In this document: one piece after another, positions 1-64,000 of the stretch
How positions within the stretch are numbered: the stretch's first letter is position 1
How the letters are laid out: each line of letters starts with the position of its first letter
Origin: Candidatus Latescibacterota bacterium
Lineage (GTDB): Bacteria; Latescibacterota; UBA2968; UBA8231
Length of the DNA: 64,000 nucleotides
Reading direction: 5' to 3'
Assembly: GCA_965217585.1 (NCBI GenBank)
Contig: OZ244561.1
Location: 3,968,001-4,032,000 of the forward strand
Notes under the pieces: model-generated
Databases searched by the model: none
What the model saw: the letters and a program-made list of their open reading frames with translations, nothing else
Told to the model about the DNA's origin: nothing
Position numbers and translations under genes: made by a program

Positions 1-6
1 GAGCGA

Positions 7-1266
7 GTGGCGACGACGGTGGGCACCGATCGTTCGGCGAGTTCCTCGGCGGAAGAAGGCGAGCATACCGCCCAGGTAACAATCCGCATGCAGGAGGGGT
101 CCAGCGCCGCGCAAGAGGCCGCGTTGATCCGGCGTCTGCGGGACGCGGTCGACGATATCCCCGAAATCGAGGTCGAAGTCTCACACCCGGCGCTGTTCAG
201 CTTCAAGACGCCCATCGAGGTCGAGGTCCGCGGCTACAATCTGCGCCAGTTGCGCCAGTTGAGCTTGGAAGCCGAGTCGCGAATGGCCAGTTTGCCCGGG
301 CTGGTCGACGTCAAATCGTCGCTGCAGGCGGGCAACCCCGAGCTACAGATCAGTTACAAACGAGACCAACTCGCGGCCTACGGCCTGTCGCTGCGCAATG
401 TCGCCGAGCTGGTGCGCCACAAGGTGCAGGGCAAGGTTGCCACCGACTTCCGCCAAGACGAGCGCCAGATCGACGTGCTGGTGCGGCTGCGCGAGAAGGA
501 TCGCCTAGGGCTCGACGAGTTGCGGAGACTAGTGATCAATCCCAATGCGCCTATTCCGATTCCGCTTTCCGCGGTGGCCGATATCCGGGTCAACGAGGGG
601 CCGAGCGAGATCCGCCGCATTGACCAGCAGCGCGCCGCGGTGGTCACGGCCAACATCCAAGGCGTCGATCTGGGCACGGCCTCGGGCCTGATCCACGACG
701 AACTAGGGAAGATGGACTTCCCGGTGGGTTTCGACTTTATGATCAGCGGCCAGAACGAGGAGATGGAGACCTCGTTGCAGAGCCTCTACTTTGCCTTAGT
801 GCTGGCGATCTTCCTCGTCTATGTGGTGATGGCCAGCCAATTCGAGTCGCTGGTCCATCCCTTCATCATCATGTTCACAGTGCCCCTGGCGCTAATCGGC
901 GTGGTGGTAGCGCTCTATCTGGCGCAGGTGTCTCTGAGCGTAGTGGTCTTTATCGGCCTGATCATGCTAGCCGGCATCGTCGTCAACAACGCCATCGTGC
1001 TCATTGACTATATCAACACCTTGCGCCGCGCCGGCATGGAGAAGACCGAGGCCATCATCCAGGCCGGTGCCGTGCGGCTGCGCCCGATCACCATGACCAC
1101 TGCAACGACGGTCTTGGGGCTGTTGCCAATGGCCTTGGGGCTGGGCGAGGGGGCCGAGATCCGCACGCCGATGGCCCTGACCGTGATCGCCGGCCTCGTC
1201 TCTTCCACCTTCCTCACCCTCGTGGTGATCCCGACCGTGTATTCGCTGGTCGATCGCCGGGCCTAG
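7..1266 (+). CDS. RND efflux permease (AcrB/AcrD/AcrF family), C-terminal part; gene starts before the window
   Basis: QFES..HPF, GIVVNNAIVLID and RLRPITMTT..TVLGLLP motifs of the AcrB-family C-terminal half. Confidence 0.9.
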   Translation: MATTVGTDRSASSSAEEGEHTAQVTIRMQEGSSAAQEAALIRRLRDAVDDIPEIEVEVSHPALFSFKTPIEVEVRGYNLRQLRQLSLEAESRMASLPGLVDVKSSLQAGNPELQISYKRDQLAAYGLSLRNVAELVRHKVQGKVATDFRQDERQIDVLVRLREKDRLGLDELRRLVINPNAPIPIPLSAVADIRVNEGPSEIRRIDQQRAAVVTANIQGVDLGTASGLIHDELGKMDFPVGFDFMISGQNEEMETSLQSLYFALVLAIFLVYVVMASQFESLVHPFIIMFTVPLALIGVVVALYLAQVSLSVVVFIGLIMLAGIVVNNAIVLIDYINTLRRAGMEKTEAIIQAGAVRLRPITMTTATTVLGLLPMALGLGEGAEIRTPMALTVIAGLVSSTFLTLVVIPTVYSLVDRRA

Positions 1267-1275
1267 GAGGAACCG

Positions 1276-4200
1276 ATGGAAAAGCCAAACCAGTACCCCC
1301 TGCCGCGCTTTTCGGTCAACCGGCCGGTGACCGTGGTGATGTCGCTGGTCGCGCTGCTGGTGGTGGGCTATATCGCCTACACGCGGATCCCGCTGACGCT
1401 TTTCCCCGGAGGCTTCGACTATCCCCGGCTCTTTGCCTGGGCCAACTATCCCAACGCCGGAGCGGTCGAAGTCGAACAGAAGGTGGTGCATCACCTCGAA
1501 GAGGCCGTCGCCCAAGTCAGCCAAGTCAAGCGGATTCGCTCCAACGCCTACAGTGGCGGCGGCAATGTCCAAGTCGAGTTCCAGAAGGGCACCGACCTGC
1601 AACTGGCCTTCGCCGAGATGAAAGACCGGCTCGACCGGGTGATGCCCGAGCTGCCGGACGAGATCGAGCAGCTATGGGTCCGGCGCTGGGATCAAAACGA
1701 CATTCCGATCATGGAGGGAGTCATCACCTTCGGAAGCCAATACGCCGATCCGCGCCAGCTCATCGACACCTACGTGGAGCCGGCGTTGCGCCGCGTTGAT
1801 GGGGTCGGCAACATCGAGCTTTGGGGCTCGCCCAGCAAACAGGTGATCGTCGAGTTGGACCAAGGCAAGGTGCGCAGCCACCGGATCAACGTTTTCGAGA
1901 CGCTCAACAGCCTGCGCGCCCAAAACCTCACCGTACCCGGGGGCTGGGTGATCGAGGGTGGCAAGAAGATCTACGTGCGTTCGGTGGGCCGCTTCGAGGA
2001 CATCGAGGAGATCGCCAACACCGTGGTCGATCCCGAGCACCAGCTACGACTGGACGACATCGCCGAGATTTCCTACAAGCAGCCACAGCAAGACTGGGTC
2101 AACCGCATTGACCGCAAGGAGGCGATGGCCTTCGGCGTCACCAAGGCATCGGGTGCCAATGTCGTCGGGGTCGCCGACGGCGTGAAGGAGGCGATGGAGA
2201 AGCTGAAGGATCACCCCCAGCTTGAAGGGCTGGATTTCAAGATGGTCTGGAACCAAGGCGACCAAGTGACCAACTCGGTTGACAATCTCAAAAACTCCGG
2301 CCTGTGGGGTGGGCTGTTCGCGGCCATAGTGCTCTTCTTCTTCTTACGTGCGGTGCGCATCACGCTGATCATCACCTTGGCGATCCCGCTATCGCTTCTG
2401 ACGACGATTATCGCCCTCTACTTCATCGGCTGGTCGTTGAATGTGGCGACGATGATGGGTCTGATGCTGAGCCTAGGACTGGTGGTTGACAACGCCATCG
2501 TCATCGTCGAAAACATCTACCGCAAGCGCCAGGAAGGTATCGCCCCGCGCACGGCTTCGGTTGAAGGGGCCGGCGAGGTGGGGCTGGCCGTGACCATGGC
2601 GACCCTAACGACGGTAGTAGTCTTCCTGCCCCTGATCCTGATGAGCGACGAGCAGATGTTTTCGTTCTGGATGCTCAGAATCGGCCTGCCGGTCATCGTG
2701 GGGCTAGTGGCCTCGCTGCTCATCGCCCTGATCTTTATCCCCCTCGCCGCGCTCAAGCTCTCGACGAAAAAAGAGAGGGGCGAGTCGAGGATGATCCTCT
2801 GGTCCCGCAAACACTACGTGCGCTCGCTGGGCTGGGTGCTGAACAACCGCCTCGACGCCTTCGTCATCGCCTTGGTCCTTTTCGCCAGCATCAAGATCCC
2901 GATGGGTGGCATGGAGCGCACCGACAATCAGGAGCGCAACGAGGTGCGGATGGACTTGGCCTTTGAGATGCCTTCGGGCCAGTCGCTGGACCAAGCCGAG
3001 AAGTTCATGACCGCCGTCGAGGACACGGTGATGGCTCGCAAGGCGGAGTATAACGTCGAGATGCTGCGCACCTATTTCCGCCGTGGCTGGGGCCGGGTGA
3101 CGCTGTTTTTCGCCGAAGAAGAGGACGTGGAGTGGTATGAGGTGGCCTGGGACAATTTGAGCGTCGCGCTGGGCCTGAAGGAACGGGAGTACCTCTCCTA
3201 CAAGGAGGTCGAAAAGGATCTCCGCGAGCGGCTCTACCTGCCGCCGGGCGTCAACTTGCGGGTCAACTGGGAAAACTCCGAGCAGGATCCCCGGGTCAAT
3301 GTCAGCCTGTATGGCGAGGACACCGAGGTGCTGGTCGAGCTGGCCGCCGAGGTCGAACGACGGATGGAGAGCATCCCCGGCTTGCTGTCGGTCAACACCG
3401 ACATGGACCGCGGCGGCACCGAACTACAAGTGCGCCTCGACCGCGACCAAGTGCAGCGTTTCGGCGTAGATCCCCAGATGATTTCGGGGGGCATCGCCTA
3501 CGCACTGCGCGGCACGGATATCAACAAGTTCCACACCGACGACGGCCGCGAGGTCAATATCCGCGTGCAGCTAGCCAGCTACGACAGCCAGAGCCTAGAC
3601 GATCTGCGCAATCAGAGCTTCCCCACCGCTGATGACCGCGAAGTGTCCCTCGAATCGCTGGCGGACATCTACGTCGAGCGCACCCTGGGCAATATCCGGC
3701 GCGAGAACCGGCAGACCATGCTCAATGTCCGCGTCCGCGCCTCCAAGGACCGGGCTCAACATCTTTTCGCCCAAGTCGATCAGGTAATGCAGGGGTTCGA
3801 GATGCCGCGCGGCTATCGTTGGGACAAGGGCACCCGCTTTGTGGAACTGGAGGAGCAGGACCAGTCGCAAAAATTCGCCCTTATCATGTCCGTGACCTTC
3901 GTCTTTTTGCTGATGGGGGTGCTCTTCGAGTCGTTCGTGCTGCCGCTGTCGGTGATCGTGTCGATCCCATTCTCCTTCCTCGGCGTTTACTGGGTTCTAT
4001 ATATAACGGACACGCCCTTTGAGATCATGTCGATGATCGGCTCGGTAATCCTGATCGGCGTGGTGGTCAACAACGCCATCGTGCTGATCGATTTGGCCAA
4101 CCGGCTGCGGGCCGAGGGCAAGTCGCGCTACGACGCGCTGCTGGAGGCCGGCCGCCACCGCTTCCGGCCGATCCTGATGACGACCTTCACCACTGCTTTC

Positions 4201-4419
4201 GGGCTGATCCCAATGGCCGCAGGCAATTCCAAGATGGTGGGTTTGGCCTACGCGCCGCTGGGCAGGACGATGATCGGGGGCCTGCTGGCTTCCATGGTGC
4301 TAACGCTGATGTTGGTGCCGCTGTTTTACACCTTCTTCGATGATTTTCGCACGGCGATGCAGCGGATTATGACGTCGGCGTTTGGGCGGAAAGCGGAGAC
4401 GAGTGAATCATCGTCCTAG
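1276..4419 (+). CDS. RND efflux permease (AcrB family), second subunit
   Basis: 1047 aa; SVNRPVTV start, GLVVDNAIVIVENI, RFRPILMTT; AGGAGG RBS upstream. Confidence 0.92.
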   Translation: MEKPNQYPLPRFSVNRPVTVVMSLVALLVVGYIAYTRIPLTLFPGGFDYPRLFAWANYPNAGAVEVEQKVVHHLEEAVAQVSQVKRIRSNAYSGGGNVQVEFQKGTDLQLAFAEMKDRLDRVMPELPDEIEQLWVRRWDQNDIPIMEGVITFGSQYADPRQLIDTYVEPALRRVDGVGNIELWGSPSKQVIVELDQGKVRSHRINVFETLNSLRAQNLTVPGGWVIEGGKKIYVRSVGRFEDIEEIANTVVDPEHQLRLDDIAEISYKQPQQDWVNRIDRKEAMAFGVTKASGANVVGVADGVKEAMEKLKDHPQLEGLDFKMVWNQGDQVTNSVDNLKNSGLWGGLFAAIVLFFFLRAVRITLIITLAIPLSLLTTIIALYFIGWSLNVATMMGLMLSLGLVVDNAIVIVENIYRKRQEGIAPRTASVEGAGEVGLAVTMATLTTVVVFLPLILMSDEQMFSFWMLRIGLPVIVGLVASLLIALIFIPLAALKLSTKKERGESRMILWSRKHYVRSLGWVLNNRLDAFVIALVLFASIKIPMGGMERTDNQERNEVRMDLAFEMPSGQSLDQAEKFMTAVEDTVMARKAEYNVEMLRTYFRRGWGRVTLFFAEEEDVEWYEVAWDNLSVALGLKEREYLSYKEVEKDLRERLYLPPGVNLRVNWENSEQDPRVNVSLYGEDTEVLVELAAEVERRMESIPGLLSVNTDMDRGGTELQVRLDRDQVQRFGVDPQMISGGIAYALRGTDINKFHTDDGREVNIRVQLASYDSQSLDDLRNQSFPTADDREVSLESLADIYVERTLGNIRRENRQTMLNVRVRASKDRAQHLFAQVDQVMQGFEMPRGYRWDKGTRFVELEEQDQSQKFALIMSVTFVFLLMGVLFESFVLPLSVIVSIPFSFLGVYWVLYITDTPFEIMSMIGSVILIGVVVNNAIVLIDLANRLRAEGKSRYDALLEAGRHRFRPILMTTFTTAFGLIPMAAGNSKMVGLAYAPLGRTMIGGLLASMVLTLMLVPLFYTFFDDFRTAMQRIMTSAFGRKAETSESSS

Positions 4420-5898
4420 ACGGAAAACCTGGTAGGACACTGGGGGACAGCCAGCACGGCGGCGATCTATTTCCGCGATCAATTCCCGCTGAGGATACGT
4501 AGCGCGTAGCGATTCGGGTACCTTTCCGCCCGTTCGCACGGCGAAGAGCACTGCTTCTGGATAGGGCGCCTTGCGCTGTCCGTAAAAATCCGTCAAATCC
4601 CGGAATCTCGGATCATCGACCGTGTAGTACTCCCGCTCGGCCCGTCCGTAATACGCCAGCGCAAACGGTATGCTGTACTGGGTGCTCAGTAGCGGCAGCG
4701 GTGGAAGAGCCTTCTCCACGTCGGCTGCGAAGCGACGCCAGCCGCTGTACTCGCAGAGCCGTTCGCTCCACGAGTAGGAAGGTTCGCGGACTCGGTCTTT
4801 CTGCGACACCAAACCAACATAGCTTTTGTCCAGCCCGCGGCGCGCGGCGAGATCGCTGTAGAGACCGGGGTATTTCAGTCCTAGGCCGATGGCGAGCGAT
4901 TGCAGCAGTCCAGTAGCGACGACAGCGACGAGCAGCCAGCGTCTGGGCTGTGCGGCGAATGCCACAGGCCACAGGCTCAGCAAGCCCGGCAAGAGCCAGT
5001 TGCCTTTGATCTGACCGCGGCCGAGCGCAAAAAACAAAAAAGCGCCGATGGTGCACAGCGCGGGGAGCAAGGCGAGGAGGTCGCGCTGTTTGACTGCCCG
5101 CACCAAGCCGGCATAGAGCAGGAACAGCAAAAACGGCGACACAAAAAAGAGCGGACTAACCGCAAAGAAGAGCAGGCGCGCGAGGGGATCGCCAAGGTCG
5201 TCGATGCGCGAAAGAGTGATCAGGGTCTGCGGTAGGTAAAAGCCGGTGCTGAGCTGGGCGTAGATGAGCGGTGCGGCGACTGCGAAGGCGGACAGCAGAA
5301 ACGCGGCGAGCAGGCACCAACGCTTCTTGCCGCGTTGGCCGAGCGCGATCCACAGGCCAAGCCCGCCCACGAGAAAGGCGCCCGAGTATTTGCAGAGGAC
5401 GGCCAAACCCGCTGCTATACCCATCCATATATAGGGTCGTAGCGCGTGGGTTGCTGCGGCTTGCCGCGCCATGCACAAGGCCAGCAGCCAACAGGAGACT
5501 AAGAAGCCATCGGGATGCAGGTAGGAGCTAGTGTGCCACGTCCAGTGGCTGAACGCGAAAGCGGCGGCAGCCCACAGCGCCAATCGTTCGGCGAGGCCCT
5601 GCATTCTGCAAAGCCAATAAACGAGTGCAGTAGAAAAAGCGCCCAACAAAGCGGAGGGCAGCCGCAGGAACCACTCTTGGTGCGGGTAGAGCGCATGGGT
5701 CAGCTTGAAAACAGTCAGAGGCAAGAACGCGTAGGAAGCGTCGAGGTTCTGGCCCCAATACCAGTAAACGGCCTCGTCCTTGCCCAGCTCCACATCGGCG
5801 ACCAGCCAGAGCTTGAGCAAGGTATAGGCACCCAGCAGGACGAGGCACCGCAGATTGACGCTGTTGGGGCCGCCGCGTATATTGTGAACCCTTAACAC
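4408..5898 (-). CDS. ArnT/PMT-like membrane glycosyltransferase (GT39/GT83-like); start uncertain
   Basis: DEAVYWYW, LRLPS and GLAVLCKYSG motifs; many hydrophobic segments. Confidence 0.8.
   Translation of the reverse strand: MLRVHNIRGGPNSVNLRCLVLLGAYTLLKLWLVADVELGKDEAVYWYWGQNLDASYAFLPLTVFKLTHALYPHQEWFLRLPSALLGAFSTALVYWLCRMQGLAERLALWAAAAFAFSHWTWHTSSYLHPDGFLVSCWLLALCMARQAAATHALRPYIWMGIAAGLAVLCKYSGAFLVGGLGLWIALGQRGKKRWCLLAAFLLSAFAVAAPLIYAQLSTGFYLPQTLITLSRIDDLGDPLARLLFFAVSPLFFVSPFLLFLLYAGLVRAVKQRDLLALLPALCTIGAFLFFALGRGQIKGNWLLPGLLSLWPVAFAAQPRRWLLVAVVATGLLQSLAIGLGLKYPGLYSDLAARRGLDKSYVGLVSQKDRVREPSYSWSERLCEYSGWRRFAADVEKALPPLPLLSTQYSIPFALAYYGRAEREYYTVDDPRFRDLTDFYGQRKAPYPEAVLFAVRTGGKVPESLRATYPQRELIAEIDRRRAGCPPVSYQVFRLGR
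5855..5883 (+). promoter_or_regulatory. sigma70-type promoter for clpP
   Basis: TTGACG-N17-TATATT, 50 bp upstream of the clpP ATG. Confidence 0.6.
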
Positions 5899-5932
5899 GG
5901 TAAGAACAATTTAGAATTATGGAGATGTTTTA

Positions 5933-6541
5933 ATGGCCGAAAAAGACGAAAATTTACTCAAAACCCTGCAAGAAAAAGACCTAGAGCAAAGCCTATACAA
6001 AGTGCGCAAAATATTTCTTTGGTCCGACGTCAACGACGAGTCAGCCAAGGGCGTAGTTACTCGCTTGCTGTCGCTAGATACCGACGATCCAACCGCGGAA
6101 ATCGTCCTCTACATCAACAGTCCCGGCGGCTCGGTTCACGACGGCATGGCTATCTACGACGCCATGCTGGCGATTCAGGCGCCCGTTTCCACTGTGTGCA
6201 TGGGCATGGCCATGAGCATGGGCTCGTTCCTGCTCGCAGCCGGCGAGCCGGGGCGGCGCTTCGCCTGGCCGCACGCCCGGATTATGATCCATCAGCCGAG
6301 CCTCCTACACACCATCACCGGCACGGCGATCGACCTCGACATCCGCGCCAAGGAGACGATCCGCTTGCGCGAGGAACTCAACCAGCTCTACGCCAAGCAC
6401 ACCGGCCAAGATGTCGAGAAAATTACCAAGGACACGGACCGCGACTTTTTCATGTCGGCCAAGGAAGCCAAGGTATACGGCCTGCTCGACGACGTAATTA
6501 CCACTACGGCACCCTCGCCCAACGGGTACGTCAAAAAGTAG
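5933..6541 (+). CDS. clpP: ATP-dependent Clp protease proteolytic subunit
   Basis: YINSPGGSV, AMSMGS (catalytic Ser), RIMIHQP (His), DRDFFMSA. Confidence 0.97.
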   Translation: MAEKDENLLKTLQEKDLEQSLYKVRKIFLWSDVNDESAKGVVTRLLSLDTDDPTAEIVLYINSPGGSVHDGMAIYDAMLAIQAPVSTVCMGMAMSMGSFLLAAGEPGRRFAWPHARIMIHQPSLLHTITGTAIDLDIRAKETIRLREELNQLYAKHTGQDVEKITKDTDRDFFMSAKEAKVYGLLDDVITTTAPSPNGYVKK

Positions 6542-6568
6542 CGCCGTCTCTTCGTCTCTCGCTGGTTG

Positions 6569-6597
6569 CGCCGGTCCCAAACGGGGCCGGCGTTTTT
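6569..6597 (+). terminator. intrinsic terminator after clpP, between convergent clpP and mutM
   Basis: CGCCGGTCCC-AAAC-GGGGCCGGCG followed by TTTTT. Confidence 0.75.
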
Positions 6598-7402
6598 ATT
6601 GGCAACTCGGGCAATAGAAGGTGTTGCGGCCTCCCAGGTAGAGGCTTTCGATGGGTGCGTCGCAGACGCGGCAGTCCTCGCCTTGGCGGCCGTACACGTG
6701 GAGCCGCTGCTGAAAGCGCCCGCCCGCACCCGATCCCCGATAGTCGCTGATGGTCGTGCCGCCTTGGTCAATGGCGACGCGCAGCACCTTTTTGATCTCC
6801 TTAGCGAGCAGGGCCAAGCGCAGCGGATCAATGGCCGCGGCCGGGGTCGCCGGATGGATGCGCGCCCGGAAGAGGGCCTCGCTGGCGTAGATATTGCCCA
6901 CGCCAACGACCGTGCGGTTGTCCATAATGAGGTTCTTGATCGGGCTTTTGCGCCGCTGGCACTGGGCTTGCAGATAGCGGGCGTTGAAGGCGCGGGAGAG
7001 CGGCTCGGGGCCGAGGTTTTGCAAGTAGCGGCACGTGTACTCCTCGCCTTCGTCGAGCACCAGCACTAGGCCAAAGCGCCGTGGGTCGTTGAACGCCACG
7101 GCACCCCCGTCGGCAAACTCAAATCCCACGTGGTCGTGCTTGGTGCCCCACGGTCGCAGGAGCAGGTTGCCGCTCATGCCGAGATGGACCAAGAGCGTCT
7201 GGCCCGATTGCAGGTCGAGGAGGAGGAACTTGGCGCGACGGCGAGCGGCCGCAAAGCAATCCCCGACCAAGGAGCGCAACGCGGCCCTCGGCAAAGGCTC
7301 GCGCAGGCGTTTTGTACTGACGCGGATGCGGGTGATCGGCCGGCCTAGCAGGTGGCACTCCATCGCGCTGCGGACGGTTTCTACCTCGGGTAACTCGGGC
7401 AT
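6596..7402 (-). CDS. mutM: formamidopyrimidine-DNA glycosylase (Fpg)
   Basis: MPELPEVET start at 7402 (the catalytic Pro2 requires this start, not 7480), HLGMSG, DPRRFG, GVGNIYASE, C-terminal CxxC..CxxC zinc finger. Confidence 0.97.
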   Translation of the reverse strand: MPELPEVETVRSAMECHLLGRPITRIRVSTKRLREPLPRAALRSLVGDCFAAARRRAKFLLLDLQSGQTLLVHLGMSGNLLLRPWGTKHDHVGFEFADGGAVAFNDPRRFGLVLVLDEGEEYTCRYLQNLGPEPLSRAFNARYLQAQCQRRKSPIKNLIMDNRTVVGVGNIYASEALFRARIHPATPAAAIDPLRLALLAKEIKKVLRVAIDQGGTTISDYRGSGAGGRFQQRLHVYGRQGEDCRVCDAPIESLYLGGRNTFYCPSCQ

Positions 7403-7408
7403 GGGCAG

Positions 7409-7437
7409 AGTATAGAAGCCGCCAATAGAGGCGTCAA
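7409..7437 (-). promoter_or_regulatory. sigma70-type promoter for mutM, probably giving a leaderless mRNA
   Basis: TTGACG-N17-TATACT ending 6 nt before the ATG; no SD sequence. Confidence 0.65.
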
Positions 7438-7503
7438 ACATTGCCGACCGGTCTGCGGTTGGTATATTGAAAACCTTCACCCCAAAACTTAGGAGCTATA
7501 CCC

Positions 7504-8805
7504 ATGGATTTAACGCGACAACCGCCCCGCCGACCCTCCAACGCCCACGTCGCCGGCATCGCCGGGCTGGCGCGCATGATCGACAAAGCGCGCGGCCACA
7601 ATGCGGAGACCATCGGCGAATTCAAGTACGGAGACGATTCCGGCCTCGACGTCGAAGTGCTCGAATTTATCAATATGAACGCCGCCGAATTCGCCGAGGC
7701 CGTCGACGAACTGGACGACGAGGTTCTGGGCGTATTGGCGCTGGAAAGAGCGCAGAAAAGCCAATCGGAGATCGACGCCTTCAACGAGGAACACCTCACC
7801 CGCGAGCCGCAAGACGAGCTACACGAGCGGCTGCTCGTCGAACGGATCGCCAAGTACGCCCCAGAGCGCACGGACATCAAGACGGTCTTCGCCTCCATTG
7901 AATTGGACGACTGGGGGGCCTTTCGGGATCTAGACCTGACCGCCCAGCCGCCACGCAGCCCGTACCTCCGCAGCGTCTTCGGCGTGGCCGGCGCGGCGCG
8001 CATGGCCGACAAGGCGCGGGCGGTGACCTGCGGCAAGTTAGGCGAGTACCGCTTCGGCGCCGACTCCAGCCAAGACGCTGCCATTTTGGATTTCTTGGGC
8101 ATTGAGGAGGACGCCTTTCGCCAAGCTGCGTACGAAAATCCCAACGACGATGAGCTGAGCGAGTGGATCGCCGAACGCTGCCAGAAATCGGCCGCGGACA
8201 AAAGCGTCTTCAATGCTTGGCGCGCCAACGTCGGCCGCTACGGCGAGATGCACGAGCGACTGAAGATGCGCCGGGCCGAGGTCGCGCCCGAGCGCGGGGA
8301 CATCGAGACCTTCTTCGACCTGCAAGACCTCGACGACGAGTTGAGCTTTGGGCTGACGGACTTGCGCCGGCATCCGCCGCGCAGCCCGTTTGATCTGAGC
8401 GTCGGCGGCCTCGCCTGCCTAGCGCGGATGATCGACAAATTCCGCGCGGCGCACTGCAATTGTCTGGGCGAGTACTGGTGCGGCGAAGATTCGGGTTTCG
8501 ACCGCGCAGTACTGGGATTTCTCGGCCTCGACGAGGAGGCCTTCGCCGAGGCGATTGCGGCCAACGAGACCGACGCGGCACTAGTGGCGTGGCTGGGCGA
8601 GCGGCTCTCCGGCAAGGGCGAGGAAGAGAAGGCGCAGTTTAACCAACGGCTCCTGACCGCCAGCCCGCGCAACGACCGGCAGCAGAGCTTTTTGCTCAAT
8701 GCCGTCGCCCGGCTCGACGCCTCGCGCACCGATATCGAGAGCTTTGCGGCCCTGACCCTGCTCGACGACAAGGTCTCCTTCGCAAGGCTCAAGGCTGGCG
8801 TCTGA
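7504..8805 (+). CDS. protein with three tandem DUF5069-like domains
   Basis: three ~140-aa units each beginning DL...PPRxP..G...ARM.DK.RA...GEY/F..G.DS..D; AGGAG RBS. Confidence 0.75.
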   Translation: MDLTRQPPRRPSNAHVAGIAGLARMIDKARGHNAETIGEFKYGDDSGLDVEVLEFINMNAAEFAEAVDELDDEVLGVLALERAQKSQSEIDAFNEEHLTREPQDELHERLLVERIAKYAPERTDIKTVFASIELDDWGAFRDLDLTAQPPRSPYLRSVFGVAGAARMADKARAVTCGKLGEYRFGADSSQDAAILDFLGIEEDAFRQAAYENPNDDELSEWIAERCQKSAADKSVFNAWRANVGRYGEMHERLKMRRAEVAPERGDIETFFDLQDLDDELSFGLTDLRRHPPRSPFDLSVGGLACLARMIDKFRAAHCNCLGEYWCGEDSGFDRAVLGFLGLDEEAFAEAIAANETDAALVAWLGERLSGKGEEEKAQFNQRLLTASPRNDRQQSFLLNAVARLDASRTDIESFAALTLLDDKVSFARLKAGV

Positions 8806-9497
8806 TGCTCCGCCCGCTCATCGGCATCACCAGCAGCCTAAACGCCGACGGCCAGCAAACCCTCGACCACCACTACGTGGATGCGGTGGTGCAGGCGGGC
8901 GGGGCTCCGCTCGTGCTGCCGATGACGACAGAGCGCGCTGCGCTGCAAGCGGTATTCGAGCGCATCGACGGTCTGTTGATCACCGGCGGCCCGGGCATTG
9001 AGCGCGGCCTGATCGGCACCCTGCCCAGCGATCTCCCGCCGGTGGCGGCTAGGCGCGACCAAGCCGACCGCTGGAGCTTTGCGGCCGCGCAAGAGCGCCA
9101 GTTGCCGGTTTTGGGCATCTGCTACGGAATGCAGTTTATCAGCGCCGAGCTGGGCGGCACAATCTGGGCGGACGTGGAGGCCCAGCTCGGCGTTGAGCCG
9201 CATTCGCCGCAGCGGGCCGAGGCCGAGCGCATCGAGCACGATCTCCAAGTAGAGCCGGGCACGATGCTGGCCGCGCTGGGCCATGCTGGCCCTTCGCGGG
9301 TCAACTCTTATCACCTGCAGGCCATTGACCGGCCCGGCGCGGGCTTGGGCGTTAGCGGGCGCAGTGGCGATGGCATCGTGGAGGCGATTGAGAGCGAGGA
9401 TGGCCGCTTAATCGGCGTGCAGTTTCACCCAGAGCGGATGCCTGGGACGATATGGGTGAAGCTATTTGAGCACTTAGTGAAGCGAGCGGCGGATTAG
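8805..9497 (+). CDS. gamma-glutamyl-gamma-aminobutyrate hydrolase family (peptidase C26, PuuD-like)
   Basis: RPLIGIT, LGICYGMQ, VNSYHLQA, GVQFHPE; TGATG overlap with the upstream gene. Confidence 0.9.
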   Translation: MLRPLIGITSSLNADGQQTLDHHYVDAVVQAGGAPLVLPMTTERAALQAVFERIDGLLITGGPGIERGLIGTLPSDLPPVAARRDQADRWSFAAAQERQLPVLGICYGMQFISAELGGTIWADVEAQLGVEPHSPQRAEAERIEHDLQVEPGTMLAALGHAGPSRVNSYHLQAIDRPGAGLGVSGRSGDGIVEAIESEDGRLIGVQFHPERMPGTIWVKLFEHLVKRAAD

Positions 9498-9660
9498 GGG
9501 ATTAGTATATCTACTGAGTCATGCTCGAACGGAGAATGTTGATAACGCCCTCAACGACTTGTCTGAAGGCGTCTTCTGTTAGGCTTCCGATCTCTTTCCG
9601 CATGAGATTGTGATTGGCAGTAAACAGTTTACTAGGGCGAACATAGCTTGTCTTATGTAA

Positions 9661-10768
9661 GTGATGTTACGCAGCCGCTAGGCTTTGGTTTATCTTTTCT
9701 GTCATGGATAAAAAACTGTTAGACCTCTATAGTGACTATCTGTTGAGTTCTTTTGGCGCGACGACCGCCACCGGCCTTTCGTCTTTGTTAGATGGCCAAA
9801 TCAGCCACGACCAAGTGACGCGGTTTTTGTCCCAAGCCGACTACACGTCGAAAGAGCTCTGGCATCAAGTCAAATCCGTGGTGCGCACCATCGAGCGTGA
9901 AGACGGGGTGCTCATTTTCGATGATACGATTCAGGAAAAGCCGCACACGGATGAAAATGAGTTGATCTGTTGGCACTTCGATCATAGTAAGAACCGCTCC
10001 GTCAAAGGCTTGAATCTGCTCAATTGTATCTATCAGGCCGGCGATGTCAGTGTGCCGGTGGCCTATGAGTTAGTGCGTAAACCGATCCTGTTTTGCGATC
10101 GGCAAACGCGGCGAGTCAAACGCAAAAGCGAGGTGACCAAAAATCAGTTGCTGCGGCAGATGCTACGCACCTGCCAACAGAATCGCTTGAGCTACCGCTA
10201 TGTCTTGGCCGATAGTTGGTTTGCGGCCAAGGAAAACCTGTTGTTTATCCGCCAAGACCTGAAGAAACACTTTATCGTCGCCCTCAAATCCAACCGGACG
10301 GTCGCCTTGAGCCCCCAAGACAAAGCCCACGGCCGCTTCGTGCGTATCGATACGCTAGACTGGTCAGACCCCACGCCGGTAACCGCCTGGATCAAAGGAC
10401 TCCCTTTTCCAGTCTTGCTGCATCGGCGAGTCTTTACAAACAAAGACGATTCCACCGGCCTTTTGTATCTGGCCTGTAGTGATCTCGACCAACACGGAGA
10501 CGCCCTTGAGATGATCTATCAAAAAAGATGGAAAGTCGAAGTCTTTCACAAAACGCTCAAGTCCCATGCCGCGTTGGCCAAGTCGCCGACCAAACGGGTC
10601 CGTACCCAAAGCAATCACGTCTTTATGGCCATCTATGCGGCCTTCTCGCTAGAGTGGCTGCGCATCAAGCATCGGATGAATCCGTTTGCCCTCCGATCAA
10701 AACTCTATCTCAAGGCCATTCGACACGCCTTTGACGAATTACAGCAGCTAAAGGCTGCGTAACATCAC
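9661..10768 (+). mobile_element. IS element (IS701-like DDE) with 16-bp perfect terminal IRs and an 8-bp target duplication
   Basis: GTGATGTTACGCAGCC (9661-9676) / GGCTGCGTAACATCAC (10753-10768); TTATGTAA at 9653-9660 and 10769-10776. Confidence 0.9.
9704..10762 (+). CDS. DDE transposase (IS701/IS4-superfamily-like)
   Basis: LIFDDT, VLADSWF, YQKRWKVEVFHKTLK motifs. Confidence 0.9.
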   Translation: MDKKLLDLYSDYLLSSFGATTATGLSSLLDGQISHDQVTRFLSQADYTSKELWHQVKSVVRTIEREDGVLIFDDTIQEKPHTDENELICWHFDHSKNRSVKGLNLLNCIYQAGDVSVPVAYELVRKPILFCDRQTRRVKRKSEVTKNQLLRQMLRTCQQNRLSYRYVLADSWFAAKENLLFIRQDLKKHFIVALKSNRTVALSPQDKAHGRFVRIDTLDWSDPTPVTAWIKGLPFPVLLHRRVFTNKDDSTGLLYLACSDLDQHGDALEMIYQKRWKVEVFHKTLKSHAALAKSPTKRVRTQSNHVFMAIYAAFSLEWLRIKHRMNPFALRSKLYLKAIRHAFDELQQLKAA

Positions 10769-10943
10769 TTATGTAAGGAGCCGGTAGCTAAGTGGGTGTT
10801 GGTCAACGCGATAGCTTGACTATCTCCATAGGGGTTACTCGTAATTTGGCAGAGGATACAATCTCCCCGATCTGCTTCGGCCAATACCAAGGCTGGTCTC
10901 AATTTCGTCTGTGACAGGTCGGAAAATGGAAATGGCACTAAGA

Positions 10944-11159
10944 CTATTGATCTTGCTGTAGGTGTGCCCATGCGGCATCCTCTTCTGGGCGATTCCAATC
11001 TTCAGCTAATGCGGCTTCACTAAGCAAGGCAGTTTCAGTCATATTCGACTCAGCGGAGAGAATCGTCACAAATGCACGTTGCGGTTTAGGCAATTGGACC
11101 GGCTCCAGTAAGCTAACATTGCCCTGCTCATCGATTACCGCTTCAATAATTTTGATCAT
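10944..11159 (-). CDS. putative antitoxin upstream of and overlapping mazF
   Basis: 71 aa, acidic C-terminus ALLSEAALAEDWNRPEEDAAW; AGGAG RBS; TA operon geometry. Confidence 0.75.
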   Translation of the reverse strand: MIKIIEAVIDEQGNVSLLEPVQLPKPQRAFVTILSAESNMTETALLSEAALAEDWNRPEEDAAWAHLQQDQ

Positions 11160-11195
11160 GTTCTACTCCTTTGGCCATCGGATTTGGGCATCCCG

Positions 11196-11245
11196 TATAA
11201 CTTTAGGTTATAAAAAAGGTTACAGTCTTAGAATGCCCTAGTCAA
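11196..11245 (-). promoter_or_regulatory. antitoxin-mazF promoter with a palindromic operator
   Basis: TTGACT-N17-TAACCT (11245-11217) followed by TATAAC-N5-GTTATA (11196-11212). Confidence 0.55.
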
Positions 11246-11313
11246 GCCATAATCATCGTCCCGAACTGTATGTAGTTCACGGGTTAGATTCGCATCTATG
11301 AAAGGCTGATTCG

Positions 11314-12285
11314 ATGAAGCAGATTGTGCGACAACTGGACATCCTGCGGACGCTTCAGGCACGGCGTTACGGAGCGAGCGTTCGCGAACTGGCAGACGAG
11401 TACAAAGTAGATAGGCGCACCATACAGCGCGATCTGGAAGACCTGCGCGAGGTAGGGTTTCTGATGGACGAACGGCGCACCGATCAGCGCATTTACTACC
11501 AACTACAAAAGGACACCAAGCTGCCACTGAACTTTCCGATCATGGAAGTCGCGGCGATGATCTTTGCCGAGCAAGCGGGCATGGGGCTGGTGGGGACGCC
11601 GTTCGGCGAGCACCTGCGGTCGGCGATTCGCCGGCTGACCCAAGCCATGCCCCCGGAGATGCGGCAATTCCTAGAGCGAGCCGCAGAGGCTTACGTGCCG
11701 CTGGCGCGCGGGCACAAGCCCTATGAAGACGCCCGAGAGATACTCGAAAACCTGCACGACGCCATACTGGAGCGCCGCGTGTGCTGGGTGAGCTATCGCT
11801 CGCCGGGGGCGGAGGCCCGGCAGTACAATATCGAACCGCTGCGCCTCCTGCCGCACCGAGGCGGTCTGTACGTGATTTCGCGGATGCCTTACTACGACCA
11901 GCTCATTACGCAGGCGGTGGATCGCTTTGAGGCGGTGGACGTGACCGAGGAGGAATTCGAGCCGCCGGATCACCTGTCGGTTGACGAACGATTGAGCAAT
12001 GCGTTCGGCATCTCATCCGAGGAGCCGATGGACGTGGTGGTTCGGTTCACCGAGGAGCAGGCACCCTATATACGGGAGCGGATCTGGCATCCGAGCCAGA
12101 CGCTGGAAGAAATGGACGACGGTCGGATAGTGCTGCGGCTGCGGGCCGGGGGGTTTTACGAGATCAAGAGTTGGGTGTTGAGCTTTGGAGCGGCGGCTGA
12201 GGTGCTGGAGCCGGATGAGTTGCGGGAGGCGGTGCGGGAAGAGATGCGGGCGGCGCTGGGATTGGATGACGAGGGTGCGACGTGA
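11314..12285 (+). CDS. HTH-WYL-WCX transcriptional regulator (YafY/DriD/PafBC-like)
   Basis: wHTH ELADEYKVDRRTIQRDLEDL; WYL core SYRS..IEPLRL...GLYVI; WCX tail WHPSQ...WVLSFGAAAEVLEPDELRE. Confidence 0.93.
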   Translation: MKQIVRQLDILRTLQARRYGASVRELADEYKVDRRTIQRDLEDLREVGFLMDERRTDQRIYYQLQKDTKLPLNFPIMEVAAMIFAEQAGMGLVGTPFGEHLRSAIRRLTQAMPPEMRQFLERAAEAYVPLARGHKPYEDAREILENLHDAILERRVCWVSYRSPGAEARQYNIEPLRLLPHRGGLYVISRMPYYDQLITQAVDRFEAVDVTEEEFEPPDHLSVDERLSNAFGISSEEPMDVVVRFTEEQAPYIRERIWHPSQTLEEMDDGRIVLRLRAGGFYEIKSWVLSFGAAAEVLEPDELREAVREEMRAALGLDDEGAT

Positions 12286-12309
12286 TCTGTCGCAGGAGTT
12301 CAGTAATAT
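12276..12309 (+). promoter_or_regulatory. candidate WYL-activator operator plus -10 element
   Basis: TGCGAC-N7-GTCGCA palindrome (12276-12294); TGTCGC-N10-TAATAT geometry. Confidence 0.65.
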
Positions 12310-12343
12310 CTTCCAAGGAAGCCGTAAATTTTACACAGAGGAG

Positions 12344-12458
12344 ATGAAGATGAGGCACTTTAAGCTTGTGGCGTTAGCAGGAAATCCTAACTGGGCACTC
12401 AATGAATTTAAGGCTGGGAGGGCTCGTTATGGCTGGAGTTGGTTTCCCGGTGCAGATC
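12344..12458 (+). pseudogene. 5' fragment of a gene truncated by the IS (possibly a restriction-endonuclease-like protein)
   Basis: GAGGAG RBS; M(K)MRHFKLVALAGNPNWALNEFKAGRARYGWSWFPGAD stops exactly at the IS IR. Confidence 0.55.
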
Positions 12459-13636
12459 GGCTTTGTTGCATGAAACCAGGTCGGCTGTGTTGGCCTCTTG
12501 GTTTTTTGGTTTACGCTTTTTTTGTGATCGGATAGGACTCGGGTTTGGCCAACGCGAGCAGTCGGTTAAGTACCGCACAACCCAACCGTGTTTCGGTCTG
12601 TTGGTGGGGTAAGGTTCGGGCGCGTAAGGTATCGCCGAGTATCTGTTTATAGCGGCCTATCTGCGTTTCGGCGATCGAGCGGCGATGATAGCCGCTGTCG
12701 TTTTTCCAGGTTCGACGGCCCCGTTGGCGGATCGCTCGAATCGTCTCATCGCGGGGTAACGGCTCGGCGTGAGTGTTGCCATGTTGCTCGATTTTGGCGT
12801 CCTTGCGCGGCGGAATGATCGGGCGAATAGGCCGGCCTTGATCGGGCGCGGCCAACGCGTCGAAGACCTTGCGCTTATCATAGGCTCCATCGCCACCCAA
12901 CGCGACCACGGACGCTTCGACTTGCTGCAGCAACGGCTCCACCTGCGAGGCATCATCTCGGCGGTTGGTGGTCAAGGTCTGTGCGACGATTTCGCCGGTA
13001 GCCTCGTTGACCCCTAGGTGCAATTTGCGCCATGCGCGCCGCTTCGTCCAACCGTGCTGACGCACCTTCCACTCGCCTTCCCCATACACTTTCAGCCCCG
13101 TCGAGTCAACCACCAAGTGCAGGGGTTGGTCGGTACGCTGGGGCGGTAGATCCACCGCCAAATCCGCCTGACGGCGAGACCAGGTCGTGTGATCGGGCCC
13201 CTGTAGATCCAGTCCCATCAAGGCCAAGATGGAGCCGACAAAGCCCTCGGTTTGGCGCAGCGGCAAATGATAGAGCATCCGTAGCGTCAACGCCGTTTGG
13301 ATGGCTCCATCCGAAAAGGTGTATTGCGCTCCCCGCTGGGAGGGCCCTTGATAATACCAAGCTTGAACCGCTTGGGGGCTAAACCACACCGTCAGACTCC
13401 CCCGCTGTTTAAGGCCGGCCTCGTAGGCAGACCCATTACGCACCCGGTATACGACCTTCGGGCGACCGCGAGCAAACTTGACCGGGGAGGAAGAAGACGA
13501 TACCTTGGGCATGACAGGTTCCTTGGACGAGAAAGCATGGATTTTTTGCCAAAAAGGTCCTGCCCAAACTACTAAGGAACCTGTCTTTATTCAACCAATG
13601 AACACAAGAAAAACCGACGATTCATGCACCAAAGCC
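12459..13636 (-). mobile_element. IS5-family, IS903-group element without target duplication
   Basis: IRs GGCTTTGTTGCATGAA (12459-12474) and TTCATGCACCAAAGCC (13621-13636), 1 mismatch; flanks do not match. Confidence 0.88.
12511..13512 (-). CDS. IS5-family (IS903 group) transposase
   Basis: LKQRGSLTVW, LPLRQTEGF, VVDSTGLKVYGEGEW, WRKLHLGV, DGAYD, GYHRRSIAET. Confidence 0.95.
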   Translation of the reverse strand: MPKVSSSSSPVKFARGRPKVVYRVRNGSAYEAGLKQRGSLTVWFSPQAVQAWYYQGPSQRGAQYTFSDGAIQTALTLRMLYHLPLRQTEGFVGSILALMGLDLQGPDHTTWSRRQADLAVDLPPQRTDQPLHLVVDSTGLKVYGEGEWKVRQHGWTKRRAWRKLHLGVNEATGEIVAQTLTTNRRDDASQVEPLLQQVEASVVALGGDGAYDKRKVFDALAAPDQGRPIRPIIPPRKDAKIEQHGNTHAEPLPRDETIRAIRQRGRRTWKNDSGYHRRSIAETQIGRYKQILGDTLRARTLPHQQTETRLGCAVLNRLLALAKPESYPITKKA

Positions 13637-15663
13637 ACTTTCTGGCGCAACTGGAGGACTTTCAAAAGCAACTCTGGCTGAAGAAAAAGTTTGTACTCGA
13701 AACCAACTGGTGTGTTACTCTAAATCGCATCCCGAAGGCTTTGTATCCCGAGATCGCCACCAACGCGGCACAGTGCGAGGAATGGGTTGAGTTGTTCGCC
13801 GTTGACGAAATTCCGGGTGATCTGATAAACGGAGGTGCGACTTGGAGCAATCCGCCGAGTCTCGATTTCCTCAAGGCCAACCCCTACCTGGTGCTGGACA
13901 CGCGGCACTTTGACCGCGATTTCACCGACCGACTGCTGGCGGCACTCTCCGACTCTGGATCGCTTGATGAGCAGTTGGACGGTCTGCTGGTGCATGGCGA
14001 AAATTTTCAGGCGTTGAATCTGCTGCAAGCACGGTATCATGGGCAGGTGCAGTGTGTCTATATCGATCCTCCGTACAATACAGATGCGACACCGATACTG
14101 TACAAGAATGACTTAAAAAGTTCATCGTGGCTAGGTTTACTACATTCTCGATTGATACCAACCATGACTCTTCTAGAACGCAATGAACATGCCTTATGCG
14201 TTGCGATTGATGATACTGAGTTAGCAAATCTTTCAAAACTAGTCGAGATTGACTTCCCACACTATGAACTCCACCGTGTTATAGTAAATCACTATCCGGG
14301 ATCAGGAACGGGACGAAGCAACGTAACACGTACACACGAGTATGGTTTATTTTTAGTCCCTAAGGATGTTGACATCGTCAGAGGAAAAGCTAAATCGGAT
14401 GGAAAACGCGAAAGAAACTTTCGTAGGAGCGGGACCGGAGAAAATAATTATCGAACTGGTCGTCCAAATAGTTTTTACGCAGTTGTGGTCAATCCGAAGA
14501 CCTATAAGATCATTCGTGTCGAAGAACCACCAAGACTTGGCTCTAGCTATCCAAAAGAAACAACTGAAGAAGGATACATTCGTATTTATCCGATTGGAAA
14601 AGATGGATCTGAACGAGTATGGACTCTTAGCTACGAAAGAGCTAAGTTAGCTTTGAAGCAGGGGACACTTTTATGTACACAGAATCTTTCAATAAACAGA
14701 ATTTACGAAGACAAAAACTCCAGAAGTTTGTTAAAAAGTGTATGGCTAGATAAAAAGTATAATGCTGTAACAAACGGCACAAATCTCTTGAAAGATCTTT
14801 TTAGTGTCTCGAATTTATTTTCTTATCCAAAATCAATATTTACAGTTCAAACATCCATAGATGCGATCATATATGAAAATGATGAGGCTATTGTACTCGA
14901 CTACTTCGCTGGCTCCGGCACCACCGGCCACGCAGTTATCAACCTCAACCGCGAGGATGGTGGACAGCGCAAGTATATTTTAGTAGAAATGGGCCATCAC
15001 TTCGACACAGTTCTGTTGCCGCGAATAAAGAAAGTCATCTATTCACCAGATTGGAAGGATGGCAAGCCGGTTTCGCGCAATGGCGTCACGCAGTTGTTCA
15101 AGTACATCCGACTGGAATCGTATGAAGATACGATGGACAGTCTTGAAGTGACGCCACCTTCAGATGCACAGCAGGCTTTGCTGGCCGAGAATACCGCGCT
15201 GGCCGAGGATTATCGGCTGCGCTACGCACTCGGTGTGGAGACTGCTGGTAGTGCGTGTCTGCTGAGCAAGGCGTTCGCTGATCCCTTCACCTACACGCTC
15301 TCCGTCGTGCGCGATGGTGTGCGCCGAGAAGTTCAGGTTGATCTGCCCGAGACCTTCAACTACTTGATCGGTTTGTGCGTGGTATCCCGCCAGCGGATTG
15401 ACGGTGTGCTCGCTATCACAGGCATAGACCCCGAAGGGCGCAACTGTCTGATCCTCTGGCGCAATCTTGACGAAACGGACCACGCCTCGCTGGACACCTA
15501 TTTTGATCGTAATCGTGAACAATTCGGATCACTGGACATCATCTACGCCAACGGCGACCACACTCTGAACGCCATGCAGCAATACGGCGAGAATTGGACT
15601 GCAAAGACCATTGAGCCAATTTTTCGTGAATTGATGTTTGGGGGGGCCAACAATGAGCAATAA
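13624..15663 (+). CDS. mod: type III R-M methyltransferase (Mod), 5'-truncated at the IS
   Basis: YIDPPYN and LDYFAGSGTTGHA motifs in beta-class order; the only in-frame ATG at the start lies inside the IS IR. Confidence 0.85.
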   Translation: MHQSHFLAQLEDFQKQLWLKKKFVLETNWCVTLNRIPKALYPEIATNAAQCEEWVELFAVDEIPGDLINGGATWSNPPSLDFLKANPYLVLDTRHFDRDFTDRLLAALSDSGSLDEQLDGLLVHGENFQALNLLQARYHGQVQCVYIDPPYNTDATPILYKNDLKSSSWLGLLHSRLIPTMTLLERNEHALCVAIDDTELANLSKLVEIDFPHYELHRVIVNHYPGSGTGRSNVTRTHEYGLFLVPKDVDIVRGKAKSDGKRERNFRRSGTGENNYRTGRPNSFYAVVVNPKTYKIIRVEEPPRLGSSYPKETTEEGYIRIYPIGKDGSERVWTLSYERAKLALKQGTLLCTQNLSINRIYEDKNSRSLLKSVWLDKKYNAVTNGTNLLKDLFSVSNLFSYPKSIFTVQTSIDAIIYENDEAIVLDYFAGSGTTGHAVINLNREDGGQRKYILVEMGHHFDTVLLPRIKKVIYSPDWKDGKPVSRNGVTQLFKYIRLESYEDTMDSLEVTPPSDAQQALLAENTALAEDYRLRYALGVETAGSACLLSKAFADPFTYTLSVVRDGVRREVQVDLPETFNYLIGLCVVSRQRIDGVLAITGIDPEGRNCLILWRNLDETDHASLDTYFDRNREQFGSLDIIYANGDHTLNAMQQYGENWTAKTIEPIFRELMFGGANNEQ

Positions 15664-16546
15664 TCAATACCAATCCGAAGATCATCTTACATTCTCGCAG
15701 CGTTATGGTTACGCGCCCTTGCTGGATCCGATGCAATTGGAGGATCTTTCGGATGATCTAAGGCGAGAATTATGGAATGTAACTCGGAAATTACTTCTAT
15801 CGCTAAGAGGGATCAACTCATTATTGACTCCAAAATTTGAAGAAGGTACTCTGTTTATTGAACGTGTACTGGGCAAGTATTTGAAGAAGCCAGAAGATGA
15901 AATCAGTACTTCTTATGAATTTGCGAAGGATAATTTTAAAAACTTGATTCTGCAAGGCAGTTTCAATGAGGTTCTTGATTTTGTTGAAATTATGGTAAAC
16001 GAAAGAAGGTATGATAAGGAATTTATCAAACGTATCAGTGAATCATTTGAAAGATGTGCCGCTGCGTACTGGTTAGACAAATCTAACTATCCGTATCAAA
16101 TTTTCCCGCGCAGTAATAAGGCGCAGGGCGAGGCAACACAAGAAGCCATCAAAACGGTCCGCGATGGCGGTATGAAAGGTGCAGAGGCGCACTTGTGCCA
16201 AGCGGCAGAATATATTAACGCACAGCGATTTGCTGAGTCAATTAAAGATAGCATCCACACGGTTGAATCTGTTGCTCGCCAAATTGATCCAAAATCAAAA
16301 ACCCTTGGTCCTGCGCTAAACTCTCTCGAGAAAGCCGGTTTGATAAAGCATCCAGCACTCAAAGAAGCGTTCTCAAAGCTGTATGGCTATACCAGTGACG
16401 AACAAGGGATTCGGCACGCGTTACTCGATAAGAACTCTCCAGATGTTGACCTAGACGAAGCCATGTTCATGTTTGGAGCCTGCGCGTCCTTTGCCGCCTA
16501 TTTGGTAAGCAAACACCATAAGATGCAAGAAGAGGATGACAAATGA
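15653..16546 (+). CDS. AbiJ-N-terminal-domain-like protein, putative abortive-infection effector
   Basis: TFSQRYGY...LSDDLRRELWN N-terminus; ESIKDSIHTVESV...KLYGYTSDEQGIRHA C-terminus; overlaps both mod and res; AT-rich. Confidence 0.65.
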   Translation: MSNNQYQSEDHLTFSQRYGYAPLLDPMQLEDLSDDLRRELWNVTRKLLLSLRGINSLLTPKFEEGTLFIERVLGKYLKKPEDEISTSYEFAKDNFKNLILQGSFNEVLDFVEIMVNERRYDKEFIKRISESFERCAAAYWLDKSNYPYQIFPRSNKAQGEATQEAIKTVRDGGMKGAEAHLCQAAEYINAQRFAESIKDSIHTVESVARQIDPKSKTLGPALNSLEKAGLIKHPALKEAFSKLYGYTSDEQGIRHALLDKNSPDVDLDEAMFMFGACASFAAYLVSKHHKMQEEDDK

Positions 16547-19500
16547 CACGCCTACAGAGCCGCCTTGCCCTCCATCGCTTCGTTTGTCTGGAATTCGGCT
16601 ACGATGACATGGACGCGATGCTCGAACGGTTGCACTATGCCCAGGGCGAACTCATCTCAGAAGGCACGAGCGACTATGCCCAATCGCTACAGCCCTATCC
16701 TACACGAGCCCTCGTTACCCCCGACCAGTTTGCCGAATACGACGCCAACATCGCGGCGCACAGCCGCCAGCTTCGTATGACAGAGGAACACGGCCGGACC
16801 TGGAAACCCCATCAATACCTCGCCCTGTTATTCACCGAACACTATTTACAGCGCTATTTCGACGATCCCGAGACCCTATGCGCCGACCTGAATCATGAGA
16901 AGGCCAGCCATCAACCAACTGCGAGCATGCCGGACTACACGGTAGAAGACCTGCACACCCTCGCTTTCCAGAGCGCGACGGGTTCTGGCAAAACGCTCCT
17001 CATGCACGCCCATATTCTGCAATACCGGCATTATTTGGACCGTGCGGGAAAGCGGCTAAACAATATTGTGCTGGTGACGCCGAATGAGCAGATGTCCATG
17101 CAACACGAGCGCGAGATGCAGGAAAGCGGTCTGCGGGCACGGCTATTTTCCAGCGAAGCCGGTTCTGACTTGTTCACATCCGTCGAGATCATCGACCTGA
17201 ACAAACTGGCCGAAAAAAAGGGCGTAAAGCGCGTTGCGGTAACGGATTTCGGCGACGACAATCTGGTGCTGGTTGACGAAGGACACCTAGGCGCATCGGG
17301 CAATGTTTGGCGCGAACGCCGCCGAGAATTGGCGAGCGGAGGCTTTGCGTTTGAATACTCCGCGACCTTCAATCAAGTAGCGGGCAAAGACAACGACCTG
17401 CTAAACGCCTACGGCAAATGCCTGCTATTCGACTACACATACCGCCGATTCCATGCAGATGGCTACGGCGAGGATTACGCCATCCTGAACCTGCCGGGCG
17501 GGGTGCAGGACGAAAACAGCGACATGTACCTGCTGGGTTGCCTGCTGACCTTCTACCAGCAATACCGCATCTATCGAGACAAGGGCGCTTTGTGGAAAGC
17601 ATTCAATCCGGCAAAACCGCTGTGGGTATTCCTCGGCAAGACCGTGACGGGATCGAGCAAAGCAGACCAGGCGACCCGATCCGATGTCATCCGCATCCTG
17701 AATTTTCTCGGTTGGGTGCTGGCCCACGGCGAAGACGTGCGGGCCATGATCCAACGCCTATTAGCCGGGAAATCGGGATTGCTCAACAGTACCGGCAACG
17801 ATTGCTTTGCTGGCCGCTTTTCCCATTTGCCGAGCGGGGAAGACCTCTACGCCGATCTCTGCGAGACTCTGTTTCACGGAGCGGGACGGCTGCACATCGT
17901 CTATCTGACCGCAGGCGAGGGCGAATTGCACCTTCGCACCGCGGACAATGATCCTTTTGGCGTGGTCAATGTCGGGGACTCGACGAAGCTCTACAATCTG
18001 CTCACGGAAAGCCCTAACCCCGATTTCGCTGTTGATCGAGAGATGGGCTTTGTCGCCCGGCTGTTCGCCGATGTGGACCGCCCAGATTCAACCGTGAACA
18101 TTGTCATCGGCGCACGGCGTTTTATTGCAGGCTGGAACTCATGGCGGGTGAGCACGATGGGACTGATGCATGTCGGCGTGAACGAAGGTCCTGAAATCAT
18201 CCAGATGTTCGGACGCGGCGTGCGTCTGAGGGGCTATAATATGAGCCTGAAGCGGCACCGCGAAAGCGAAGTGGAACTGCCGGAGGACAGTGATGAACTG
18301 GCGGAATTGGAGAAGCTATACATTTTTGGGCTGCGAGCCAACTATATGCAGACTTTCCGGGATCTTCTGGAAAAAGAAGGAATGCGCGCCGAACAGGAGA
18401 CTTTCAGCTTTCCCATCACATGGAACTTTGCCAAGAAGACAGACCTGAAGCTGATCCGACTCAAGGATGACCGAAAATACAACCTCTCCGCTAAGCGTCC
18501 CGTCCTGCCGGGGCCGACTGATAGTAACCGCATAGTGACGCTGGATCTATATTCACGACTTCAATCCGTCGCATCCGATGGATCTGCGTTCAGTGAGGGA
18601 ACAGAACAAGATTCGGTCAGCCTCGCGTCACACGCCACCTTCTTCAACACAGCCCGTATTTACGAGCGGCTGTTATCGCGCAAGCAACAAAAAAGCTGGC
18701 ACAATCTGGTTATTGAACCGTGGACTGTGGAACAGCTATTGCAAAGCGATAACTGGTACGAACTCTATATGCCGCCAGATCGGTTGAACGCCACCGGATT
18801 CAAGCAGATGCGCGGATTGGAGAACATCGCCCTTGATCTGCTCACCGAATACGCCGATAACTTCTGGCGCAGGCAGCGCAGACGCTGGGAACACGACGAG
18901 ATTGAGGTCGTCGCGCTGGAAGAGGATGATCCAAACAATGCCGTAAGCTACGAGCTATCCGTGGATGTAACCAAAGGTCAGTTGGTCAAGGACGCGGGGG
19001 AACTGGCGTACAATATCCGCGAGGGCCAGTGCGACGAGTTAAAAGAATGGTATGAGCACTTGAAAATCGGCGTCATTTGGTCACAAGCTCATGCGTATCA
19101 GCCACTGCTACATACCCGGAAGGATCGCATCGTTACAGTTCAACCTGTACCCTTGGACGAAAACGAGAAGCGCGTTGTCGAGCAGCTGGAAGAGCTGACC
19201 CGGAAAGGTGATCCCTGCTTACAAGGCAAAGAGTTGTTTCTGATTCGCAATCTGACCCGCGGTCGGGGTGTGTCCTTTTTCGACGACTTCGGTTATTACC
19301 CGGATTTCATCGTCTGGTTGAAGGACGACGTACATCAGCACGTTCTCTTTCTCGATCCGAAGGGCTTGAGCCGGTTCGGCCAAAGAGAACGCAAAAAGGT
19401 GCAACTACACCACGAAATCGCGGAAATTGAGGAGCGAGTGCGCGAGAACGACGCGGACTTGTACCTGCATGCCTATATTTTGTCCGTCACGCCGGCTTCG

Positions 19501-19842
19501 GAGATTGATGATGGCAGTCGTTCTGTGAATGAGTGGAAAACGGATGGTGTTTATTTTTTAAATGAGGCTGATTGCATCCAACAGGTCATCCAACATGCGT
19601 TAGGACTCTCTGATGGGGAAACCACGATGCAACTAGATCCCGAGACCGAGCGACGGCTCGACCTGCTGGTGTCCGAGACCGGGCGCAGCAAGGCTTTTTA
19701 CCGGCGTGAGCTCACTAAACGCAGCCTTGAGGACATCGAGGACTACTACCTCGCCATGGCCGTGCTAGAACGCGTCCGCCAAGGAGAGGAAAAGGTCCAT
19801 TCCTCCTCCGAGGTGAGAAAAGCACTTGGCTTGGACGATTGA
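16543..19842 (+). CDS. res: type III restriction subunit (SF2 helicase + PD-(D/E)xK nuclease) with a C-terminal RelB/CopG-like antitoxin extension
   Basis: ATGSGKT, DEGH, QMFGRGVR, YPDFIVW..FLDPKG; last ~72 aa MQLDPETERRLDLLVSETGRSKAFY...LEDIEDYYLA...VRKALGLDD. Confidence 0.88.
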   Translation: MTRLQSRLALHRFVCLEFGYDDMDAMLERLHYAQGELISEGTSDYAQSLQPYPTRALVTPDQFAEYDANIAAHSRQLRMTEEHGRTWKPHQYLALLFTEHYLQRYFDDPETLCADLNHEKASHQPTASMPDYTVEDLHTLAFQSATGSGKTLLMHAHILQYRHYLDRAGKRLNNIVLVTPNEQMSMQHEREMQESGLRARLFSSEAGSDLFTSVEIIDLNKLAEKKGVKRVAVTDFGDDNLVLVDEGHLGASGNVWRERRRELASGGFAFEYSATFNQVAGKDNDLLNAYGKCLLFDYTYRRFHADGYGEDYAILNLPGGVQDENSDMYLLGCLLTFYQQYRIYRDKGALWKAFNPAKPLWVFLGKTVTGSSKADQATRSDVIRILNFLGWVLAHGEDVRAMIQRLLAGKSGLLNSTGNDCFAGRFSHLPSGEDLYADLCETLFHGAGRLHIVYLTAGEGELHLRTADNDPFGVVNVGDSTKLYNLLTESPNPDFAVDREMGFVARLFADVDRPDSTVNIVIGARRFIAGWNSWRVSTMGLMHVGVNEGPEIIQMFGRGVRLRGYNMSLKRHRESEVELPEDSDELAELEKLYIFGLRANYMQTFRDLLEKEGMRAEQETFSFPITWNFAKKTDLKLIRLKDDRKYNLSAKRPVLPGPTDSNRIVTLDLYSRLQSVASDGSAFSEGTEQDSVSLASHATFFNTARIYERLLSRKQQKSWHNLVIEPWTVEQLLQSDNWYELYMPPDRLNATGFKQMRGLENIALDLLTEYADNFWRRQRRRWEHDEIEVVALEEDDPNNAVSYELSVDVTKGQLVKDAGELAYNIREGQCDELKEWYEHLKIGVIWSQAHAYQPLLHTRKDRIVTVQPVPLDENEKRVVEQLEELTRKGDPCLQGKELFLIRNLTRGRGVSFFDDFGYYPDFIVWLKDDVHQHVLFLDPKGLSRFGQRERKKVQLHHEIAEIEERVRENDADLYLHAYILSVTPASEIDDGSRSVNEWKTDGVYFLNEADCIQQVIQHALGLSDGETTMQLDPETERRLDLLVSETGRSKAFYRRELTKRSLEDIEDYYLAMAVLERVRQGEEKVHSSSEVRKALGLDD

Positions 19843-20083
19843 GTACACCGACACGGCCGAAAAACAGCTTGGCAAGCTCGATAGGCAGACAGCCCGACGC
19901 ATCGTCGATTATATGAATGAACGTGTTGCAGTGCTTGATGACCCACGGCACTTGGGCGAGGCACTGACCGGCCCATTGAGTGGGCTATGGCGTTATCGGG
20001 TGGGAGGTTATCGCGTGATTTGCGACATTCAGGATCGTGTCTTAGTGACGAGGGTCGGCAGTCGCGGTCAAGCGTACCGATAA
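19826..20083 (+). CDS. relE: RelE/ParE-family toxin
   Basis: MAWTIEYTDTAEKQLGKLD...GEALTGPLSGLWRYRVGGYRVICDIQD; TTG start overlapping the upstream antitoxin domain. Confidence 0.9.
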   Translation: MAWTIEYTDTAEKQLGKLDRQTARRIVDYMNERVAVLDDPRHLGEALTGPLSGLWRYRVGGYRVICDIQDRVLVTRVGSRGQAYR

Positions 20084-20228
20084 TTTGACCCCTCGCTATA
20101 GATCTCAATACTGGATTTCGAGTTTCGTCGCCAGAATCCGCCTCATATTCGGCGCTACGAGCTTGAGGGTCGCCGACTTGGAAACAAGCGCGATTACCGG
20201 CTGACCAAACTCTCACCGCATCTATTCA

Positions 20229-21029
20229 TTAATTATTTATTCCCGAAGTTCGAACGGACGCGCGAACTTGGCCCCCGTGTTCCGCCAGCCAAGAGCGGAA
20301 AAATTGCAACACGGCTGCGCCGTCTCCCTGCTGTCGTTGTTTCCGCTGAATGAGCCATAGCTCGATCTCGACGCCCCGCAGATCCGGGTTTAGCCCTCGG
20401 GCTTGGGGACTACCGTGGAAACGCTTGAAATTTGGCTGACTCTTGTAGAACGAAATCGCGTCGCTGTTTTGTAGGAGATCCGAAACGATGATGAGACGCC
20501 GCGGAACATCGCGCCGCTTGGTACTCTGAAAATGCTTTATGGCAACCGACTGCACCGATTCCATGATCGGCGACGATTTCGCCTCTTTATTGGTGAGCAG
20601 CTTTCTAAGCTCCTCTTCTAAAGGTGCGCGAAATTTCTGCTGCCAGTTACGCCGAATGATCGCTTCGGATTGAGTAAGGTGATCGACGTTTTCCGGGTCG
20701 CCGGGACTACAGACTCTGATAATCGGGTCGAGGCTCCCACCATGCGTAGGGTCCACCGCAAAAAGACTGATCTCGTGATTTTCCTCGATCTCATCGAGCA
20801 GGTTCCAGATCCTAGTCTCCAGATCGGACTTGGTAGTGGGCATGAACGAATCCGTGCGATCGAGCAGGATTGCCGTAATCGCCGAGGGACCCTCCGACCG
20901 GCAAAGGGTCTGCGGATCGCGCTCGACCGACGGCGGCTTTAGCACCACAAAAACGAGCAAGATAACGACGACCCCCACGATCATCGCACCGCCTGCTATC
21001 GTTTTATTCGATAGCTTACCTTTACTCAT
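20229..21029 (-). CDS. membrane-anchored hypothetical protein with a vWA-like fold
   Basis: N-terminal TM helix; AILLDRTDS (MIDAS-like), SPIMES, LIIVSDLLQN; TAATG coupling to the upstream gene. Confidence 0.65.
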   Translation of the reverse strand: MSKGKLSNKTIAGGAMIVGVVVILLVFVVLKPPSVERDPQTLCRSEGPSAITAILLDRTDSFMPTTKSDLETRIWNLLDEIEENHEISLFAVDPTHGGSLDPIIRVCSPGDPENVDHLTQSEAIIRRNWQQKFRAPLEEELRKLLTNKEAKSSPIMESVQSVAIKHFQSTKRRDVPRRLIIVSDLLQNSDAISFYKSQPNFKRFHGSPQARGLNPDLRGVEIELWLIQRKQRQQGDGAAVLQFFRSWLAEHGGQVRASVRTSGINN

Positions 21030-22438
21030 TAACTCTCTTCCTGATCGCCCCTCGGGCTATCTGGCTGCCTTCGATGCGGGGCCAAAGGTCTCAATTCCTC
21101 GCTGCCCATATCGTACTGATAGTGCAGCTCCTTTACGCCGTTATCAATTTTTGTCTCCGCCGCGCTGGTGATCTTCAAGATTTCCTCGCGCGTCAGCATA
21201 GCCTTCGGCAAGGTGGTGTCTATTGGCGTTTTCACTATTCGCCAAGTCTTCTTGAATCGCTCTGGCGCTTCTCCGTCTCGCATCGCCCGGTTGGTATCCC
21301 GGTAGAGCTTGAGCAAGTGATTTCCCGCGTGCTCTAAGTGGTCTAGATGGTCGTCGAACGTTTTGATGAGGCGTCGATGGTCGTCGATGATAGAATCGTG
21401 TTGTCGTCCAGCGAGCAAAATGTTTTGCTTGATGTCCTCCAACGCTTGCACCGCCTCATCCGACGTTTTCTTTAATCCCTTTAGGCAGACCTGATAGAGC
21501 GCGTTGTATACTTCGTCGGCCTCCGCGAATACGCGGGCACACTCCGCGTAACCCGGATAGCGATCATCCCACAGGATTCCATCGATAAAGCTAATAATCG
21601 CAAAGAGGAATCCCATGAAGAACAGGATCCACGATTGGAAGTCCCCTAGACCCAATGGATTGTCGCCGAAAGCGGCGATGGCGAGTTTCCCCCCTTCGTC
21701 GAGCACCGTACCCGTTGTTTCCCGATAGTGCGCCACCATCAAGTTGAAAAACAACGCAAAGGCCATAAACACCACGGCACCGGTGATGCCCACGGACTTT
21801 CTGCTCCAGTGGATGTGGTTGAAATTGGTGACGAGGATGCCGAGCAAAAAGGCAATACCGAGATTGACAAACGAGATGACAACTGCCTCTGTGTACGCGC
21901 CGAACAGCCCAAACTCGTTGCCCTTTGCCAAAAAGGAGGCGTTGCCAAAGGTCTCAATGAGAAAGAGCACGGCGATGATGCCTATGTTAAATATCTTATC
22001 GTCCCAGCTACGGGGCTGTGGCTCGCGGCTAAGGCTATTTTGTTCCTTAAACTGCTGCAAGTCTTCTTTTTTTCGGCGCAGATCCTGTTGCTCTCTGCTC
22101 AACTCTACTATGGCCTTATCGACATTCTGATCGAACTCCGCTCGTTGCTTGGCCGTTTCAATCTCAATGGAACTTAGTTGCTCCCGGAAATCTAGCTCGA
22201 CGAGGCGCGCTCTGTATGCTTTTAGCTCGCTCTCGCATATATTCTGTGCCTGTGCTTGAGCGCTCTCAATTAGCCCGATAACCTTGCGTTCTGTGGGGTC
22301 GAGGTCGTCTTCCGCACTATCTAATGCGGGTCGCCCCCGCCTCGCGTTCCGTTGGCTATCTTCTACTATATGCAGATTTTCCGCGACCTTATTGGTGTCG
22401 ATCTTCTCAAACGGGTTGGTGTGAAGATCGTCTGTCAT
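21029..22438 (-). CDS. hypothetical protein with ~4 TM helices between coiled-coil regions
   Basis: 469 aa; four hydrophobic segments flanked by charged helical stretches; GAGGAG RBS. Confidence 0.75.
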   Translation of the reverse strand: MTDDLHTNPFEKIDTNKVAENLHIVEDSQRNARRGRPALDSAEDDLDPTERKVIGLIESAQAQAQNICESELKAYRARLVELDFREQLSSIEIETAKQRAEFDQNVDKAIVELSREQQDLRRKKEDLQQFKEQNSLSREPQPRSWDDKIFNIGIIAVLFLIETFGNASFLAKGNEFGLFGAYTEAVVISFVNLGIAFLLGILVTNFNHIHWSRKSVGITGAVVFMAFALFFNLMVAHYRETTGTVLDEGGKLAIAAFGDNPLGLGDFQSWILFFMGFLFAIISFIDGILWDDRYPGYAECARVFAEADEVYNALYQVCLKGLKKTSDEAVQALEDIKQNILLAGRQHDSIIDDHRRLIKTFDDHLDHLEHAGNHLLKLYRDTNRAMRDGEAPERFKKTWRIVKTPIDTTLPKAMLTREEILKITSAAETKIDNGVKELHYQYDMGSEELRPLAPHRRQPDSPRGDQEES

Positions 22439-22563
22439 CGCGCACTCCTCCTCATTTACGGCGTCTTTGGGGCTGAAATTAAAAAACGGCAGGGGATTGA
22501 GGGGATTATATCAAAGATATGCATAACTGTGATTTTCGCCCCCTTATTCTTTGTTTTTATGCC

Positions 22564-23697
22564 TCAAATTACCACCCTAAACCCCTCTCGATCTTCCATT
22601 CCTTGCGCGAAGATGCGCGGATCGATGTCGAGGCCCGCGCCGGGCGTGTCGGGCACGTGGAGGATGGAGTCGGCGAGCTGCCAGCCATCGGTGATTAGCC
22701 CAGGCATGGCAGCCGGTGCGGCTTCGAGCAGGCAGAAGTTCGGGATGGAAGCGGCGAAATGGGCGTGGTGAAAGCGCTCGACGTAAGACCCCCAGCAATG
22801 GGGAGCGCAGAGCGCATTCCACTGCTCTAGACGCGCCGCAGTGCTCCGCCACCACGTCAGGCCCATGGCGCGAAAATCGTGCTGCACCACGTCGATAAAT
22901 CCCTGTTCTACCAAGTCAAAAAAGTACGGCGGCGGCGAAAATTCCCCGTCGGCAACAAGCGTGTCCCAGTCATTTTCGACGATGTGCTCCTTAAGCGCTT
23001 GGTTGAGCGGGGCGTCCTCGGCAAAAGGCTCCTCAAACCAATAGATGCCCACGTCCGCGCAGGCGTCCAACAGAGCTATGGCCGTGTTGAGCGTATTGCC
23101 CATGTTGGCGTCGATGAGCACCTTGGCCTGCGGGCCAGCGGCTTCGCGCACCGTGCGGATGACTAACTCGTCGCGCTTGAGACCCACGTCCGTGGGCATC
23201 CAGCGCGCGCCGCGGCCGACCTTGATCTTGAAGTGCAAATAGCCGTGCTCGTGGCCGGTGGCGACTTCGCCGCGGAAGATGTCTTTGACCTGTTCCTCAT
23301 CGGTGGCTTCCAAATCGTCGATATAGACCGAGCCGTCGTACACTTCGACCTCGCGTTTGCCGCGGGCACCGAGCAGGCGGTACAGCGGCAAATCCATCAT
23401 CCGCGCCACCAAATCCCACAGCGGCAGGTCGAGGTTGCGGCCCGCGGGCAGGCAGCCGTCGGGGAGTTGGAAGAGATCGCCGATCTCCTTGCCGAGCAGC
23501 GCGCGCGCTTCGGCCTCGCCAATGCGAGACCACCCCAAGCCCCACGCCCCGCCGTCCGTGCGCACCCTGACGACCGGGTCCGTGATCTGCGTGCCGTGGG
23601 CGGGAATGCGGGCATTGAAGCCGATGTAGCGCGGCCGGGTACCGCGCAGAACGCATTTTTCAATACAAGTAATCTTCCCTTTGGGGACTTCGTGCAT
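22564..23697 (-). CDS. mandelate racemase/muconate lactonizing enzyme family protein
   Basis: FKIKVG, LIDAN, WFEEP, ADGE; AAGGAG RBS supports the MHEVPK start at 23697. Confidence 0.88.
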   Translation of the reverse strand: MHEVPKGKITCIEKCVLRGTRPRYIGFNARIPAHGTQITDPVVRVRTDGGAWGLGWSRIGEAEARALLGKEIGDLFQLPDGCLPAGRNLDLPLWDLVARMMDLPLYRLLGARGKREVEVYDGSVYIDDLEATDEEQVKDIFRGEVATGHEHGYLHFKIKVGRGARWMPTDVGLKRDELVIRTVREAAGPQAKVLIDANMGNTLNTAIALLDACADVGIYWFEEPFAEDAPLNQALKEHIVENDWDTLVADGEFSPPPYFFDLVEQGFIDVVQHDFRAMGLTWWRSTAARLEQWNALCAPHCWGSYVERFHHAHFAASIPNFCLLEAAPAAMPGLITDGWQLADSILHVPDTPGAGLDIDPRIFAQGMEDREGFRVVI

Positions 23698-23711
23698 GGC
23701 CAAGCTCCTTA

Positions 23712-24812
23712 TCAGGGCGAGGGCAAGATGCCATCGCCGTTCCACAAACGGGTCTGCGGCCAGTAAGCCGACCATCCAAACCACATCGAATTATAGGCTG
23801 GGATTTGCTCTAACTGCGCGCCCTTGAGCGGCCCGGAAAGAGCCTCGCCGAGCATGTTCCACTCGCTGCCGGTCTCCACGTCGGCAAAGGCCAAAGGCAG
23901 GTCGCCGGCGCGGCTGAGTATGCGAAAGGTCAAAAGCTGATCGCCGACAACCCGGCTGTAGGGAATGGCGGTGGAAGTCTCTCTGTCGTAGAGCACGAGC
24001 ACGGCGCGGTCGCCAACGCGATCGTTGATGACGGCCTTATTGGGCATCCTGCTGAAAGGATAGGCCCTGCTCTCGCCAGCGGCTCGCAACCCCAAGATCA
24101 TTTCCTTGGCCGACAAGCGGTCGCTGGGCCGAGCGGTAGTAAGCGGAAAAATAATCATCCGTTGGTTGCTGCGATAGTTGCCATAAGGGTAGTGGCCGTA
24201 CACATCTAGTGGATATAGTGCGCGGATATAGTCCGGGTAGCGGTCTAGACCGGTCGCCGCTTGGGCGACCGTGGTATGCGGATACAGCGTGCGCCACAGG
24301 CCCCAAGTCGTCTCGACCACGGGCAAGAGCTGGAGGCGCCGCCCTCTGTACTCGCCACTAATACCAACGTAGATCATCTGCGGGTACAGGGTTTTCTCGT
24401 CGCGGCGGTCGTACAGCACCAAGTTGCTGTTGAGCACCATGCCGGAGACGCCGAATTCGATTTGTGCTGAGTCTGGGGCCGTCGCGTCAAAAACTAGCCC
24501 GGTGCTGGTCAGCGGGCAGAACGTAACGCAGATGTACTGGCCGCCGAGCTGGTCGTTGATGACTTCGTGCTTCCAGCCGAGGCGATGCGGATAGGCCCGC
24601 GCGGTGCCGTTTGCGACCACGCCGAGGACTAGGTCTGTATCCGCCAGATAATGCGCGTCTGCCGGTGCAACGCTCTGGGGGTTAGTCATGGCCGGGATGC
24701 CGTCGCGGGGCACTCCGCCCGAGCGCAGGTGGTGGGGCAGCTCGCCGAGGAGGTTGTAGATGTCGGCGTGGAGAGGAACGGCAATGAAGAGGGCAAGCAG
24801 GATGCGGGCCAT
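23712..24812 (-). CDS. secreted DUF3179-like protein
   Basis: signal-like N-terminus; GGVPRDGIPA, ARAYP, HEVIND, TFCPLT, FGVSG..NSNLVLYDR. Confidence 0.8.
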   Translation of the reverse strand: MARILLALFIAVPLHADIYNLLGELPHHLRSGGVPRDGIPAMTNPQSVAPADAHYLADTDLVLGVVANGTARAYPHRLGWKHEVINDQLGGQYICVTFCPLTSTGLVFDATAPDSAQIEFGVSGMVLNSNLVLYDRRDEKTLYPQMIYVGISGEYRGRRLQLLPVVETTWGLWRTLYPHTTVAQAATGLDRYPDYIRALYPLDVYGHYPYGNYRSNQRMIIFPLTTARPSDRLSAKEMILGLRAAGESRAYPFSRMPNKAVINDRVGDRAVLVLYDRETSTAIPYSRVVGDQLLTFRILSRAGDLPLAFADVETGSEWNMLGEALSGPLKGAQLEQIPAYNSMWFGWSAYWPQTRLWNGDGILPSP

Positions 24813-24847
24813 GGCGTCGGACACTGGGAAAGCGATGCGGAGGCTCA

Positions 24848-24875
24848 ATTATACAAGGGAACCATTGGATGTCAA
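24848..24875 (-). promoter_or_regulatory. consensus sigma70 promoter
   Basis: TTGACA-N16-TATAAT upstream of the DUF3179-like gene. Confidence 0.7.
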
Positions 24876-24957
24876 ACGGCTCCCCGGATCGCTAGCTTGC
24901 GGATGGCTGTGGACCGCAAGAAGTTACGTTATCCCCTAGCAGGAAGGAGCCTGCGAC

Positions 24958-25335
24958 GTGAACGCCCGCCAGACGGTCGAGGCCTACTTCGCCGCGTTGA
25001 CAACAGGCGATGCCCACCGGCTCATCGACCTCATCTCCCCAGCCGATCACTTTGTCAAGATCGGCACTGAACCGGGGGAATACATCGAGGGCGGTGGGCG
25101 CGCTGCCCAGTACTACTACCACCACGTCGCCAGTACCCGGGATTTCACCATTGATACAGAGCATCTCGACGTGCAAGAGCGCGATTCGGTGGCTTGGTTT
25201 TACACCCGACAGCAGTGGCGGCTCAAATGGCAAGGCCAGTACGAGGAACTAGCCCTGCGTTTGACGGGCGTATTGGAGCGAGAAGCGGGCGAATGGAAGT
25301 TCGCGCAGATCCACGCTTCCATAGGGGTGGCCTAG
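24958..25335 (+). CDS. NTF2/SnoaL-like protein
   Basis: RLTGVLERE.GEWKFAQIHAS C-terminus; AAGGAG RBS. Confidence 0.8.
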   Translation: MNARQTVEAYFAALTTGDAHRLIDLISPADHFVKIGTEPGEYIEGGGRAAQYYYHHVASTRDFTIDTEHLDVQERDSVAWFYTRQQWRLKWQGQYEELALRLTGVLEREAGEWKFAQIHASIGVA

Positions 25336-25446
25336 CGCGAGGAACTTGTGCCGCGTCTATGTGGTGGAAAAACGCTCCATTACTTGTTAGGCTCTTTTTG
25401 CGCGGCCTCTATTGGATTATTGGCTTGGCTCAACCGGATACATCTC

Positions 25447-25689
25447 ATGCGCAACGCCATCCTCGCGAGTGCCCTACTGCTCGCCACGCCCCTCGCTGGC
25501 GACCAACTTCGCATCGCCACCTCGAACGACTGGCGCCAATGGCAACTGCCCGGCGACGCCCTCATCTACAACAAAAACGGCAAGCAAGTCACCCAGAAGC
25601 AATACAATAAGCTGATCCCCAGATGGACAAGCTCCTCTTTTTTGTTCCTCCCAACCGCCCTCCGCTTCTCAGGCTTGGTGAGGGGATGA
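25447..25689 (+). pseudogene. remnant of a secreted protein
   Basis: signal peptide MRNAILASALLLATPLAG then DQLRIATSNDWRQWQLP, abruptly joined to YNKNGKQVTQKQYNKL and a non-coding-like tail. Confidence 0.4.
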
Positions 25690-25699
25690 GGGGGCGATA

Positions 25700-26986
25700 G
25701 TGCGGCCTCTGTCCGAGTCCTTCGGATTTCTCCGTGGCAATGTCCTCGTGCTCACCGTGTCGGGAAGTCTGGGCATGTTCTGCCGGGCCATGGTATTCCC
25801 GTACGTCCCCCTCTACATCCTGGCCCTCGGCGGCGAGCCGGAGCAGATCGGGATCGTTTACGCCTTGGGACCGCTCGGCGGGCTGATCGCGTTTCCGATC
25901 GCCGGCTATCTCGCCGACCACATGAACCGGGCTTGGTTGATCGCGGCGGCTGGCTACTTCTCAGCTATAGCCGTGCTGGTGAACGCCGTAGCGCCGAGTT
26001 GGGAATGGGTGGCCGCGGCAATGCTGATGCGGGGCTTTGCCGTGTTCCACTTCCCGGCCTCATCGGCGCTCGTCGCCGACTCCCTGTCCGCTAGAAACCG
26101 GGGTCGCGGAATGGCGACGATGGCCGGCCTGACCGGGGGCTTGGCGCTGTTCGCTCCGTTTGTCGCCGGCCTAGCCATCGACGCCTGGGGAGTGGACGCG
26201 GGGATGCGGATCCTCTACGTGGTGATGGGCTCGGCCTACGCCGCGGGAGCTACGATCAACCTGATCTTCATCCGCGAGACCCGGAAGCCACCAGCGGAAG
26301 CGGTGAGTGCCGCCAACCTCGGACAGACGCTACACCGTTCCTACACTGGTATCCCGGCGCTGCTGCGGGGTTTCCCGCGCTCGCTGCGGGCCGTGTCCGT
26401 GGTGATCATTCTGTGTTTCATCGCCAACGGTGTGGCCGGCCCCTTTTGGGTGGTGTACGCGAAGACCCACCTTGGGCTAACGGCTTCGCAGTGGGGGCTG
26501 ATCTTGCTGGTAGAGTTCGGTTTGCGGAATCTGACGACGGTTCCCGCGGGGTTCCTCACCGACCGCTTTGGACGCACGCGGTTTCTCATCGCCGCTTTGC
26601 TGCTCTCCGCCGCGACTCCACTGTATCTGCTGGCTGGCTCCTTTGGGTTCGTGCTGGCGATCCGCTGTGTCATCGCCGTGGCCGCGGCCTTTTTCAGCCC
26701 CGCTATGGGTGCCCTGCTCGCCGACACCGTGCCCAGCGCAATCCGCGGCCGCGTGATGGCCGCCATTGGCCGAGGATCCGTGTCGATCGGCAGTGCCTCT
26801 GGAGGAACGGGCGGCCCTGGGACCGGATTTTTGACCACCCTGCCGCTGATGGCGGCGGCGCTCTGCGGCGGATTCCTCTACGCTTGGAGCCCGGCGACTC
26901 CGTTTCTGCTCGTCTTTGGACTGACCGTCGTCGCCTTACTGGTGTCGATCGCCTTCGTGCGGGATCCAAAAACGGCGCAGGAATAG
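25700..26986 (+). CDS. MFS transporter
   Basis: ~12 TM segments; AGYLADHMNR and GFLTDRFGR loop motifs. Confidence 0.9.
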   Translation: MRPLSESFGFLRGNVLVLTVSGSLGMFCRAMVFPYVPLYILALGGEPEQIGIVYALGPLGGLIAFPIAGYLADHMNRAWLIAAAGYFSAIAVLVNAVAPSWEWVAAAMLMRGFAVFHFPASSALVADSLSARNRGRGMATMAGLTGGLALFAPFVAGLAIDAWGVDAGMRILYVVMGSAYAAGATINLIFIRETRKPPAEAVSAANLGQTLHRSYTGIPALLRGFPRSLRAVSVVIILCFIANGVAGPFWVVYAKTHLGLTASQWGLILLVEFGLRNLTTVPAGFLTDRFGRTRFLIAALLLSAATPLYLLAGSFGFVLAIRCVIAVAAAFFSPAMGALLADTVPSAIRGRVMAAIGRGSVSIGSASGGTGGPGTGFLTTLPLMAAALCGGFLYAWSPATPFLLVFGLTVVALLVSIAFVRDPKTAQE

Positions 26987-27000
26987 CTGCCAAGTCGCGG

Positions 27001-27029
27001 TTGACCCCTTGCAGCAGCGGGCATATTAT
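27001..27029 (+). promoter_or_regulatory. sigma70-type promoter for the dCMP deaminase operon
   Basis: TTGACC-N17-TATTAT. Confidence 0.6.
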
Positions 27030-27112
27030 TCCCCGACCAACCCATATTCCGCCCGATCCGCACAAAACAGCTAGCAGGCGACTGAGCAATTATGTCGAGG
27101 AAGGGAAGCACT

Positions 27113-27634
27113 ATGTTCGAGCGGCCCGATTGGGACGAGTACTACATGCGGATCGCCATGGCCGTCCGGGCGCGCGCCAACTGCACGGGCAACCGCATTG
27201 GAGCCATCTTGGTGCAGAACGACCGGATCATTTCGACCGGCTACAACGGCACCCCGCACAACATGGTCAACTGCCTCGACGGGGGGTGCGACCGCTGCGA
27301 CCGCCGCGACCAGTACACTTCGGGCAAGGACTACGATTTGTGCATCTGCGTCCACGCCGAGCAAAACGCGCTTTTGTCGGCGGCCCGCTTTGGGATCGCC
27401 ACCGAAGGAGCGGTGCTGTATTCGACGATGCGGCCTTGTTTTGGCTGTGCCAAAGAAATCCTCCAAGCCAAGATACACGCGGTGTATTATTTGCACGATT
27501 GGATCTATCCCGACGCCGAGCGACAGGCCAGCTACGAGGAGCTGTTGTCCTTTGTACCCGGAGGCGTGCGGGCCGTGGCCATGGACGACTCACACGCGGC
27601 TTGGGCCGTTTCCTCCTTGCGCCAAGATGAGTGA
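27113..27634 (+). CDS. dCMP deaminase family protein (ComEB-like)
   Basis: RPDWDEYYM, STGYNGTP, HAEQNA, PCFGCAK. Confidence 0.92.
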   Translation: MFERPDWDEYYMRIAMAVRARANCTGNRIGAILVQNDRIISTGYNGTPHNMVNCLDGGCDRCDRRDQYTSGKDYDLCICVHAEQNALLSAARFGIATEGAVLYSTMRPCFGCAKEILQAKIHAVYYLHDWIYPDAERQASYEELLSFVPGGVRAVAMDDSHAAWAVSSLRQDE

Positions 27635-29097
27635 GGATGAGGCGCACTGCTTGGGCCGCGTGGGCGAGCCTGATGGCCGTGGGGGCCGTCGGTGCCGAGC
27701 CGGTCGCCGTGGTGCCGACAGCCTCCAAGCCAACGCTCGATGGCATCTTGGTCGAGTGGGGGGCACCCGAGCGCATCGGCCTAGTCCCCGGGGGAGAGCG
27801 AGTGGGTGTGCGCGGGGCCTTCACCGGCTCGTCAGATCACGAGGCCGACCTCTACCTGATGTGGGATGCCGACTACGTGTACGTGGCAGCCGCGGTAGTT
27901 GACGATACCGTAGATGCCCAACAGATTCCCCCTGACAAAAACGAATGGCGCGGCCCATCCGGGGAGCGCAAAGACGCGATGTTTTACTACGATCACCTAA
28001 AAATTTTCTTGCGCGGCCCAGAGCAGCCCTTGGGGCATACCATCTGGCTGAGTCCGGCCGACGGCGCACCCTATCTGTGGGGCGGCTTGCAACGCGAGAA
28101 GCCTACAGAGCGCTTGCCCGTAGAGGCCGGAGGGGCGCTGCGCGATCAGCTCTACACCTTTGAAGTGGGCATTCCCTGGAGTTGGTTGGGCCTCTATCCC
28201 CAGCCCGACATGGTGCTCGACGCGCTCTTTTTGCTGCCGGATTCCGACCGGCCCACCGAGGCACTGCGCAATAAGGTGCGGCAGAGCAACAAGTGGATCT
28301 GGTGGCAGGGCAAGGTGCAGCTCAAGGGGCAGCCACCGGGGTTGCGCCAACCGCCCAAGGCGCAGGTCATCGCGGAGATCGCGGCGAAGACTCGGGAGAT
28401 TACCGTGCCTAAAGTAGTGGCCCGAGAGGAAAAGGAGAAAGATCGGGAGGAACAGGACGGGCAGGATTCGGTTGTAGTTGAGCAAGCCCTGGACGAACGG
28501 GCGAGAATCCCAGCTGAGGCGGACAGCGGCGATGCTGGCACAGTAACGGCCGCAAGTAGGTCCCAAGAGGCCGTGCAAACTGCGTCGGCACCTGCGCTCA
28601 GGTCGCGGCTGAATCGGTCGTTATTGGCGAAGAGGCATCGGGCGCCGGATTGGGTGCGGGCGCTCAATGACGACGAGGGGGTGTCACAGGGCCAAGTCGA
28701 TTCTCTCTATTATAGATTGACTTATTCGCTGGCGCGCCTGACCGCGGACCGCATTAATGCCCGCACCGATGGGCTGGTCATGGACCTAGCTGAATACGCG
28801 GGTACTTGGCGGGCGCAGGCGCGGCATTTCTTGCAAAAACTGCTGGCCAAGACACTCGCCGACCTAGAGCAGGGGCGGCTGCATCCGCATATCGCGGCGG
28901 CGGCGGCAGAGGCCGGCGTGGATAGCGACAAGGCCACCCGCTTAGTGCAATTCCTCTGCCGCGAGGCCCTTAAAATATACGCCAAGGGCAAGGTCGCTAG
29001 TTCCGAAACCCTAATCGACAAAGCGCGACGGCGAGCCAAACTCTCCGAGGAGCAGGCGCAAGACCTGCTGGCAGTGCTGGCGGCGGCTATTCGATAA
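27631..29097 (+). CDS. secreted protein with an N-terminal CBM9-like domain
   Basis: signal peptide; PTLDGILVEW, LMWDADYVYVAAAVVDD, YTFEVGIPW. Confidence 0.6.
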   Translation: MRMRRTAWAAWASLMAVGAVGAEPVAVVPTASKPTLDGILVEWGAPERIGLVPGGERVGVRGAFTGSSDHEADLYLMWDADYVYVAAAVVDDTVDAQQIPPDKNEWRGPSGERKDAMFYYDHLKIFLRGPEQPLGHTIWLSPADGAPYLWGGLQREKPTERLPVEAGGALRDQLYTFEVGIPWSWLGLYPQPDMVLDALFLLPDSDRPTEALRNKVRQSNKWIWWQGKVQLKGQPPGLRQPPKAQVIAEIAAKTREITVPKVVAREEKEKDREEQDGQDSVVVEQALDERARIPAEADSGDAGTVTAASRSQEAVQTASAPALRSRLNRSLLAKRHRAPDWVRALNDDEGVSQGQVDSLYYRLTYSLARLTADRINARTDGLVMDLAEYAGTWRAQARHFLQKLLAKTLADLEQGRLHPHIAAAAAEAGVDSDKATRLVQFLCREALKIYAKGKVASSETLIDKARRRAKLSEEQAQDLLAVLAAAIR

Positions 29098-29101
29098 CTT
29101 T

Positions 29102-30151
29102 ATGCCCGTATTTTCTATCGAACACTTGCGCCAAGTCGGCGCAACCATCTTCGCGGCAGCCGGCGCACCGCCCGCCGCCGCCGATGTCGTCGCCAAGCTG
29201 CTGGCCGACGCCAATGCCGTGGGGCACGACTCGCACGGCGTCATCCGCATTCCCCAATACATAAGCACCATCGAAAAGGGGGAGATCGTTCCCCACGCCA
29301 AAGTCGAAGTCGTGCGCCAGACCGCGGCCGCGGTCGTGCTCGACGGGCACTGGGGATTTGGCCAAGTCGTGATGAACCAAGCGGTGGAGATGGGCTTGGA
29401 GCGCGCCGGCAACTGCGGGGTCGCCGCCATAACCGTCAAAAACTCCAACCACATCGGTCGCCTCGGCAGCTATGTGGAGCGCGTCGCCGAGGCGAATATG
29501 ATCGGCCTGCTCTGCGCCAACTCGCACGGCGGCGGCGCCAGCGTGGCCCCTTGGGGCGGCATAGCCGGGCGCTTGGGCACCAACCCGCTGGCGGGCGGCT
29601 GGCCCGACGGAGAGGGCGGAGCACTCGTGCTGGACATCACCACCAGCGTGGTGGCCGAGGGCAAGGTGCGAGTCAAACGCAACCGCGGCGAGCCGGTCCC
29701 CGAGGGGTGGATCATCGACGCAGCCGGCCGGCCATCGACCGATCCCGCGGACTTTTACGACGAGCCGCGCGGCAGCCTCTTGCCCTTTGGCGGCGTCATG
29801 GGCTACAAGGGCTACGGACTCGGGGTGGTGGTGGAGCTGTTGGGTGGGGCGCTGAGCGGGGCGGGTTGTGCGCGGGGCCGGAAGGTGCGGATCGGCAATG
29901 GCTGCTTTCTGCTAGTCATCGACATTGGGCGCTTTCAGCCGCTAGCCGAGTACGCGGCCCAAGTGCGGGCGTTCGCGGCCTATTTGCGAGCCTCGCCCAA
30001 GGCCGCAGGCGTCGATGCCATTCTGCTACCCGGAGAGTTGGAAAAGCGCGAGCGCCAGCGGCGACACGCCGGCGTGGCTATCGAGGAAGAAACTTGGCGG
30101 CAAATCATAGATTGCGCGCGGCGGGTTGGTGCCGCTCTACCAAGTGTTTAG
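29102..30151 (+). CDS. Ldh_2-family (type 2 malate/L-lactate-like) oxidoreductase
   Basis: GHDSHGV, NSNHIGRLG, LGTNPL, YKGYGL. Confidence 0.92.
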   Translation: MPVFSIEHLRQVGATIFAAAGAPPAAADVVAKLLADANAVGHDSHGVIRIPQYISTIEKGEIVPHAKVEVVRQTAAAVVLDGHWGFGQVVMNQAVEMGLERAGNCGVAAITVKNSNHIGRLGSYVERVAEANMIGLLCANSHGGGASVAPWGGIAGRLGTNPLAGGWPDGEGGALVLDITTSVVAEGKVRVKRNRGEPVPEGWIIDAAGRPSTDPADFYDEPRGSLLPFGGVMGYKGYGLGVVVELLGGALSGAGCARGRKVRIGNGCFLLVIDIGRFQPLAEYAAQVRAFAAYLRASPKAAGVDAILLPGELEKRERQRRHAGVAIEEETWRQIIDCARRVGAALPSV

Positions 30152-30169
30152 CACAAGGAGAACTATTTA

Positions 30170-31804
30170 ATGAAAGCGTCCGATCTCTTCGTCCACGCCT
30201 TGGAGCACGAGGGTGTGGAATTCCTCTTCGGCATTCCGGGCGAGGAAAACCTCGACCTACTCGAATCGCTGCGCGGGTCCGAGCAGATCCAACTGATCCT
30301 CAACCGCCACGAGCAAGCCGCCGGCTTCATGGCCGCCACGTACGGCCGTCTCACCGGCAAGACCGGCGTTTGCCTATCCACCCTAGGACCGGGGGCGACC
30401 AACTTCGTCACCTCCGCCGCCTACGCCCAACTCGGCGCGATGCCCATGCTGATGATCACCGGCCAAAAGCCCATCAAGTCGAGCAAGCAAGGGCAGTTCC
30501 AGATCGTCGATATCGTCGAGATGATGCGGCCCCTAACCAAGTACACCCACCAGATCGTCAGCGGCGACAGCGTGCCCTCCCGCGTCCGCGAGGCGTTCCG
30601 CTTAGCCGAGGAGGAGCGGCCCGGAGCCGTGCATTTAGAGCTGCCCGAAGACATCGCCTGCGAAGACACCGCTACGCCGCTCTTCCCCAAGGACCGAGTG
30701 CGGCGGCCCATTCCGGAAGAAAAGGCCATCGCCCAAGCCGCCGACCTAATCGAAGCGGCGCAAAGCCCCCTCTTGCTCATCGGCGCCGGGGCCAACCGCA
30801 AGCGCACCTCCAAGATGCTGTTCAACTTCATCCGCGACACCGGCATCCCGTTCTTCACCACCCAGATGGGCAAGGGCGTCGTCGACGAGCGCGACCCGCT
30901 CTTTTTGGGCAATGCCGCGCTGTCGGCCCACGACCCGCTGCACTGCGCCATCGACCGCGCCGACCTCATCATCAACGTCGGCCACGACGTGGTTGAGAAG
31001 CCGCCGTTTTTCATGGAGGCCGACGGCCTACAGGTCATTCACGTCAACTTCTCTTCGGCCTCGGTCGATCCGGTCTATTTCCCCCAGCTAGAGGTCATCG
31101 GCGACATCGGCAACAGCATCTGGCAGTTGCTGCTGCGGATCAACCGGCAAAAGACCTGGGACTTCAGCTATTTCGCCAAGGTCAAGGAGTGGATTGACCA
31201 GATCCGCTCAGTCGGCAACGACGACCCTGGCTTCCCCATCGCGCCCCAACGGCTCGTCGCCGACGTGCGCCGCGTCATGCCCGATGACGGCATTATATGC
31301 CTCGACAACGGCGTCTATAAGATCTGGTTCGCCCTCAACTATCGCGCCCACGAGCCTAATACCGTGCTGTTGGACAACGCCTTGGCGACCATGGGGGCCG
31401 GGCTACCCTCGGCCATGGCAGCGCGGTTGGTGGAGCCAGACAAACAGGTCATGGCCATCTGCGGCGACGGCGGGTTTATGATGAATTCCCAAGAGTTGGA
31501 GACTGCGGTGCGCCTCGGGATGAACCTCGTGGTCCTCATTCTGCGCGACGACGGCTACGGCATGATCAAGTGGAAGCAGGCCGACATGGGCTTTGCCGAT
31601 TGGGGCCTCGATTACGGCAACCCGGATTTCGTTCAATACGCCGCCAGCTACGGAGCGCACGGCCACCGCATCGGCGCCACCGCCGAGTTGCTGCCGACGC
31701 TGCGCACCTGCCTCGACGCGCGGGGAGTGCATTTGATCGAGGTGCCGGTTGATTATTCGGGCAATCAGGACCTCCTCGAAAAGGAGTTGGTCTGTCCGGC
31801 ATGA
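30170..31804 (+). CDS. acetolactate synthase large subunit family (TPP enzyme)
   Basis: FGIPGEENL, RHEQAAGF, TLGPGATN, GDGGFMMNSQE. Confidence 0.93.
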   Translation: MKASDLFVHALEHEGVEFLFGIPGEENLDLLESLRGSEQIQLILNRHEQAAGFMAATYGRLTGKTGVCLSTLGPGATNFVTSAAYAQLGAMPMLMITGQKPIKSSKQGQFQIVDIVEMMRPLTKYTHQIVSGDSVPSRVREAFRLAEEERPGAVHLELPEDIACEDTATPLFPKDRVRRPIPEEKAIAQAADLIEAAQSPLLLIGAGANRKRTSKMLFNFIRDTGIPFFTTQMGKGVVDERDPLFLGNAALSAHDPLHCAIDRADLIINVGHDVVEKPPFFMEADGLQVIHVNFSSASVDPVYFPQLEVIGDIGNSIWQLLLRINRQKTWDFSYFAKVKEWIDQIRSVGNDDPGFPIAPQRLVADVRRVMPDDGIICLDNGVYKIWFALNYRAHEPNTVLLDNALATMGAGLPSAMAARLVEPDKQVMAICGDGGFMMNSQELETAVRLGMNLVVLILRDDGYGMIKWKQADMGFADWGLDYGNPDFVQYAASYGAHGHRIGATAELLPTLRTCLDARGVHLIEVPVDYSGNQDLLEKELVCPA

Positions 31805-31876
31805 GCGAGTAGCGCATGGGTTGTTTGACCTGACGGCCAACACTTCAGGCGCTAGGCAACCAAGGTCCGTAGAAGG

Positions 31877-33841
31877 ATGTTCAACTCCACGTCGCACAAG
31901 ATCCCGAGTCCGTTCACCTGGAAGGGACTGGTGGCCGGCATCTCGCTGTCGCTCTTGGTGGGGACCGGCGTGCCCTACGCCGTACTGCTCGTCGGTGGCG
32001 CCGATCTGGCGCGCAACAGTTCCCTGCCGGCGGCCATCTTCCTGCTGTTCATCTTGGCGATCTTTGTCAACGCACTGCTGGGCGCAATCGGGCGGCAACT
32101 AGCGCTGAGCAAGGCCGACCTCGTCATGGCCTACATCATGGCCCTGCTGGCCGCCACCGTGCCCACCCAGGCCTTTGTCGGCTACCTGATCCCCGTCATC
32201 AGCGGGCTGGTCTACTACGCCACGCCCGAGAACGACTGGCTCGAACTCTTCGCAATTCACACCCCCAACTGGGTGGCACCCAAGGATTTCCAGATGGTGA
32301 AGGATCTCCACGAGGGCTTGCCCGCGGGGGCACCGATTCCGTGGGAGGCGTGGATCGAGCCACTCGGAGCCTGGTACTTGTTCTTCATGGCGATCAGCTT
32401 CATGATGATCTGCCTGAGTACGATGCTGCACCGCCAGTGGTCGGTCAACGAGCGGCTCGCCTATCCGATGGTACAGCTACCCCTGCAGCTGATCGAAAGC
32501 AATAGCGGGGCGCGGCGACTCCTCGGTCCGTTTTTCAGGAGCCGCGTCATGTGGCTGGGGTTTTTCGTGCCCTTTGCCTTGCTCAGTCTGTCGGGACTCA
32601 ATACCTACTTTCCCTTCATCCCGCGGATGCCCTATTTCTTCTCGGTGATCCACTTCTTCCGCGACGCGGTCTACGTCCCGTTCTGGTTCGACTTCGCCTG
32701 GGTGGGGTTTTTCTATCTGGTCAGCCTGGAGATCCTGTTCAGCATCTGGTTCTTCTACCTGCTGGGCAAGGTGCAGGAAGGTTTGTTCACCACCGTCGGT
32801 ATTGACAGCACCGAGCAGCTAAGCCTCTACTCTCTGTCGCAAAGTGCAGACTTGACCCACCAGCAAATGGGAGCCTGCATCGTCTTTGTGCTGTTTGCGC
32901 TGTGGGCCGGCCGCCGTCACTTCAAGGACGTGTGGCACCGCGCTTGGCACAACGACCCGCGCGTGGACGACACCGAGGAGTTGCTCTCCTACCGCGTCGC
33001 TTTCTTCGGGTTCGTCGGCAGCTTGACCTTCGCCGGTGCTTGGCTGTGGTACTCAGGTATTCCCCTCGTCGTACTGCCGCTGTTCCTGGCGGCCTGCCTG
33101 ATCTTTTACCTCATGATCACCCGGGTGGTGGCCACCGCCGGCGTGGCCACGGCGAGAGCCCCGATGGTGGCGGCTTTCTTTGCGATCTCCACGGTTGGGA
33201 CGTCCGCCATTGGCACCCAGGGACTGGTGGCCTTGACCTTCACTTATGTGTGGCAGTCGGAGATGCGGGTGTTTCCAATGATCGCCTGCGCCAACGCCCT
33301 CAAGCTGGCCGAGATCGTGCCTGGATCGAAGCGCCGCCTGTTCTGGGGAATGATCGTCGCCTTGCTTTGCAGTCTCGCCGGCGCGACGTGGGTCATCCTC
33401 TACTTGTGCTACGAGCACGGCGGCATCAATCTCAATTCCTTCTTCATGACAAAGCAGGCGGTGCGCACCTTTACGGACATGGCGCGACCCTTGCTCAACC
33501 CGACCTTGCCCGATGTGCGCGGCTTGGTGTTTACCGGCATCGGCGGCGTGATCGAGGCCGTCCTCGTGCTCGGCCAGCATCGGTTCTACTGGTGGCCCCT
33601 GCACCCGGTCGGCTACGTCATCAGCATCGGGTGGCTGACGAGTCACATCTGGTTCGCGGTGTTTCTGACCTGGCTGCTCAAGTCCTTCATCTTGAAATAT
33701 GGAGGGATTGCGCTGTTCAAGACGCTGCGGCCGTTCTTTTTGGGCCTGATTCTCGGCGAGGCGATGGTGGCCGGCCTGTGGATCATCATCTACGCGCTAA
33801 TTGATCCCGGTGTGCGGGGCAACGAAGTGTCGATCATGTGA
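31877..33841 (+). CDS. polytopic membrane protein (DUF6785/DUF6784-like putative transporter)
   Basis: YYATPENDW, IPWEAWIEPL, QWSVNERLAYP, WWPLHPVGY, PFFLGLILGE. Confidence 0.75.
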   Translation: MFNSTSHKIPSPFTWKGLVAGISLSLLVGTGVPYAVLLVGGADLARNSSLPAAIFLLFILAIFVNALLGAIGRQLALSKADLVMAYIMALLAATVPTQAFVGYLIPVISGLVYYATPENDWLELFAIHTPNWVAPKDFQMVKDLHEGLPAGAPIPWEAWIEPLGAWYLFFMAISFMMICLSTMLHRQWSVNERLAYPMVQLPLQLIESNSGARRLLGPFFRSRVMWLGFFVPFALLSLSGLNTYFPFIPRMPYFFSVIHFFRDAVYVPFWFDFAWVGFFYLVSLEILFSIWFFYLLGKVQEGLFTTVGIDSTEQLSLYSLSQSADLTHQQMGACIVFVLFALWAGRRHFKDVWHRAWHNDPRVDDTEELLSYRVAFFGFVGSLTFAGAWLWYSGIPLVVLPLFLAACLIFYLMITRVVATAGVATARAPMVAAFFAISTVGTSAIGTQGLVALTFTYVWQSEMRVFPMIACANALKLAEIVPGSKRRLFWGMIVALLCSLAGATWVILYLCYEHGGINLNSFFMTKQAVRTFTDMARPLLNPTLPDVRGLVFTGIGGVIEAVLVLGQHRFYWWPLHPVGYVISIGWLTSHIWFAVFLTWLLKSFILKYGGIALFKTLRPFFLGLILGEAMVAGLWIIIYALIDPGVRGNEVSIM

Positions 33842-33885
33842 AGAATATCTGCCCACGACCAAATGGGGATGTACGCGGGCGTTGT

Positions 33886-33981
33886 CGGGATCGGGGCACC
33901 CCAGCCCCGGCTGCGGATGAGGGCGCACCACCTTTCGATGTGCTCGTCCCGGCCATCGCGGCCCAGCGTGATGTAGGATTG
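33886..33981 (-). pseudogene. short remnant resembling mannonate dehydratase (UxuA-like)
   Basis: YITLGRDGRDEHIERWCALIRS..GAPIP, preceded by an in-frame stop. Confidence 0.3.
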
Positions 33982-34040
33982 CTATATCACCTCCTGGTGA
34001 TCGAAAAGGAACTGGTCTGCCCAGAGTAACGAAGCCCTCC

Positions 34041-35252
34041 TCAGTGGACAATCTGCATCAACCGCTGCGTCATGGACCCTTCTTGGGTCAGGGCGTAGAT
34101 CACGGTGTTGACCGCAAACTGTAGTATGCGGGTCGCATCGCGTTCGGCGGCAAAGCCCATATACCCCCCGATACCCGAGTTGGCCCGAGGCACGGCTACT
34201 AGTCGCCCCTTGACGAACAAGCCCTTCACCGCATTCCAGTAGTACGGATCGTTAAAACGCGTGGCGCCCTGCGCGACGCCGTCCCCCAAGTCAAAATAGG
34301 CCGTGAATATCGGATGGTCTTCCCGCAGGCGTTCGGTGTAAAAATCGCGTCCCTTGATCAGCCCCCCGTATTTTTCTAGAGCCTCGGTCCAAAACCCCTC
34401 GAAGTCGAATTGCTCGGCCATGACAAAGCCCCCCGCCAGCAGGTAGCGCGCCAGATTCTCCAACTCGTTTTCATTGGGCTCGCCTTGGGGGATGATGATC
34501 GGCACCGTTAGAAAGCGGTTGTCATCAAAGGTAAAGCTGCCGACGAACTCGGCTCGCAAGCCGGTCCACTCGTTGAGCATATCCCGCAGGACGTCGATTT
34601 CCCGATTGTTGAGCCCGCCATCGGCGACATTGGTCCGGGTCTCAGTCATATAAGTGGCCGAGACCACGCGGGCGAATTTGACAAAACCCTTGAGCCCCTG
34701 CTTGTCGTTGGGATCCTGTATCACCAAGGCGCGGTAGCGGCCGGTGTCCATGGCATCGACATCCAGCATCTCCAAGCCCATGTCGATTTTATGCTCGGGC
34801 GTACGGCGGATCCCCACGTTCGCGGTTACCCCCACGACCGGTTCCAGCGCCGCTTGGAGCGTTTGTGGGTTGGTCCGTCCGACCTGGAGCATATTCGCTA
34901 TGCCAACCGAACGAGCGATGATGGCGCGCGTGGAAAACGCCGCGGTAGCTTGCACTTGATCCATGCGGGCGGCGGCAGCGCGCACTTGGCGGCGGATCAT
35001 TGGGCGTTTGCGTTGGGGAATCTTGCGCAGTTCCAGCGCCTTGGTCAGGCGCGGTTGGCGTTTGACGAATTTGGTGGTTAGCGGCCGGGGCGCTTTTTCC
35101 GCTTGCTGCTGGAAGGGGTTGACCAAGACTAAGATCGCGTTTAGCAGCACGGCCATCGCCAGCGACAGCCAAAAAGATTTGCGCAGCGGGTTGAGCAGGG
35201 CATTGAGATCCAAGCCAGCGGTGGTGCGCGCAAAACGCGGCGGTCGATTCAT
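34041..35252 (-). CDS. membrane-anchored DUF4159-like protein
   Basis: N-terminal TM; ELENLARYLLAGGFV, DHPIFTAYFD, VNTVIYALTQEGS. Confidence 0.7.
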   Translation of the reverse strand: MNRPPRFARTTAGLDLNALLNPLRKSFWLSLAMAVLLNAILVLVNPFQQQAEKAPRPLTTKFVKRQPRLTKALELRKIPQRKRPMIRRQVRAAAARMDQVQATAAFSTRAIIARSVGIANMLQVGRTNPQTLQAALEPVVGVTANVGIRRTPEHKIDMGLEMLDVDAMDTGRYRALVIQDPNDKQGLKGFVKFARVVSATYMTETRTNVADGGLNNREIDVLRDMLNEWTGLRAEFVGSFTFDDNRFLTVPIIIPQGEPNENELENLARYLLAGGFVMAEQFDFEGFWTEALEKYGGLIKGRDFYTERLREDHPIFTAYFDLGDGVAQGATRFNDPYYWNAVKGLFVKGRLVAVPRANSGIGGYMGFAAERDATRILQFAVNTVIYALTQEGSMTQRLMQIVH

Positions 35253-35400
35253 AAGTCTTTCTCTGACCTCAGCATCCGCACGAGGCAGCCCTGCGGTTGG
35301 ACCCGCCCGTTTGAATCGCTCTGAGTTGGTGCATCCATCGGGATTTCCCCATGATAGAAGACACTCAATAATACAGAAATTCCTAACGGAGTATTAGACA

Positions 35401-35703
35401 ATGAATACCGGGAAGCAATTGTTGGTAGATGATCGCATCGTAGAAGACACCTGGAACGTGCGGCGCGAGATCGTGCGGCCAGCCAAGCACCTCGACACTC
35501 TATTCTTTTGGCGTGGAGAATTACGGGTAAAAGGTACTACCGCTACGGGCGACTGGATTAAAAAAAGCAGGCCCGCGAATGCGCTACGGGCATTGATCGG
35601 CTCCGACTTTCTGCGGCTTGCCAACGCGCTATCGGCCCTCTATCCTCAGGGCTGCAACGAGAACCGCCTGCTCGACGCTATGCTGTTGGCCTTACCGAGG
35701 TGA
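35401..35703 (+). pseudogene. 5' remnant of a beta-propeller glycosidase-like gene at the left edge of island 2
   Basis: GGAG RBS; KQLLVDDRIVEDTWNVRREIVRPAKH start, then loss of coding character. Confidence 0.4.
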
Positions 35704-35706
35704 CTT

Positions 35707-36927
35707 ATGGCTGATCCAATTCTACGCCGGTTGATATTGTATCGTTTTCGCAGTTTTCCATCGGAGCAGGTGGAATTCGACAACCCGACCTTTATCGTCG
35801 GTCAGAACGGCTCTGGCAAGAGCAACTTCGCCGATGCCTTTGCATTTCTCGCAGAGGCAATGGCCTCCCCGCTGCAAGCAGTTCTCGAACATCGCGGAGG
35901 ATTGGCCACGGTTGGCCATCGAAGCTCGGCAAGGGGCCGCCCGTCAAACTTGGGCATAGCAGTGGTATTGGACAATATAGATGACCATACGACCCAAGCT
36001 CGATACGCCTTTGAGCTGCGCGCCCTGAGAGAGTACGGTTTTGAGGTGGTGCGCGAGCAATGCGTCGTCCAGAGATCTGATGGATCATGGGATTGGTTTG
36101 ATCGCTCTACATCCTCCAGAAGTTCTTCCATAAGTTGGGAAAGCACCGCGAATTCCCTAGAACCGGTCATGGAACCGAGCGCCTTGGCCCTGCCGCTAGT
36201 CGGGGGCGATGAACGCTTTCAGGCGGTTGCGCGCTTCCTGTCGGAAATGCGAGTGTATCGGATCGAGCCGGTTGTACTTCGAGAGATGCAGGATCCGGAC
36301 AGCGGTGTGCGCCTGCGCTCTGATGGCAGCAACGCCGCGAGTGTGTTGCGCGAGATCCAACGCAAGTCCCCGGACGACTGGAAGCGAATCCTCGAGCTTC
36401 TCGAAAGCATCGTTCCCGGTACCGTCGGTGTCCGGCCCAAGAAGCACGGCAACAAACTGACGCTGGAATTCATCCAAGATTGGGCGAGGTCGGAACGAGT
36501 GAAATTCGAGGCGTACAACATGTCCGATGGCACGCTTCGAGCAATGGGGTTGCTCGCTGCCGTCTTCCAACGCCCGGCACCCTCGCTCCTGGTAATTGAA
36601 GAACCGGAAGCCACAATACATCCGGGCGCTCTCGGTTCGGTCCTCGACCTATTGCGACATGCGGGCCGCTTTATGCAGGTGATAGTAACGACGCACAGCC
36701 CGGATGTTCTCGACGCCAAATGGATCGAGGCTGAACACCTGCGGATGGTAAGCTGGGCAGAAGGCGCGACCCAGGTTGCCCCAGTCTCCGAGGCTACTCG
36801 CAGCGTTCTCAAAGAACATCTGATGGGCGCGGGCGAGCTGCTGCGCGCCAATGCGTTGACAGCGACCGAACTGTTCGATCAGAACCCGCGTCAGATCAAG
36901 TTGTTCGAGGATGACCTCGCGTGCTAA
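35707..36927 (+). CDS. ABC-type (AAA_21-like) ATPase
   Basis: GQNGSGKS, MSDGTLR, IEEPE..IHP, TTHSP. Confidence 0.9.
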   Translation: MADPILRRLILYRFRSFPSEQVEFDNPTFIVGQNGSGKSNFADAFAFLAEAMASPLQAVLEHRGGLATVGHRSSARGRPSNLGIAVVLDNIDDHTTQARYAFELRALREYGFEVVREQCVVQRSDGSWDWFDRSTSSRSSSISWESTANSLEPVMEPSALALPLVGGDERFQAVARFLSEMRVYRIEPVVLREMQDPDSGVRLRSDGSNAASVLREIQRKSPDDWKRILELLESIVPGTVGVRPKKHGNKLTLEFIQDWARSERVKFEAYNMSDGTLRAMGLLAAVFQRPAPSLLVIEEPEATIHPGALGSVLDLLRHAGRFMQVIVTTHSPDVLDAKWIEAEHLRMVSWAEGATQVAPVSEATRSVLKEHLMGAGELLRANALTATELFDQNPRQIKLFEDDLAC

Positions 36928-37550
36928 TCCAGCCGATCGTGGAAGGGCACGGGGAGGTGGCGGCGTTCCCGGTACTGCTGCGCCGTCTCGTTGAGGAAGC
37001 TCAAGTCTGGAGCGTCGGCATCGGGCGACCGATCCGAAGATCGCGCTATCAGCTTGTGCAAAAAGCCGAGGTGGAGCTAGCCGTCCGGTTGGCGCTCCTG
37101 CAACCCGATTGCGCCGCGATCCTCATCTTGTTCGATGGCGACAGGGATTGCCCGGCGGAACTGGGGCCGGCCGTGCAAGCCTGGGCGGCAGCGGTTGCGG
37201 ACGACGTGCCGTGTGGAGTCGTCATCGCGCATCGGGAATATGAGGCATGGTTTCTGGCCGCAATTGAGTCACTGCGCGGGCAGCGCAGTGTCAGGGATGA
37301 CGCGGAACCTCATCCGGACCCGGAAGATCCTCGTGGTGCAAAGGAGCAACTGGAAGCTCGAATGCATGCCGGCACAAGCTATTTGGAGCGCACGGACCAA
37401 CCGGCATTCAGCGCGATGTTCTCGTTGTCGGATGCATACCGCCGATCTAGATCGTTCCGCAAGCTCACCCGTTCGTTTGGACTTTTGGTACATGCCATGG
37501 GACAGGAAACCGGCGCGTGGCCGTCCGCTGCTTGGGCCGAGGAAGCTTGA
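36921..37550 (+). CDS. DUF4276-like (TOPRIM-related) protein
   Basis: IVEGHGEV, LFDGDRDCP, EYEAWFLA, SRSFRKL; overlaps the ATPase gene. Confidence 0.8.
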   Translation: MLIQPIVEGHGEVAAFPVLLRRLVEEAQVWSVGIGRPIRRSRYQLVQKAEVELAVRLALLQPDCAAILILFDGDRDCPAELGPAVQAWAAAVADDVPCGVVIAHREYEAWFLAAIESLRGQRSVRDDAEPHPDPEDPRGAKEQLEARMHAGTSYLERTDQPAFSAMFSLSDAYRRSRSFRKLTRSFGLLVHAMGQETGAWPSAAWAEEA

Positions 37551-37639
37551 GCACGATGCTTTGGGGTAGCCCCTCCGCAGAAATCGAGAATATGGAGTAG
37601 GGTGCGGCGGTCGGTTGAAGCTACTTGGGGATATATGCT

Positions 37640-37730
37640 GCACCACGAGTTCAAGGATCTTGATCTCCGACTCGCGGTAGTCAATGAGCACATCTGCGTC
37701 GGCGAGCAGCACAGTCTGGGCCATCGCCAT
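37640..37730 (-). pseudogene. 5' fragment of a PIN-like toxin downstream of the ImmA/IrrE gene
   Basis: TAG-ATG abutment; VLLADADVLIDY PIN-like start; frame then runs antisense into DUF4276. Confidence 0.5.
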
Positions 37731-38864
37731 CTACCCCACCCACTCATGTGCCTGCCTCCTCATCTCCTCCCGGGCCAGCCCCAGAATCTCGGCGGCACGC
37801 CCGAGTGAGATGTGCTCCTGTTCGAGCGCCTGTCGCACGAGCCGCGAGAGGCGACCCTCGACAAAGTCGTGCCGGGAGAGGCCCTCGGGCTCGCCGGAGC
37901 GACTCCAGTTCCAGGCGAACTCGCTTCTTTCAAGTGCTTCGGGTTCGTCGGTCCTGCGAAGCGTCTTGCCGAAGTAACCGCGATGCTGGAGCTGGAATGC
38001 ACGCCAGATATCCGAGGTTTCACGACCAGACTCGACCAGCCGATAGAGCACGGTTTTGTAACTCACTCGGAAGATGCGCTTGACCTTGAGGACGCGGACG
38101 AGGAGCGGGTGTCCTCGGGTCTCGTCCCACTCCGAGGCGAACGCGGCTTCTGGCATCAGGAAGTGGCTCGCAAAGGCGTCGGCCTCGTGCTCTGTCTGCA
38201 CGGGGAGTTCGGTGGCATCGCGTCGATACTCGGCGGGGTGGAGCAACAAATGGCCGAGTTCGTGTGCCGCGGTGAAGATCCAGCGCTCCACCGAGATCCG
38301 CTCCCAGGTATTGACCACCACGGCAGGACCGCCGTCCCCCGCGCCGACGCTCAGCCCGAAGAAGGCGTCGCTCTTCTTATCGAGGAGCAGGAGCTTCACT
38401 CCGTTGCTTTCGAGCAACCCGCAGATGTCGCGCACCGGCTCTTCCGGCCTAAGCCCGATGGCTTTGCGCGCGGCCTGTGCGGCCTTCACCGGGTTCCCGT
38501 GCTGAGTGCGAACGGCCTTGAATCGGAAGGGGCACGACTGGCCGAGATCAGCTTCGACTTGGGTATAGGCGTCGATCCAGTTTGCGACCTCGGCTAGGAT
38601 CTGCGCCCGAGCGTGGACCCGTGCCTGGACGCGGAATCGCACGGTCTCAAGGGGCCGAACAGGCGTCGCGAGATCGCCGAGCGGAACGCCTAATGCTTTT
38701 CCTATAGCGGTGAGGGTCCGGGCACGTGGGACGACGATACCTCGTTCGATCTTTCCGAGCGCGACCCTTGAGAGTCCCGCCTTTCGGGCGAGTTCCTCTT
38801 GGGTCAACTGCCGATCCAGCCGTAGCCGGGCGATATTCGCGGCAATGTGCTCTTCACCAGCCAT
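37731..38864 (-). CDS. XRE HTH + ImmA/IrrE (M78) metallopeptidase
   Basis: LTQEELARKAGLSRVALGKIERG; FTAAHELGHLLLH; EADAFAS. Confidence 0.92.
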   Translation of the reverse strand: MAGEEHIAANIARLRLDRQLTQEELARKAGLSRVALGKIERGIVVPRARTLTAIGKALGVPLGDLATPVRPLETVRFRVQARVHARAQILAEVANWIDAYTQVEADLGQSCPFRFKAVRTQHGNPVKAAQAARKAIGLRPEEPVRDICGLLESNGVKLLLLDKKSDAFFGLSVGAGDGGPAVVVNTWERISVERWIFTAAHELGHLLLHPAEYRRDATELPVQTEHEADAFASHFLMPEAAFASEWDETRGHPLLVRVLKVKRIFRVSYKTVLYRLVESGRETSDIWRAFQLQHRGYFGKTLRRTDEPEALERSEFAWNWSRSGEPEGLSRHDFVEGRLSRLVRQALEQEHISLGRAAEILGLAREEMRRQAHEWVG

Positions 38865-39000
38865 TGTTTTTCCTCGTGGGGTATTTGATCAATTTCTTGA
38901 AAGTTATCATCTTTTCTATTTTATGACAAATGATATCTTATCGATACCGACTTCAGCTTCCCATCTTGATCTCCGCGTCCCTTTTCCCTAGATTGTCGTT

Positions 39001-39060
39001 CAACAATCGGACGCTCCCTTAACCGACAATCGGACGCTCCCCTAATCAACAAATGGACGC
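39001..39060 (+). repeat. 23-bp-period imperfect tandem repeat overlapping the ATPase start
   Basis: CAACAATCGGACGCTCCCTTAAC / CGACAATCGGACGCTCCCCTAAT / CAACAAATGGACGC. Confidence 0.8.
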
Positions 39061-40300
39061 CGACCATTCCCTGTTTCCCCGCTCGCTGACACCCGTCCTC
39101 CGAGAGGCTTTGGCCGACACGCCGGTGGTTTGTCTGCTTGGGCCGCGGCAAAGCGGGAAAACTACGCTCGCGCAGCAGCTCGCGCCTGACCGTGCGTTCG
39201 TCAGCTTAGACGAGCACAACTACTACCAAACCGCTGGGGCCGACCCAGACGATTTCGTCGCCAGCCTGCCGGAAGCGGTGACCTTGGACGAGGTGCAACG
39301 GGTGCCGACGCTGCTCTCGGCCATCAAACGCGCCGTGGATCAGGACCGCCGTCCCGGGCGTTTCCTCCTGACCGGCTCGGCCAATCTATTGCTGGTGCCG
39401 ACCGTTACTGAATCTCTGGCGGGACGGATGGAAATGGCGCAGTTGCACCCATTGACCGAATCAGAAAAAGAGCGCCGTCCCGGGCGCTTCCTCAGCGACC
39501 TGCTGAACGGCGCACTCAAACCGGGTATCCGGCCCAAGGCAGAGCCTGCCGGGCCGTCGCTGCCGGAGCGACTGGTAGCTGGCGGCTATCCTGAGCCGCT
39601 GACCCGCACGCCCAGCCGCGCCCGGCAATGGCATCGGCAGTATCTACGCAGCATCATCGAGCGGGATGTGCAAGATGTGGCGCGGGTGCGGGATGCCCAT
39701 GAGTTGGCGCGCCTGCTGGAGTTATTGGCCCTGCGCAGCGCCGAACTATTGAACACCTGCAATCTGGCCAACAGCCTCGATCTGCATCGGGCGACAGTAG
39801 ATCACTACATCGCCGTGCTCGAACGGCTCTTTCTGGTGCGACGCCTACCCGCATGGCACCGCAACCCGGCCAAACGACTCGTCAAAACACCGAAGATCCA
39901 TCTGCTCGACAGCGGGCTAGCGGCAACTCTCGCCGACTTGACTACGGCCGATTGGCTCAACCGTCGGGACCGCATGGGGCATCTGTTAGAGTCTTTCGTA
40001 GTACAGCAACTCATGGCCCAAGCCACGTGGACAGAGCCGGATTTGCGTTTCTGGCACTATCGCGACAAGGATCAGGTGGAGGTCGATGTAGTCCTTACCC
40101 GGGGCCAGAAGACTTGGGGTATTGAGGTCAAGGCCGCCAGTGCGCTCACCTCCAAAGACGGGCAAGGGCTTGTGCGGCTAGCCGATCGCTGCGGCGAGAA
40201 TTTCGAGTCCGGGGTGCTGCTCTACACCGGCCGCGACCGGCTCCCGTTGGCCGACGAGCGCATACTCGCTGTGCCGTTGAGCGAATTGTGGGAGCGGTAG
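39053..40300 (+). CDS. AAA_14-like ATPase with a DUF4143 nuclease-like C-terminus
   Basis: GPRQSGKT, LDEVQR, FLLTGSA, KTPKIHLLDSGL, EVDVV..GIEVKA. Confidence 0.9.
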   Translation: MDADHSLFPRSLTPVLREALADTPVVCLLGPRQSGKTTLAQQLAPDRAFVSLDEHNYYQTAGADPDDFVASLPEAVTLDEVQRVPTLLSAIKRAVDQDRRPGRFLLTGSANLLLVPTVTESLAGRMEMAQLHPLTESEKERRPGRFLSDLLNGALKPGIRPKAEPAGPSLPERLVAGGYPEPLTRTPSRARQWHRQYLRSIIERDVQDVARVRDAHELARLLELLALRSAELLNTCNLANSLDLHRATVDHYIAVLERLFLVRRLPAWHRNPAKRLVKTPKIHLLDSGLAATLADLTTADWLNRRDRMGHLLESFVVQQLMAQATWTEPDLRFWHYRDKDQVEVDVVLTRGQKTWGIEVKAASALTSKDGQGLVRLADRCGENFESGVLLYTGRDRLPLADERILAVPLSELWER

Positions 40301-40376
40301 GGCATGCGCCGAGCGCGACGGCTTGCCCAAAAAGGCTGTTGACCGGGATAAATCCCTAGGCGTAACTAAATAGGGT
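40238..40376 (+). repeat. ~138-bp imperfect direct repeat, copy 1 (ATPase 3' end plus downstream region)
   Basis: aligns by eye with 51874-52011. Confidence 0.9.
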
Positions 40377-40395
40377 TGACTAGTCAGATAGCGAA

Positions 40396-41388
40396 TTGAC
40401 CATGAAAACTCCTGTTCAAGCATTAAATAAAGAAGGAACCTCCCGGCTATACGTGCGCCAGCGGCAGCTTCTCGCACTGCTTGACGTACTTGGGGGCAAC
40501 GCGAGCAGCCGAGACTTCCAGAAACTCCTGTTCCTCTACTGCAAGGAGTTGTTCCCCGCTGACCAAACAAGTCCCTACGAGTTCGTGCCCTACCGATATG
40601 GAGCTTTCTCGTTCACGTGCTATGCAGACCGCCGCCGCCTCGTCGATTGCGGTCTGCTGATCGACGATCAACAGCATTGGGCACTCACTGAAAAGGGCAA
40701 GCGCATCGCACGCGAAACCCAAGATGGTTCGATACGAGTGTTTGCGCAGCGCTACCACAGGCTGCGAGGTGACGCGCTCATCGCAGAAACCTACCGCAAG
40801 TATCCTTATTACGCGATCCGCAGTGACATTGCCGAGCAGGTGCTCGAAAATGATGAAGTCGCGCTCAGTCGGATCGAATCTGCCCGTCCAGAAGGAACCC
40901 CATCTCAGCTTTTGACTATCGGGTACGAGGGGCGAACTCTAGAGAGCTATCTCAATGCGTTACTCCAGGCAAGTGTGACCGTCCTTTGCGATGTTCGACG
41001 GAACGCCATCAGCCGCAAATACGGCTTTTCTAAGAACACACTTGCCAGGGCATGCGATGGAGTCGGTATTCGCTACGAACACCTGCCCGAACTCGGAATT
41101 GAATCACGGCAACGCCGGGGCTTAGAATCCCAAACGGATTTCGACGCTCTTTTCAGGGCATACGAGCGGAAGAGCCTTCCGAGACAGGGCGATGCTTTGG
41201 CAAAAATCCGTGCCTGGCTGCGATTGGGCGAATCTGTCGCGCTTACCTGTTACGAGCGTGAAGCCTATCAATGTCATCGGCACTGTGTCGCCGACGCGCT
41301 CCGCCAGATACTTGACCAGGGAAGTCTGTTTGATCAAGCCGCACCGCACCATACTGCAGAGCAGGGTTGTACCGTGAGACATTTATGA
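40396..41388 (+). CDS. DUF488-domain protein with an N-terminal HTH-like domain
   Basis: FQKLLFLY..YEFVPYRYGAFS; TIGYEGR, DVRRNAISRKYGFSK, CYE..CHR. Confidence 0.85.
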   Translation: MTMKTPVQALNKEGTSRLYVRQRQLLALLDVLGGNASSRDFQKLLFLYCKELFPADQTSPYEFVPYRYGAFSFTCYADRRRLVDCGLLIDDQQHWALTEKGKRIARETQDGSIRVFAQRYHRLRGDALIAETYRKYPYYAIRSDIAEQVLENDEVALSRIESARPEGTPSQLLTIGYEGRTLESYLNALLQASVTVLCDVRRNAISRKYGFSKNTLARACDGVGIRYEHLPELGIESRQRRGLESQTDFDALFRAYERKSLPRQGDALAKIRAWLRLGESVALTCYEREAYQCHRHCVADALRQILDQGSLFDQAAPHHTAEQGCTVRHL

Positions 41389-41453
41389 CAACCATGGAAA
41401 AGCAACGCATCCTCGTCACTGTAAAGACCTATCCGAGAACGCTCAGGTGCTAA
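41385..41453 (+). pseudogene. 22-aa 5' remnant of the gene coupled to DUF488
   Basis: ATGA overlap; MTTMEKQRILVTVKTYP, then a stop after 5 more codons. Confidence 0.55.
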
Positions 41454-41469
41454 AGAGAGGTATCATTCC

Positions 41470-42810
41470 ATGGACGAGATAACCCTCAAGAACTTCCGCT
41501 GCTTCCGCGAAGAGCAGACCGCCCGCCTCGCACCGCTGACGCTGCTCGTCGGCGAGAATAGCACCGGCAAGACTTCTTTCATGGCGATGATTCGAGCGCT
41601 GTGGGATGTCGCCTACCGACGGACCGACCCGGATTTCAAAGAGGAGCCCTACGACCTCGGCAGCTTCGACGAAATTGCCCACCACAGAGGTGGCCGGGGC
41701 GGCCGGGCAACTAACTTCAAGGCGGGATTTACTGCTAGGCGGAGAGAGACTCAAACTGACCGGGAACTCAAGGTCGCAACAGATCGCCTATATCGCTTCG
41801 ACGTGACGTTCGAGCGAGATGGTACCGCGCCAGTTCCAGCGATCAGACGCTTTTCTTACGATGACGCTTGGCTTGAAGAAGATTTCAGATATGATGATTG
41901 GTGTCCGCGGATCCTCAGTGGAACGCCGAACGGTAATTGGGTCGGGGGGGTAGTAACTGATTCCCCGGCATCGCCCTTTTTCATAGACATAGACCCAGAT
42001 AGTCCAGATTGGGAACGGCTCCAGCAACTTTCTCGTATTTTTGAGGAAGTACGAGAATTCGGCCGTCATACGCCGCGACCTTACGCCAGTGCCCCCGTCC
42101 GTTCCAAGCCCCAACGCACCTACGATCCCGCACGCCCAACGCGGGACCCGGAAGGTGATTACATTCCGATGTATCTAGCAGATGTGTTTTTTCAGGAGAA
42201 GGGAGAATGGAACTATCTCAAAGGAGCACTTGAGAAGTTCGGTCAAGAGTCTGGGCTGTTCGATGAGATTTCGGTCAAGTCCTTCGGAAGGAAGGCAAGC
42301 GAACCGTTTCAAGTGCAGGTCAGGAAATTCGGCAGCAGGGTCAAGGGGCCTCAGCGCAACCTAATCGACGTCGGCTATGGCGTCAGCCAAGTTCTGCCCG
42401 TTGTCACTGAGCTGCTCCGCGGCAGAGATTTTCCTGATCTGCTCGGCCACAGCATACCGCCCATGTTTCTTTTGCAGCAACCCGAAGTGCATCTGCATCC
42501 CAGCGCCCAAGCTGCCTTGGGCAGCTTGTTCTGCCAAGTCGCCAAGCCGGACCGCCAATTAGTAATCGAGACGCACAGCGATCACCTACTCGACCGGGTG
42601 CGGATGGACGTGCGCGACGGCACCACAGCACTGAAGTCTGACGATGTTTCCATCCTCTTTTTTGAGCGTAAGGATTTGGACGTTCGCATTCATTCACTCC
42701 GCATTGACGAAGAGGGAAACATCGAAGGCGCACCCGGTAGCTACCGCAGGTTTTTTATGGAAGAGGTAGCAAGGTCTCTGTGGAAGAGACAGATGACTGT
42801 AGGAAACTGA
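41470..42810 (+). CDS. ABC-type (AAA_15/21-like) ATPase with a DUF3696-like tail
   Basis: GENSTGKT, DVGYGVSQVLP, LQQPEVHLHP, IETHSDH. Confidence 0.88.
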   Translation: MDEITLKNFRCFREEQTARLAPLTLLVGENSTGKTSFMAMIRALWDVAYRRTDPDFKEEPYDLGSFDEIAHHRGGRGGRATNFKAGFTARRRETQTDRELKVATDRLYRFDVTFERDGTAPVPAIRRFSYDDAWLEEDFRYDDWCPRILSGTPNGNWVGGVVTDSPASPFFIDIDPDSPDWERLQQLSRIFEEVREFGRHTPRPYASAPVRSKPQRTYDPARPTRDPEGDYIPMYLADVFFQEKGEWNYLKGALEKFGQESGLFDEISVKSFGRKASEPFQVQVRKFGSRVKGPQRNLIDVGYGVSQVLPVVTELLRGRDFPDLLGHSIPPMFLLQQPEVHLHPSAQAALGSLFCQVAKPDRQLVIETHSDHLLDRVRMDVRDGTTALKSDDVSILFFERKDLDVRIHSLRIDEEGNIEGAPGSYRRFFMEEVARSLWKRQMTVGN

Positions 42811-42813
42811 GGA

Positions 42814-43281
42814 ATGTGCGCAATTGTTGACGCCAACGTCGCTCACGAGGTGTTCGCTACTAGTCCACAGCCGGCAGGGGAGAAGTTCTTTAATTGGCTC
42901 AACGAAGGAACTGGCCGCCTCGTGGCCGGTGGCAAACTCCTTGAAGAACTCGAGGCGAGCTCAAAAAACTTCAGAGCATGGGCAAGTGTGGCCGTAGGTG
43001 CCGGAAAGCTACGGATCGTGAACAAAAATGCAGTCGATACAGAAACCAATCATATCCAAAGTCATGGCGCATGCGAGTCAGACGATCCACATGTCATTGC
43101 CTTGGCTCAAGTCAGCGGTGCTCGTTTGTTGTACTCGAACGATAGGGCCTTGCAGCAGGATTTCAAGGACAAGAGACTGATTGACGAACCGCGAGGTAAA
43201 GTTTACTCGACGAGTGGGGGCGGGAGCTTCCAGCGCAGTCACGACAGGCTGCTTAAAAACAAAAATTTGTGCCGCTTATGA
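42814..43281 (+). CDS. PIN-domain-like protein
   Basis: IVDANV, SDDPHVIALA, LLYSNDRAL acidic tetrad pattern. Confidence 0.75.
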   Translation: MCAIVDANVAHEVFATSPQPAGEKFFNWLNEGTGRLVAGGKLLEELEASSKNFRAWASVAVGAGKLRIVNKNAVDTETNHIQSHGACESDDPHVIALAQVSGARLLYSNDRALQQDFKDKRLIDEPRGKVYSTSGGGSFQRSHDRLLKNKNLCRL

Positions 43282-43357
43282 TTTTGGGGATGAAGTCTGT
43301 ACGCTGCCAAAATCGAGAACCCGTTTGCCGGTGCCAGACTGTGAACACGGAAATTAC

Positions 43358-43584
43358 ATGAAAAAATTTACTGCCAACGACCCAAAGGCGCACTCGCCCG
43401 ATGTTATCGCCGAGAACGTCAAACACCTGAAGGCCCTGTTTCCCGAAGCCTTCACCGAGGGCAAGGTCGATTTCGAGGTGCTCAAGCAGCTTCTCGGCGG
43501 CGCAGTCGAAGAGCGCGAGGAGAAATACGGCCTCAACTGGCACGGCAAGCGCCGGGCGCGGCAGCTTGCGCTGACGCTTTCGAC
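43358..43584 (+). pseudogene. mod: diverged, truncated duplicate of the mod 5' end
   Basis: MKKFTANDPKAHSPDVIAENVKHLKALFPEAFTEGK...LALTLST parallels 43853-44079. Confidence 0.88.
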
Positions 43585-43852
43585 TTGGCATCTAGTGTCC
43601 CTACCCGGAAGAGAGCGTCGATTCGTCAAGTGTTGTTCTAATGGTCATTTTTGCATCTCATAATTTTGGAGAGATTCATGGCTAAGCAGTCCCTGAACCG
43701 AAACCCCAACAAACACCCGAGCCCCGAAGAGATATAATTGAGCGAGGAAGAAGGGTTCCTCGGCCTCCACCCCAACCTCCACCAAAAAAGAGAGGGAGTA
43801 AAGGGTGAGCTGAAGGTGATGGCGAGCGCCAAATTTTGAACTGAGGAAGGGT

Positions 43853-45739
43853 GTGAAAAAGATCACTGCCAACGACCCAAAGACGCGCTCGGCGGACATT
43901 ATGGCCGAGAACATCGAACATCTGAAGGCCCTGTTTCCCGAAGCCTTCACCGAGGGCAAGATCGACTTCGATGTGCTCAAGCAGCTTCTCTGCGGTGCGG
44001 TCGAAGAGCGCGAGGAGAAGTACGGCCTCAACTGGCACGGCAAGCGCCAAGCGCGGCAGCTTGCGCTGACGCCTTCGACCGGTACCCTGCGCCCCTGCCC
44101 AGAGGAAAGTGTCGACTGGGATATGACGCAAAACCAGATGATCGAGGGCGATAATCTGGAGGTGCTCAAGCTGTTGCAGAAGAGCTACGCCGGAAAGGTG
44201 AAGCTGATTTACATCGACCCGCCGTACAACACGGGGAAGGACTTCGTCTATCCCGACGACTACCGCGACAATATCCAGAATTATCTGGAGTTGACGGGAC
44301 AGACGGATGGCGAGAAGCGGAAGCTGTCGTCAAATACGGATGCTTCGGGGCGGTTTCACACCGACTGGCTGAACATGATGTATCCGAGGCTGAAGCTGGC
44401 GCGGAACCTGCTCCGCGAGGATGGCGCGATCTTCGTCAGCATTGCCGACCACGAAGTCCACAACCTGAGACTGGCGATGGACGACATCTTTGGCGAAGAG
44501 AACTTCGTGGCAACGGTAATCTGGCAAAAGGTTTACTCGCCCAAGAATACGGCTCGCCACTTCTCTGAAGATCACGACTACATCGTGGTTTATGCAAAGA
44601 GCGGAGAGACCTGGGTACCGCGTCTGCTTCCACGCACCGAGGAAATGGAAGCCCGATATGCGAACCTCGACAATGATGAGCGAGGCCCCTGGAAACCGGG
44701 CGACTTGTCAGCTCGCAACTTCTACGGCGAAGGAACTTATGCCGTTACATGTCCATCCGGGAGAGCGATCTCTGGACCTCCAACTGGCAGATATTGGGTG
44801 ATCTCAAAAGGCCGTTTTGAAGAGCTGGACAGGAACGGCCGAATCTGGTGGGGTGAGGACGGCAACAACATGCCCGCTCTTAAACGCTTCCTATCGGAGG
44901 TTCAGGATGGCAGGGTCCCCCAAACGCTGTGGCGTTATGACGAAGTCGGCCATACCCAGGAAGCGAAAAAGGAGTTACTGGCGCTTATGCGCTCTCCAAC
45001 TTCCGACATCGTATTCGACACGCCGAAGCCAACGCGCCTCGTACGCCGAATGCTGCAAATAGCCACGTCTCAGTCGGAGAACGACATCGTTCTGGATTTC
45101 TTCGCTGGAACCGGCTCCACTATGGACGCCGTCTTTCGCCAGAACGCAGAGGACCAGGGGAACCGGCGCTGCATCCTGGTTCAGCTACCGGAGCCACTGA
45201 CTCAGGATGCCGGTAGCTGTCCCGCCACTATCGCCGACCTCACCAAGAACAGACTGCGCCAGGCCGGCGAAGAAGTGCGGTCGAACAGCCCGATGTTCGC
45301 TGGCGACCTCGGCTTCCGCGTCTTCGAGCTCGGCACCTCCAATATTCGCGCCTGGGAGCCGGACGGCGATGACCTTGAAGGCACGCTGCTCGACAGCATC
45401 GACCACATCAAGCCAGATCGTAGCCAAGACGACATCCTTTACGAGTTGCTGCTCAAGCTCGGCCTCGACCTGTGCGTGCCCATCGAGACCCAGACTATCG
45501 CGGGCAAGGCTGTACGCTCCATCGGTGCCGGGACGTTGATCGCCTGCCTCGACGAGCACATCGCCCGGGAGGATGTCAATCCGCTGGCTCTCGGCATTGC
45601 CGAGTGGCACAAGCAACTCGAACCCACGGGCGACGCCACGGTGATCTTCCGCGACAGCGCTTTTGAGAATGATGTCGCCAAGACGAACATGGCGGCCATT
45701 CTGGAGCAGAACGGCCTCGGCAACGTGCGGAGCTTATAA
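43853..45739 (+). CDS. mod: type III R-M methyltransferase (Mod)
   Basis: IEGDNLEVLKLL, YIDPPYNTG, TPKPTRL, LDFFAGTGST. Confidence 0.95.
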   Translation: MKKITANDPKTRSADIMAENIEHLKALFPEAFTEGKIDFDVLKQLLCGAVEEREEKYGLNWHGKRQARQLALTPSTGTLRPCPEESVDWDMTQNQMIEGDNLEVLKLLQKSYAGKVKLIYIDPPYNTGKDFVYPDDYRDNIQNYLELTGQTDGEKRKLSSNTDASGRFHTDWLNMMYPRLKLARNLLREDGAIFVSIADHEVHNLRLAMDDIFGEENFVATVIWQKVYSPKNTARHFSEDHDYIVVYAKSGETWVPRLLPRTEEMEARYANLDNDERGPWKPGDLSARNFYGEGTYAVTCPSGRAISGPPTGRYWVISKGRFEELDRNGRIWWGEDGNNMPALKRFLSEVQDGRVPQTLWRYDEVGHTQEAKKELLALMRSPTSDIVFDTPKPTRLVRRMLQIATSQSENDIVLDFFAGTGSTMDAVFRQNAEDQGNRRCILVQLPEPLTQDAGSCPATIADLTKNRLRQAGEEVRSNSPMFAGDLGFRVFELGTSNIRAWEPDGDDLEGTLLDSIDHIKPDRSQDDILYELLLKLGLDLCVPIETQTIAGKAVRSIGAGTLIACLDEHIAREDVNPLALGIAEWHKQLEPTGDATVIFRDSAFENDVAKTNMAAILEQNGLGNVRSL

Positions 45740-45857
45740 GACGGGGCTCCAATGTCGAAACATGTAAGCATACCAAGGCTTTATCGAGAAAGCCTCGACA
45801 ACGGACGCCGAACAATCGGCTAATGGCATTTCATACATCAACCGAAGGAGAAGTAAC

Positions 45858-48341
45858 ATGAGCCCCCAATCAAAATTTACTATAAAATTGTTTTATAGCT
45901 ACAGTCACAAAGACCAGCAACACCGGGAGAAAATGGAGAAATCATTGACGTTGCTGCGCGATCAGGACGGTATTCTTAAGGACTGGTCTGATCAGCAAAT
46001 CCTTCCCGGACAACATATTTCAGAAAAGATTAGAGAGCAGATTATGGAGACAGATATTTTTGTGTTCTTACTTAGCCAAGACTTTATCGCATCTGAACCA
46101 TGCCGGGAAGAGTGGTCGCTAGCGAGCAAAATTGCAAGTGAAAGACCGTCTATCATCCGTGTTCCTATAATTCTATCAGAATGCTCGTGGAAGCACATGG
46201 AAGGTATGTCGCAGCTAAAAGCACTTCCGAAAGATGGTAAACCTATCAAAAATTTTCAGGATAAAGAAACTGCATGGCAACAGGTTTACGAAGGATTGAG
46301 GGAACTGATCGAGGAATTAAGAAAAACTTTCACGATCAGGGATGTTTTTAGAAAGGAAATGGAAAGAACAGATTTCCTATCTCAAGAACATGTTAGGCTT
46401 CAAAGTATATTTGTGTTCCCTACAATGTCTTCATATTCTGCTAGAAGCGACGAAGATAACATAGAAAAAACGGTCGAGAATGAAAGCGAACTTTTGGATG
46501 ACGATTATACATTAGTACATGGCGAGAGATTGAGTGGTAAAACAGCCCTGTGCCGACATCTATTTCTTATGTTAGTCGACCGTGCAGTCCCCGTTTTATA
46601 TATCGACCTAGACACAATAGATCGGAGAAAGGCGAGACTAGAGGTCTTTTCCGATGCTTATCGGCGTCAATTTTATGGCGATTATTCACTATGGGAAAAA
46701 CAAGATAGTAAGGTAATAATTATAGATAACCTATCCCATCACGCAATTGATCATGTGAATTTGGCGATAACACATTTCGATAAAGTTATTGTTACGCTTT
46801 CTACAGACACCTTCTACGCATACTATAGAGACGATGATAGACTAGCGAAATTTAAAAAGATCGAGATTCAGCCTCTTACACACAGTAAACAAGAGACGCT
46901 AATCCGAAAGAGATTCAGCTTATTGAGCCAAGATAAGCCTGTTTTAGATGGTCAAATTGACAAAATAGAGAATCGAGTCAATGATATTATAATTAATAAT
47001 AGAATTATTCCAAGATATCCATTTTATGTTCTATCGATATTGCAGACTTATGAAGGGTTTATGCCTAAAAATTTATCCGTCACATCGTATGCCCACTGTT
47101 ACTATGCCCTTATCATCGCACACTTTTATAAATCCGGTATTTCAAAATCTGACGACGAGATAGGTGCATGCCTTAATTTCGCGGAGAACTTAGCATTTGA
47201 AATATACCGCAACGGTTCTGACAAACATAGTATAGGGCGGGATTTGGTTGACAATTTTAAAAAAGAGTATGAAAAAAAATTCATACCTCTTAAAGAGTCG
47301 ACGTTGAATAGACTATTCGACGCTGACTATGGTATCGTTACGGGCACTGGTCAAATTCAGTTCAGAAGTTCTTACATGTATTATTTTTTTCTAGGGAAGT
47401 ATATGGCGAAGAACAGTGAGAGACATAAAGATATTATCGAACGTATGATCGACAGGAGCTACATTATATCTAATTGTTTAACATTGATATTTACGATTCA
47501 CCATACGGATGATGACCATATTATAGAAGATATTCTAACTCGGACTAGGTGTGCGCTAGACAAAATAGAATCTTCAACTCTAGAGAGCGAAGAGACAAAG
47601 ATATTCGAGGATATTGTTAAGGCTATACCCTCCCGAATTCTGTCAACAAATCCTGTACTATCTGAGCGAGAAAAAGAACGCAATAAGAGAGATAGTCGAG
47701 AGCTTGACGGCTCTCATGAACTGGAGAACATGAGTGATGACGAGTCGATAGGGATGGTGAATGATATTTATAGGATTATGAAGAATAACGAAATTCTCGG
47801 ACAAATTTTGAGAAATAAATATGGTAGTTTAGAGCGTGGGAAGATTGTCGAAATAATCGAAACTATTGCAGATGGAGGATTGCGGCTCGTCCGGTTGCTT
47901 TTGGGGAGCCAAGAAGAAATAAACGATTTTGCGATGTTCTTCCACAAAGAGAATCCAAAATTGGATATTAAAGAAATAAGGCGAGCGATCAGGATAATTT
48001 CCTTTATTTGGACGATGATTAATGTTGAGAAAATTGTTAGTGCGTTAAATAAACCTGAAATTCGATCACTTGTTGAGGAAGTCGTTGCTAGAAAGCACAC
48101 TCCGGCTTACGAGCTTATAGAATACTTCTTACGGCTGGATACTATAGAGAAATTCACGAATAAAGACCTAAAAAAACTTAAGGTACTGTGGGATAAGCAC
48201 CATTACCCTTTTTTTCAGAAAGTAGTCTCAATCAGGACACAACGCTACCTAAATACTCATCGAGTCCACACACCGGTGGAAGAGGCAGTTTGTGCACTAC
48301 TGGACATTAGATATGAAAAAAGGTTAAAAAAGCTGGACTAG
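45858..48341 (+). CDS. TIR-domain + STAND-like P-loop NTPase
   Basis: FYSYSHKD...LLSQDFIASEPCREEW (TIR); GERLSGKT Walker A, IIIDN Walker B; AAGGAG RBS; markedly AT-rich. Confidence 0.82.
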   Translation: MSPQSKFTIKLFYSYSHKDQQHREKMEKSLTLLRDQDGILKDWSDQQILPGQHISEKIREQIMETDIFVFLLSQDFIASEPCREEWSLASKIASERPSIIRVPIILSECSWKHMEGMSQLKALPKDGKPIKNFQDKETAWQQVYEGLRELIEELRKTFTIRDVFRKEMERTDFLSQEHVRLQSIFVFPTMSSYSARSDEDNIEKTVENESELLDDDYTLVHGERLSGKTALCRHLFLMLVDRAVPVLYIDLDTIDRRKARLEVFSDAYRRQFYGDYSLWEKQDSKVIIIDNLSHHAIDHVNLAITHFDKVIVTLSTDTFYAYYRDDDRLAKFKKIEIQPLTHSKQETLIRKRFSLLSQDKPVLDGQIDKIENRVNDIIINNRIIPRYPFYVLSILQTYEGFMPKNLSVTSYAHCYYALIIAHFYKSGISKSDDEIGACLNFAENLAFEIYRNGSDKHSIGRDLVDNFKKEYEKKFIPLKESTLNRLFDADYGIVTGTGQIQFRSSYMYYFFLGKYMAKNSERHKDIIERMIDRSYIISNCLTLIFTIHHTDDDHIIEDILTRTRCALDKIESSTLESEETKIFEDIVKAIPSRILSTNPVLSEREKERNKRDSRELDGSHELENMSDDESIGMVNDIYRIMKNNEILGQILRNKYGSLERGKIVEIIETIADGGLRLVRLLLGSQEEINDFAMFFHKENPKLDIKEIRRAIRIISFIWTMINVEKIVSALNKPEIRSLVEEVVARKHTPAYELIEYFLRLDTIEKFTNKDLKKLKVLWDKHHYPFFQKVVSIRTQRYLNTHRVHTPVEEAVCALLDIRYEKRLKKLD

Positions 48342-48355
48342 GTTGCAAGCGTGTC

Positions 48356-48450
48356 GCCTGTCTTGATGAGAAGATTGCCTGGGAGGGGGTCAATCCGCTG
48401 GCCCTCGACATTGCCGAGTGGCATAAGTAGCCCGAACCCGCGGACGATAC
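48356..48450 (+). pseudogene. degenerate copy of the mod 3' region
   Basis: CGCCTGTCTTGATGAG...GTCAATCCGCTGGCCCTCGACATTGCCGAGTGGCATAAG parallels ~45541-45637. Confidence 0.75.
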
Positions 48451-48537
48451 CAGAGCAACGACGGCCATGCGAAACCCTATCAGATACAGCAGGTCCGTAA
48501 GGTGATCCTGAAGTACGAACTGGGAGGAGAAGACTGA
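48451..48537 (+). pseudogene. hicA: 3' remnant of a HicA toxin gene
   Basis: QSNDGHAKPYQIQQVRKVILKYELGGED*, TGATG-coupled to hicB; no 5' part in place. Confidence 0.7.
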
Positions 48538-48749
48538 TGTACAAGTACGAGATTATTCTCTATTGGAGCAACGACGACGACGCTTTCGTGGCTGAAGTGC
48601 CCGAGCTTCCCGGATGCATGGCCCATGGAGACACGCAAGAAGCCGCTCTCAGACACGTCAATCAAGCGATAGCTCTCTGGACTGATACCGCGAAAGAGTT
48701 CGGCGATCCAATACCGGAACCCAAAGGTGAGCGGCTGATGCTGGAGTAA
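48537..48749 (+). CDS. hicB: HicB-family antitoxin
   Basis: YEIILYWS..DDAFVAEVPELPGCMAHGDTQEAAL...GDPIPEP. Confidence 0.92.
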   Translation: MYKYEIILYWSNDDDAFVAEVPELPGCMAHGDTQEAALRHVNQAIALWTDTAKEFGDPIPEPKGERLMLE

Positions 48750-48805
48750 CAAAGGTGTTCCGACTCAAGGGCACCTACGAATTGAAAGGTTTTCTGAGCC
48801 ACCAC

Positions 48806-51766
48806 ATGAAATTCCACTTTGAACCCAACCTCGACTACCAACTCCAAGCCATCGAAGCAGTCTGCGACCTGTTTCGCGGCCAGGATGTCTGCCGCACCGA
48901 GTTCACAGTCACGGGCAATGCGGCAGGTACTCAGGCTACCCTCGGCTTTGCGGAAAGCGATATGGGGACCGGCAATAGGCTGAGCCTGCTCGACGAGGAG
49001 ATACTTGAGAACCTGAAGGGTGTCCAGCTCCGCAACGGCTTGCCTCCCTCGGCCTCCTTGGACTCGGGCGATTTCACCGTGGAGATGGAGACCGGCACCG
49101 GCAAGACCTATGTGTACCTGCGCACCATCTTCGAACTAAACAAGCGCTACGGCTTCACCAAATTCGTCATCGTCGTGCCTTCAGTCGCCATCAAGGAAGG
49201 CGTGTACAAGTCGCTCCAGATCACCGACGACCACTTCCGCGCACTCTACTCAGGCACGCCCTTCGAGTACTTCCTCTACGACTCGGCCAAGCTCGGTCAG
49301 GTGCGAAACTTTGCCACCAGCCCGCAGATTCAGATCATGGTGGTGACGGTCGGCGCTATTAACAAAAGGGACGTCAACAATCTCTATAAGAAGAGCGAGA
49401 AGACGGGTGGGGAAAAGCCGATTGATCTGATCCGGGCCACGCGGCCCATCCTCATTGTCGATGAGCCGCAAAGTGTGGACGGCGGTTTGCAGGGACGCGG
49501 CAAAGAAGCCCTCGGAGCCATGAATCCCCTCTGCACTTTGCGCTATTCGGCAACACACGCAGACCAGCACCACATGGTCTATCGACTCGATGCGGTAGAT
49601 GCTTACGAGCGCAAGCTAGTCAAACAAATTGAGGTAGCATCGGCGACAATCGAGGACGCCCACAACAAGCCCTATGTCCGCTTAGTGTCAACGCGCAACC
49701 AGCGCGGCACGATCAGCGCCAAGGTCGAACTCGATGTCGAAAAGTCGGCTGGGATTCGGCGGCAGGGGGTCACTGTCCAAGATGGCGACGATCTCGAACA
49801 AATCACCGGACGTGCGATTTACCGCGACTGCCGCATTGGCGAAATCCGCGTCGAAAAGGGCAACGAATTCGTCGAGTTGCGCGTGCCCGGCGATGAGCGT
49901 TTTCTCCAGTTGGGCGAAGCCTACGGCGACGTGGATCATCTCGCTGTCCAGCGCGAAATGATTCGCCGCACCATCCGCGAGCACTTCGACAAGGAAAAGC
50001 GCCTGCTCCCACAGGGAATCAAAGTCCTAAGTCTGTTTTTTATCGATTCGGTGGATCGCTACCGACAGTACGACGAGGGCAATCCCGCCAAAGGGGAGTA
50101 TGCCCACATCTTCGAAGAGGAGTATCGGCGCTTGGCTAATCATCCAGACTTTGGCGAAGTGGCTCTCGACGCGGCCGCGGAGGATGTCCACAACGGCTAC
50201 TTCTCCATCGACAAAAAGGGCGGCTGGACAGATACCGCCGAGACCAACCAGACCAACCGCGACAGTGCTGAACGAGCCTACAACCTGATCATGCGGGAAA
50301 AGGAGAAGCTCCTGAGCTTGGAGACTCCGCTCAAGTTCATCTTCTCGCACTCGGCTTTGCGCGAAGGCTGGGACAATCCCAACGTCTTTCAGATTTGCTC
50401 TCTGCGTGACATCCGCACCGAACGCGAGCGACGGCAGACCATTGGGCGCGGCCTGCGTCTGTGCGTCAATCAGGATGGCCAGCGCCTGCACGGCTTTGAA
50501 GTCAACACGCTCACGGTTATTGCCACGGAAAGCTACGAGGAGTTCGCCGAGAACCTCCAGCAGGAGATCGAGGACGACACGGGTATCCGCTTCGGCGTCG
50601 TGGAGGCGCATCAGTTTGCGACCATTCCGGTCGCCGGAACAGACGGACAGACGACGGCTCTCGGTTCCGAAGCGTCGAAGAATTTGTGGGAATACCTGAA
50701 AGCAGAGGGGTATATCGACTCAGCAGGGCGAGTCCAAGACACTCTCCGCGAGGCGCTCAAGGACGATACCCTCAGCGTACCCGAGGAATTCGCCGATCAG
50801 TGCGAAGAGATCGCCAAGGTGCTACGCAAATTCGCCGGGCGTCTAACAATCAAAAACGCCGACGAGCGCCGCTCAATCCGCCCGCGCCGAGCCGTGCTCC
50901 AAAGCCCGGAGTTCAAGGCACTGTGGGACCGCATCAAGCACAAAACCACGTACCGCGTCGAGTTCGACAACGAAGATCTACTCGCACAGTGCATCCAAGC
51001 ACTTGACGATGCGCCGCCGATCCCTAGGCCCCGGCTCCAGTGGCGTAAAGCCGACATCGCCATTGGCCAAGGAGGAGTCGAGGCAACCGAACGCGAAGGG
51101 GCGGCAACCGTAGTGTTGGACGAGGCCGATGTAGAGCTACCCGATGTGCTCACCGAGCTTCAGGACCGCACACAACTCACGCGCCGCAGCATCCATCGCA
51201 TCCTCTCGGAGAGCGGACGCCTCGCCGATTTTAAGCGCAACCCACAGCAATTCATCGACCTTGCCGCGCAAGCTATCAATCGCTGTAAGCGTCTCGCTTT
51301 AGTAAATGGCGTCAAGTACCAACGCCTCGGAGACGAGTACTACTATGGACAGGAGTTATTCGACCAAGAGGAACTAACCGGCTATCTGAAAAACATGATC
51401 TCGGATACGGAGAAGTCAGTGTACGATCAGGTGGTGTACGACTCCGACATTGAGCGTTCCTTTGCAGACCAGTTAGAGAATAATACTGCGGTCAAGGTGT
51501 ACGCCAAACTGCCGGGATGGTTCGCGGTGCCGACGCCGCTTGGCAGCTACAACCCGGACTGGGCCGTGCTGGTTGAGCACGACGACGGCGAGCGGCTATA
51601 TTTTGTAGTCGAAACCAAGGCCAGCCTGTTCGCCAGTGATCTCCGCAATGCCGAAAGTGCCAAAATCGAGTGCGGCAAGGCGCACTTCGCCGCGCTCAAA
51701 GTGAGCGAATCACCGGCGCAGTACCGAACTGCCCGCTCTCTAGACGACGTACTCGCTCACAGCTAA
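48806..51766 (+). CDS. res: type III restriction endonuclease subunit (Res)
   Basis: MKFHFEPNLDYQ, EMETGTGKT, DEPQ, LREGWDNPNVFQ, QTIGRGLR, YNPDWAV..VETK. Confidence 0.95.
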   Translation: MKFHFEPNLDYQLQAIEAVCDLFRGQDVCRTEFTVTGNAAGTQATLGFAESDMGTGNRLSLLDEEILENLKGVQLRNGLPPSASLDSGDFTVEMETGTGKTYVYLRTIFELNKRYGFTKFVIVVPSVAIKEGVYKSLQITDDHFRALYSGTPFEYFLYDSAKLGQVRNFATSPQIQIMVVTVGAINKRDVNNLYKKSEKTGGEKPIDLIRATRPILIVDEPQSVDGGLQGRGKEALGAMNPLCTLRYSATHADQHHMVYRLDAVDAYERKLVKQIEVASATIEDAHNKPYVRLVSTRNQRGTISAKVELDVEKSAGIRRQGVTVQDGDDLEQITGRAIYRDCRIGEIRVEKGNEFVELRVPGDERFLQLGEAYGDVDHLAVQREMIRRTIREHFDKEKRLLPQGIKVLSLFFIDSVDRYRQYDEGNPAKGEYAHIFEEEYRRLANHPDFGEVALDAAAEDVHNGYFSIDKKGGWTDTAETNQTNRDSAERAYNLIMREKEKLLSLETPLKFIFSHSALREGWDNPNVFQICSLRDIRTERERRQTIGRGLRLCVNQDGQRLHGFEVNTLTVIATESYEEFAENLQQEIEDDTGIRFGVVEAHQFATIPVAGTDGQTTALGSEASKNLWEYLKAEGYIDSAGRVQDTLREALKDDTLSVPEEFADQCEEIAKVLRKFAGRLTIKNADERRSIRPRRAVLQSPEFKALWDRIKHKTTYRVEFDNEDLLAQCIQALDDAPPIPRPRLQWRKADIAIGQGGVEATEREGAATVVLDEADVELPDVLTELQDRTQLTRRSIHRILSESGRLADFKRNPQQFIDLAAQAINRCKRLALVNGVKYQRLGDEYYYGQELFDQEELTGYLKNMISDTEKSVYDQVVYDSDIERSFADQLENNTAVKVYAKLPGWFAVPTPLGSYNPDWAVLVEHDDGERLYFVVETKASLFASDLRNAESAKIECGKAHFAALKVSESPAQYRTARSLDDVLAHS

Positions 51767-51817
51767 GCCCTTTGACGAATAAGCCCTGCACTACATTCCA
51801 GTGCTCAATAGTGATCC

Positions 51818-52011
51818 GGCAGTGCTCTCGCCAACCTGACTGCAGCCGCATGGCTCAACAACCATCGGCTGCTCGGCTCCCGTTGGCCGACGAGCGCATA
51901 TTCGCTGTGCCGCTGAGCGAATTGTGGGAGCGGTAGGGGATGAGCAGGTGCGACAGCTCACCCAAAGAGGCTGTTGACCGGGAGAAGACCCTAGGCGTAA
52001 CTAAATAAGGT
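51818..52011 (+). repeat. decayed paralog of the AAA-DUF4143 gene end; direct repeat copy 2
   Basis: 51818-51859 resembles 39922-39961; 51874-52011 matches 40238-40376. Confidence 0.85.
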
Positions 52012-52055
52012 CAGCGGATCAATGTGTTCCCTTCCGATGAGGGTCGAATGACGAA

Positions 52056-52376
52056 ATGGAAATTCTCAATGCAATACGCAGGAAAATCAGGACTGGGCAA
52101 GTCGAATTCTCACAACATGCTACCGATCAGAGCATTATTCGCAGGATCAGCATGCAGGATTTTCGAGATGCCATGGAACGGAGTGAAATCATCGAAGACT
52201 ATCCGCATGACAAATATGGTCCCAGTTGTCTAGTTCTCGGCTTTACGTTATCTCAGAGACCACTGCATATTCATTGTAGCTATCCGATGAGGCCCATAAT
52301 CAAAATCATCACCCTGTATGAACCAGAACCCTCTAGATGGATCGACTTCAAGGTAAGGAGACAGGACGATGCCTGA
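52056..52376 (+). CDS. DUF4258-like putative toxin
   Basis: FSQHA, IIEDYPHDKYGPSCLVLG, RPLHI, IITLYEP. Confidence 0.82.
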   Translation: MEILNAIRRKIRTGQVEFSQHATDQSIIRRISMQDFRDAMERSEIIEDYPHDKYGPSCLVLGFTLSQRPLHIHCSYPMRPIIKIITLYEPEPSRWIDFKVRRQDDA

Positions 52377-52605
52377 AGATAGAGAATGGAACGAGACGCT
52401 GATTAAAAAGAACGTGACGTACCACATTGAGTTCGATGGGCAGCTCTTCCTCATTGAAAATGTCCCGGCGCGAGTCAATGTCGAGACGGGTGAGAAGCAC
52501 TTCTCACCGGAGACTGTTGAGCGCTTGCAGCAAGCAGTGTGGTACCAATGCCACCCCATTCGCACCATCGAGACCCCGGTTTATGAGTATGCTTCTCTGT
52601 CCTGA
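52369..52605 (+). CDS. YgiT/MqsA-N-terminal-like small protein, putative antitoxin
   Basis: IENVPARV..TGEKHFSPETVERL; AAGGAG RBS; overlaps the DUF4258-like gene. Confidence 0.75.
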   Translation: MPEDREWNETLIKKNVTYHIEFDGQLFLIENVPARVNVETGEKHFSPETVERLQQAVWYQCHPIRTIETPVYEYASLS

Positions 52606-52693
52606 AGAGTCGAGGTTCAATGTAATCGTATTTCGATACTGGATGAAGTAAGTCGGTGTACAAGTACGAGATCATTCTCCAAAGGAACCCACC

Positions 52694-54184
52694 ATGACCG
52701 ACCGCCCCAACATCCTCGTCATAATGACCGACCAACAGCGCGCCACGGCCAGCCACCTCTACGGCAACACCTTTTGCCAAACCCCGTCAATGGAACGCCT
52801 AGCCGCCGCCGGAGTGCTCTTTGAAAACGCAATCACCCCGCACCCGCTCTGCGTACCAGCGCGCATCTCATTTTGGACCTCGCAATTCCCCCACTCGCAC
52901 GGGGGCCGACGCAACCAGACCTTGATGCCAGCCAGTGCCGAGCACGCCTGGCAGCTCTGGAAGGAGGCTGGCTACGCCACGGGCCTGATCGGCAAAAACC
53001 ACTGCTTCGAGCGGGAGGAAGACTTGGCGCTCTTCGACGTGTGGAACGCCTTTACCCACGGCGGGCGCGACGAAGGGCCACAGACGCGAGGCATGGACTG
53101 GTTCCGCCCAGAAGAAGGTCGCCGCAAAGTCGCCGCCGAGCACCGCCAGCTCGCTCACCAGAACCCCCGCTTTAGCTACGGCACCTCCGAGCTGCCGTTA
53201 GAGGACCACTCCACCGGCCTAATCGCTGGGCAGACAACGCGCTTTCTCGAAAAGCACCAAGACCAGCCCTTTGCCCTGTGGGTTTCCTTTCCCGACCCGC
53301 ACGAGCCGTGGCTGTGCCCAGCCGAATACGCGGCCCTATTTCCACCCACGGCCATTGACCTGCCCCCCTGGCGCGACGACGAATTCGACGACGAGCGTGC
53401 CCCGGAACGCAACCGAGCACTCTACCAAATGCTGGGAGTGCGCCGAGACTCGCCCGAAGATCTCTACGGCGTCATGGCCTCGTACTTTGGCATGGTGCGC
53501 TTTATCGACGACGCGCTCGGCCAGATACTCGACAAGCTCGACGAACTAGGGCTGCGGGAGCAGACGATTGTGGTCTTTTGTTCGGACCACGGCGACTTCA
53601 TGGGCGAACACGCCATGCAGTGCAAGGGCGGGGTCTTCTACGACAGCTTGACGCGAGTGCCGCTGATCGTCTCTTGGCCGGGGCAGGTCGCCGCCGGAAT
53701 GCGCGACCAGAGCATGGCCAATCTGATCGACGTGGTGCCGACGCTATTGCACTTGCAGGGACTGGAGCAGCCGCGCTCAATGCACGGAATGCCGCTTCCC
53801 ACCGCGACCACGGCCGCGCCTCGGGACGCAACCTTTTCCGAATACGGCAGCGGAGGCCCGCTCTTTACCATGGCCGACTTGGAAAAGCTGCCTCAACCCT
53901 ATGGTCGCAAAACCCTGATCGACACCTTGCAGTGGCGAGAGGCGGCCGGCCGGTGCAAGATGGTCCGCACCCGCCAGTGGAAGTACGTCCACGACCCCAT
54001 GGGAGACCGCGACGAACTCTACAACCTCGTCGCCGACCCAAACGAATTGGTCAATGTGATCGACGAAGAGCAACACCGCGACGCCCTTGCAGACATGCGC
54101 CTGCGGCTAGCGGATTGGAGCATCAACACTGAGGACGGTCGGCCAGTACCCCTTCCCGATCGCACCCACTACGAGCTGGCCTAA
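52694..54184 (+). CDS. sulfatase (formylglycine-dependent, Cys type)
   Basis: RPNILVIMTDQQR, CVPAR, GKNH, SDHGD, ELYNL..DPNE. Confidence 0.95.
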   Translation: MTDRPNILVIMTDQQRATASHLYGNTFCQTPSMERLAAAGVLFENAITPHPLCVPARISFWTSQFPHSHGGRRNQTLMPASAEHAWQLWKEAGYATGLIGKNHCFEREEDLALFDVWNAFTHGGRDEGPQTRGMDWFRPEEGRRKVAAEHRQLAHQNPRFSYGTSELPLEDHSTGLIAGQTTRFLEKHQDQPFALWVSFPDPHEPWLCPAEYAALFPPTAIDLPPWRDDEFDDERAPERNRALYQMLGVRRDSPEDLYGVMASYFGMVRFIDDALGQILDKLDELGLREQTIVVFCSDHGDFMGEHAMQCKGGVFYDSLTRVPLIVSWPGQVAAGMRDQSMANLIDVVPTLLHLQGLEQPRSMHGMPLPTATTAAPRDATFSEYGSGGPLFTMADLEKLPQPYGRKTLIDTLQWREAAGRCKMVRTRQWKYVHDPMGDRDELYNLVADPNELVNVIDEEQHRDALADMRLRLADWSINTEDGRPVPLPDRTHYELA

Positions 54185-54190
54185 CTGCTC

Positions 54191-54219
54191 TTGCACAATC
54201 GGAACCCTGCCGGTATTTT
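54191..54219 (+). promoter_or_regulatory. promoter for the thrS leader
   Basis: TTGCAC-N17-TATTTT ending 7 nt before the leader ATG. Confidence 0.5.
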
Positions 54220-54226
54220 ATAAAGC

Positions 54227-54334
54227 ATGATTTCTGCTATGCTTACAGTCGCATCCGCACAGCGCCTCAGCGGTTTCCCGTCGGGGCCGACTCCTACCAC
54301 TGCTACGACTACGACTACCATGTGCGCCGGATAG
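54227..54334 (+). CDS. threonine-rich leader peptide of thrS (35 aa)
   Basis: MISAMLTVASAQRLSGFPSGPTPTTATTTTTMCAG*; 8 Thr in codons 22-31, using mixed ACT/ACC/ACG codons. Confidence 0.85.
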   Translation: MISAMLTVASAQRLSGFPSGPTPTTATTTTTMCAG

Positions 54335-54366
54335 CGACGGACTAAAAGCTTATTTTGCAACCTCTC

Positions 54367-54399
54367 CCCGCTGTCGGCTACAATGACAGCGGGTTTTTT
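54367..54399 (+). terminator. attenuator terminator upstream of thrS
   Basis: CCCGCTGTC-N9-GACAGCGGG-TTTTTT. Confidence 0.85.
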
Positions 54400-54417
54400 C
54401 ATGCCAAGGAGCACGTC

Positions 54418-56331
54418 ATGCTGATCAAGGTCCCCCAAGGACAAGCCATCGAATACCCCGGCGAGGGCACGCTCAAGGAGATCCTCGTCCAAGAGGACAA
54501 GACGCTGTTGAAGCAATACATTGCCGCCCGCGCGGGCGACGAGCGCGTGGACTTCCACACCCAGCTCGGCAGCGAGGCGGAAGTAGAACTCATTCCCTGG
54601 GATGCGGACGAGGCCGCCTGGATCTACCGCCACAGCATGTCGCACGTGTTGGCGCAGGCGGTGCTGCGCCTCTTCCCAGACGCGCAACTGGCGATCGGCC
54701 CAGCCATTGACGACGGCTTCTACTACGACTTCGACGTTGCCGAGCCTTTTACGCCCGAAGACTTGCAGAAGATCGAGCGGGAAATGAAGCGGGTCGTCAA
54801 GCAAAATCACCGGTTCGAGCGGATCGATGTCGAGCGCCAAGAAGCGGAAGAGATGGTCGCCAACGCTCCCTACAAACAGGAGATCCTCGCCGACTTGGAA
54901 GAAGGCCAGACCTTGTCCTTTTACCAAGACGGCGAGTTCATCGACTTGTGCCGGGGGCCGCACATGCTCGGCACTGGCCAAATCAGGCACTTCAAGCTCC
55001 TGAGCGTGGCTGGGGCCTACTGGCGCGGCGACGAGAGCCGCAAGATGTTACAGCGGATCTACGGCACGGCCTTTGCCACCCGCGAGGCCCTCGACCACCA
55101 CCTAGCGATGCTGGAGGAGGCCAAAAAGCGCGACCACCGCACGCTGGGCAAGCAACTGGAGTTGTTCATCTTTGACGATGAAGTGGGACCGGGCCTGCCG
55201 CTGTGGCAGCCCAAGGGGGCGGTGATCATCGACGAGCTGGAGGACTTGGCCCGCAAGACCGAGCACGAGGCCGGCTATCTGCGGGTGCGCACGCCGCACA
55301 TCTGCAAGGAATCCATGTATCTGCGCAGCGGCCACTTGCCGTACTACGCTGAGTCGATGTTTCCGCCGATGGAGTTGGAGGGGGTCAAGTACTATCTCAA
55401 GCCCATGAACTGCCCCCACCACCACAAAATTTTCGCCGCTGCCCCGCGCTCGTACCGCGACCTGCCCCTGCGCTTAGCCGAGTATGGCACGTGCTATCGC
55501 TACGAGCAATCGGGCGAGTTGTTCGGCTTGATGCGGGTGCGCTCGTTGCAGATGAACGATGCGCACATCTACTGCACCCTCGACCAATTCGAGGCGGAAT
55601 TTCTCGCCGTCTGCCAGATGTATCTGCGCTATTTTGAGCTATTCGGCTTGGAGAATTACCTGATGCGTCTGAGCACCCACGTGCCCTCGGGCCTAGGGGC
55701 AAAGTACGTCGATGATCGCGAGAAGTGGCTCCGCACCGAGGACATGGTGCGCGGTGCCATGGCGCGGGGAGGAATCAACTACGAGGAGGTGCCCGACGAG
55801 GCTGCCTTTTACGGCCCCAAGATCGATGTCGAGGTTTGGAGCGCCATCGGGCGGCAGTTTACAATCGCCACCAACCAAGTAGATTTCGCCGTGCCCGGCC
55901 GCTTTGGCTTGACCTACACCAGCGCGGCGGGCGCAGAAGAGACGCCCATCTGCATCCACCGCGCACCGCTGGGCACGCACGAGCGCTTTATCGGCTTCTT
56001 GATCGAACACTACGCCGGCGCGTTCCCAGTGTGGTTGGCACCCGTGCAAGCGGTGGTGCTGCCCATTGCCGAGCGCCATGCCGACTACGGGAGCCAGCTC
56101 CATCAGCAGCTTCTCGCCGCTGGGATCCGGGCCGAACTCGACGCGGCCAGCGAAACCCTTAACAAGCGCATCCGCCAAGCGCAGACGCAGAAGGTGCCCT
56201 ATATGCTGATCACCGGAGACCGCGAAGTCGAAGAGGGCAAGGTGGCGATTCGGCAGCGATCCGGCGAACAGCTCGACCCGCTCCCGGTAGCTGAGGCCGT
56301 CGCGCTGATCGGCGCTGAGATTAGTAGCTAG
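54418..56331 (+). CDS. thrS: threonine--tRNA ligase
   Basis: RHSMSHVLAQAV, DLCRGPH, RDHRTLG, KPMNCP, AFYGPKID, IHRA..ERF; AAGGAG RBS supports the start at 54418. Confidence 0.98.
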   Translation: MLIKVPQGQAIEYPGEGTLKEILVQEDKTLLKQYIAARAGDERVDFHTQLGSEAEVELIPWDADEAAWIYRHSMSHVLAQAVLRLFPDAQLAIGPAIDDGFYYDFDVAEPFTPEDLQKIEREMKRVVKQNHRFERIDVERQEAEEMVANAPYKQEILADLEEGQTLSFYQDGEFIDLCRGPHMLGTGQIRHFKLLSVAGAYWRGDESRKMLQRIYGTAFATREALDHHLAMLEEAKKRDHRTLGKQLELFIFDDEVGPGLPLWQPKGAVIIDELEDLARKTEHEAGYLRVRTPHICKESMYLRSGHLPYYAESMFPPMELEGVKYYLKPMNCPHHHKIFAAAPRSYRDLPLRLAEYGTCYRYEQSGELFGLMRVRSLQMNDAHIYCTLDQFEAEFLAVCQMYLRYFELFGLENYLMRLSTHVPSGLGAKYVDDREKWLRTEDMVRGAMARGGINYEEVPDEAAFYGPKIDVEVWSAIGRQFTIATNQVDFAVPGRFGLTYTSAAGAEETPICIHRAPLGTHERFIGFLIEHYAGAFPVWLAPVQAVVLPIAERHADYGSQLHQQLLAAGIRAELDAASETLNKRIRQAQTQKVPYMLITGDREVEEGKVAIRQRSGEQLDPLPVAEAVALIGAEISS

Positions 56332-56336
56332 CGGCA

Positions 56337-57044
56337 ATGTTCCGCCGCATCCGCTACATCGCCGAGGTCTTCTGGCAATTTCGCTACTATCTCCTTTGCA
56401 CGGGGCTGGCACTGGCCTTTTGGGACACCGCGTTGATCAAGCCATTTCGCTTCTTTGTGGTACTGGTCCATGAGGTCAATCATGCGGCAGCAGCTCTGCT
56501 CACCGGCGGCGAAGTCCTCGAAATCCGCACCCATTGGAACGAGTCCGGGCACACCCTGACAAAGGGTGGTTTTTTCCCGCTGATTAGCGCGGCAGGCTAC
56601 GTGGGGTCGGCGCTGTGGGGGGCGCTGCTGATGTACACCGCGCTTTATCCGCAGGCGCAGCGGTTGGTGTTGTTGTGCATTGGCGCGGCCTGCGCGGGGA
56701 TGACCCTGATCTACACGCCGCGGGAGGCGGGGGGGGTTGACTTCGCGTTGGGGATCGGCGGCGGGCTAATTCTGTGCATCATGGCCTGCAAGTCGAAGCG
56801 AATGGCGAGTATCGGCGCGGTGTGGATGGGAGTAATGCTCTGCCTGTACAGTCTCTACGACTTCCGCACCGACCTGTGGTACTATACAGAGCGGACGGAC
56901 GCTGGGATATTGTCGGCCTATTGGGGAATAGATCCGTTGCAGGTGCCCTATCTGGCGTATCTGATTGCCTTGATTTGGGTGCTGGTGTCGCTGTCGTGCA
57001 TGTATCGGGCGATGCGCGCGGTGGCCCTCAATCGGGGACTTTAA
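56337..57044 (+). CDS. M50B-like membrane metallopeptidase
   Basis: HEVNH, AAGYVG and TDA motifs; TM helices. Confidence 0.82.
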   Translation: MFRRIRYIAEVFWQFRYYLLCTGLALAFWDTALIKPFRFFVVLVHEVNHAAAALLTGGEVLEIRTHWNESGHTLTKGGFFPLISAAGYVGSALWGALLMYTALYPQAQRLVLLCIGAACAGMTLIYTPREAGGVDFALGIGGGLILCIMACKSKRMASIGAVWMGVMLCLYSLYDFRTDLWYYTERTDAGILSAYWGIDPLQVPYLAYLIALIWVLVSLSCMYRAMRAVALNRGL

Positions 57045-57147
57045 TCATCGGAACGACTCCTAGCGGGTTTCTTATGGCAATTGAGTGCAACGACCCGATG
57101 CGCTACGTTACCAAACAGCACACAGAATCGACAGAGAGGAATGTGAA

Positions 57148-58917
57148 ATGCGAATGAGTCGGCTTTTTAGCCAGACCTTGCGCGAAGTTACTGCCGACGT
57201 GGAGGTAGTCAGCCACCAGCTCTTGTTGCGGGCCGGCTTTATCCGCCCATTGGCCAGCGGCATCTTCAGCTATTTGCCCCTGGCACAGCGGTCGATGCGC
57301 AAGATCGAGGACATTATCCGCCGCGAGATAGACGCCATCGGCGGCCAGGAGCTCACCATGCCGGTAGTGCATCCGGCCGAACTCTGGCAGCGGACGGGGC
57401 GCTGGTACGCGGTCGGCACGGAGATGGGTCGCTTCCAAGACAAAAACGAGCGCGACATGGTGCTGGCCATGACCCATGAGGAGGTCGTAGCCGACTTAGT
57501 CAGCCGCGAGATCAAATCCTACAAGCAACTGCCCCAGCTAGTCTATCACATCCAGACCAAGTGGCGCGACGATCCCCGCCCCCGCTCGGGCCTTATCCGG
57601 GTGCGCGAGTTCACCATGAAGGACTCCTACAGTCTCGACGCCGACTGGGAGGGCCTCGAACAGCAATACCGCGCCCATTACCAGCAGTATTTCAACATCT
57701 TTCATCGCTGCGGCCTCGACGTCCTCGCGGTCAGCTCAGACACCGGGATGATGGGCGGCGAGCTAGCCCACGAATACATGTACCTGACGCCGATCGGCGA
57801 AGACACCCTACTCTTGTGCGACGACTGCAGGTACTCGGCCAACCGCCAAATCGCCACCTTCGCCAAACAGGCCAACCCGGCCGAAGCACCCGCCGCGCCC
57901 GAGAAAATCGCCACGCCCAATACCACCACCATCGAGGAGCTGACCGCGCTGCTCGACATCCCCGCACACAAGACCGCCAAGGCGCTCTTTTTGATGGCCA
58001 CCGTCGGCGACGGTCAGGACAACAAGGACGCGTTTGTGCTGGCGGTCGTGCGCGGCGACATGGACGTCAACGAGACCAAGCTGGCCAATGCCGTCGGTGC
58101 ACTCGAAATGTGGCCGGCGCGGGAAGAGGAAATACGCGCCGTCGGCGCAGAGCCAGGCTATGGATCGCCCATCGGCGTCGAGGGAGCGCTGGTCGTCGTC
58201 GATGACTCCGTGGCGTCCTCGCCCAATCTAGTGGCCGGTGCCAATGAGCCGGGCTACCACCTCGCCAATGTAAACCACGGCCGCGACTACACAGCCAACG
58301 TGGTCGCCGATATCGCTACCGCCCGGCAAGGCGACGGCTGCCCTAACTGCGGCGCCGCGCTGCGCGAATCGCGCGGGGTGGAAGTGGGCAATATCTTCCA
58401 GCTAGGCACCAAGTTCACCGAGGCACTGGGCGGTGATTTCCTCGACGCCGAGGGCAAGGCGCAGCCAGTCGTCATGGGGTCTTACGGGATCGGCGTGGGG
58501 CGGCTGCTGGCTTGTATTGCCGAGGAGTACCACGACAAAGACGGCTTGGTGTGGCCCATTGCCGTCGCGCCCTATCAGGTACACATCGTCCTCCTCGCCA
58601 AGGGCGCAGGCGCAGCGCAAGACGCGGGCGAGCAACTCTACGCCGACCTCGCAGAGCGCGGGATTGAAGTCCTCCTCGACGACCGCCGAGAAAACCCAGG
58701 GGTCAAGTTCAACGACGCCGACCTAATTGGGATCCCGGTGCGGGTGACGGTGGGGGATCGCGGTTTGCAGCGGGGGATTGTCGAGGTCAAGCTGCGGCGC
58801 GAAAAAGAGCGGCGTGAAACGCCGGTAGAGGAGGCGGTAGAGTACGTGGTGGAACAGGTGGAGAGATTGCAACGCGAGTTAGACGAGCGAGTAGTAACAG
58901 TGGAGTACCCAGGATAA
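57148..58917 (+). CDS. proS: proline--tRNA ligase (bacterial type with INS editing domain)
   Basis: MRMSRLF, MTHEE, RPRSGLIRVREF, EVGNIFQLG, MGSYGIG. Confidence 0.98.
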   Translation: MRMSRLFSQTLREVTADVEVVSHQLLLRAGFIRPLASGIFSYLPLAQRSMRKIEDIIRREIDAIGGQELTMPVVHPAELWQRTGRWYAVGTEMGRFQDKNERDMVLAMTHEEVVADLVSREIKSYKQLPQLVYHIQTKWRDDPRPRSGLIRVREFTMKDSYSLDADWEGLEQQYRAHYQQYFNIFHRCGLDVLAVSSDTGMMGGELAHEYMYLTPIGEDTLLLCDDCRYSANRQIATFAKQANPAEAPAAPEKIATPNTTTIEELTALLDIPAHKTAKALFLMATVGDGQDNKDAFVLAVVRGDMDVNETKLANAVGALEMWPAREEEIRAVGAEPGYGSPIGVEGALVVVDDSVASSPNLVAGANEPGYHLANVNHGRDYTANVVADIATARQGDGCPNCGAALRESRGVEVGNIFQLGTKFTEALGGDFLDAEGKAQPVVMGSYGIGVGRLLACIAEEYHDKDGLVWPIAVAPYQVHIVLLAKGAGAAQDAGEQLYADLAERGIEVLLDDRRENPGVKFNDADLIGIPVRVTVGDRGLQRGIVEVKLRREKERRETPVEEAVEYVVEQVERLQRELDERVVTVEYPG

Positions 58918-60245
58918 TGTTCGTCGAAGGCTACACCGACCAACTCAGCTACCGGGCCGGCGAACAGGTGCGCTTTCACGTGGCCACTAGCGCAGACGAG
59001 TACGCGCTGGAAGTGACGCGGATAGGTGCCGAGCGCGAAGTCGTGTGGCGGCAGGATCAACTGCCTGGGTCGTCCCATCCAGTGCCCGAAGACGCTTCTT
59101 CCAATGGCTGCGGCTGGCCGGTTTCCTGCGAGTTGGAGGTGCCGGACGACTGGCGCAGTGGGTATTACGAATTCGCGCTGCGCGTCGAAGACCAAGGCGG
59201 CAAGTTCGTGCGGCGGGGGCGGCGCACGGCCGAGAGCCGGGGCTTTTTCATCGTCCGACCGGCTGGCCCCACGGACGCCCGCATCCTCCTCCAGTTAGCC
59301 ACCAATACCTACAGTGCCTACAACAACTGGGGCGGCTACAGCTTCTACAGCTATCACGGCCGCGGCGGCTTGCAGGGGCATCGCGTTTCCTTCGACCGTC
59401 CGCTGGCCGGGCTTTTCGACCGCTGGGAGCGCGACTTTGTCGAGTGGGCGGAAGGCGCTGGATACGCGCTCGACTACTGCGCCAATTCCGACCTCGAATG
59501 GCATCCCGAACTGTTGGACAACTACCGGCTCGTGCTGAGCGTAGGGCACGATGAATACTGGTCGGCTCCCATGCGCGATCACCTCGAAGCCTATATCGCC
59601 GCCGGGGGCAACGCCGCGTTTTTCAGCGGCAACTCCGTGTGCTGGCGGGTGCGCAGCGAGGACGAAGGCCGGGCGCTGGTATGCTGGAAGCAACAGTTCA
59701 ACATGGACCCAGCCTATGCCGCCGGAGACTACGCGAACCTTTCGACCTTGTGGAGCCACCACCTCGTGGGCCGGCCGGAAAACGAGTTGACCGGCGTCGG
59801 CTTCCTCTACGGGGGCTATCACCTGAGCCACGGGCAATACATGGACGGGTCTGGAGCATTTACAGTCCATCGCCCGGAACATTGGGTTTTTGCGGGAACG
59901 GGTTTGCAGCGTGACGATAACTTCGGGGGCGAGCACACCATCGTCGGCTATGAGTGCGACGGCTGCGAGTACGCGCTGGAAAATGGGTTGCCGGTACCCA
60001 AAGGAACCTACGGCACCCCAGCGGACTTTACCATCTTGTGCACCGCCCCGGCGCGGTGGCACTCGGACGACAGCGTGTGGTACGAGCGCTGGGAAAAGGG
60101 CAGGGAGGGCGCGGCAGTCATGGGCCTCTATACCCGCGGCGGCACAGTGTTCACAGCCGGAACGACTGACTGGTCGCACGGGCTTAAAGGAGACGCGACC
60201 GTCGCCCAGATCACCCGCAACGTCCTCGACCGGCTGAGCCAATAA
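58917..60245 (+). CDS. N,N-dimethylformamidase beta-subunit-like protein
   Basis: TYSAYNNWGG, VSFDRP, SVGHDEYWS, FSGN, VGYECDG. Confidence 0.82.
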   Translation: MFVEGYTDQLSYRAGEQVRFHVATSADEYALEVTRIGAEREVVWRQDQLPGSSHPVPEDASSNGCGWPVSCELEVPDDWRSGYYEFALRVEDQGGKFVRRGRRTAESRGFFIVRPAGPTDARILLQLATNTYSAYNNWGGYSFYSYHGRGGLQGHRVSFDRPLAGLFDRWERDFVEWAEGAGYALDYCANSDLEWHPELLDNYRLVLSVGHDEYWSAPMRDHLEAYIAAGGNAAFFSGNSVCWRVRSEDEGRALVCWKQQFNMDPAYAAGDYANLSTLWSHHLVGRPENELTGVGFLYGGYHLSHGQYMDGSGAFTVHRPEHWVFAGTGLQRDDNFGGEHTIVGYECDGCEYALENGLPVPKGTYGTPADFTILCTAPARWHSDDSVWYERWEKGREGAAVMGLYTRGGTVFTAGTTDWSHGLKGDATVAQITRNVLDRLSQ

Positions 60246-60385
60246 GACGGAGCCAACGGTCCGGCATACCACCCCGGTCGCTGGTGCCTATAATGCGCTT
60301 CGTGCCTGCAAAGAAATCAATCGGTTATTTTCCGACGGCTCCTCAGCCCGACTTTACCTAAACGCAAACGACGGGAAGCGCAAAT

Positions 60386-61492
60386 ATGGCGGATACTGGA
60401 TCCACAACGACACCGACCGCAACAAAGGCCCAACCGATCTGCAATTTCTGGGGACGGCTGCTGTCCTTGGGGGTGGATCTTGTCCTACTCTTCGTGGTGG
60501 GCTCTCTGCTGGGGGTGCTTTTCGCGGATCGGCTGGCGCAACTGGGGGTCTGGGGACGGCTGGTAGGCTTCACGCTGGTAGTGTTCTACTTCGGACTGCT
60601 CAATAGCCGTATGGGGCAGGGACAGACTTTGGGTAAACGCCTGCTGCGCGTGCGGGTAGTGGGTGCAAAGGGGGAATTGATTTCGCTGGGGAGGTCCTTG
60701 CTGCGGGCGGCGATCTTGGGGGCCATTTTTCTTTTGGATTCTTCTATGGCTGGAGGGAATTGGGTGGTATATGGGATTGTCCTAGCCCTGTGGCTGGGAT
60801 TGATCTATTGGTATGTGTTCAACCGGAGGACCCGTCAATCGTTGCACGATTTGGTCGTGGGGACTTACGTGGTGCGGGATGAGGCGGCCGGTTCGATCTC
60901 TTTGGGACATCCAAGAAGGCTGCATTTCATTGGTTTCGGCATCCTGATCGCTATCGTGATCGGCTACCACATTGGGCTCTATCTGTATGCGCCGACCTCC
61001 GATCTGATGACGGTTCAGAAGAAGCTGAATCAAGTGGATGGCGTGCGTGGGGCAGTGGTGCAGACAGGCACGAGTTATGGCGATTCCACCGTGGAGCATA
61101 CCTATCTTACAGCCACAGTCCTATTGGACGGCTTCTCAGAGGCTGTTGAGCGCAAGGCCAGAGAGACCATAGCAGCCGCGGGAGATTCGACATCGCTGCA
61201 TCTGCCACCCTCCTTACCATTCGCTGGCCCCTCTGCAGACCTGCCGCTGCTGACATCCTACATTTCTCTTATTACGAGCCGGCTGTCACCTCCCTCACTA
61301 GCCTATTTTCAGGCCGTGGCCGAGGAGGTAGATCGCGTCTTGGTAGAGAGCTATCCGGGTAGTGAGAGCATTGATAAAAGGGAGATCCAAGTACAATACA
61401 GCTACGAGATCGGAATTGCTCCGCGAGCCTACGTGCAGGTGAGAGGAGATGGGGGCTGTTTCACGGGATATGGCGCGAAGAGGTTGGAGTAG
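60386..61492 (+). CDS. RDD-family membrane protein
   Basis: FWGRLLSLGVD, GQTLGKRLL, QSLHDLVVGTYVV. Confidence 0.85.
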   Translation: MADTGSTTTPTATKAQPICNFWGRLLSLGVDLVLLFVVGSLLGVLFADRLAQLGVWGRLVGFTLVVFYFGLLNSRMGQGQTLGKRLLRVRVVGAKGELISLGRSLLRAAILGAIFLLDSSMAGGNWVVYGIVLALWLGLIYWYVFNRRTRQSLHDLVVGTYVVRDEAAGSISLGHPRRLHFIGFGILIAIVIGYHIGLYLYAPTSDLMTVQKKLNQVDGVRGAVVQTGTSYGDSTVEHTYLTATVLLDGFSEAVERKARETIAAAGDSTSLHLPPSLPFAGPSADLPLLTSYISLITSRLSPPSLAYFQAVAEEVDRVLVESYPGSESIDKREIQVQYSYEIGIAPRAYVQVRGDGGCFTGYGAKRLE

Positions 61493-61586
61493 GTGTGGAT
61501 TATTTTTGAGGGCCGGGCCGCCGTCTTGGACCGCTCCCGTGCAGGTGAAACCGATGCACCGTAAAACCAAAAGGAGCGCAGCCTAC

Positions 61587-62726
61587 ATGAAAATCACAGC
61601 GATTAAATCCGTCATGATTCAGGGCATTCCCTGGACGTGGACGCTGGTCAAAGTCGAAACGGATGAGGGAATCTGCGGCATTGGCGAAGCGCAGTTGCCC
61701 ATTGGCGTGCGAGACATCCTCACGCGCATTGAAGGGCTGCTCGTCGGCGAAGATCCCCGCCACCCCGTCCGGTTGGCGCAAAAGATCTACCGTGGACTAA
61801 TCGGTGCCGGGTCCACAGGGGGCAGTATCGTACTGGCCTTGTCGGGGGTCGAACTGGCGCTATGGGACCTGCACGGCAAAATGACGGGCCTGCCCTTGTG
61901 GCAGTTGCTCGGCGGCAAGTACCGAGATCGAGTGCGCATCTACGCCGACACGGCCCGGCCCGGCGACCACTCGCCCGCAGCCTATGCCGACGGGGTGCGC
62001 CAGCGGGTAGAAGCCGGGTACACCGTCGTCAAGGTCGATATCGACAACAGCGCTCCAGGCGAGTACCGCAAGGATCACCACAACCGCGCCCTGTCTAGGG
62101 CCGAGGTCGAGTACATGAGTGCCGTCAGCCACGCGGCCTACGAGGCCCTGCCCGCCGATGTTGAGCTGTGCCTAGATATGCACTGGAGTTACCAGCCGGC
62201 GGACGCGCTCAGGGTGGCCCGCAGGCTGGAGGACATCGACATTCTGTGGCTCGAAGATCCGACCCCGCCGGAAAATCTCGACGCCCTAAAGTACGTGACC
62301 GACCACACCTCCGTACCCATTGCCTGTGGTGAAAATCACTGGATGAGTCATGGGCTCAGGCCCATGATCGAAGACCGGGCCGCGGATATTATCACGCCCG
62401 ACATCCCTCGCTTTGGCGGGGTGCAGGAAGGCAAAAAAGTGGCCGAGTTGTGCGAGTTGCATTCGCTGGCCTTTGCCCCGCACAACATCTGCACGCCGGT
62501 GGGAACCGTAGCTTCGGCGCACGTGTGTGCCAACGCGCCGAATTTCCTAGCACTGGAACACCACGGTCTCGACTGTCCCTGGTGGGACGATATCGCGCTG
62601 GATTGGGGTGGTCCCGTAGTCGATCGCGGGTACATCACCGTGCCCGACGGGCCGGGGATTGGGGTGGAGTTAAACGAAGAGTTGCTGCGCGCCCATCTGG
62701 TTCCCGGTGAAGTGTGGTGGGATTGA
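61587..62726 (+). CDS. mandelate racemase/galactonate dehydratase-family enolase
   Basis: VETDEGICGIGE, ALWDLHGK, WLEDP, CGEN, APHN; AAGGAG RBS supports the start at 61587. Confidence 0.92.
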   Translation: MKITAIKSVMIQGIPWTWTLVKVETDEGICGIGEAQLPIGVRDILTRIEGLLVGEDPRHPVRLAQKIYRGLIGAGSTGGSIVLALSGVELALWDLHGKMTGLPLWQLLGGKYRDRVRIYADTARPGDHSPAAYADGVRQRVEAGYTVVKVDIDNSAPGEYRKDHHNRALSRAEVEYMSAVSHAAYEALPADVELCLDMHWSYQPADALRVARRLEDIDILWLEDPTPPENLDALKYVTDHTSVPIACGENHWMSHGLRPMIEDRAADIITPDIPRFGGVQEGKKVAELCELHSLAFAPHNICTPVGTVASAHVCANAPNFLALEHHGLDCPWWDDIALDWGGPVVDRGYITVPDGPGIGVELNEELLRAHLVPGEVWWD

Positions 62727-62894
62727 AGACGCCACTTTCGTCGGCCTCTTTGCGCGATCCATTTCCGACAACAGCGGGCGTTCTCCAAGTTACAGCGCAA
62801 GTGACGCAGTAGGAAAAATTGGAAGCTGCCTGAAATCCCCGGCGTCCCATCGAGAATACACGACTGCAACAAACGGGGCGGCCCCCGATCCGGT

Positions 62895-64000
62895 TCAATC
62901 CTTGGACAGGTCGTATTTCTTCAATTTGCGGTGCAGGGTCGCGCGATTGATACCCAAGGCTTGGGCCGCCTGCGTGATGTTGTTGTCTGCGACTTCGAGA
63001 GCGTGGACTAGTGCCTGCCGCTCGACCTCGGCCAGCGGCAGGATCGCGGTCGGCGGTGAGCCGTCACTCCCGGCAGCGATGACCGGCGACAACTGGGGAG
63101 GCAGCCTGCCTGCTTGTAGCACCACATCCGTCTCCAGCAGCACGGCGCGCTCGATGGCGTTTTCTAGCTCGCGCACGTTGCCGGGCCAATCGTACTGGAT
63201 CAACAGGCGCAAGGCAGCGGTGGAAGTGCCGCTGATAGATTTGTCGGCGCGTTCGGCGTGTTTATCGAGAAAATGTCTAGCCAGCAGGGGAATGTCTTCA
63301 CGCCGCTCTCTCAGCGGCGGAATCTCGATGGGGAAGGCGGCGACGCGATAGAACAGATCTTGGCGGAACTCGCCCCTTCTCACTAGGAGCTCTATGTCCT
63401 TGTTGGTCGCCGTCATCACCCGGATGTCGACCGGAATGGAGGCGGTCCCGCCCACCCGCTGGATTTCCCGCTCTTGCAAAACGCGCAATAGCTTGCCCTG
63501 CAGGGCATACGGCATGTCGCCGATCTCGTCGAGCAGGATCGTACCCCCAGCGGCGCGCTCGAAGGCCCCGCGTCTCTGCTCTGTCGCCCCTGTAAAAGCT
63601 CCCCGTTCATGTCCGAACAACTCGCTTTCGATGAGCGTTTCGGGAATGGCGGCGCAATTGAGAGCCACGAACGGCCCCCGCTTGCGCGGGCCGTTGCGGT
63701 GAACCGACTTGGCCACCAGTTCCTTACCGGTGCCGCTCTCGCCGCGAATGAGCACCGCGATATCGCCTTCGGCGGCCTGCTGCATCAGCGCGTACACCTG
63801 CTGCATCTTAGGGCTGGTACCGACCATGCCGGCAAAGGAGGAGGTCGTCTCCAACTCGGTGCGCAGCCGCAGCACCTCGGCCCTCATCTGCTCGGCCTCG
63901 ACCTCCTTGGACACGTCCCGGTACAGGACCAGGCTACCGATTTCCTCGCCACGGCCGAGAGTGCCTCGTGCAGATCGATGTCCTTGCGAGCCATGGTGGG
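62895..64000 (-). CDS. sigma54-dependent transcriptional activator (NtrC/Fis family); probably begins beyond the window
   Basis: GESGTGKE, ESELFGHERGAFTGA, WPGNVREL, Fis HTH; frame stays open to the window edge. Confidence 0.92.
   Translation of the reverse strand, partial: HHGSQGHRSARGTLGRGEEIGSLVLYRDVSKEVEAEQMRAEVLRLRTELETTSSFAGMVGTSPKMQQVYALMQQAAEGDIAVLIRGESGTGKELVAKSVHRNGPRKRGPFVALNCAAIPETLIESELFGHERGAFTGATEQRRGAFERAAGGTILLDEIGDMPYALQGKLLRVLQEREIQRVGGTASIPVDIRVMTATNKDIELLVRRGEFRQDLFYRVAAFPIEIPPLRERREDIPLLARHFLDKHAERADKSISGTSTAALRLLIQYDWPGNVRELENAIERAVLLETDVVLQAGRLPPQLSPVIAAGSDGSPPTAILPLAEVERQALVHALEVADNNITQAAQALGINRATLHRKLKKYDLSKD

Follow-up and report, generated by a model that had tools for sequence, protein, structure and literature searches.

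Two transcriptional activators, DriD and PafBC, are the characterised WYL regulators closest to the protein described here. DriD of Caulobacter crescentus, a homodimer (PDB 8TP8, 9PFQ and others), recognizes sites with the consensus CGxC(X)7GxCG; in excerpts of the published account (PMC10853764), base reading within the CGxC half-site falls to Arg37 (for G2), Glu40 (for C1) and Arg41 (for the G paired with C4). In the published passages on its alphaproteobacterial homologues, 68 of 69 carry a site in their own promoter, and the R207A and Y240A substitutions impair DriD. In the excerpted description of a didA promoter oligo, an 'optimised -35' was placed by the authors 17 nt before CAATCT (PMC13004042). 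PafBC, a mycobacterial WYL activator that works by sigma adaptation, uses the promoter motif tGTCgg(N10)tA(N3)T; its promoters lack a -35 element, and the guanines of GTC are read by two arginines (PMC8635444). According to a published excerpt, PafBC binds DNA only in the presence of RNA polymerase.

Most descriptions of WYL regulators that adjoin defence genes present them as repressors. BrxR and CapW, the characterised representatives from defence islands, are repressors in the published passages that concern them, in agreement with the initial annotation of the locus, and in a published tree they occupy a clade apart from the DriD, PafB, PafC and DdaA clusters (PMC12392091). The idea that a cis element might lie inside the regulator gene has already been raised, in an excerpt on brxR. 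A literature search pairing WYL with Latescibacter or Gemmatimonad returned nothing relevant on an earlier description of the family analysed below, and our search found no description of a WYL site at the stop codon of its own regulator.

A palindrome and putative promoter at the WYL stop codon

In the window (the whole 64-kb stretch of DNA analysed), a forward-strand ORF at 11314-12285 is called as a WYL regulator gene encoding a 323-residue protein with wHTH, three-helix-bundle, WYL and WCX parts. Its last two sense codons and stop codon are overlapped by the palindrome TGCGAC-GTGATCT-GTCGCA (12276-12294, strandless), a predicted WYL-dimer site that we call the box, which consists of TGCGAC (12276-12281), a spacer (12282-12288) enclosing the TGA stop codon (12283-12285) and GTCGCA (12289-12294). 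TGTCGC (12288-12293) is followed after 10 nt by a -10-like hexamer, TAATAT (12304-12309, forward strand), and a Shine-Dalgarno sequence, GAGGAG (12338-12343, forward strand), stands 6 nt before the second of two ATG codons, at 12344 and 12350. The -10 element usually lies about 7 nt from the start of transcription, which would put the start at 12315-12317 on the forward strand and the box centre (12285) at about -31. We found no -35 hexamer at the box promoter, its position being taken by CGTGAT, and a scan of 11000-12600 for the sigma-70 consensus returned no complete promoter.

The initial annotation had reported the palindrome, TGTCGC-N10-TAATAT, GAGGAG and the truncated ORF, and all were recovered, the palindrome at its exact coordinates. 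Its description of a DriD-like core and a PafBC-like promoter also fits the literature: the box agrees with the DriD consensus as given in the published excerpt (PMC10853764), and TGTCGC-N10-TAATAT conforms to the PafBC motif (PMC8635444). Moreover, both the spacing of TGTCGC-N10-hexamer and the 19 bp that separate the box centre from the first base of TAATAT are identical to those of the didA promoter oligo in its excerpted form (PMC13004042).

The box is significant by virtue of its conservation in orthologous loci, not of its count in a single window. The exact sequence TGCGAC-N7-GTCGCA occurs once in 64 kb, and the same pattern with up to two mismatches gives 4 matches in the window compared with 4.74 expected; taken singly, such a palindrome is within what chance would produce. 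Further CGAC-N7-GTCG matches elsewhere in the window (at 35784 and 50617, and those with one mismatch) were set aside as chance occurrences that lie inside ORFs and lack a -10 hexamer at N10. For the box itself, conservation rules out chance. In the comparison of orthologous WYL genes that the initial annotation had proposed, it recurs, overlapping the stop codon with at most one mismatch at 18 of the 24 close orthologous loci with a readable 3' end; an intact stop-codon box is absent from the remaining six. Of the 23 loci in a second clade, with 44-50% protein identity, 18 have the related palindrome [CT]GAC-N7-GTC[AG], which there begins exactly 10 nt beyond the stop codon. Among the close loci, the stop-codon box is kept even where the DNA downstream is unrelated, and its spacer is conserved and GC-containing, (G/A)(C/T)GATCT. 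The genomes that supply these WYL relatives are Latescibacterota and Gemmatimonadota metagenome-assembled genomes (MAGs).

Further copies of the box are found beyond the stop codon. The 25 close loci (301,650 bp) hold 58 boxes, whereas 40 shuffles gave 1.0 on average and at most 7, with the proviso that many loci are orthologous and the counts are therefore not independent events. All copies share one orientation, and 57, all but one, are found downstream of where the WYL gene starts, each ahead of an ORF that in most cases has a Shine-Dalgarno sequence; 40 of the 58 lie away from the WYL stop codon, ahead of downstream ORFs. The only upstream copy in the 25 loci is 5.2 kb off, behind another WYL gene, and none of these loci has a strict box in the flank directly upstream of the WYL start. 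The -10 hexamer accompanies the box at a fixed distance: NAnnnT occurs exactly 10 nt past the box in 48 of 57 contexts, versus 0 of 57 on the mirror side and a background of 3.9%, and the stricter TAnnnT at the N10 offset in 36 of 57 (background, 0.44%).

Kinship of the WYL protein

Homologues with 70-98% identity cover the WYL protein over its full length. Pfam domains HTH_11 (residues 6-49), WYL (142-210) and WCX (237-315) were identified, and the AlphaFold2 model (pLDDT 81) shows a bundle of three helices (residues 76-92, 96-110 and 114-127) that separates the wing from the WYL domain, an arrangement also described for DriD and PafBC. In searches by sequence against proteins of solved structure, DriD was found with an E value of 2e-14 from the single sequence (phmmer) and 4e-20 from a profile; PafBC was second best (2e-9), and neither BrxR nor CapW was matched by the profile even at E<=10. 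Foldseek with the predicted model gave the same order, with DriD at 5e-19 (~23% identity) and PafBC at 3e-15, followed by BrxR (1.7e-7) and CapW (1.7e-6), whose entries together range from 1.7e-7 to 3e-5. Sequence and modelled fold thus support grouping the protein with the DriD/PafBC activators and not with BrxR and CapW. In addition, the base-reading residues Arg37, Glu40 and Arg41 of DriD align with R35, Q38 and R39, and across 26 family members R35 and R39 never vary and Q38 hardly does.

Given this kinship, the retained base-reading residues, the spacing shared with characterised promoters and the missing -35 hexamer, an activator-type promoter is the best reading of the box and its -10 hexamer. 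The initial annotation had likewise proposed an activator-class WYL protein of the DriD/PafBC type; the sequence and fold matches agree with that assignment, and activation itself is what the architecture suggests. Against this, of the four DriD residues that were changed to abolish alpha-CTD binding, only one recurs in the WYL protein. An alternative is that the box is an operator and the protein a repressor of the BrxR/CapW kind, which would sit on a defence-gene promoter until a ligand produced after DNA damage or infection released it. The box does overlap the core promoter (-35) region, where a repressor could also bind; the cargo behind boxes includes candidate defence genes by PADLOC (PDC-S26 nucleases, Mrr-like and IetA-like AAA ATPases); and the two characterised regulators from defence islands act in this way in the published passages. 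Nevertheless, we regard repression as unlikely. The proposed models for it go undetected by sequence and score far below DriD and PafBC by fold, and BrxR, in the published excerpt, binds upstream of its own transcription start, a region that holds no box here. Moreover, promoters with a -10 but no -35 element would offer little basal activity to repress, and the spacing is that of two activator systems.

The signal to which an activator of this type would respond is less readily assigned by kinship. We compared the ten residues of the DriD ssDNA pocket (Y168, S172, R178, R189, Y192, R204, W206, R207, Y240 and R288) with their counterparts and found three identical, Y161, R182 and Y186, in alignments at ~23% identity. 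Four others, R204, W206, R207 and Y240, correspond to I198, Q200, A201 and S234 in two independent alignments at this same low identity, and R288 aligns with Y282. Thus ssDNA, suggested as a signal by family analogy, is doubtful, and part of the pocket speaks against it. If the pocket is altered as these alignments indicate, the signal would be something other than the ssDNA bound by DriD.

A truncated Mrr-family gene and changing cassettes

The first gene behind the box survives as a stub of 36 codons (12350-12458, forward strand) cut off by an IS element. Its full-length relatives P0122-P0125 (340-345 residues) are 75-86% identical to it across the stub, three of them begin with MRHFKL, and Pfam Mrr_cat lies at residues 195-293 of P0122. 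By homology, the stub is the 5' end of a gene for an Mrr-family restriction endonuclease of about 343 residues. We also considered whether it might be the missing N-terminus of the type III methyltransferase encoded beyond the IS element; this is ruled out, as the relatives of the stub are Mrr_cat proteins of ~343 residues and those of the methyltransferase align from about residue 340. In a separate observation, two of the five Mrr-like matches have a longest contig as long as that of a WYL match (12007 and 23795), the sole hint of adjacency. The remainder of the Mrr gene was found neither in the window nor in the 57 related loci.

The IS element (12459-13636, 1178 bp, minus strand) is IS5/IS903-like. 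It has 16-nt inverted ends (12459-12474 and 13621-13636) and a minus-strand transposase gene (12511-13512) with Pfam domains DDE_Tnp_1_5 and DDE_Tnp_1, and no further copy was found in the window. IS903-like elements of the IS5 family are expected to create a 9-bp target duplication, whereas the 9-bp flanks here, GTGCAGATC and ACTTTCTGG, are unlike each other. The ends and the transposase agree with the IS903-like label of the initial annotation; the target-site duplication is absent, which we attribute to a deletion next to the element after it had inserted.

The deletion also reached the gene on the far side. The type III methyltransferase gene mod (13637-15663, forward strand; Pfam N6_N4_Mtase) is truncated at its 5' end, its listed ORF beginning at an ATG (13624) within the end of the IS element. 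Residue 5-6 of the encoded protein aligns with approximately residue 340-380 of homologues of ~1000 residues, and the protein covers positions 369-1053 of the 1057-position PADLOC MTase_III profile, so that, judged from these alignments, mod is short of about 365 N-terminal residues (range ~340-380), its first third. A loss of this size means that at least ~2 kb has been deleted at the junction, as estimated from the homologues, and the two truncations together with the absent target duplication mark the present junction as secondary. The initial annotation had the promoter pointing into a type III restriction-modification/Abi operon with mod as its first gene, and the IS element simply separating the two; neither part survives, since the first gene is Mrr-like, mod itself is incomplete and the IS flanks record a deletion. 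The switch in this window is a relic, with both the target nuclease and the neighbouring mod broken.

Could the type III genes nevertheless have belonged to the switch? Beyond mod lie genes for an AbiJ_NTD4 protein (15638-16546, forward strand; Pfam, and PDC-S32 by PADLOC) and for the type III restriction subunit, res (16543-19842, forward strand; Pfam, and REase_III by PADLOC), and all three are neighbours rather than demonstrated targets of the WYL protein. Before the IS event, the box promoter might have driven one long operon of mrr, the lost DNA, mod, the AbiJ-like gene, res and ParDE. These genes share one strand directly downstream of the box, the deletion removed whatever lay between them, and the stretch from box to IS element has no terminator-like site save weak ones at the IS end. 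We nonetheless think such an operon improbable. Cassettes in relatives tend to have their own box, and none was found between 13.6 and 20 kb. Furthermore, homologues of mod, the AbiJ-like gene, res and Mrr are missing from all 57 related loci, and the rest of the window likewise yielded no further homologue of mod, the AbiJ-like gene or res. The present junction is secondary, and the type III genes may be no more than the adjoining gene set of the island.

The related loci also bear on whether the palindrome acts in transcription at all. Homology with nine loci stops at 12289-12296, directly past the box, and copies of the box stand between different cassettes, as might be expected of a recombination or cassette-boundary site such as an integron attC-like site or the target of a mobile element. 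That interpretation is very unlikely: there is no integrase or recombinase among 102 neighbouring ORFs from 10 loci; the copies have one orientation, a -10 hexamer at fixed offset and an ORF behind them, mostly with a Shine-Dalgarno sequence; and the box agrees with the site bound by DriD, the closest characterised protein to the regulator encoded beside it, in which the residues that contact the bases are retained. Least plausible of all is a role in RNA, as a hairpin that closes the WYL mRNA and serves in termination, stabilisation or the ending of translation, for although the box as RNA would form a 7-bp stem of -8.0 kcal/mol holding the stop codon, no U tract follows, the terminator scan did not report it, 40 of 58 copies lie elsewhere than at a WYL stop codon and the conserved -10 at N10 is a feature of DNA.

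We consider it probable, taking these observations together, that a DriD-type WYL protein and a box promoter form one switch, that its Mrr-family target was lost here to the IS element and deletion, and that variable cassettes take the place of this target in relatives. The protein would be a homodimeric transcription factor of a Latescibacterota-like genome, and its two wHTH recognition helices, through R35, Q38 and R39, could read both CGAC half-sites of the stop-codon box, which would occupy the place of a -35 element with its centre ~31 bp before the predicted start. Because a -35 hexamer is missing, the ligand-bound protein most likely acts by recruiting or adapting the housekeeping RNA polymerase, much as DriD and PafBC do, to turn on the gene that follows immediately. 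For the present genome this would have been the Mrr-family restriction endonuclease gene, until an IS5/IS903-like element and a deletion left 36 of its codons and also took the first third of mod; the present switch would drive only the stub, reading into the IS element. In relatives, the WYL gene and stop-codon box appear to hold one conserved chromosomal site followed by changing cassettes, many of which come with a further copy of this box and -10 hexamer. One sensor could thus govern a local, changing assortment of genes for nucleases, AAA ATPases, envelope proteins and DnaB.

A bolder and only tentative extension is that the WYL gene with its stop-codon activator site acts as a portable 'inducible socket', uniting a variable island into one changing regulon that responds to a signal other than the ssDNA of DriD. 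If so, anything landing behind the box, and every cassette that carries a box, would come under one sensor. Mrr-like and PD-(D/E)XK nucleases, multi-AAA ATPases, envelope proteins and a DnaB helicase operon would then constitute a single regulon, and its membership would shift with cassette turnover.

Comparison with known WYL systems

Set beside BrxR and CapW, DdaA, PafBC and DriD, the locus most resembles the activators. BrxR and CapW resemble the regulator in being wHTH-WYL-WCX proteins that adjoin variable defence cargo, but they are distant from it by sequence and fold and, in the published passages, bind upstream of their own genes as repressors. An activator-class WYL protein over anti-phage genes is not new: DdaA of Moraxellaceae is described as such a protein, acting on DNA-damage and anti-phage genes including cas clusters, and it shares with the present family a related palindrome, CGWCA-N5-TGWCG, and a changed ssDNA-contact arginine (PMC12392091). 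To this activator design (DriD, PafBC, DdaA) the locus adds comparative evidence from a defence-adjacent setting, and it extends the design to two little-studied phyla known here from metagenome-assembled genomes only.

With PafBC, which ranks next to DriD in sequence and in fold, the locus has in common the bipartite N10 motif and the lack of a -35 element. In contrast, PafBC is a heterodimer of the PafB and PafC paralogues that, in the published excerpt, reads a non-palindromic half-site, the -26 element, whereas a single gene and a full palindrome are found here. The boxes of the related loci offer a ready collection of promoters in which to study how WYL activators substitute for the -35 contact.

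DriD provides the closest parallel. It is the best match by both sequence and fold, has the same order of wHTH, three-helix bundle, WYL and WCX, and binds a palindromic CGAC-N7-GTCG core with base-reading Arg, Glu (here Gln) and Arg that are kept. There are also several differences. First, the DriD site lies in the regulator's own promoter in the published excerpts, and here at the 3' end of the regulator gene; this unusual placement over the stop codon would let regulator and inducible promoter travel as a compact unit, with successive cassettes marked by further promoter copies. Second, the spacers of DriD sites are AT-rich and variable in those excerpts, in contrast to the conserved spacer here, which is not AT-rich. 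Third, the two proteins share ~23% identity, and at that level of identity 7 of 10 ssDNA contacts are changed. Fourth, DriD belongs to another phylum than these Latescibacterota and Gemmatimonadota MAGs. Finally, DriD serves dispersed repair and division genes, whereas the boxes in the related loci belong to a local island of cassettes. For uncultured bacteria, these features suggest a rule for finding such regulons: CGAC-N7-GTCG followed by TAnnnT, the 10-nt gap being measured from one base past GTCG (TGTCGC-N10).

A candidate activator site at the WYL stop codon

The gene for the 323-aa WYL protein (11314-12285, + strand; Pfam HTH_11, WYL and WCX) ends within a perfect 6+6 palindrome or ‘box’, in which TGCGAC (12276-12281) and GTCGCA (12289-12294) flank the 7-nt spacer GTGATCT, which contains the stop codon TGA (12283-12285). 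The sequence TGTCGC (12288-12293) lies exactly 10 nt before a -10-like hexamer, TAATAT (12304-12309), and a Shine-Dalgarno sequence, GAGGAG, follows at 12338-12343. The initial annotation had described these elements, and all were confirmed at exact coordinates. ATG 12350 is the likely start codon of the ORF behind the box, given the 6 nt that separate it from the Shine-Dalgarno sequence and the MRHFKL opening of three full-length relatives. Taken alone, in a single window, the palindrome is statistically unremarkable: its exact form occurs once in 64 kb, and there are 4 matches with two or fewer mismatches versus 4.74 expected. It is the only box in the window, with the remaining core matches sitting within ORFs and lacking a -10.

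The window layout equals that of the DriD didA oligo, printed with an ‘optimised -35’ version (PMC13004042), in which TGTCGC is followed, after 10 nt counted by hand from the printed oligo, by CAATCT. In the ‘optimised’ version, by the same count, TTGACA was introduced 17 nt upstream of CAATCT, with its first base on the final C of the left CGAC; the window has CGTGAT at this -35 position. One group has printed the didA site in two forms (ATACGTCC...GGCGCA in one paper, ATACGACC...GTCGCAA in another), and the spacing comparison uses the 2026 oligo. The PafBC motif, tGTCgg(N10)tA(N3)T, likewise occurs in promoters without a -35 (PMC8635444), and a sigma-70 consensus scan of 11000-12600 found no complete promoter. 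Both activator systems use promoters in which a factor site stands in for the missing -35 ahead of a good -10, and this parallel is the chief argument that the WYL site would act in activation. The competing reading, in which WYL is a BrxR/CapW-type repressor, is unlikely, as a good -10 without a -35 leaves little to repress.

A broken Mrr-family target

The stub behind the window box, 36 codons from 12350, matches five proteins at their N-termini with 75–89% identity; four of these are 340-345 aa long, three of the four carry precomputed PF04471, and Pfam places Mrr_cat at residues 195-293 of the full-length relative P0122. By homology, the first target of the window promoter was thus an Mrr-family endonuclease. 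An IS (12459-13636; 16-nt inverted ends, DDE transposase) follows. Its 9-bp flanks are unequal (GTGCAGATC versus ACTTTCTGG), and on its right side the sequence joins a type III methyltransferase partway in, near residue 340-380 of a ~1000-aa protein; the PADLOC MTase_III match of the window mod spans profile positions 369-1053 of 1057. The listed ATG of the mod ORF (13624) falls within the right-hand inverted end of the IS (13621-13636), which joins IS and mod sequence in frame into a predicted fusion ORF of 679 aa.

Unequal flanks and truncation of both genes indicate that the IS event removed at least ~0.9 kb of mrr, ~1.0-1.1 kb of mod and whatever lay between. The proposal that the promoter drives mod and a type III operon is therefore not upheld, since the first gene is Mrr-family and mod is 5'-truncated. 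The companion claim that an IS lies between promoter and mod holds for the presence of the element but must accommodate its unequal flanks and the deletion of parts of mrr and mod. That the promoter once served a long operon reaching into the type III system is doubtful; loss of the joining DNA leaves room for it, and mod, the AbiJ_NTD4/PDC-S32 gene, res and the Mrr-like gene occur in none of the related loci. The present IS junction is uninformative on the original operon structure, and the WYL switch in this window is a relic.

Several neighboring features were recorded. In the 19600-20083 region, no stop codon separates the res ORF from a ParD-like antitoxin segment in the same frame (with an internal ATG at 19627; by eye), and the end of the joint ORF is overlapped by a ParE toxin gene (19826-20083; Pfam ParE_toxin, 1.3e-15). 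Between the ParE gene and an enolase-superfamily gene, two adjacent minus-strand ORFs of 266 and 469 aa (20229-22438) have no Pfam or PADLOC match. A second defence-like cluster (35400-51800) contains an AAA_21 ATPase with DUF4276, HTH-Peptidase_M78 (IrrE-like), AAA_14/DUF4143, DUF488, a further AAA_15/21 ATPase and an N6_N4 methylase–TIR_2 protein–ResIII/RE_endonuc set.

Boxes, promoters and cargo among relatives

The WYL protein has 389 matches at E<=0.001, and the top ones among the best 120 of these 389 show 70–98% identity. A one-genome-per-species scan recovered 57 loci, nearly all in Latescibacterota and Gemmatimonadota MAGs. In the close clade (loci L001-L025; 73–92% identity), 24 loci have a readable 3' end, and in 18 of them the search downstream of orthologous WYL genes suggested by the initial annotation found a box with at most one mismatch across the stop codon. 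Degenerate remnants mark the stop in L006 and L009, L025 has the left half only, the L022 box is displaced to 19 nt after the stop, and inspection of L010 and L023 found no box at the WYL stop. Of 23 loci counted in a second clade (44–50% protein identity), 18 have [CT]GAC-N7-GTC[AG] beginning exactly 10 nt past the stop; no such site was found in five Planctomycetota homologues (29–33% identity).

The window flank at ~2.1-9.5 kb (efflux pump, ClpP, Fpg, DUF5069 and GATase genes) is about 88–93% identical to that of many of these loci, and homology picks up again immediately ahead of the WYL start codon or at it. Its downstream end falls at 12289-12296 in nine loci (L006, L009, L011, L012, L013, L014, L016, L019 and L025), at ~12300-12322 in nine more and at 12354 in three, with none past 12354 among the loci compared. 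What is conserved is thus the WYL ORF plus box, sometimes with the -10, followed by variable DNA. At 9704-11159, insertions part the GATase and WYL genes of the window: a DDE_5 transposase gene and two small minus-strand ORFs (one of 71 aa, the other a 77-aa PemK-like fragment), of which the small pair also occurs in L017 (homology from 10770). Some genomes carry two WYL-plus-stop-box modules in tandem, each with its own cassettes: L001 and L003 lie 8.8 kb apart on one chromosome, and further cases are L018:11981 and L048:7465, with L048 having an additional N-terminal WYL fragment.

The close loci, 25 in number and 301,650 bp in total, contain 58 boxes at one or fewer mismatches, whereas 40 shuffles averaged 1.0 and never exceeded 7. 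All but one of the boxes lie downstream of the WYL start of their locus, and the exception (1 of 58) sits behind a neighboring WYL paralogue. Non-stop boxes share the consensus ...aaaaA..ttc.gcC TGCGAC gcGATCT GTCGCA CCTcct.g. tAa.tT. Of 57 distinct contexts, 48 have a hexamer of the form NAnnnT and 36 one of the form TAnnnT starting 10 nt after TGTCGC (background 3.9% and 0.44%), and 0 of 57 fit at the mirrored position on the other strand. The box counts overstate independent events because many loci are orthologous, yet several unrelated cargo types are represented. ORFs start 30-120 nt beyond, most preceded by a Shine-Dalgarno sequence. In non-stop boxes the spacer is conserved and asymmetric, (G/A)(C/T)GATCT, including GATC, and an A-tract lies 10-14 nt upstream, in an UP-element-like position. 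Two further readings sit badly with the data: it is very improbable that the box is a recombination site, and still less probable that the palindrome is an RNA hairpin, which reaches -8.0 kcal/mol but lacks a U tract.

Cargo varies. A 184-229-aa protein without a Pfam family, paired with a PDDEXK_4 nuclease (PADLOC candidate PDC-S26), directly follows the stop-codon box in L002, L003, L004, L005 and L015. Elsewhere, a ~155-aa lipoprotein-like protein precedes a ~690-aa double-AAA ATPase (partial IetA-like PADLOC matches), followed in L009 and L016 by an ADP-ribosylglycohydrolase; the AAA ATPase itself lies immediately behind the box in L020, L022 and L024. Uncharacterised cargo proteins comprise 329 aa (L001/L021), 231 aa (L016) and 152 aa (L013). 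An outer-membrane beta-barrel protein and DnaB helicase follow the box in L002, L005 and L021 (the last by the N-terminus of the OMP gene), and DnaB follows immediately in L004 and L015. Box-promoters precede dnaB, directly or via the beta-barrel gene, at L002:9069-11100, L004:9597-10999 and L015:9016-10421, and a conserved hairpin-like stretch (cctgtggg...cccacagg) follows this box variant.

In all six second-clade loci annotated, the gene after WYL encodes a 930-1000-aa triple-AAA ATPase, interrupted in L043 by IS110. In the stretch ~10-90 nt past the WYL stop of loci L026-L046 and L050 (for example, L033:6959-7040), the box is followed by TAnCTT-like hexamers at N10, and a strong hairpin with a T-run starts right behind the -10. 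As a start ~7 nt after the -10 would sit in the hairpin 5' arm, box-driven transcripts might bypass a terminator that would halt WYL read-through. A sigma-54-like TGGCAC-N5-TTGC (by eye) comes next in some loci, before the ATPase gene.

Regulator class, signal and relation to known systems

The best solved relatives by sequence are 9PFQ, 8TP8, 7TZV and 7U02 (E 2e-14; 4e-20 with a 26-member profile). According to the structure papers, 8TP8 and 9PFQ are C. crescentus DriD, and Foldseek names 7TZV the DriD C-domain. PafBC chains come second (2e-9, 8e-8); neither single sequence nor profile matched BrxR or CapW at E<=10 among solved structures. Foldseek on the predicted model ranks DriD (5e-19) and PafBC (3e-15) ahead of BrxR (1.7e-7) and CapW (1.7e-6), with low whole-chain TM-scores (~0.34), which is to be expected when a multi-domain protein is modelled as a monomer. 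Placement in the DriD/PafBC class rather than with BrxR/CapW, as originally proposed, is borne out by both comparisons. DriD recognizes ATACGAC(X)7GTCGTAT, or CGxC(X)7GxCG, through Arg37-G2, Arg41-G opposite C4 and Glu40-C1 contacts (PMC10853764). These residues align with R35, R39 and Q38 of the window WYL; across 26 family members, R35 and R39 are invariant and Q38 nearly so.

The pocket is less conserved. DriD contacts ssDNA through Y168, S172, R178, R189, Y192, R204, W206, R207, Y240 and R288, and Y192A, Y240A and R207A are reported to impair activation. Only Y161, R182 and Y186 match in the window WYL; pairwise and profile alignments agree in placing I198, Q200, A201 and S234 at DriD R204, W206, R207 and Y240. 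With most contact residues altered, the proposed ssDNA signal is possible but draws no support from the pocket. DdaA, too, reportedly differs at an ssDNA-contact arginine (PMC12392091).

Among repressors, a cis element within the brxR gene has been suspected. Our literature search found no description of a WYL site overlapping its regulator's stop codon, of a box-promoter array marking cassettes behind a WYL regulator, or of this WYL family in Latescibacterota/Gemmatimonadota. Activator-class WYL regulators themselves (DriD, PafBC, SiwR and DdaA) and DdaA control of anti-phage genes (PMC12392091) are already in print.

What the first reader, a model, noticed from the sequence alone, without database searches (positions are those of the whole stretch)
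16543..20083. Type III restriction subunit fused in frame to a RelB-like antitoxin, directly upstream of relE
Seen: the Res ORF continues without a stop past its nuclease domain (...IQHALGLSDGETT) into a complete RHH-type antitoxin (MQLDPETERRLDLL..TGRSKAFY..LEDIEDYYLA..ALGLDD), whose end overlaps relE. Known: relBE are normally stand-alone and RelE is released when RelB is lost; I do not know of a described Res-RelB fusion. Inference: RelE could be tethered to the restriction complex so that phage-driven destruction or remodelling of Res frees the toxin (a guard system), or so that res becomes addictive. Caveats: an internal ATG at 19627 preceded by GGGGA could yield free antitoxin, the RelE C-terminus looks a few residues short, and the fusion could be a recent accident.
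Basis: partly seen in the sequence, partly recalled or inferred. Interest (0 to 1): 0.8.

Follow-up and report, generated by a model that had tools for sequence, protein, structure and literature searches.

The report
Restriction subunit fused to RelB antitoxin
A restriction-enzyme subunit gene really does run without a stop into a complete RelB antitoxin gene just before its RelE toxin, an inherited quirk of a few sponge-associated bacteria whose restriction system is broken in this genome.

Summary
ORF 16543-19842 (1099 aa) is a Type III-like Res that runs without a stop into a full-length RelB-like antitoxin. An intact relE overlaps its end. It is not an assembly error: contigs from three other runs bridge the junction without indels, and the same junction occurs in G043, G011 and five protein clusters.

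The join is seamless. Res keeps its normal length and the RelB Met follows where relatives have the stop. The fusion is not recent: G000 and G043 differ by dS 0.27, with res dN/dS 0.16.

It was found only in one genus of Candidatus Latescibacterota. Its significance is weaker than proposed:
- The internal SD and ATG19627 also precede relB in relatives that have lost res, so free RelB is very probably made too.
- In this genome mod is split by an IS insertion plus a ~448-kb inversion. None of the 7 genus genomes with this locus keeps an uninterrupted mod-res set there.
- The RelE C-terminus is not short.

Best reading: a tolerated stop-loss fusion in a mod / PDC-S32 / res::relB / relE operon, giving long and short antitoxin forms. 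The guard idea is untested (about 0.13). It is a new variant of a known kind, of moderate interest.

The parts
12459..13636 (-). IS element of 1178 bp. Its 333-aa transposase is at 12511-13512 on the - strand. It interrupts mod.
   Evidence: There are 4 copies at 99.9-100% identity in G000, this one included. The 9-bp target duplications match crosswise with the copy at G000 3531632-3532809, which shows two insertions followed by an inversion.
13637..15663 (+). 3' two-thirds of the Type III mod gene. The called 679-aa ORF starts at an ATG (13624) inside the IS end.
   Evidence: It matches PADLOC MTase_III PDLC03646 only over model positions 369-1053 of 1057. PF01555 also matches. Intact relatives are 1042-1094 aa. 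The missing 5' part lies at G000 3533917-3532810, about 434 kb away.
15638..16546 (+). 302-aa gene between mod and res, with an AbiJ_NTD4 domain; a candidate defence protein (PDC-S32).
   Evidence: PF18863 at 65.4 bits against a cut-off of 34. PADLOC PDC-S32 at E 1.5e-60. Homologues accompany mod/res in L017-L019 and L040.
16543..19602 (+). Res portion of the fusion ORF (aa 1-1020): SF2 ATPase plus C-terminal nuclease region, ending in helix 1011-1020.
   Evidence: PF04851. REase_III at 1e-149. Invariant TGSGKT 146-151, DEGH 245-248, PD 920-921 and DPK 938-940. Native length is kept.
19603..19626 (+). 8-codon junction (GLSDGETT). It takes the place of the variable Res tail and stop of unfused relatives, and carries the SD-like GGGGA (19615-19619) for ATG19627.
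   Evidence: Codon alignment with unfused res genes. AF2 pLDDT is below 50 for residues 1023-1029. The same leader precedes stand-alone relB in G010, G014, G002 and G041.
19627..19842 (+). RelB-like antitoxin portion (71 aa plus stop), readable both as the tail of Res and from its own ATG.
   Evidence: NF048017 over 1-70/70 at 88.2 bits. Aligns end to end with 69-75-aa stand-alone homologues. Residues 1063-1097 form the modelled RelE interface.
19826..20083 (+). relE toxin gene (85 aa, TTG start, GAGGTGAG 9 nt upstream). It overlaps the end of relB by 17 nt.
   Evidence: PF05016 full length. TIGR02385. PDB 2khe at E 1e-24, 9g12 'Toxin RelE' and 3g5o_B. All 9 invariant columns are kept. dN/dS is 0.15-0.24.
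20229..21029 (-). Conserved 266-aa neighbour of unknown function. It marks the native flank of the locus.
   Evidence: 91-94% identical and adjacent to relB or relE in G010, G011, G014, G002, G041 and G043. No Pfam or PADLOC family matched.

Best explanation
This is a genuine, inherited gene fusion. It sits at the 3' end of a defence operon with the order mod, PDC-S32/AbiJ_NTD4 gene, res::relB, relE.

How it arose (inferred): the res stop codon was lost exactly at the boundary with a relBE toxin-antitoxin pair. Every Res chain therefore carries a flexible 8-residue junction and a complete RelB domain.

What is made (inferred): the relB ribosome-binding site and ATG19627 survive inside the ORF, so a free 71-aa RelB is very probably made as well. 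Both forms can neutralise RelE through the C-terminal half of RelB.

What it does (inferred): relBE most likely acts as an ordinary addiction or abortive-infection module, transcribed with the R-M operon from the promoter region upstream of mod. The fusion itself is most likely a tolerated by-product that did not harm Res.

State in this genome (shown): the R-M part has just been inactivated. An IS split mod, and recombination with a second IS copy inverted about 448 kb. This carried the mod 5' end, and the region upstream of mod where the operon promoter is presumed to lie, away from the rest.
For: Shown:
- The fusion ORF and its domains.
- The junction is confirmed in contigs of three other runs without indels and in G043, G011 and P0001-P0005, which stand for 38 member sequences.
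- The join is seamless. From GVYFL to the C-terminus is 21-39 aa (mode 25) in 113 of 119 relatives (one further relative ends after 11 aa). Here it is 27 aa to the RelB Met. The codon alignment puts that ATG one codon after the position of the stop in L017.
- The fused Res was constrained. dN/dS is 0.16 between G000 and G043 (dS 0.27), against 0.15 for G000 versus unfused G035.
- RelB and RelE are intact. Their dN/dS values are 0.05-0.38 and 0.15-0.24, and RelE keeps all 9 invariant columns.
- The co-fold of the tail (2 copies) with RelE scores ipSAE 0.82 against a best control of 0.00. This mark was reached by 58 of 80 solved complexes and 2 of 110 mismatched pairs. Runs agree in at least 87% of contacts, and partner pLDDT is at least 84. 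This may partly reflect likeness to solved RelBE-type complexes.
- The internal start is usable. G010, G014, G002 and G041 keep only 8-11 res codons plus the same leader, and G014 has no other ATG/GTG/TTG in frame. The purine core (GGGG, GGAG or GAGG) persists while the junction's residues change.
- Operon logic. In G010 the deletion places relB 33 nt downstream of the conserved region that lies upstream of mod in G000 and G011. No sigma-70-like + strand promoter is found at 13400-20054.
- mod is split. PADLOC covers only 369-1053/1057, the 5' part is 434 kb away beside an identical IS, and the 9-bp duplications match crosswise.
Against: - No direct evidence shows that free RelB is made in a genome that has the fusion. 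No raw RNA or ribosome data were available; laid contigs only.
- The fusion has persisted through a dS of 0.27 and through a res allele swap in G011. That could mean it is selected rather than merely tolerated. The 8-codon junction is too short to test for selection on the open frame, because the res-less remnants also lack stops.
- In stand-alone homologues the first strand of the ribbon-helix-helix begins 2-4 residues before the position of M1029 (MxTSIRL against ETTMQL). The short form may therefore have a clipped DNA-binding strand, and the long form a fuller one.
- The promoter scan uses an E. coli-type consensus that may not apply to this phylum.
- The mutational path to stop loss could not be reconstructed.
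Confidence: 0.6

Rival explanations
1. Guard or tether. RelE is held on the restriction complex by the RelB tail of Res. Phage inhibition, remodelling or proteolysis of Res-RelB frees RelE and aborts infection. This would be a covalent version of the PrrC/EcoprrI guardian principle.
For: - Every Res chain must carry RelB, because there is no stop.
- The tail is modelled to bind RelE: 0.82 against a best control of 0.00.
- Res stayed under purifying selection while fused.
- The operon also carries an Abi-type gene, PDC-S32.
- RM guardians such as PrrC and PARIS are established (passages of PMC12707154). The immunity-suicide coupling hypothesis proposes that immunity components act as antitoxins (passages of PMC3632139).
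Against: - Free RelB from the retained SD and ATG would buffer RelE independently of Res.
- The association is confined to one lineage: 0 of 126 loci from other organisms, and 5 of 119 scorable close Res relatives.
- relBE outlives the R-M system in all 7 genus genomes that have the locus, and relE itself is lost in 3 of them.
- mod is broken in this genome.
Confidence: 0.13
2. The fusion is the only antitoxin, which makes res addictive. ATG19627 is not used while res is translated through it. RelE neutralisation then depends on continued synthesis of full-length Res-RelB, which selects against loss or silencing of res.
For: - Ribosomes elongating through the SD could occlude internal initiation (inference).
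- All deletions seen in relatives stop upstream of relB and leave it translatable.
- In G011 the deletion joined mod codon 50 to res codon 866 in frame, so relB is still read through from the mod start.
Against: - res was lost or split repeatedly without loss of relE in G010, G011 and G043, so addiction to res did not prevent its decay.
- In G014 the internal ATG is the only start available.
- Restriction subunits are usually made in small amounts, which fits poorly with a labile antitoxin that must exceed its toxin (general knowledge).
Confidence: 0.1
3. Regulatory tail. The ribbon-helix-helix domain on Res (with or without RelE) binds the operon's own control region and tunes mod/res expression, like a controller (C) protein or like conditional cooperativity in relBE.
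For: - relBE appears to share the promoter region upstream of mod.
- RelB-type antitoxins are autorepressors (passages of PMC11980606).
- The long form may have the fuller first strand.
Against: - No inverted repeat of 6 nt or more with spacing of 30 nt or less was found in the 146 nt upstream of mod.
- No binding data exist.
- The AF2 monomer model does not show the strand.
Confidence: 0.05
4. Artefact. A homopolymer error in GGGGAAA at 19615-19621 of a long-read assembly falsely joins two genes.
For: A loss of one base in that run would end Res at TAG 19634-19636 and give an ordinary overlapping gene pair (reading).
Against: - Contigs of X1, X4 and X7 cross the site with 0 gaps.
- Independent assemblies with different junction sequences are all in frame. 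Among those with full-length Res these are the P0001, P0002 and P0004 clusters (GLSDGETT, GPSDGETT, RLSDEGTK); the junction is also in frame in the res remnants of G043 and G011 (RLYDGETT, ELSDGETT).
Confidence: 0.02

Closest known systems
Type III restriction-modification systems (Mod plus Res, EcoP1I/EcoP15I type), large-Mod subfamily (PADLOC MTase_III PDLC03646 / REase_III PDLC03654)
   Same: - Gene order is mod then res.
- Res has SF2 ATPase motifs and a C-terminal nuclease motif.
- Mod has an N6/N4 methyltransferase domain with a swappable middle segment.
   Different: - Res carries a C-terminal antitoxin domain.
- An extra Abi-type gene sits between mod and res.
- mod is split in this genome.
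- No solved structure matches Res by sequence, and the fold search gave only generic SF2 helicases at TM 0.26 or less among the first 20 ranks.
relBE-type type II toxin-antitoxin modules (RHH antitoxin NF048017; RelE/ParE PF05016)
   Same: - The antitoxin precedes and overlaps the toxin.
- Both parts are full length.
- The C-terminal half of the antitoxin wraps the toxin in the model.
   Different: - The antitoxin has no stop-delimited gene of its own and no evident promoter or operator of its own.
- It is also the tail of a 1028-aa enzyme.
PrrC / EcoprrI (and PARIS): guardians of restriction systems
   Same: A translation-blocking ribonuclease toxin is encoded within or beside an R-M locus and is potentially held in check by an R-M component (passages of PMC12707154 and PMC3632139).
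   Different: - PrrC is a HEPN anticodon nuclease bound non-covalently to a Type Ic enzyme and triggered by T4 Stp.
- Here the link would be a covalent antitoxin tail on a Type III Res.
- The toxin is a RelE, and no trigger is known. Nothing about activation could be tested.
Rpn 'genes within genes' (RpnL / RpnS intragenic antitoxins)
   Same: A nuclease ORF contains an in-frame internal start that yields its C-terminal domain as a separate small antitoxin protein (abstract and introduction of PMC10400941).
   Different: - RpnS inhibits the long form itself. Here the small product would neutralise a separate toxin, RelE.
- Internal initiation is inferred, not shown.
- The C-terminal module is a recognisable pre-existing antitoxin gene captured by stop loss.
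Fused toxin-antitoxin single-gene modules of the RelE/ParE superfamily
   Same: Translational fusions that involve antitoxin domains are known and can be functional. 195 fusions of a BECR-fold toxin domain with an antitoxin domain are listed (passages of PMC11980606).
   Different: Those fuse toxin to antitoxin. Here the antitoxin is fused to an unrelated defence enzyme and the toxin stays separate. I could not see that paper's supplementary tables, which may list other architectures.

Membership tests
Type III R-M, Res subunit | SF2 helicase-like ATPase domain with Walker A and DEAH-type motifs | tested here: met
   PF04851 at 27.7 bits against a cut-off of 22.5, aa 136-276. Invariant T146-G-S-G-K-T151 and D245-E-G-H248 across 49 sequences. 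The naming of the motifs is recalled.
Type III R-M, Res subunit | C-terminal PD-(D/E)xK-type endonuclease motif | tested here: inconclusive
   Invariant P920-D921 and D938-P-K940 fit the motif by eye, and the assignment is recalled. No Pfam nuclease domain matched. The fold search did not resolve this domain.
Type III R-M, Res subunit | Match to a curated Type III REase profile | tested here: met
   PADLOC REase_III PDLC03654 at E 1e-149, aa 288-1009 against model positions 376-1115 of 1154.
Type III R-M system | An intact Mod subunit encoded with Res (needed for recognition and for Res activity) | tested here: not met
   In this genome Mod covers only model positions 369-1053 of 1057. The 5' part is 434 kb away, separated by an IS insertion and an inversion. 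A full-length allele, P0192 (1054 aa), exists elsewhere on a contig of the same length (207432) as the contig carrying fusion protein P0002.
Type III R-M system | ATP-dependent cleavage that needs Mod-bound, inversely oriented unmethylated sites | not testable with these tools
   This needs a biochemical assay.
RelB-like RHH antitoxin (NF048017) | Full-length profile match above the curated cut-off | tested here: met
   88.2 bits against a cut-off of 50, positions 1-70 of 70 for the tail. 81.9 bits within the whole ORF.
RelB-like RHH antitoxin (NF048017) | Cognate RelE/ParE toxin gene immediately downstream, bound by the antitoxin's C-terminal half | tested here: met
   relE overlaps by 17 nt. 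The co-fold scores 0.82 against a best control of 0.00, with the interface at residues 63-97 of the 99-aa construct. That is a model, not a measurement.
RelB-like RHH antitoxin (NF048017) | Ribbon-helix-helix dimer that represses its own promoter | tested here: inconclusive
   The AF2 monomer shows helices at 1033-1046, 1050-1057, 1062-1079 and 1088-1094 but no N-terminal strand. No own promoter and no inverted repeat upstream of mod were found.
RelE/ParE toxin (PF05016; TIGR02385 RelE_StbE) | Full-length profile match and conserved residues | tested here: met
   58.1 bits against 23 and 30.6 against 27.9. PDB 2khe at 1e-24 and 9g12 'Toxin RelE' at 1e-4. All 9 invariant columns are kept, and R80 and Y84 are present.
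RelE/ParE toxin | Ribosome-dependent mRNA cleavage and toxicity | not testable with these tools
   This needs expression and rescue assays.
PrrC-like R-M guardian | Toxin kept latent by the R-M complex and released when a phage inhibits restriction | not testable with these tools
   Only co-location and a covalent antitoxin tail are seen. No trigger is known.
Rpn-like gene-within-gene antitoxin | Separate translation of the C-terminal domain from an internal in-frame start | tested here: inconclusive
   The SD and ATG are present. The same ATG is the only ATG/GTG/TTG start for relB in res-less G014. There is no expression evidence for a genome that has the fusion.

The most novel reading that the evidence does not exclude
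Res-RelB could be a natural, covalent form of immunity-suicide coupling. The antitoxin tail would make the restriction complex the keeper of RelE, and perhaps a dimerisation or DNA-binding handle as well. Loss, proteolysis or phage inhibition of Res would then shift the RelB:RelE balance and trigger RelE-mediated shutdown. The free short RelB would set the threshold, as in Rpn gene-within-gene systems.
Probability: 0.13. Interest if true: 0.8.

Novelty: new variant of a known kind. Interest (0 to 1): 0.45.

Why it matters
If the tail matters, this is a ready-made natural construct for testing a long-standing proposal: that immunity proteins act as antitoxins for suicide modules. It could be tested with simple stop-restoring and start-killing mutants in a laboratory host.

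Even if the fusion is neutral, the locus is a clear worked example of three things:
- How defence operons pick up toxin-antitoxin pairs.
- How a stop loss can create a long and a short product from one frame.
- How such islands decay. Two genomes inactivated the system by IS insertion plus large inversion, and others by nested deletions, while the antitoxin gene is always kept.

For annotation, the 1099-aa call hides a separately translatable relB. The mod gene here should be marked as disrupted.

Tried and rejected
Searches for the fusion elsewhere:
- Scans of genome contigs and metagenome contigs with the 170-aa junction peptide gave 71 + 57 = 128 loci. Only L038 (= G043) and L039 (= G011) carry res next to relB.
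- Several tblastn matches that reached 2-27 residues upstream of the RelB Met in other phyla turned out to have no res upstream. I treat them as N-terminal residues of those RelB proteins.

Structure:
- Res has no sequence match in the PDB.
- The AF2 model of the whole protein is mediocre (pLDDT 69, pTM 0.42). Foldseek returned only generic SF2 helicases with TM 0.26 or less among the first 20 ranks, and EcoP15I is not among the rows shown. This gives no fold-level test of Type III membership.
- The RelB tail has no meaningful PDB sequence match.

Regulation:
- The sigma-70 and terminator scan found no more sites than shuffled controls (7 against 6.8 and 6 against 7.5). None lies on the + strand before 20055. 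This is weak evidence in this phylum.
- No inverted repeat was found upstream of mod.

Origin of the stop loss:
- The codon alignment shows where the stop used to be, but not the mutational path. I considered a TGATG stop/start overlap at 19611-19615 and dropped it, because that ATG is out of frame with relB.

Expression:
- The only RNA-library evidence is one 8022-nt Logan contig (X17, about 93% identical) spanning mod to beyond relE. A contig shows neither a single transcript nor a level, and DNA can be present in RNA libraries. I do not use it as evidence of expression.

Other checks:
- Pfam on the C-terminal half of the AbiJ_NTD4 protein, the 266-aa neighbour and the 469-aa neighbour gave nothing above cut-off.
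- I first read G010, G014, G002 and G041 as empty sites. I rejected that because their relB leaders still contain res codons ((H)ALGLSDGETT and IQHAL...), with different endpoints.
- I first read the res piece of G011 as a decayed copy. I rejected that because dS is saturated (2.3) with dN/dS 0.10. It is a different res allele joined near window 19567.

- The listing of cluster members. Because of this I could not confirm that P0002 and P0192 lie on the same contig; only the lengths match.
- Supplementary files of papers were not seen.

Full report
THE OBSERVATION

The window holds one ORF, 16543-19842 (+), of 1099 aa with no stop.
- Its N-terminal 1020 residues are a Type III-like restriction subunit. 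PF04851 ResIII scores 27.7 bits against a cut-off of 22.5. PADLOC REase_III PDLC03654 scores E 1e-149. TGSGKT 146-151, DEGH 245-248, PD 920-921 and DPK 938-940 are invariant.
- Its last 71 residues start at the in-frame ATG19627. They match the NCBIfam RelB-family antitoxin model NF048017 end to end (1-70/70, 88.2 bits against a cut-off of 50).
- relE (19826-20083, 85 aa, TTG start) overlaps the end of the ORF. It is a full-length PF05016 / TIGR02385 protein with PDB relatives 2khe, 9g12 'Toxin RelE' and 3g5o_B.
- GGGGA at 19615-19619 lies 7 nt before ATG19627.

IS IT AN ARTEFACT?

No. Logan contigs from three runs of three studies cross 19590-19640 with no gaps: X1 at 18927-19869, X4 at 19368-19854 and X7 at 19368-19860. 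No indel is listed near the junction. X1 may be the sample the genome came from.

Independent assemblies carry the same junction in frame but with different junction sequences:
- GLSDGETT in G000 and P0001
- GPSDGETT in P0002
- RFSDEGTK and RLSDEGTK in P0003-P0005
- RLYDGETT in G043
- ELSDGETT in G011

ANATOMY OF THE JOIN

In the 120 best Res relatives, 119 have the GVYFL anchor. From that anchor the protein ends 21-39 residues later (mode 25) in 113, and one ends after 11. The exceptions are the five fused clusters: four end 97-98 residues after the anchor, and P0005 ends after 61. Here there are 27 residues from the anchor to the RelB Met, so Res is complete.

A codon alignment places the RelB ATG one codon after the position of the stop in unfused relatives. 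AF2 (49-row alignment, pLDDT 69, pTM 0.42) ends Res with helix 1011-1020. It gives pLDDT below 50 for residues 1023-1029, then predicts the RelB helices as a separate module.

The stand-alone homologues of this RelB are 69-75 aa and align over its whole length. Their first strand begins 2-4 residues before the position of M1029.

RelE keeps all nine invariant columns. It ends in ..AYR, as its relatives end in ..(V/A)YR. Its 85 aa against the usual 87-88 aa (89 of 107) comes from a 3-residue internal deletion shared by the genus.

A co-fold of two copies of the last 99 residues with RelE supports binding. ipSAE is 0.82 against a best control of 0.00. This mark was reached by 58 of 80 solved complexes and 2 of 110 mismatched pairs. 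Runs agree in at least 87% of contacts, and partner pLDDT is at least 84. The interface is the C-terminal half of RelB, with no contact to the Res-derived residues. This is a model, and it may lean on likeness to solved complexes.

WHERE IT OCCURS

The genome belongs to a genus of Candidatus Latescibacterota MAGs. Their neighbours in the hit lists are typical sponge symbionts, and one holder run is labelled 'sponge metagenome'.

Of 31 genomes of the genus, 7 have this relB (85% identity or more) next to the same 266-aa neighbour gene:

| Genome | State of the R-M part | relE |
|---|---|---|
| G000 | res whole; mod split | kept |
| G043 | res split at about codon 160 | kept |
| G011 | 282-aa in-frame ORF of Mod codons 1-50 + Res 866-1028 + RelB | kept |
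| G010 | only 11 res codons left before relB, counted from Res H1018 | kept |
| G014 | only 8 res codons left before relB, from Res I1016 | lost |
| G002 | only 8 res codons left before relB, from Res I1016 | lost |
| G041 | only 8 res codons left before relB, from Res I1016 | lost |

In G043 an IS1595-like element sits at the break. The res 5' part and a full-length mod lie 570 kb away beside an inverted 99.7%-identical copy.

Outside the genus, none of 126 further loci with RelB homologues has a res upstream. The closest unfused systems, in another family of the phylum, have no relBE after res. In the large protein collection, five clusters (38 member sequences) carry the tail.

HISTORY

The remnants have different endpoints inside res: window 19150, 19587 and 19595. 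They are therefore independent deletion products of a res::relB ancestor, not empty sites.

The res fragment of G011 is a different allele. dS against G000 is 2.3 and dN/dS is 0.10. It is joined near window 19567 to the same last ~19 res codons plus relB.

In G014 the slot holds a different set: two methyltransferase-like genes and a PLD-like nuclease (named by eye, no family search was run). In G043 another methyltransferase-like gene lies beside the break. This is a variable defence hotspot whose right-hand anchor is relB.

The fusion is old relative to these species. G000 and G043 differ by dS 0.27 in res with dN/dS 0.16. That is the same constraint as G000 against unfused G035 (0.15) and as the flanking gene (0.13). 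The tail therefore did not relax selection on Res.

STATE OF THE SYSTEM IN THIS GENOME

mod is broken.
- The ORF at 13624-15663 covers only positions 369-1053 of the 1057-position MTase_III model.
- Intact relatives are 1042-1094 aa and begin ..LREMFQLDRGDLDFGLYRIM.
- That N-terminal part lies at G000 3533917-3532810, 434 kb away, next to a 99.9%-identical copy of the 1178-bp IS that sits at window 12459-13636.
- The 9-bp duplications match crosswise. ACTTTCTGG joins the two mod halves and GTGCAGATC joins the two other flanks. This is the signature of two insertions followed by recombination between inverted copies.

Type III Res needs Mod for recognition (established knowledge). Restriction is therefore most likely off here, and the region upstream of mod has been carried away from res::relB-relE.

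An apparently intact allele exists elsewhere. P0192 is a 1054-aa Mod that is continuous across the IS site. It comes from a contig of 207,432 bp, the same length as the contig carrying fusion protein P0002.

HOW IT MOST LIKELY WORKS

Shown: there is no stop between Res and RelB, so each Res chain carries RelB.

Inferred:
- A free RelB is also made. The same leader, purine-rich core and ATG serve relB in the res-less relatives, and in G014 no other ATG/GTG/TTG start is open. The core persists (GGGG, GGAG or GAGG) while the encoded junction residues change.
- relBE is transcribed with the operon. No own promoter is detected. In G010 the deletion puts relB 33 nt behind the conserved region that precedes mod elsewhere.

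I therefore read the fusion as a tolerated stop-loss that yields a long and a short antitoxin form. relBE would act as an ordinary addiction or abortive module that outlives the R-M genes.

Against a neutral reading:
- The fusion's persistence could equally mean selection.
- The 8-codon junction is too short to test for selection on the open frame.
- The long form may have the more complete ribbon strand.

COMPARISON WITH WHAT IS KNOWN

The parts are ordinary: Type III R-M, relBE, and an Abi-type PDC-S32 gene. The join is not.

Four full-text searches listed no paper describing a restriction subunit fused to an antitoxin. I read only the listings of most hits. I read passages of PMC2701414, PMC12707154, PMC3632139 and PMC11980606, and the abstract and introduction of PMC10400941. 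Supplements were closed.

The closest concepts are:
- The PrrC/EcoprrI and PARIS guardians (PMC12707154).
- The immunity-suicide coupling hypothesis (PMC3632139).
- Rpn genes-within-genes (PMC10400941).
- Toxin-antitoxin single-gene fusions (PMC11980606).

None of them is a membership. The guardian features could not be tested.

VERDICT

- The feature is a new variant of a known kind, confined to a narrow lineage and mostly found in decaying copies.
- Interest is moderate (0.45). The guard reading remains possible (about 0.13) and would be of high interest if an intact allele showed it.

Noticed in passing
window 12459-13636 and G000 3531632-3532809: Two inverted, 99.9%-identical copies of a 1178-bp IS (4 such copies in the genome) carry crosswise-matching 9-bp target duplications. 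This implies a ~448-kb chromosomal inversion with one end inside mod.
   Followed up: yes
L169 (G043 3831000-3843000) and L036: In G043 res itself is split near codon 160 by an IS1595-like element. An inverted 1856-nt copy at 99.7% identity lies 570 kb away, so this is a second, independent inactivation by IS plus inversion. The PDC-S32 gene was not found between mod and res there.
   Followed up: partly
window 15638-16546: A 302-aa AbiJ_NTD4 / PADLOC PDC-S32 candidate defence gene is embedded between mod and res. Its stop overlaps the res start. Homologues accompany the unfused systems too: upstream of mod in L018 and L019, and between mod and res in L017 and L040. Its C-terminal half has no family match.
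   Followed up: partly
window ~14049-14896: The middle of mod, presumably the target-recognition region, is replaced by unrelated sequence of similar length in other strains. The RNA-library contig has 843 other letters there, many contigs have loose ends at 14896, and there is no DNA homology to L017-L019 across 14082-14890.
   Followed up: no
window 19873-20184; L014, L015, L037: relE-less variants exist. Contigs in X4 and X7 skip 312 nt, and G014, G002 and G041 have relB directly followed by the 266-aa gene. This leaves an orphan antitoxin.
   Followed up: partly
L014 2240-6370: At the same slot upstream of relB, G014 carries two methyltransferase-like genes (417 and 529 aa) and a 429-aa PLD-like nuclease gene on the opposite strand. 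These names are by eye; no family search was run. The site looks like a defence-island hotspot.
   Followed up: no
window 19627-19839: relB has lower synonymous divergence (dS 0.08-0.13) than relE, res and the flank (0.24-0.39) in the same genome pairs. The numbers are small (4-6 synonymous differences). Possible causes are recombination or constraint on the RNA.
   Followed up: no
window 21029-22438 (-) and 11314-12285 (+): The conserved 469-aa membrane protein downstream has only a sub-threshold RexB hit (E 0.027, 15.4 bits against a cut-off of 27). A WYL/WCX/HTH regulator lies just left of the IS, but it became a neighbour only through the inversion.
   Followed up: no
G000 3544470-3547454 and 3722767-3725603: The genome holds two further Res paralogues at 36% and 43% identity. 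The second matches in two pieces, which may mean it is broken.
   Followed up: no
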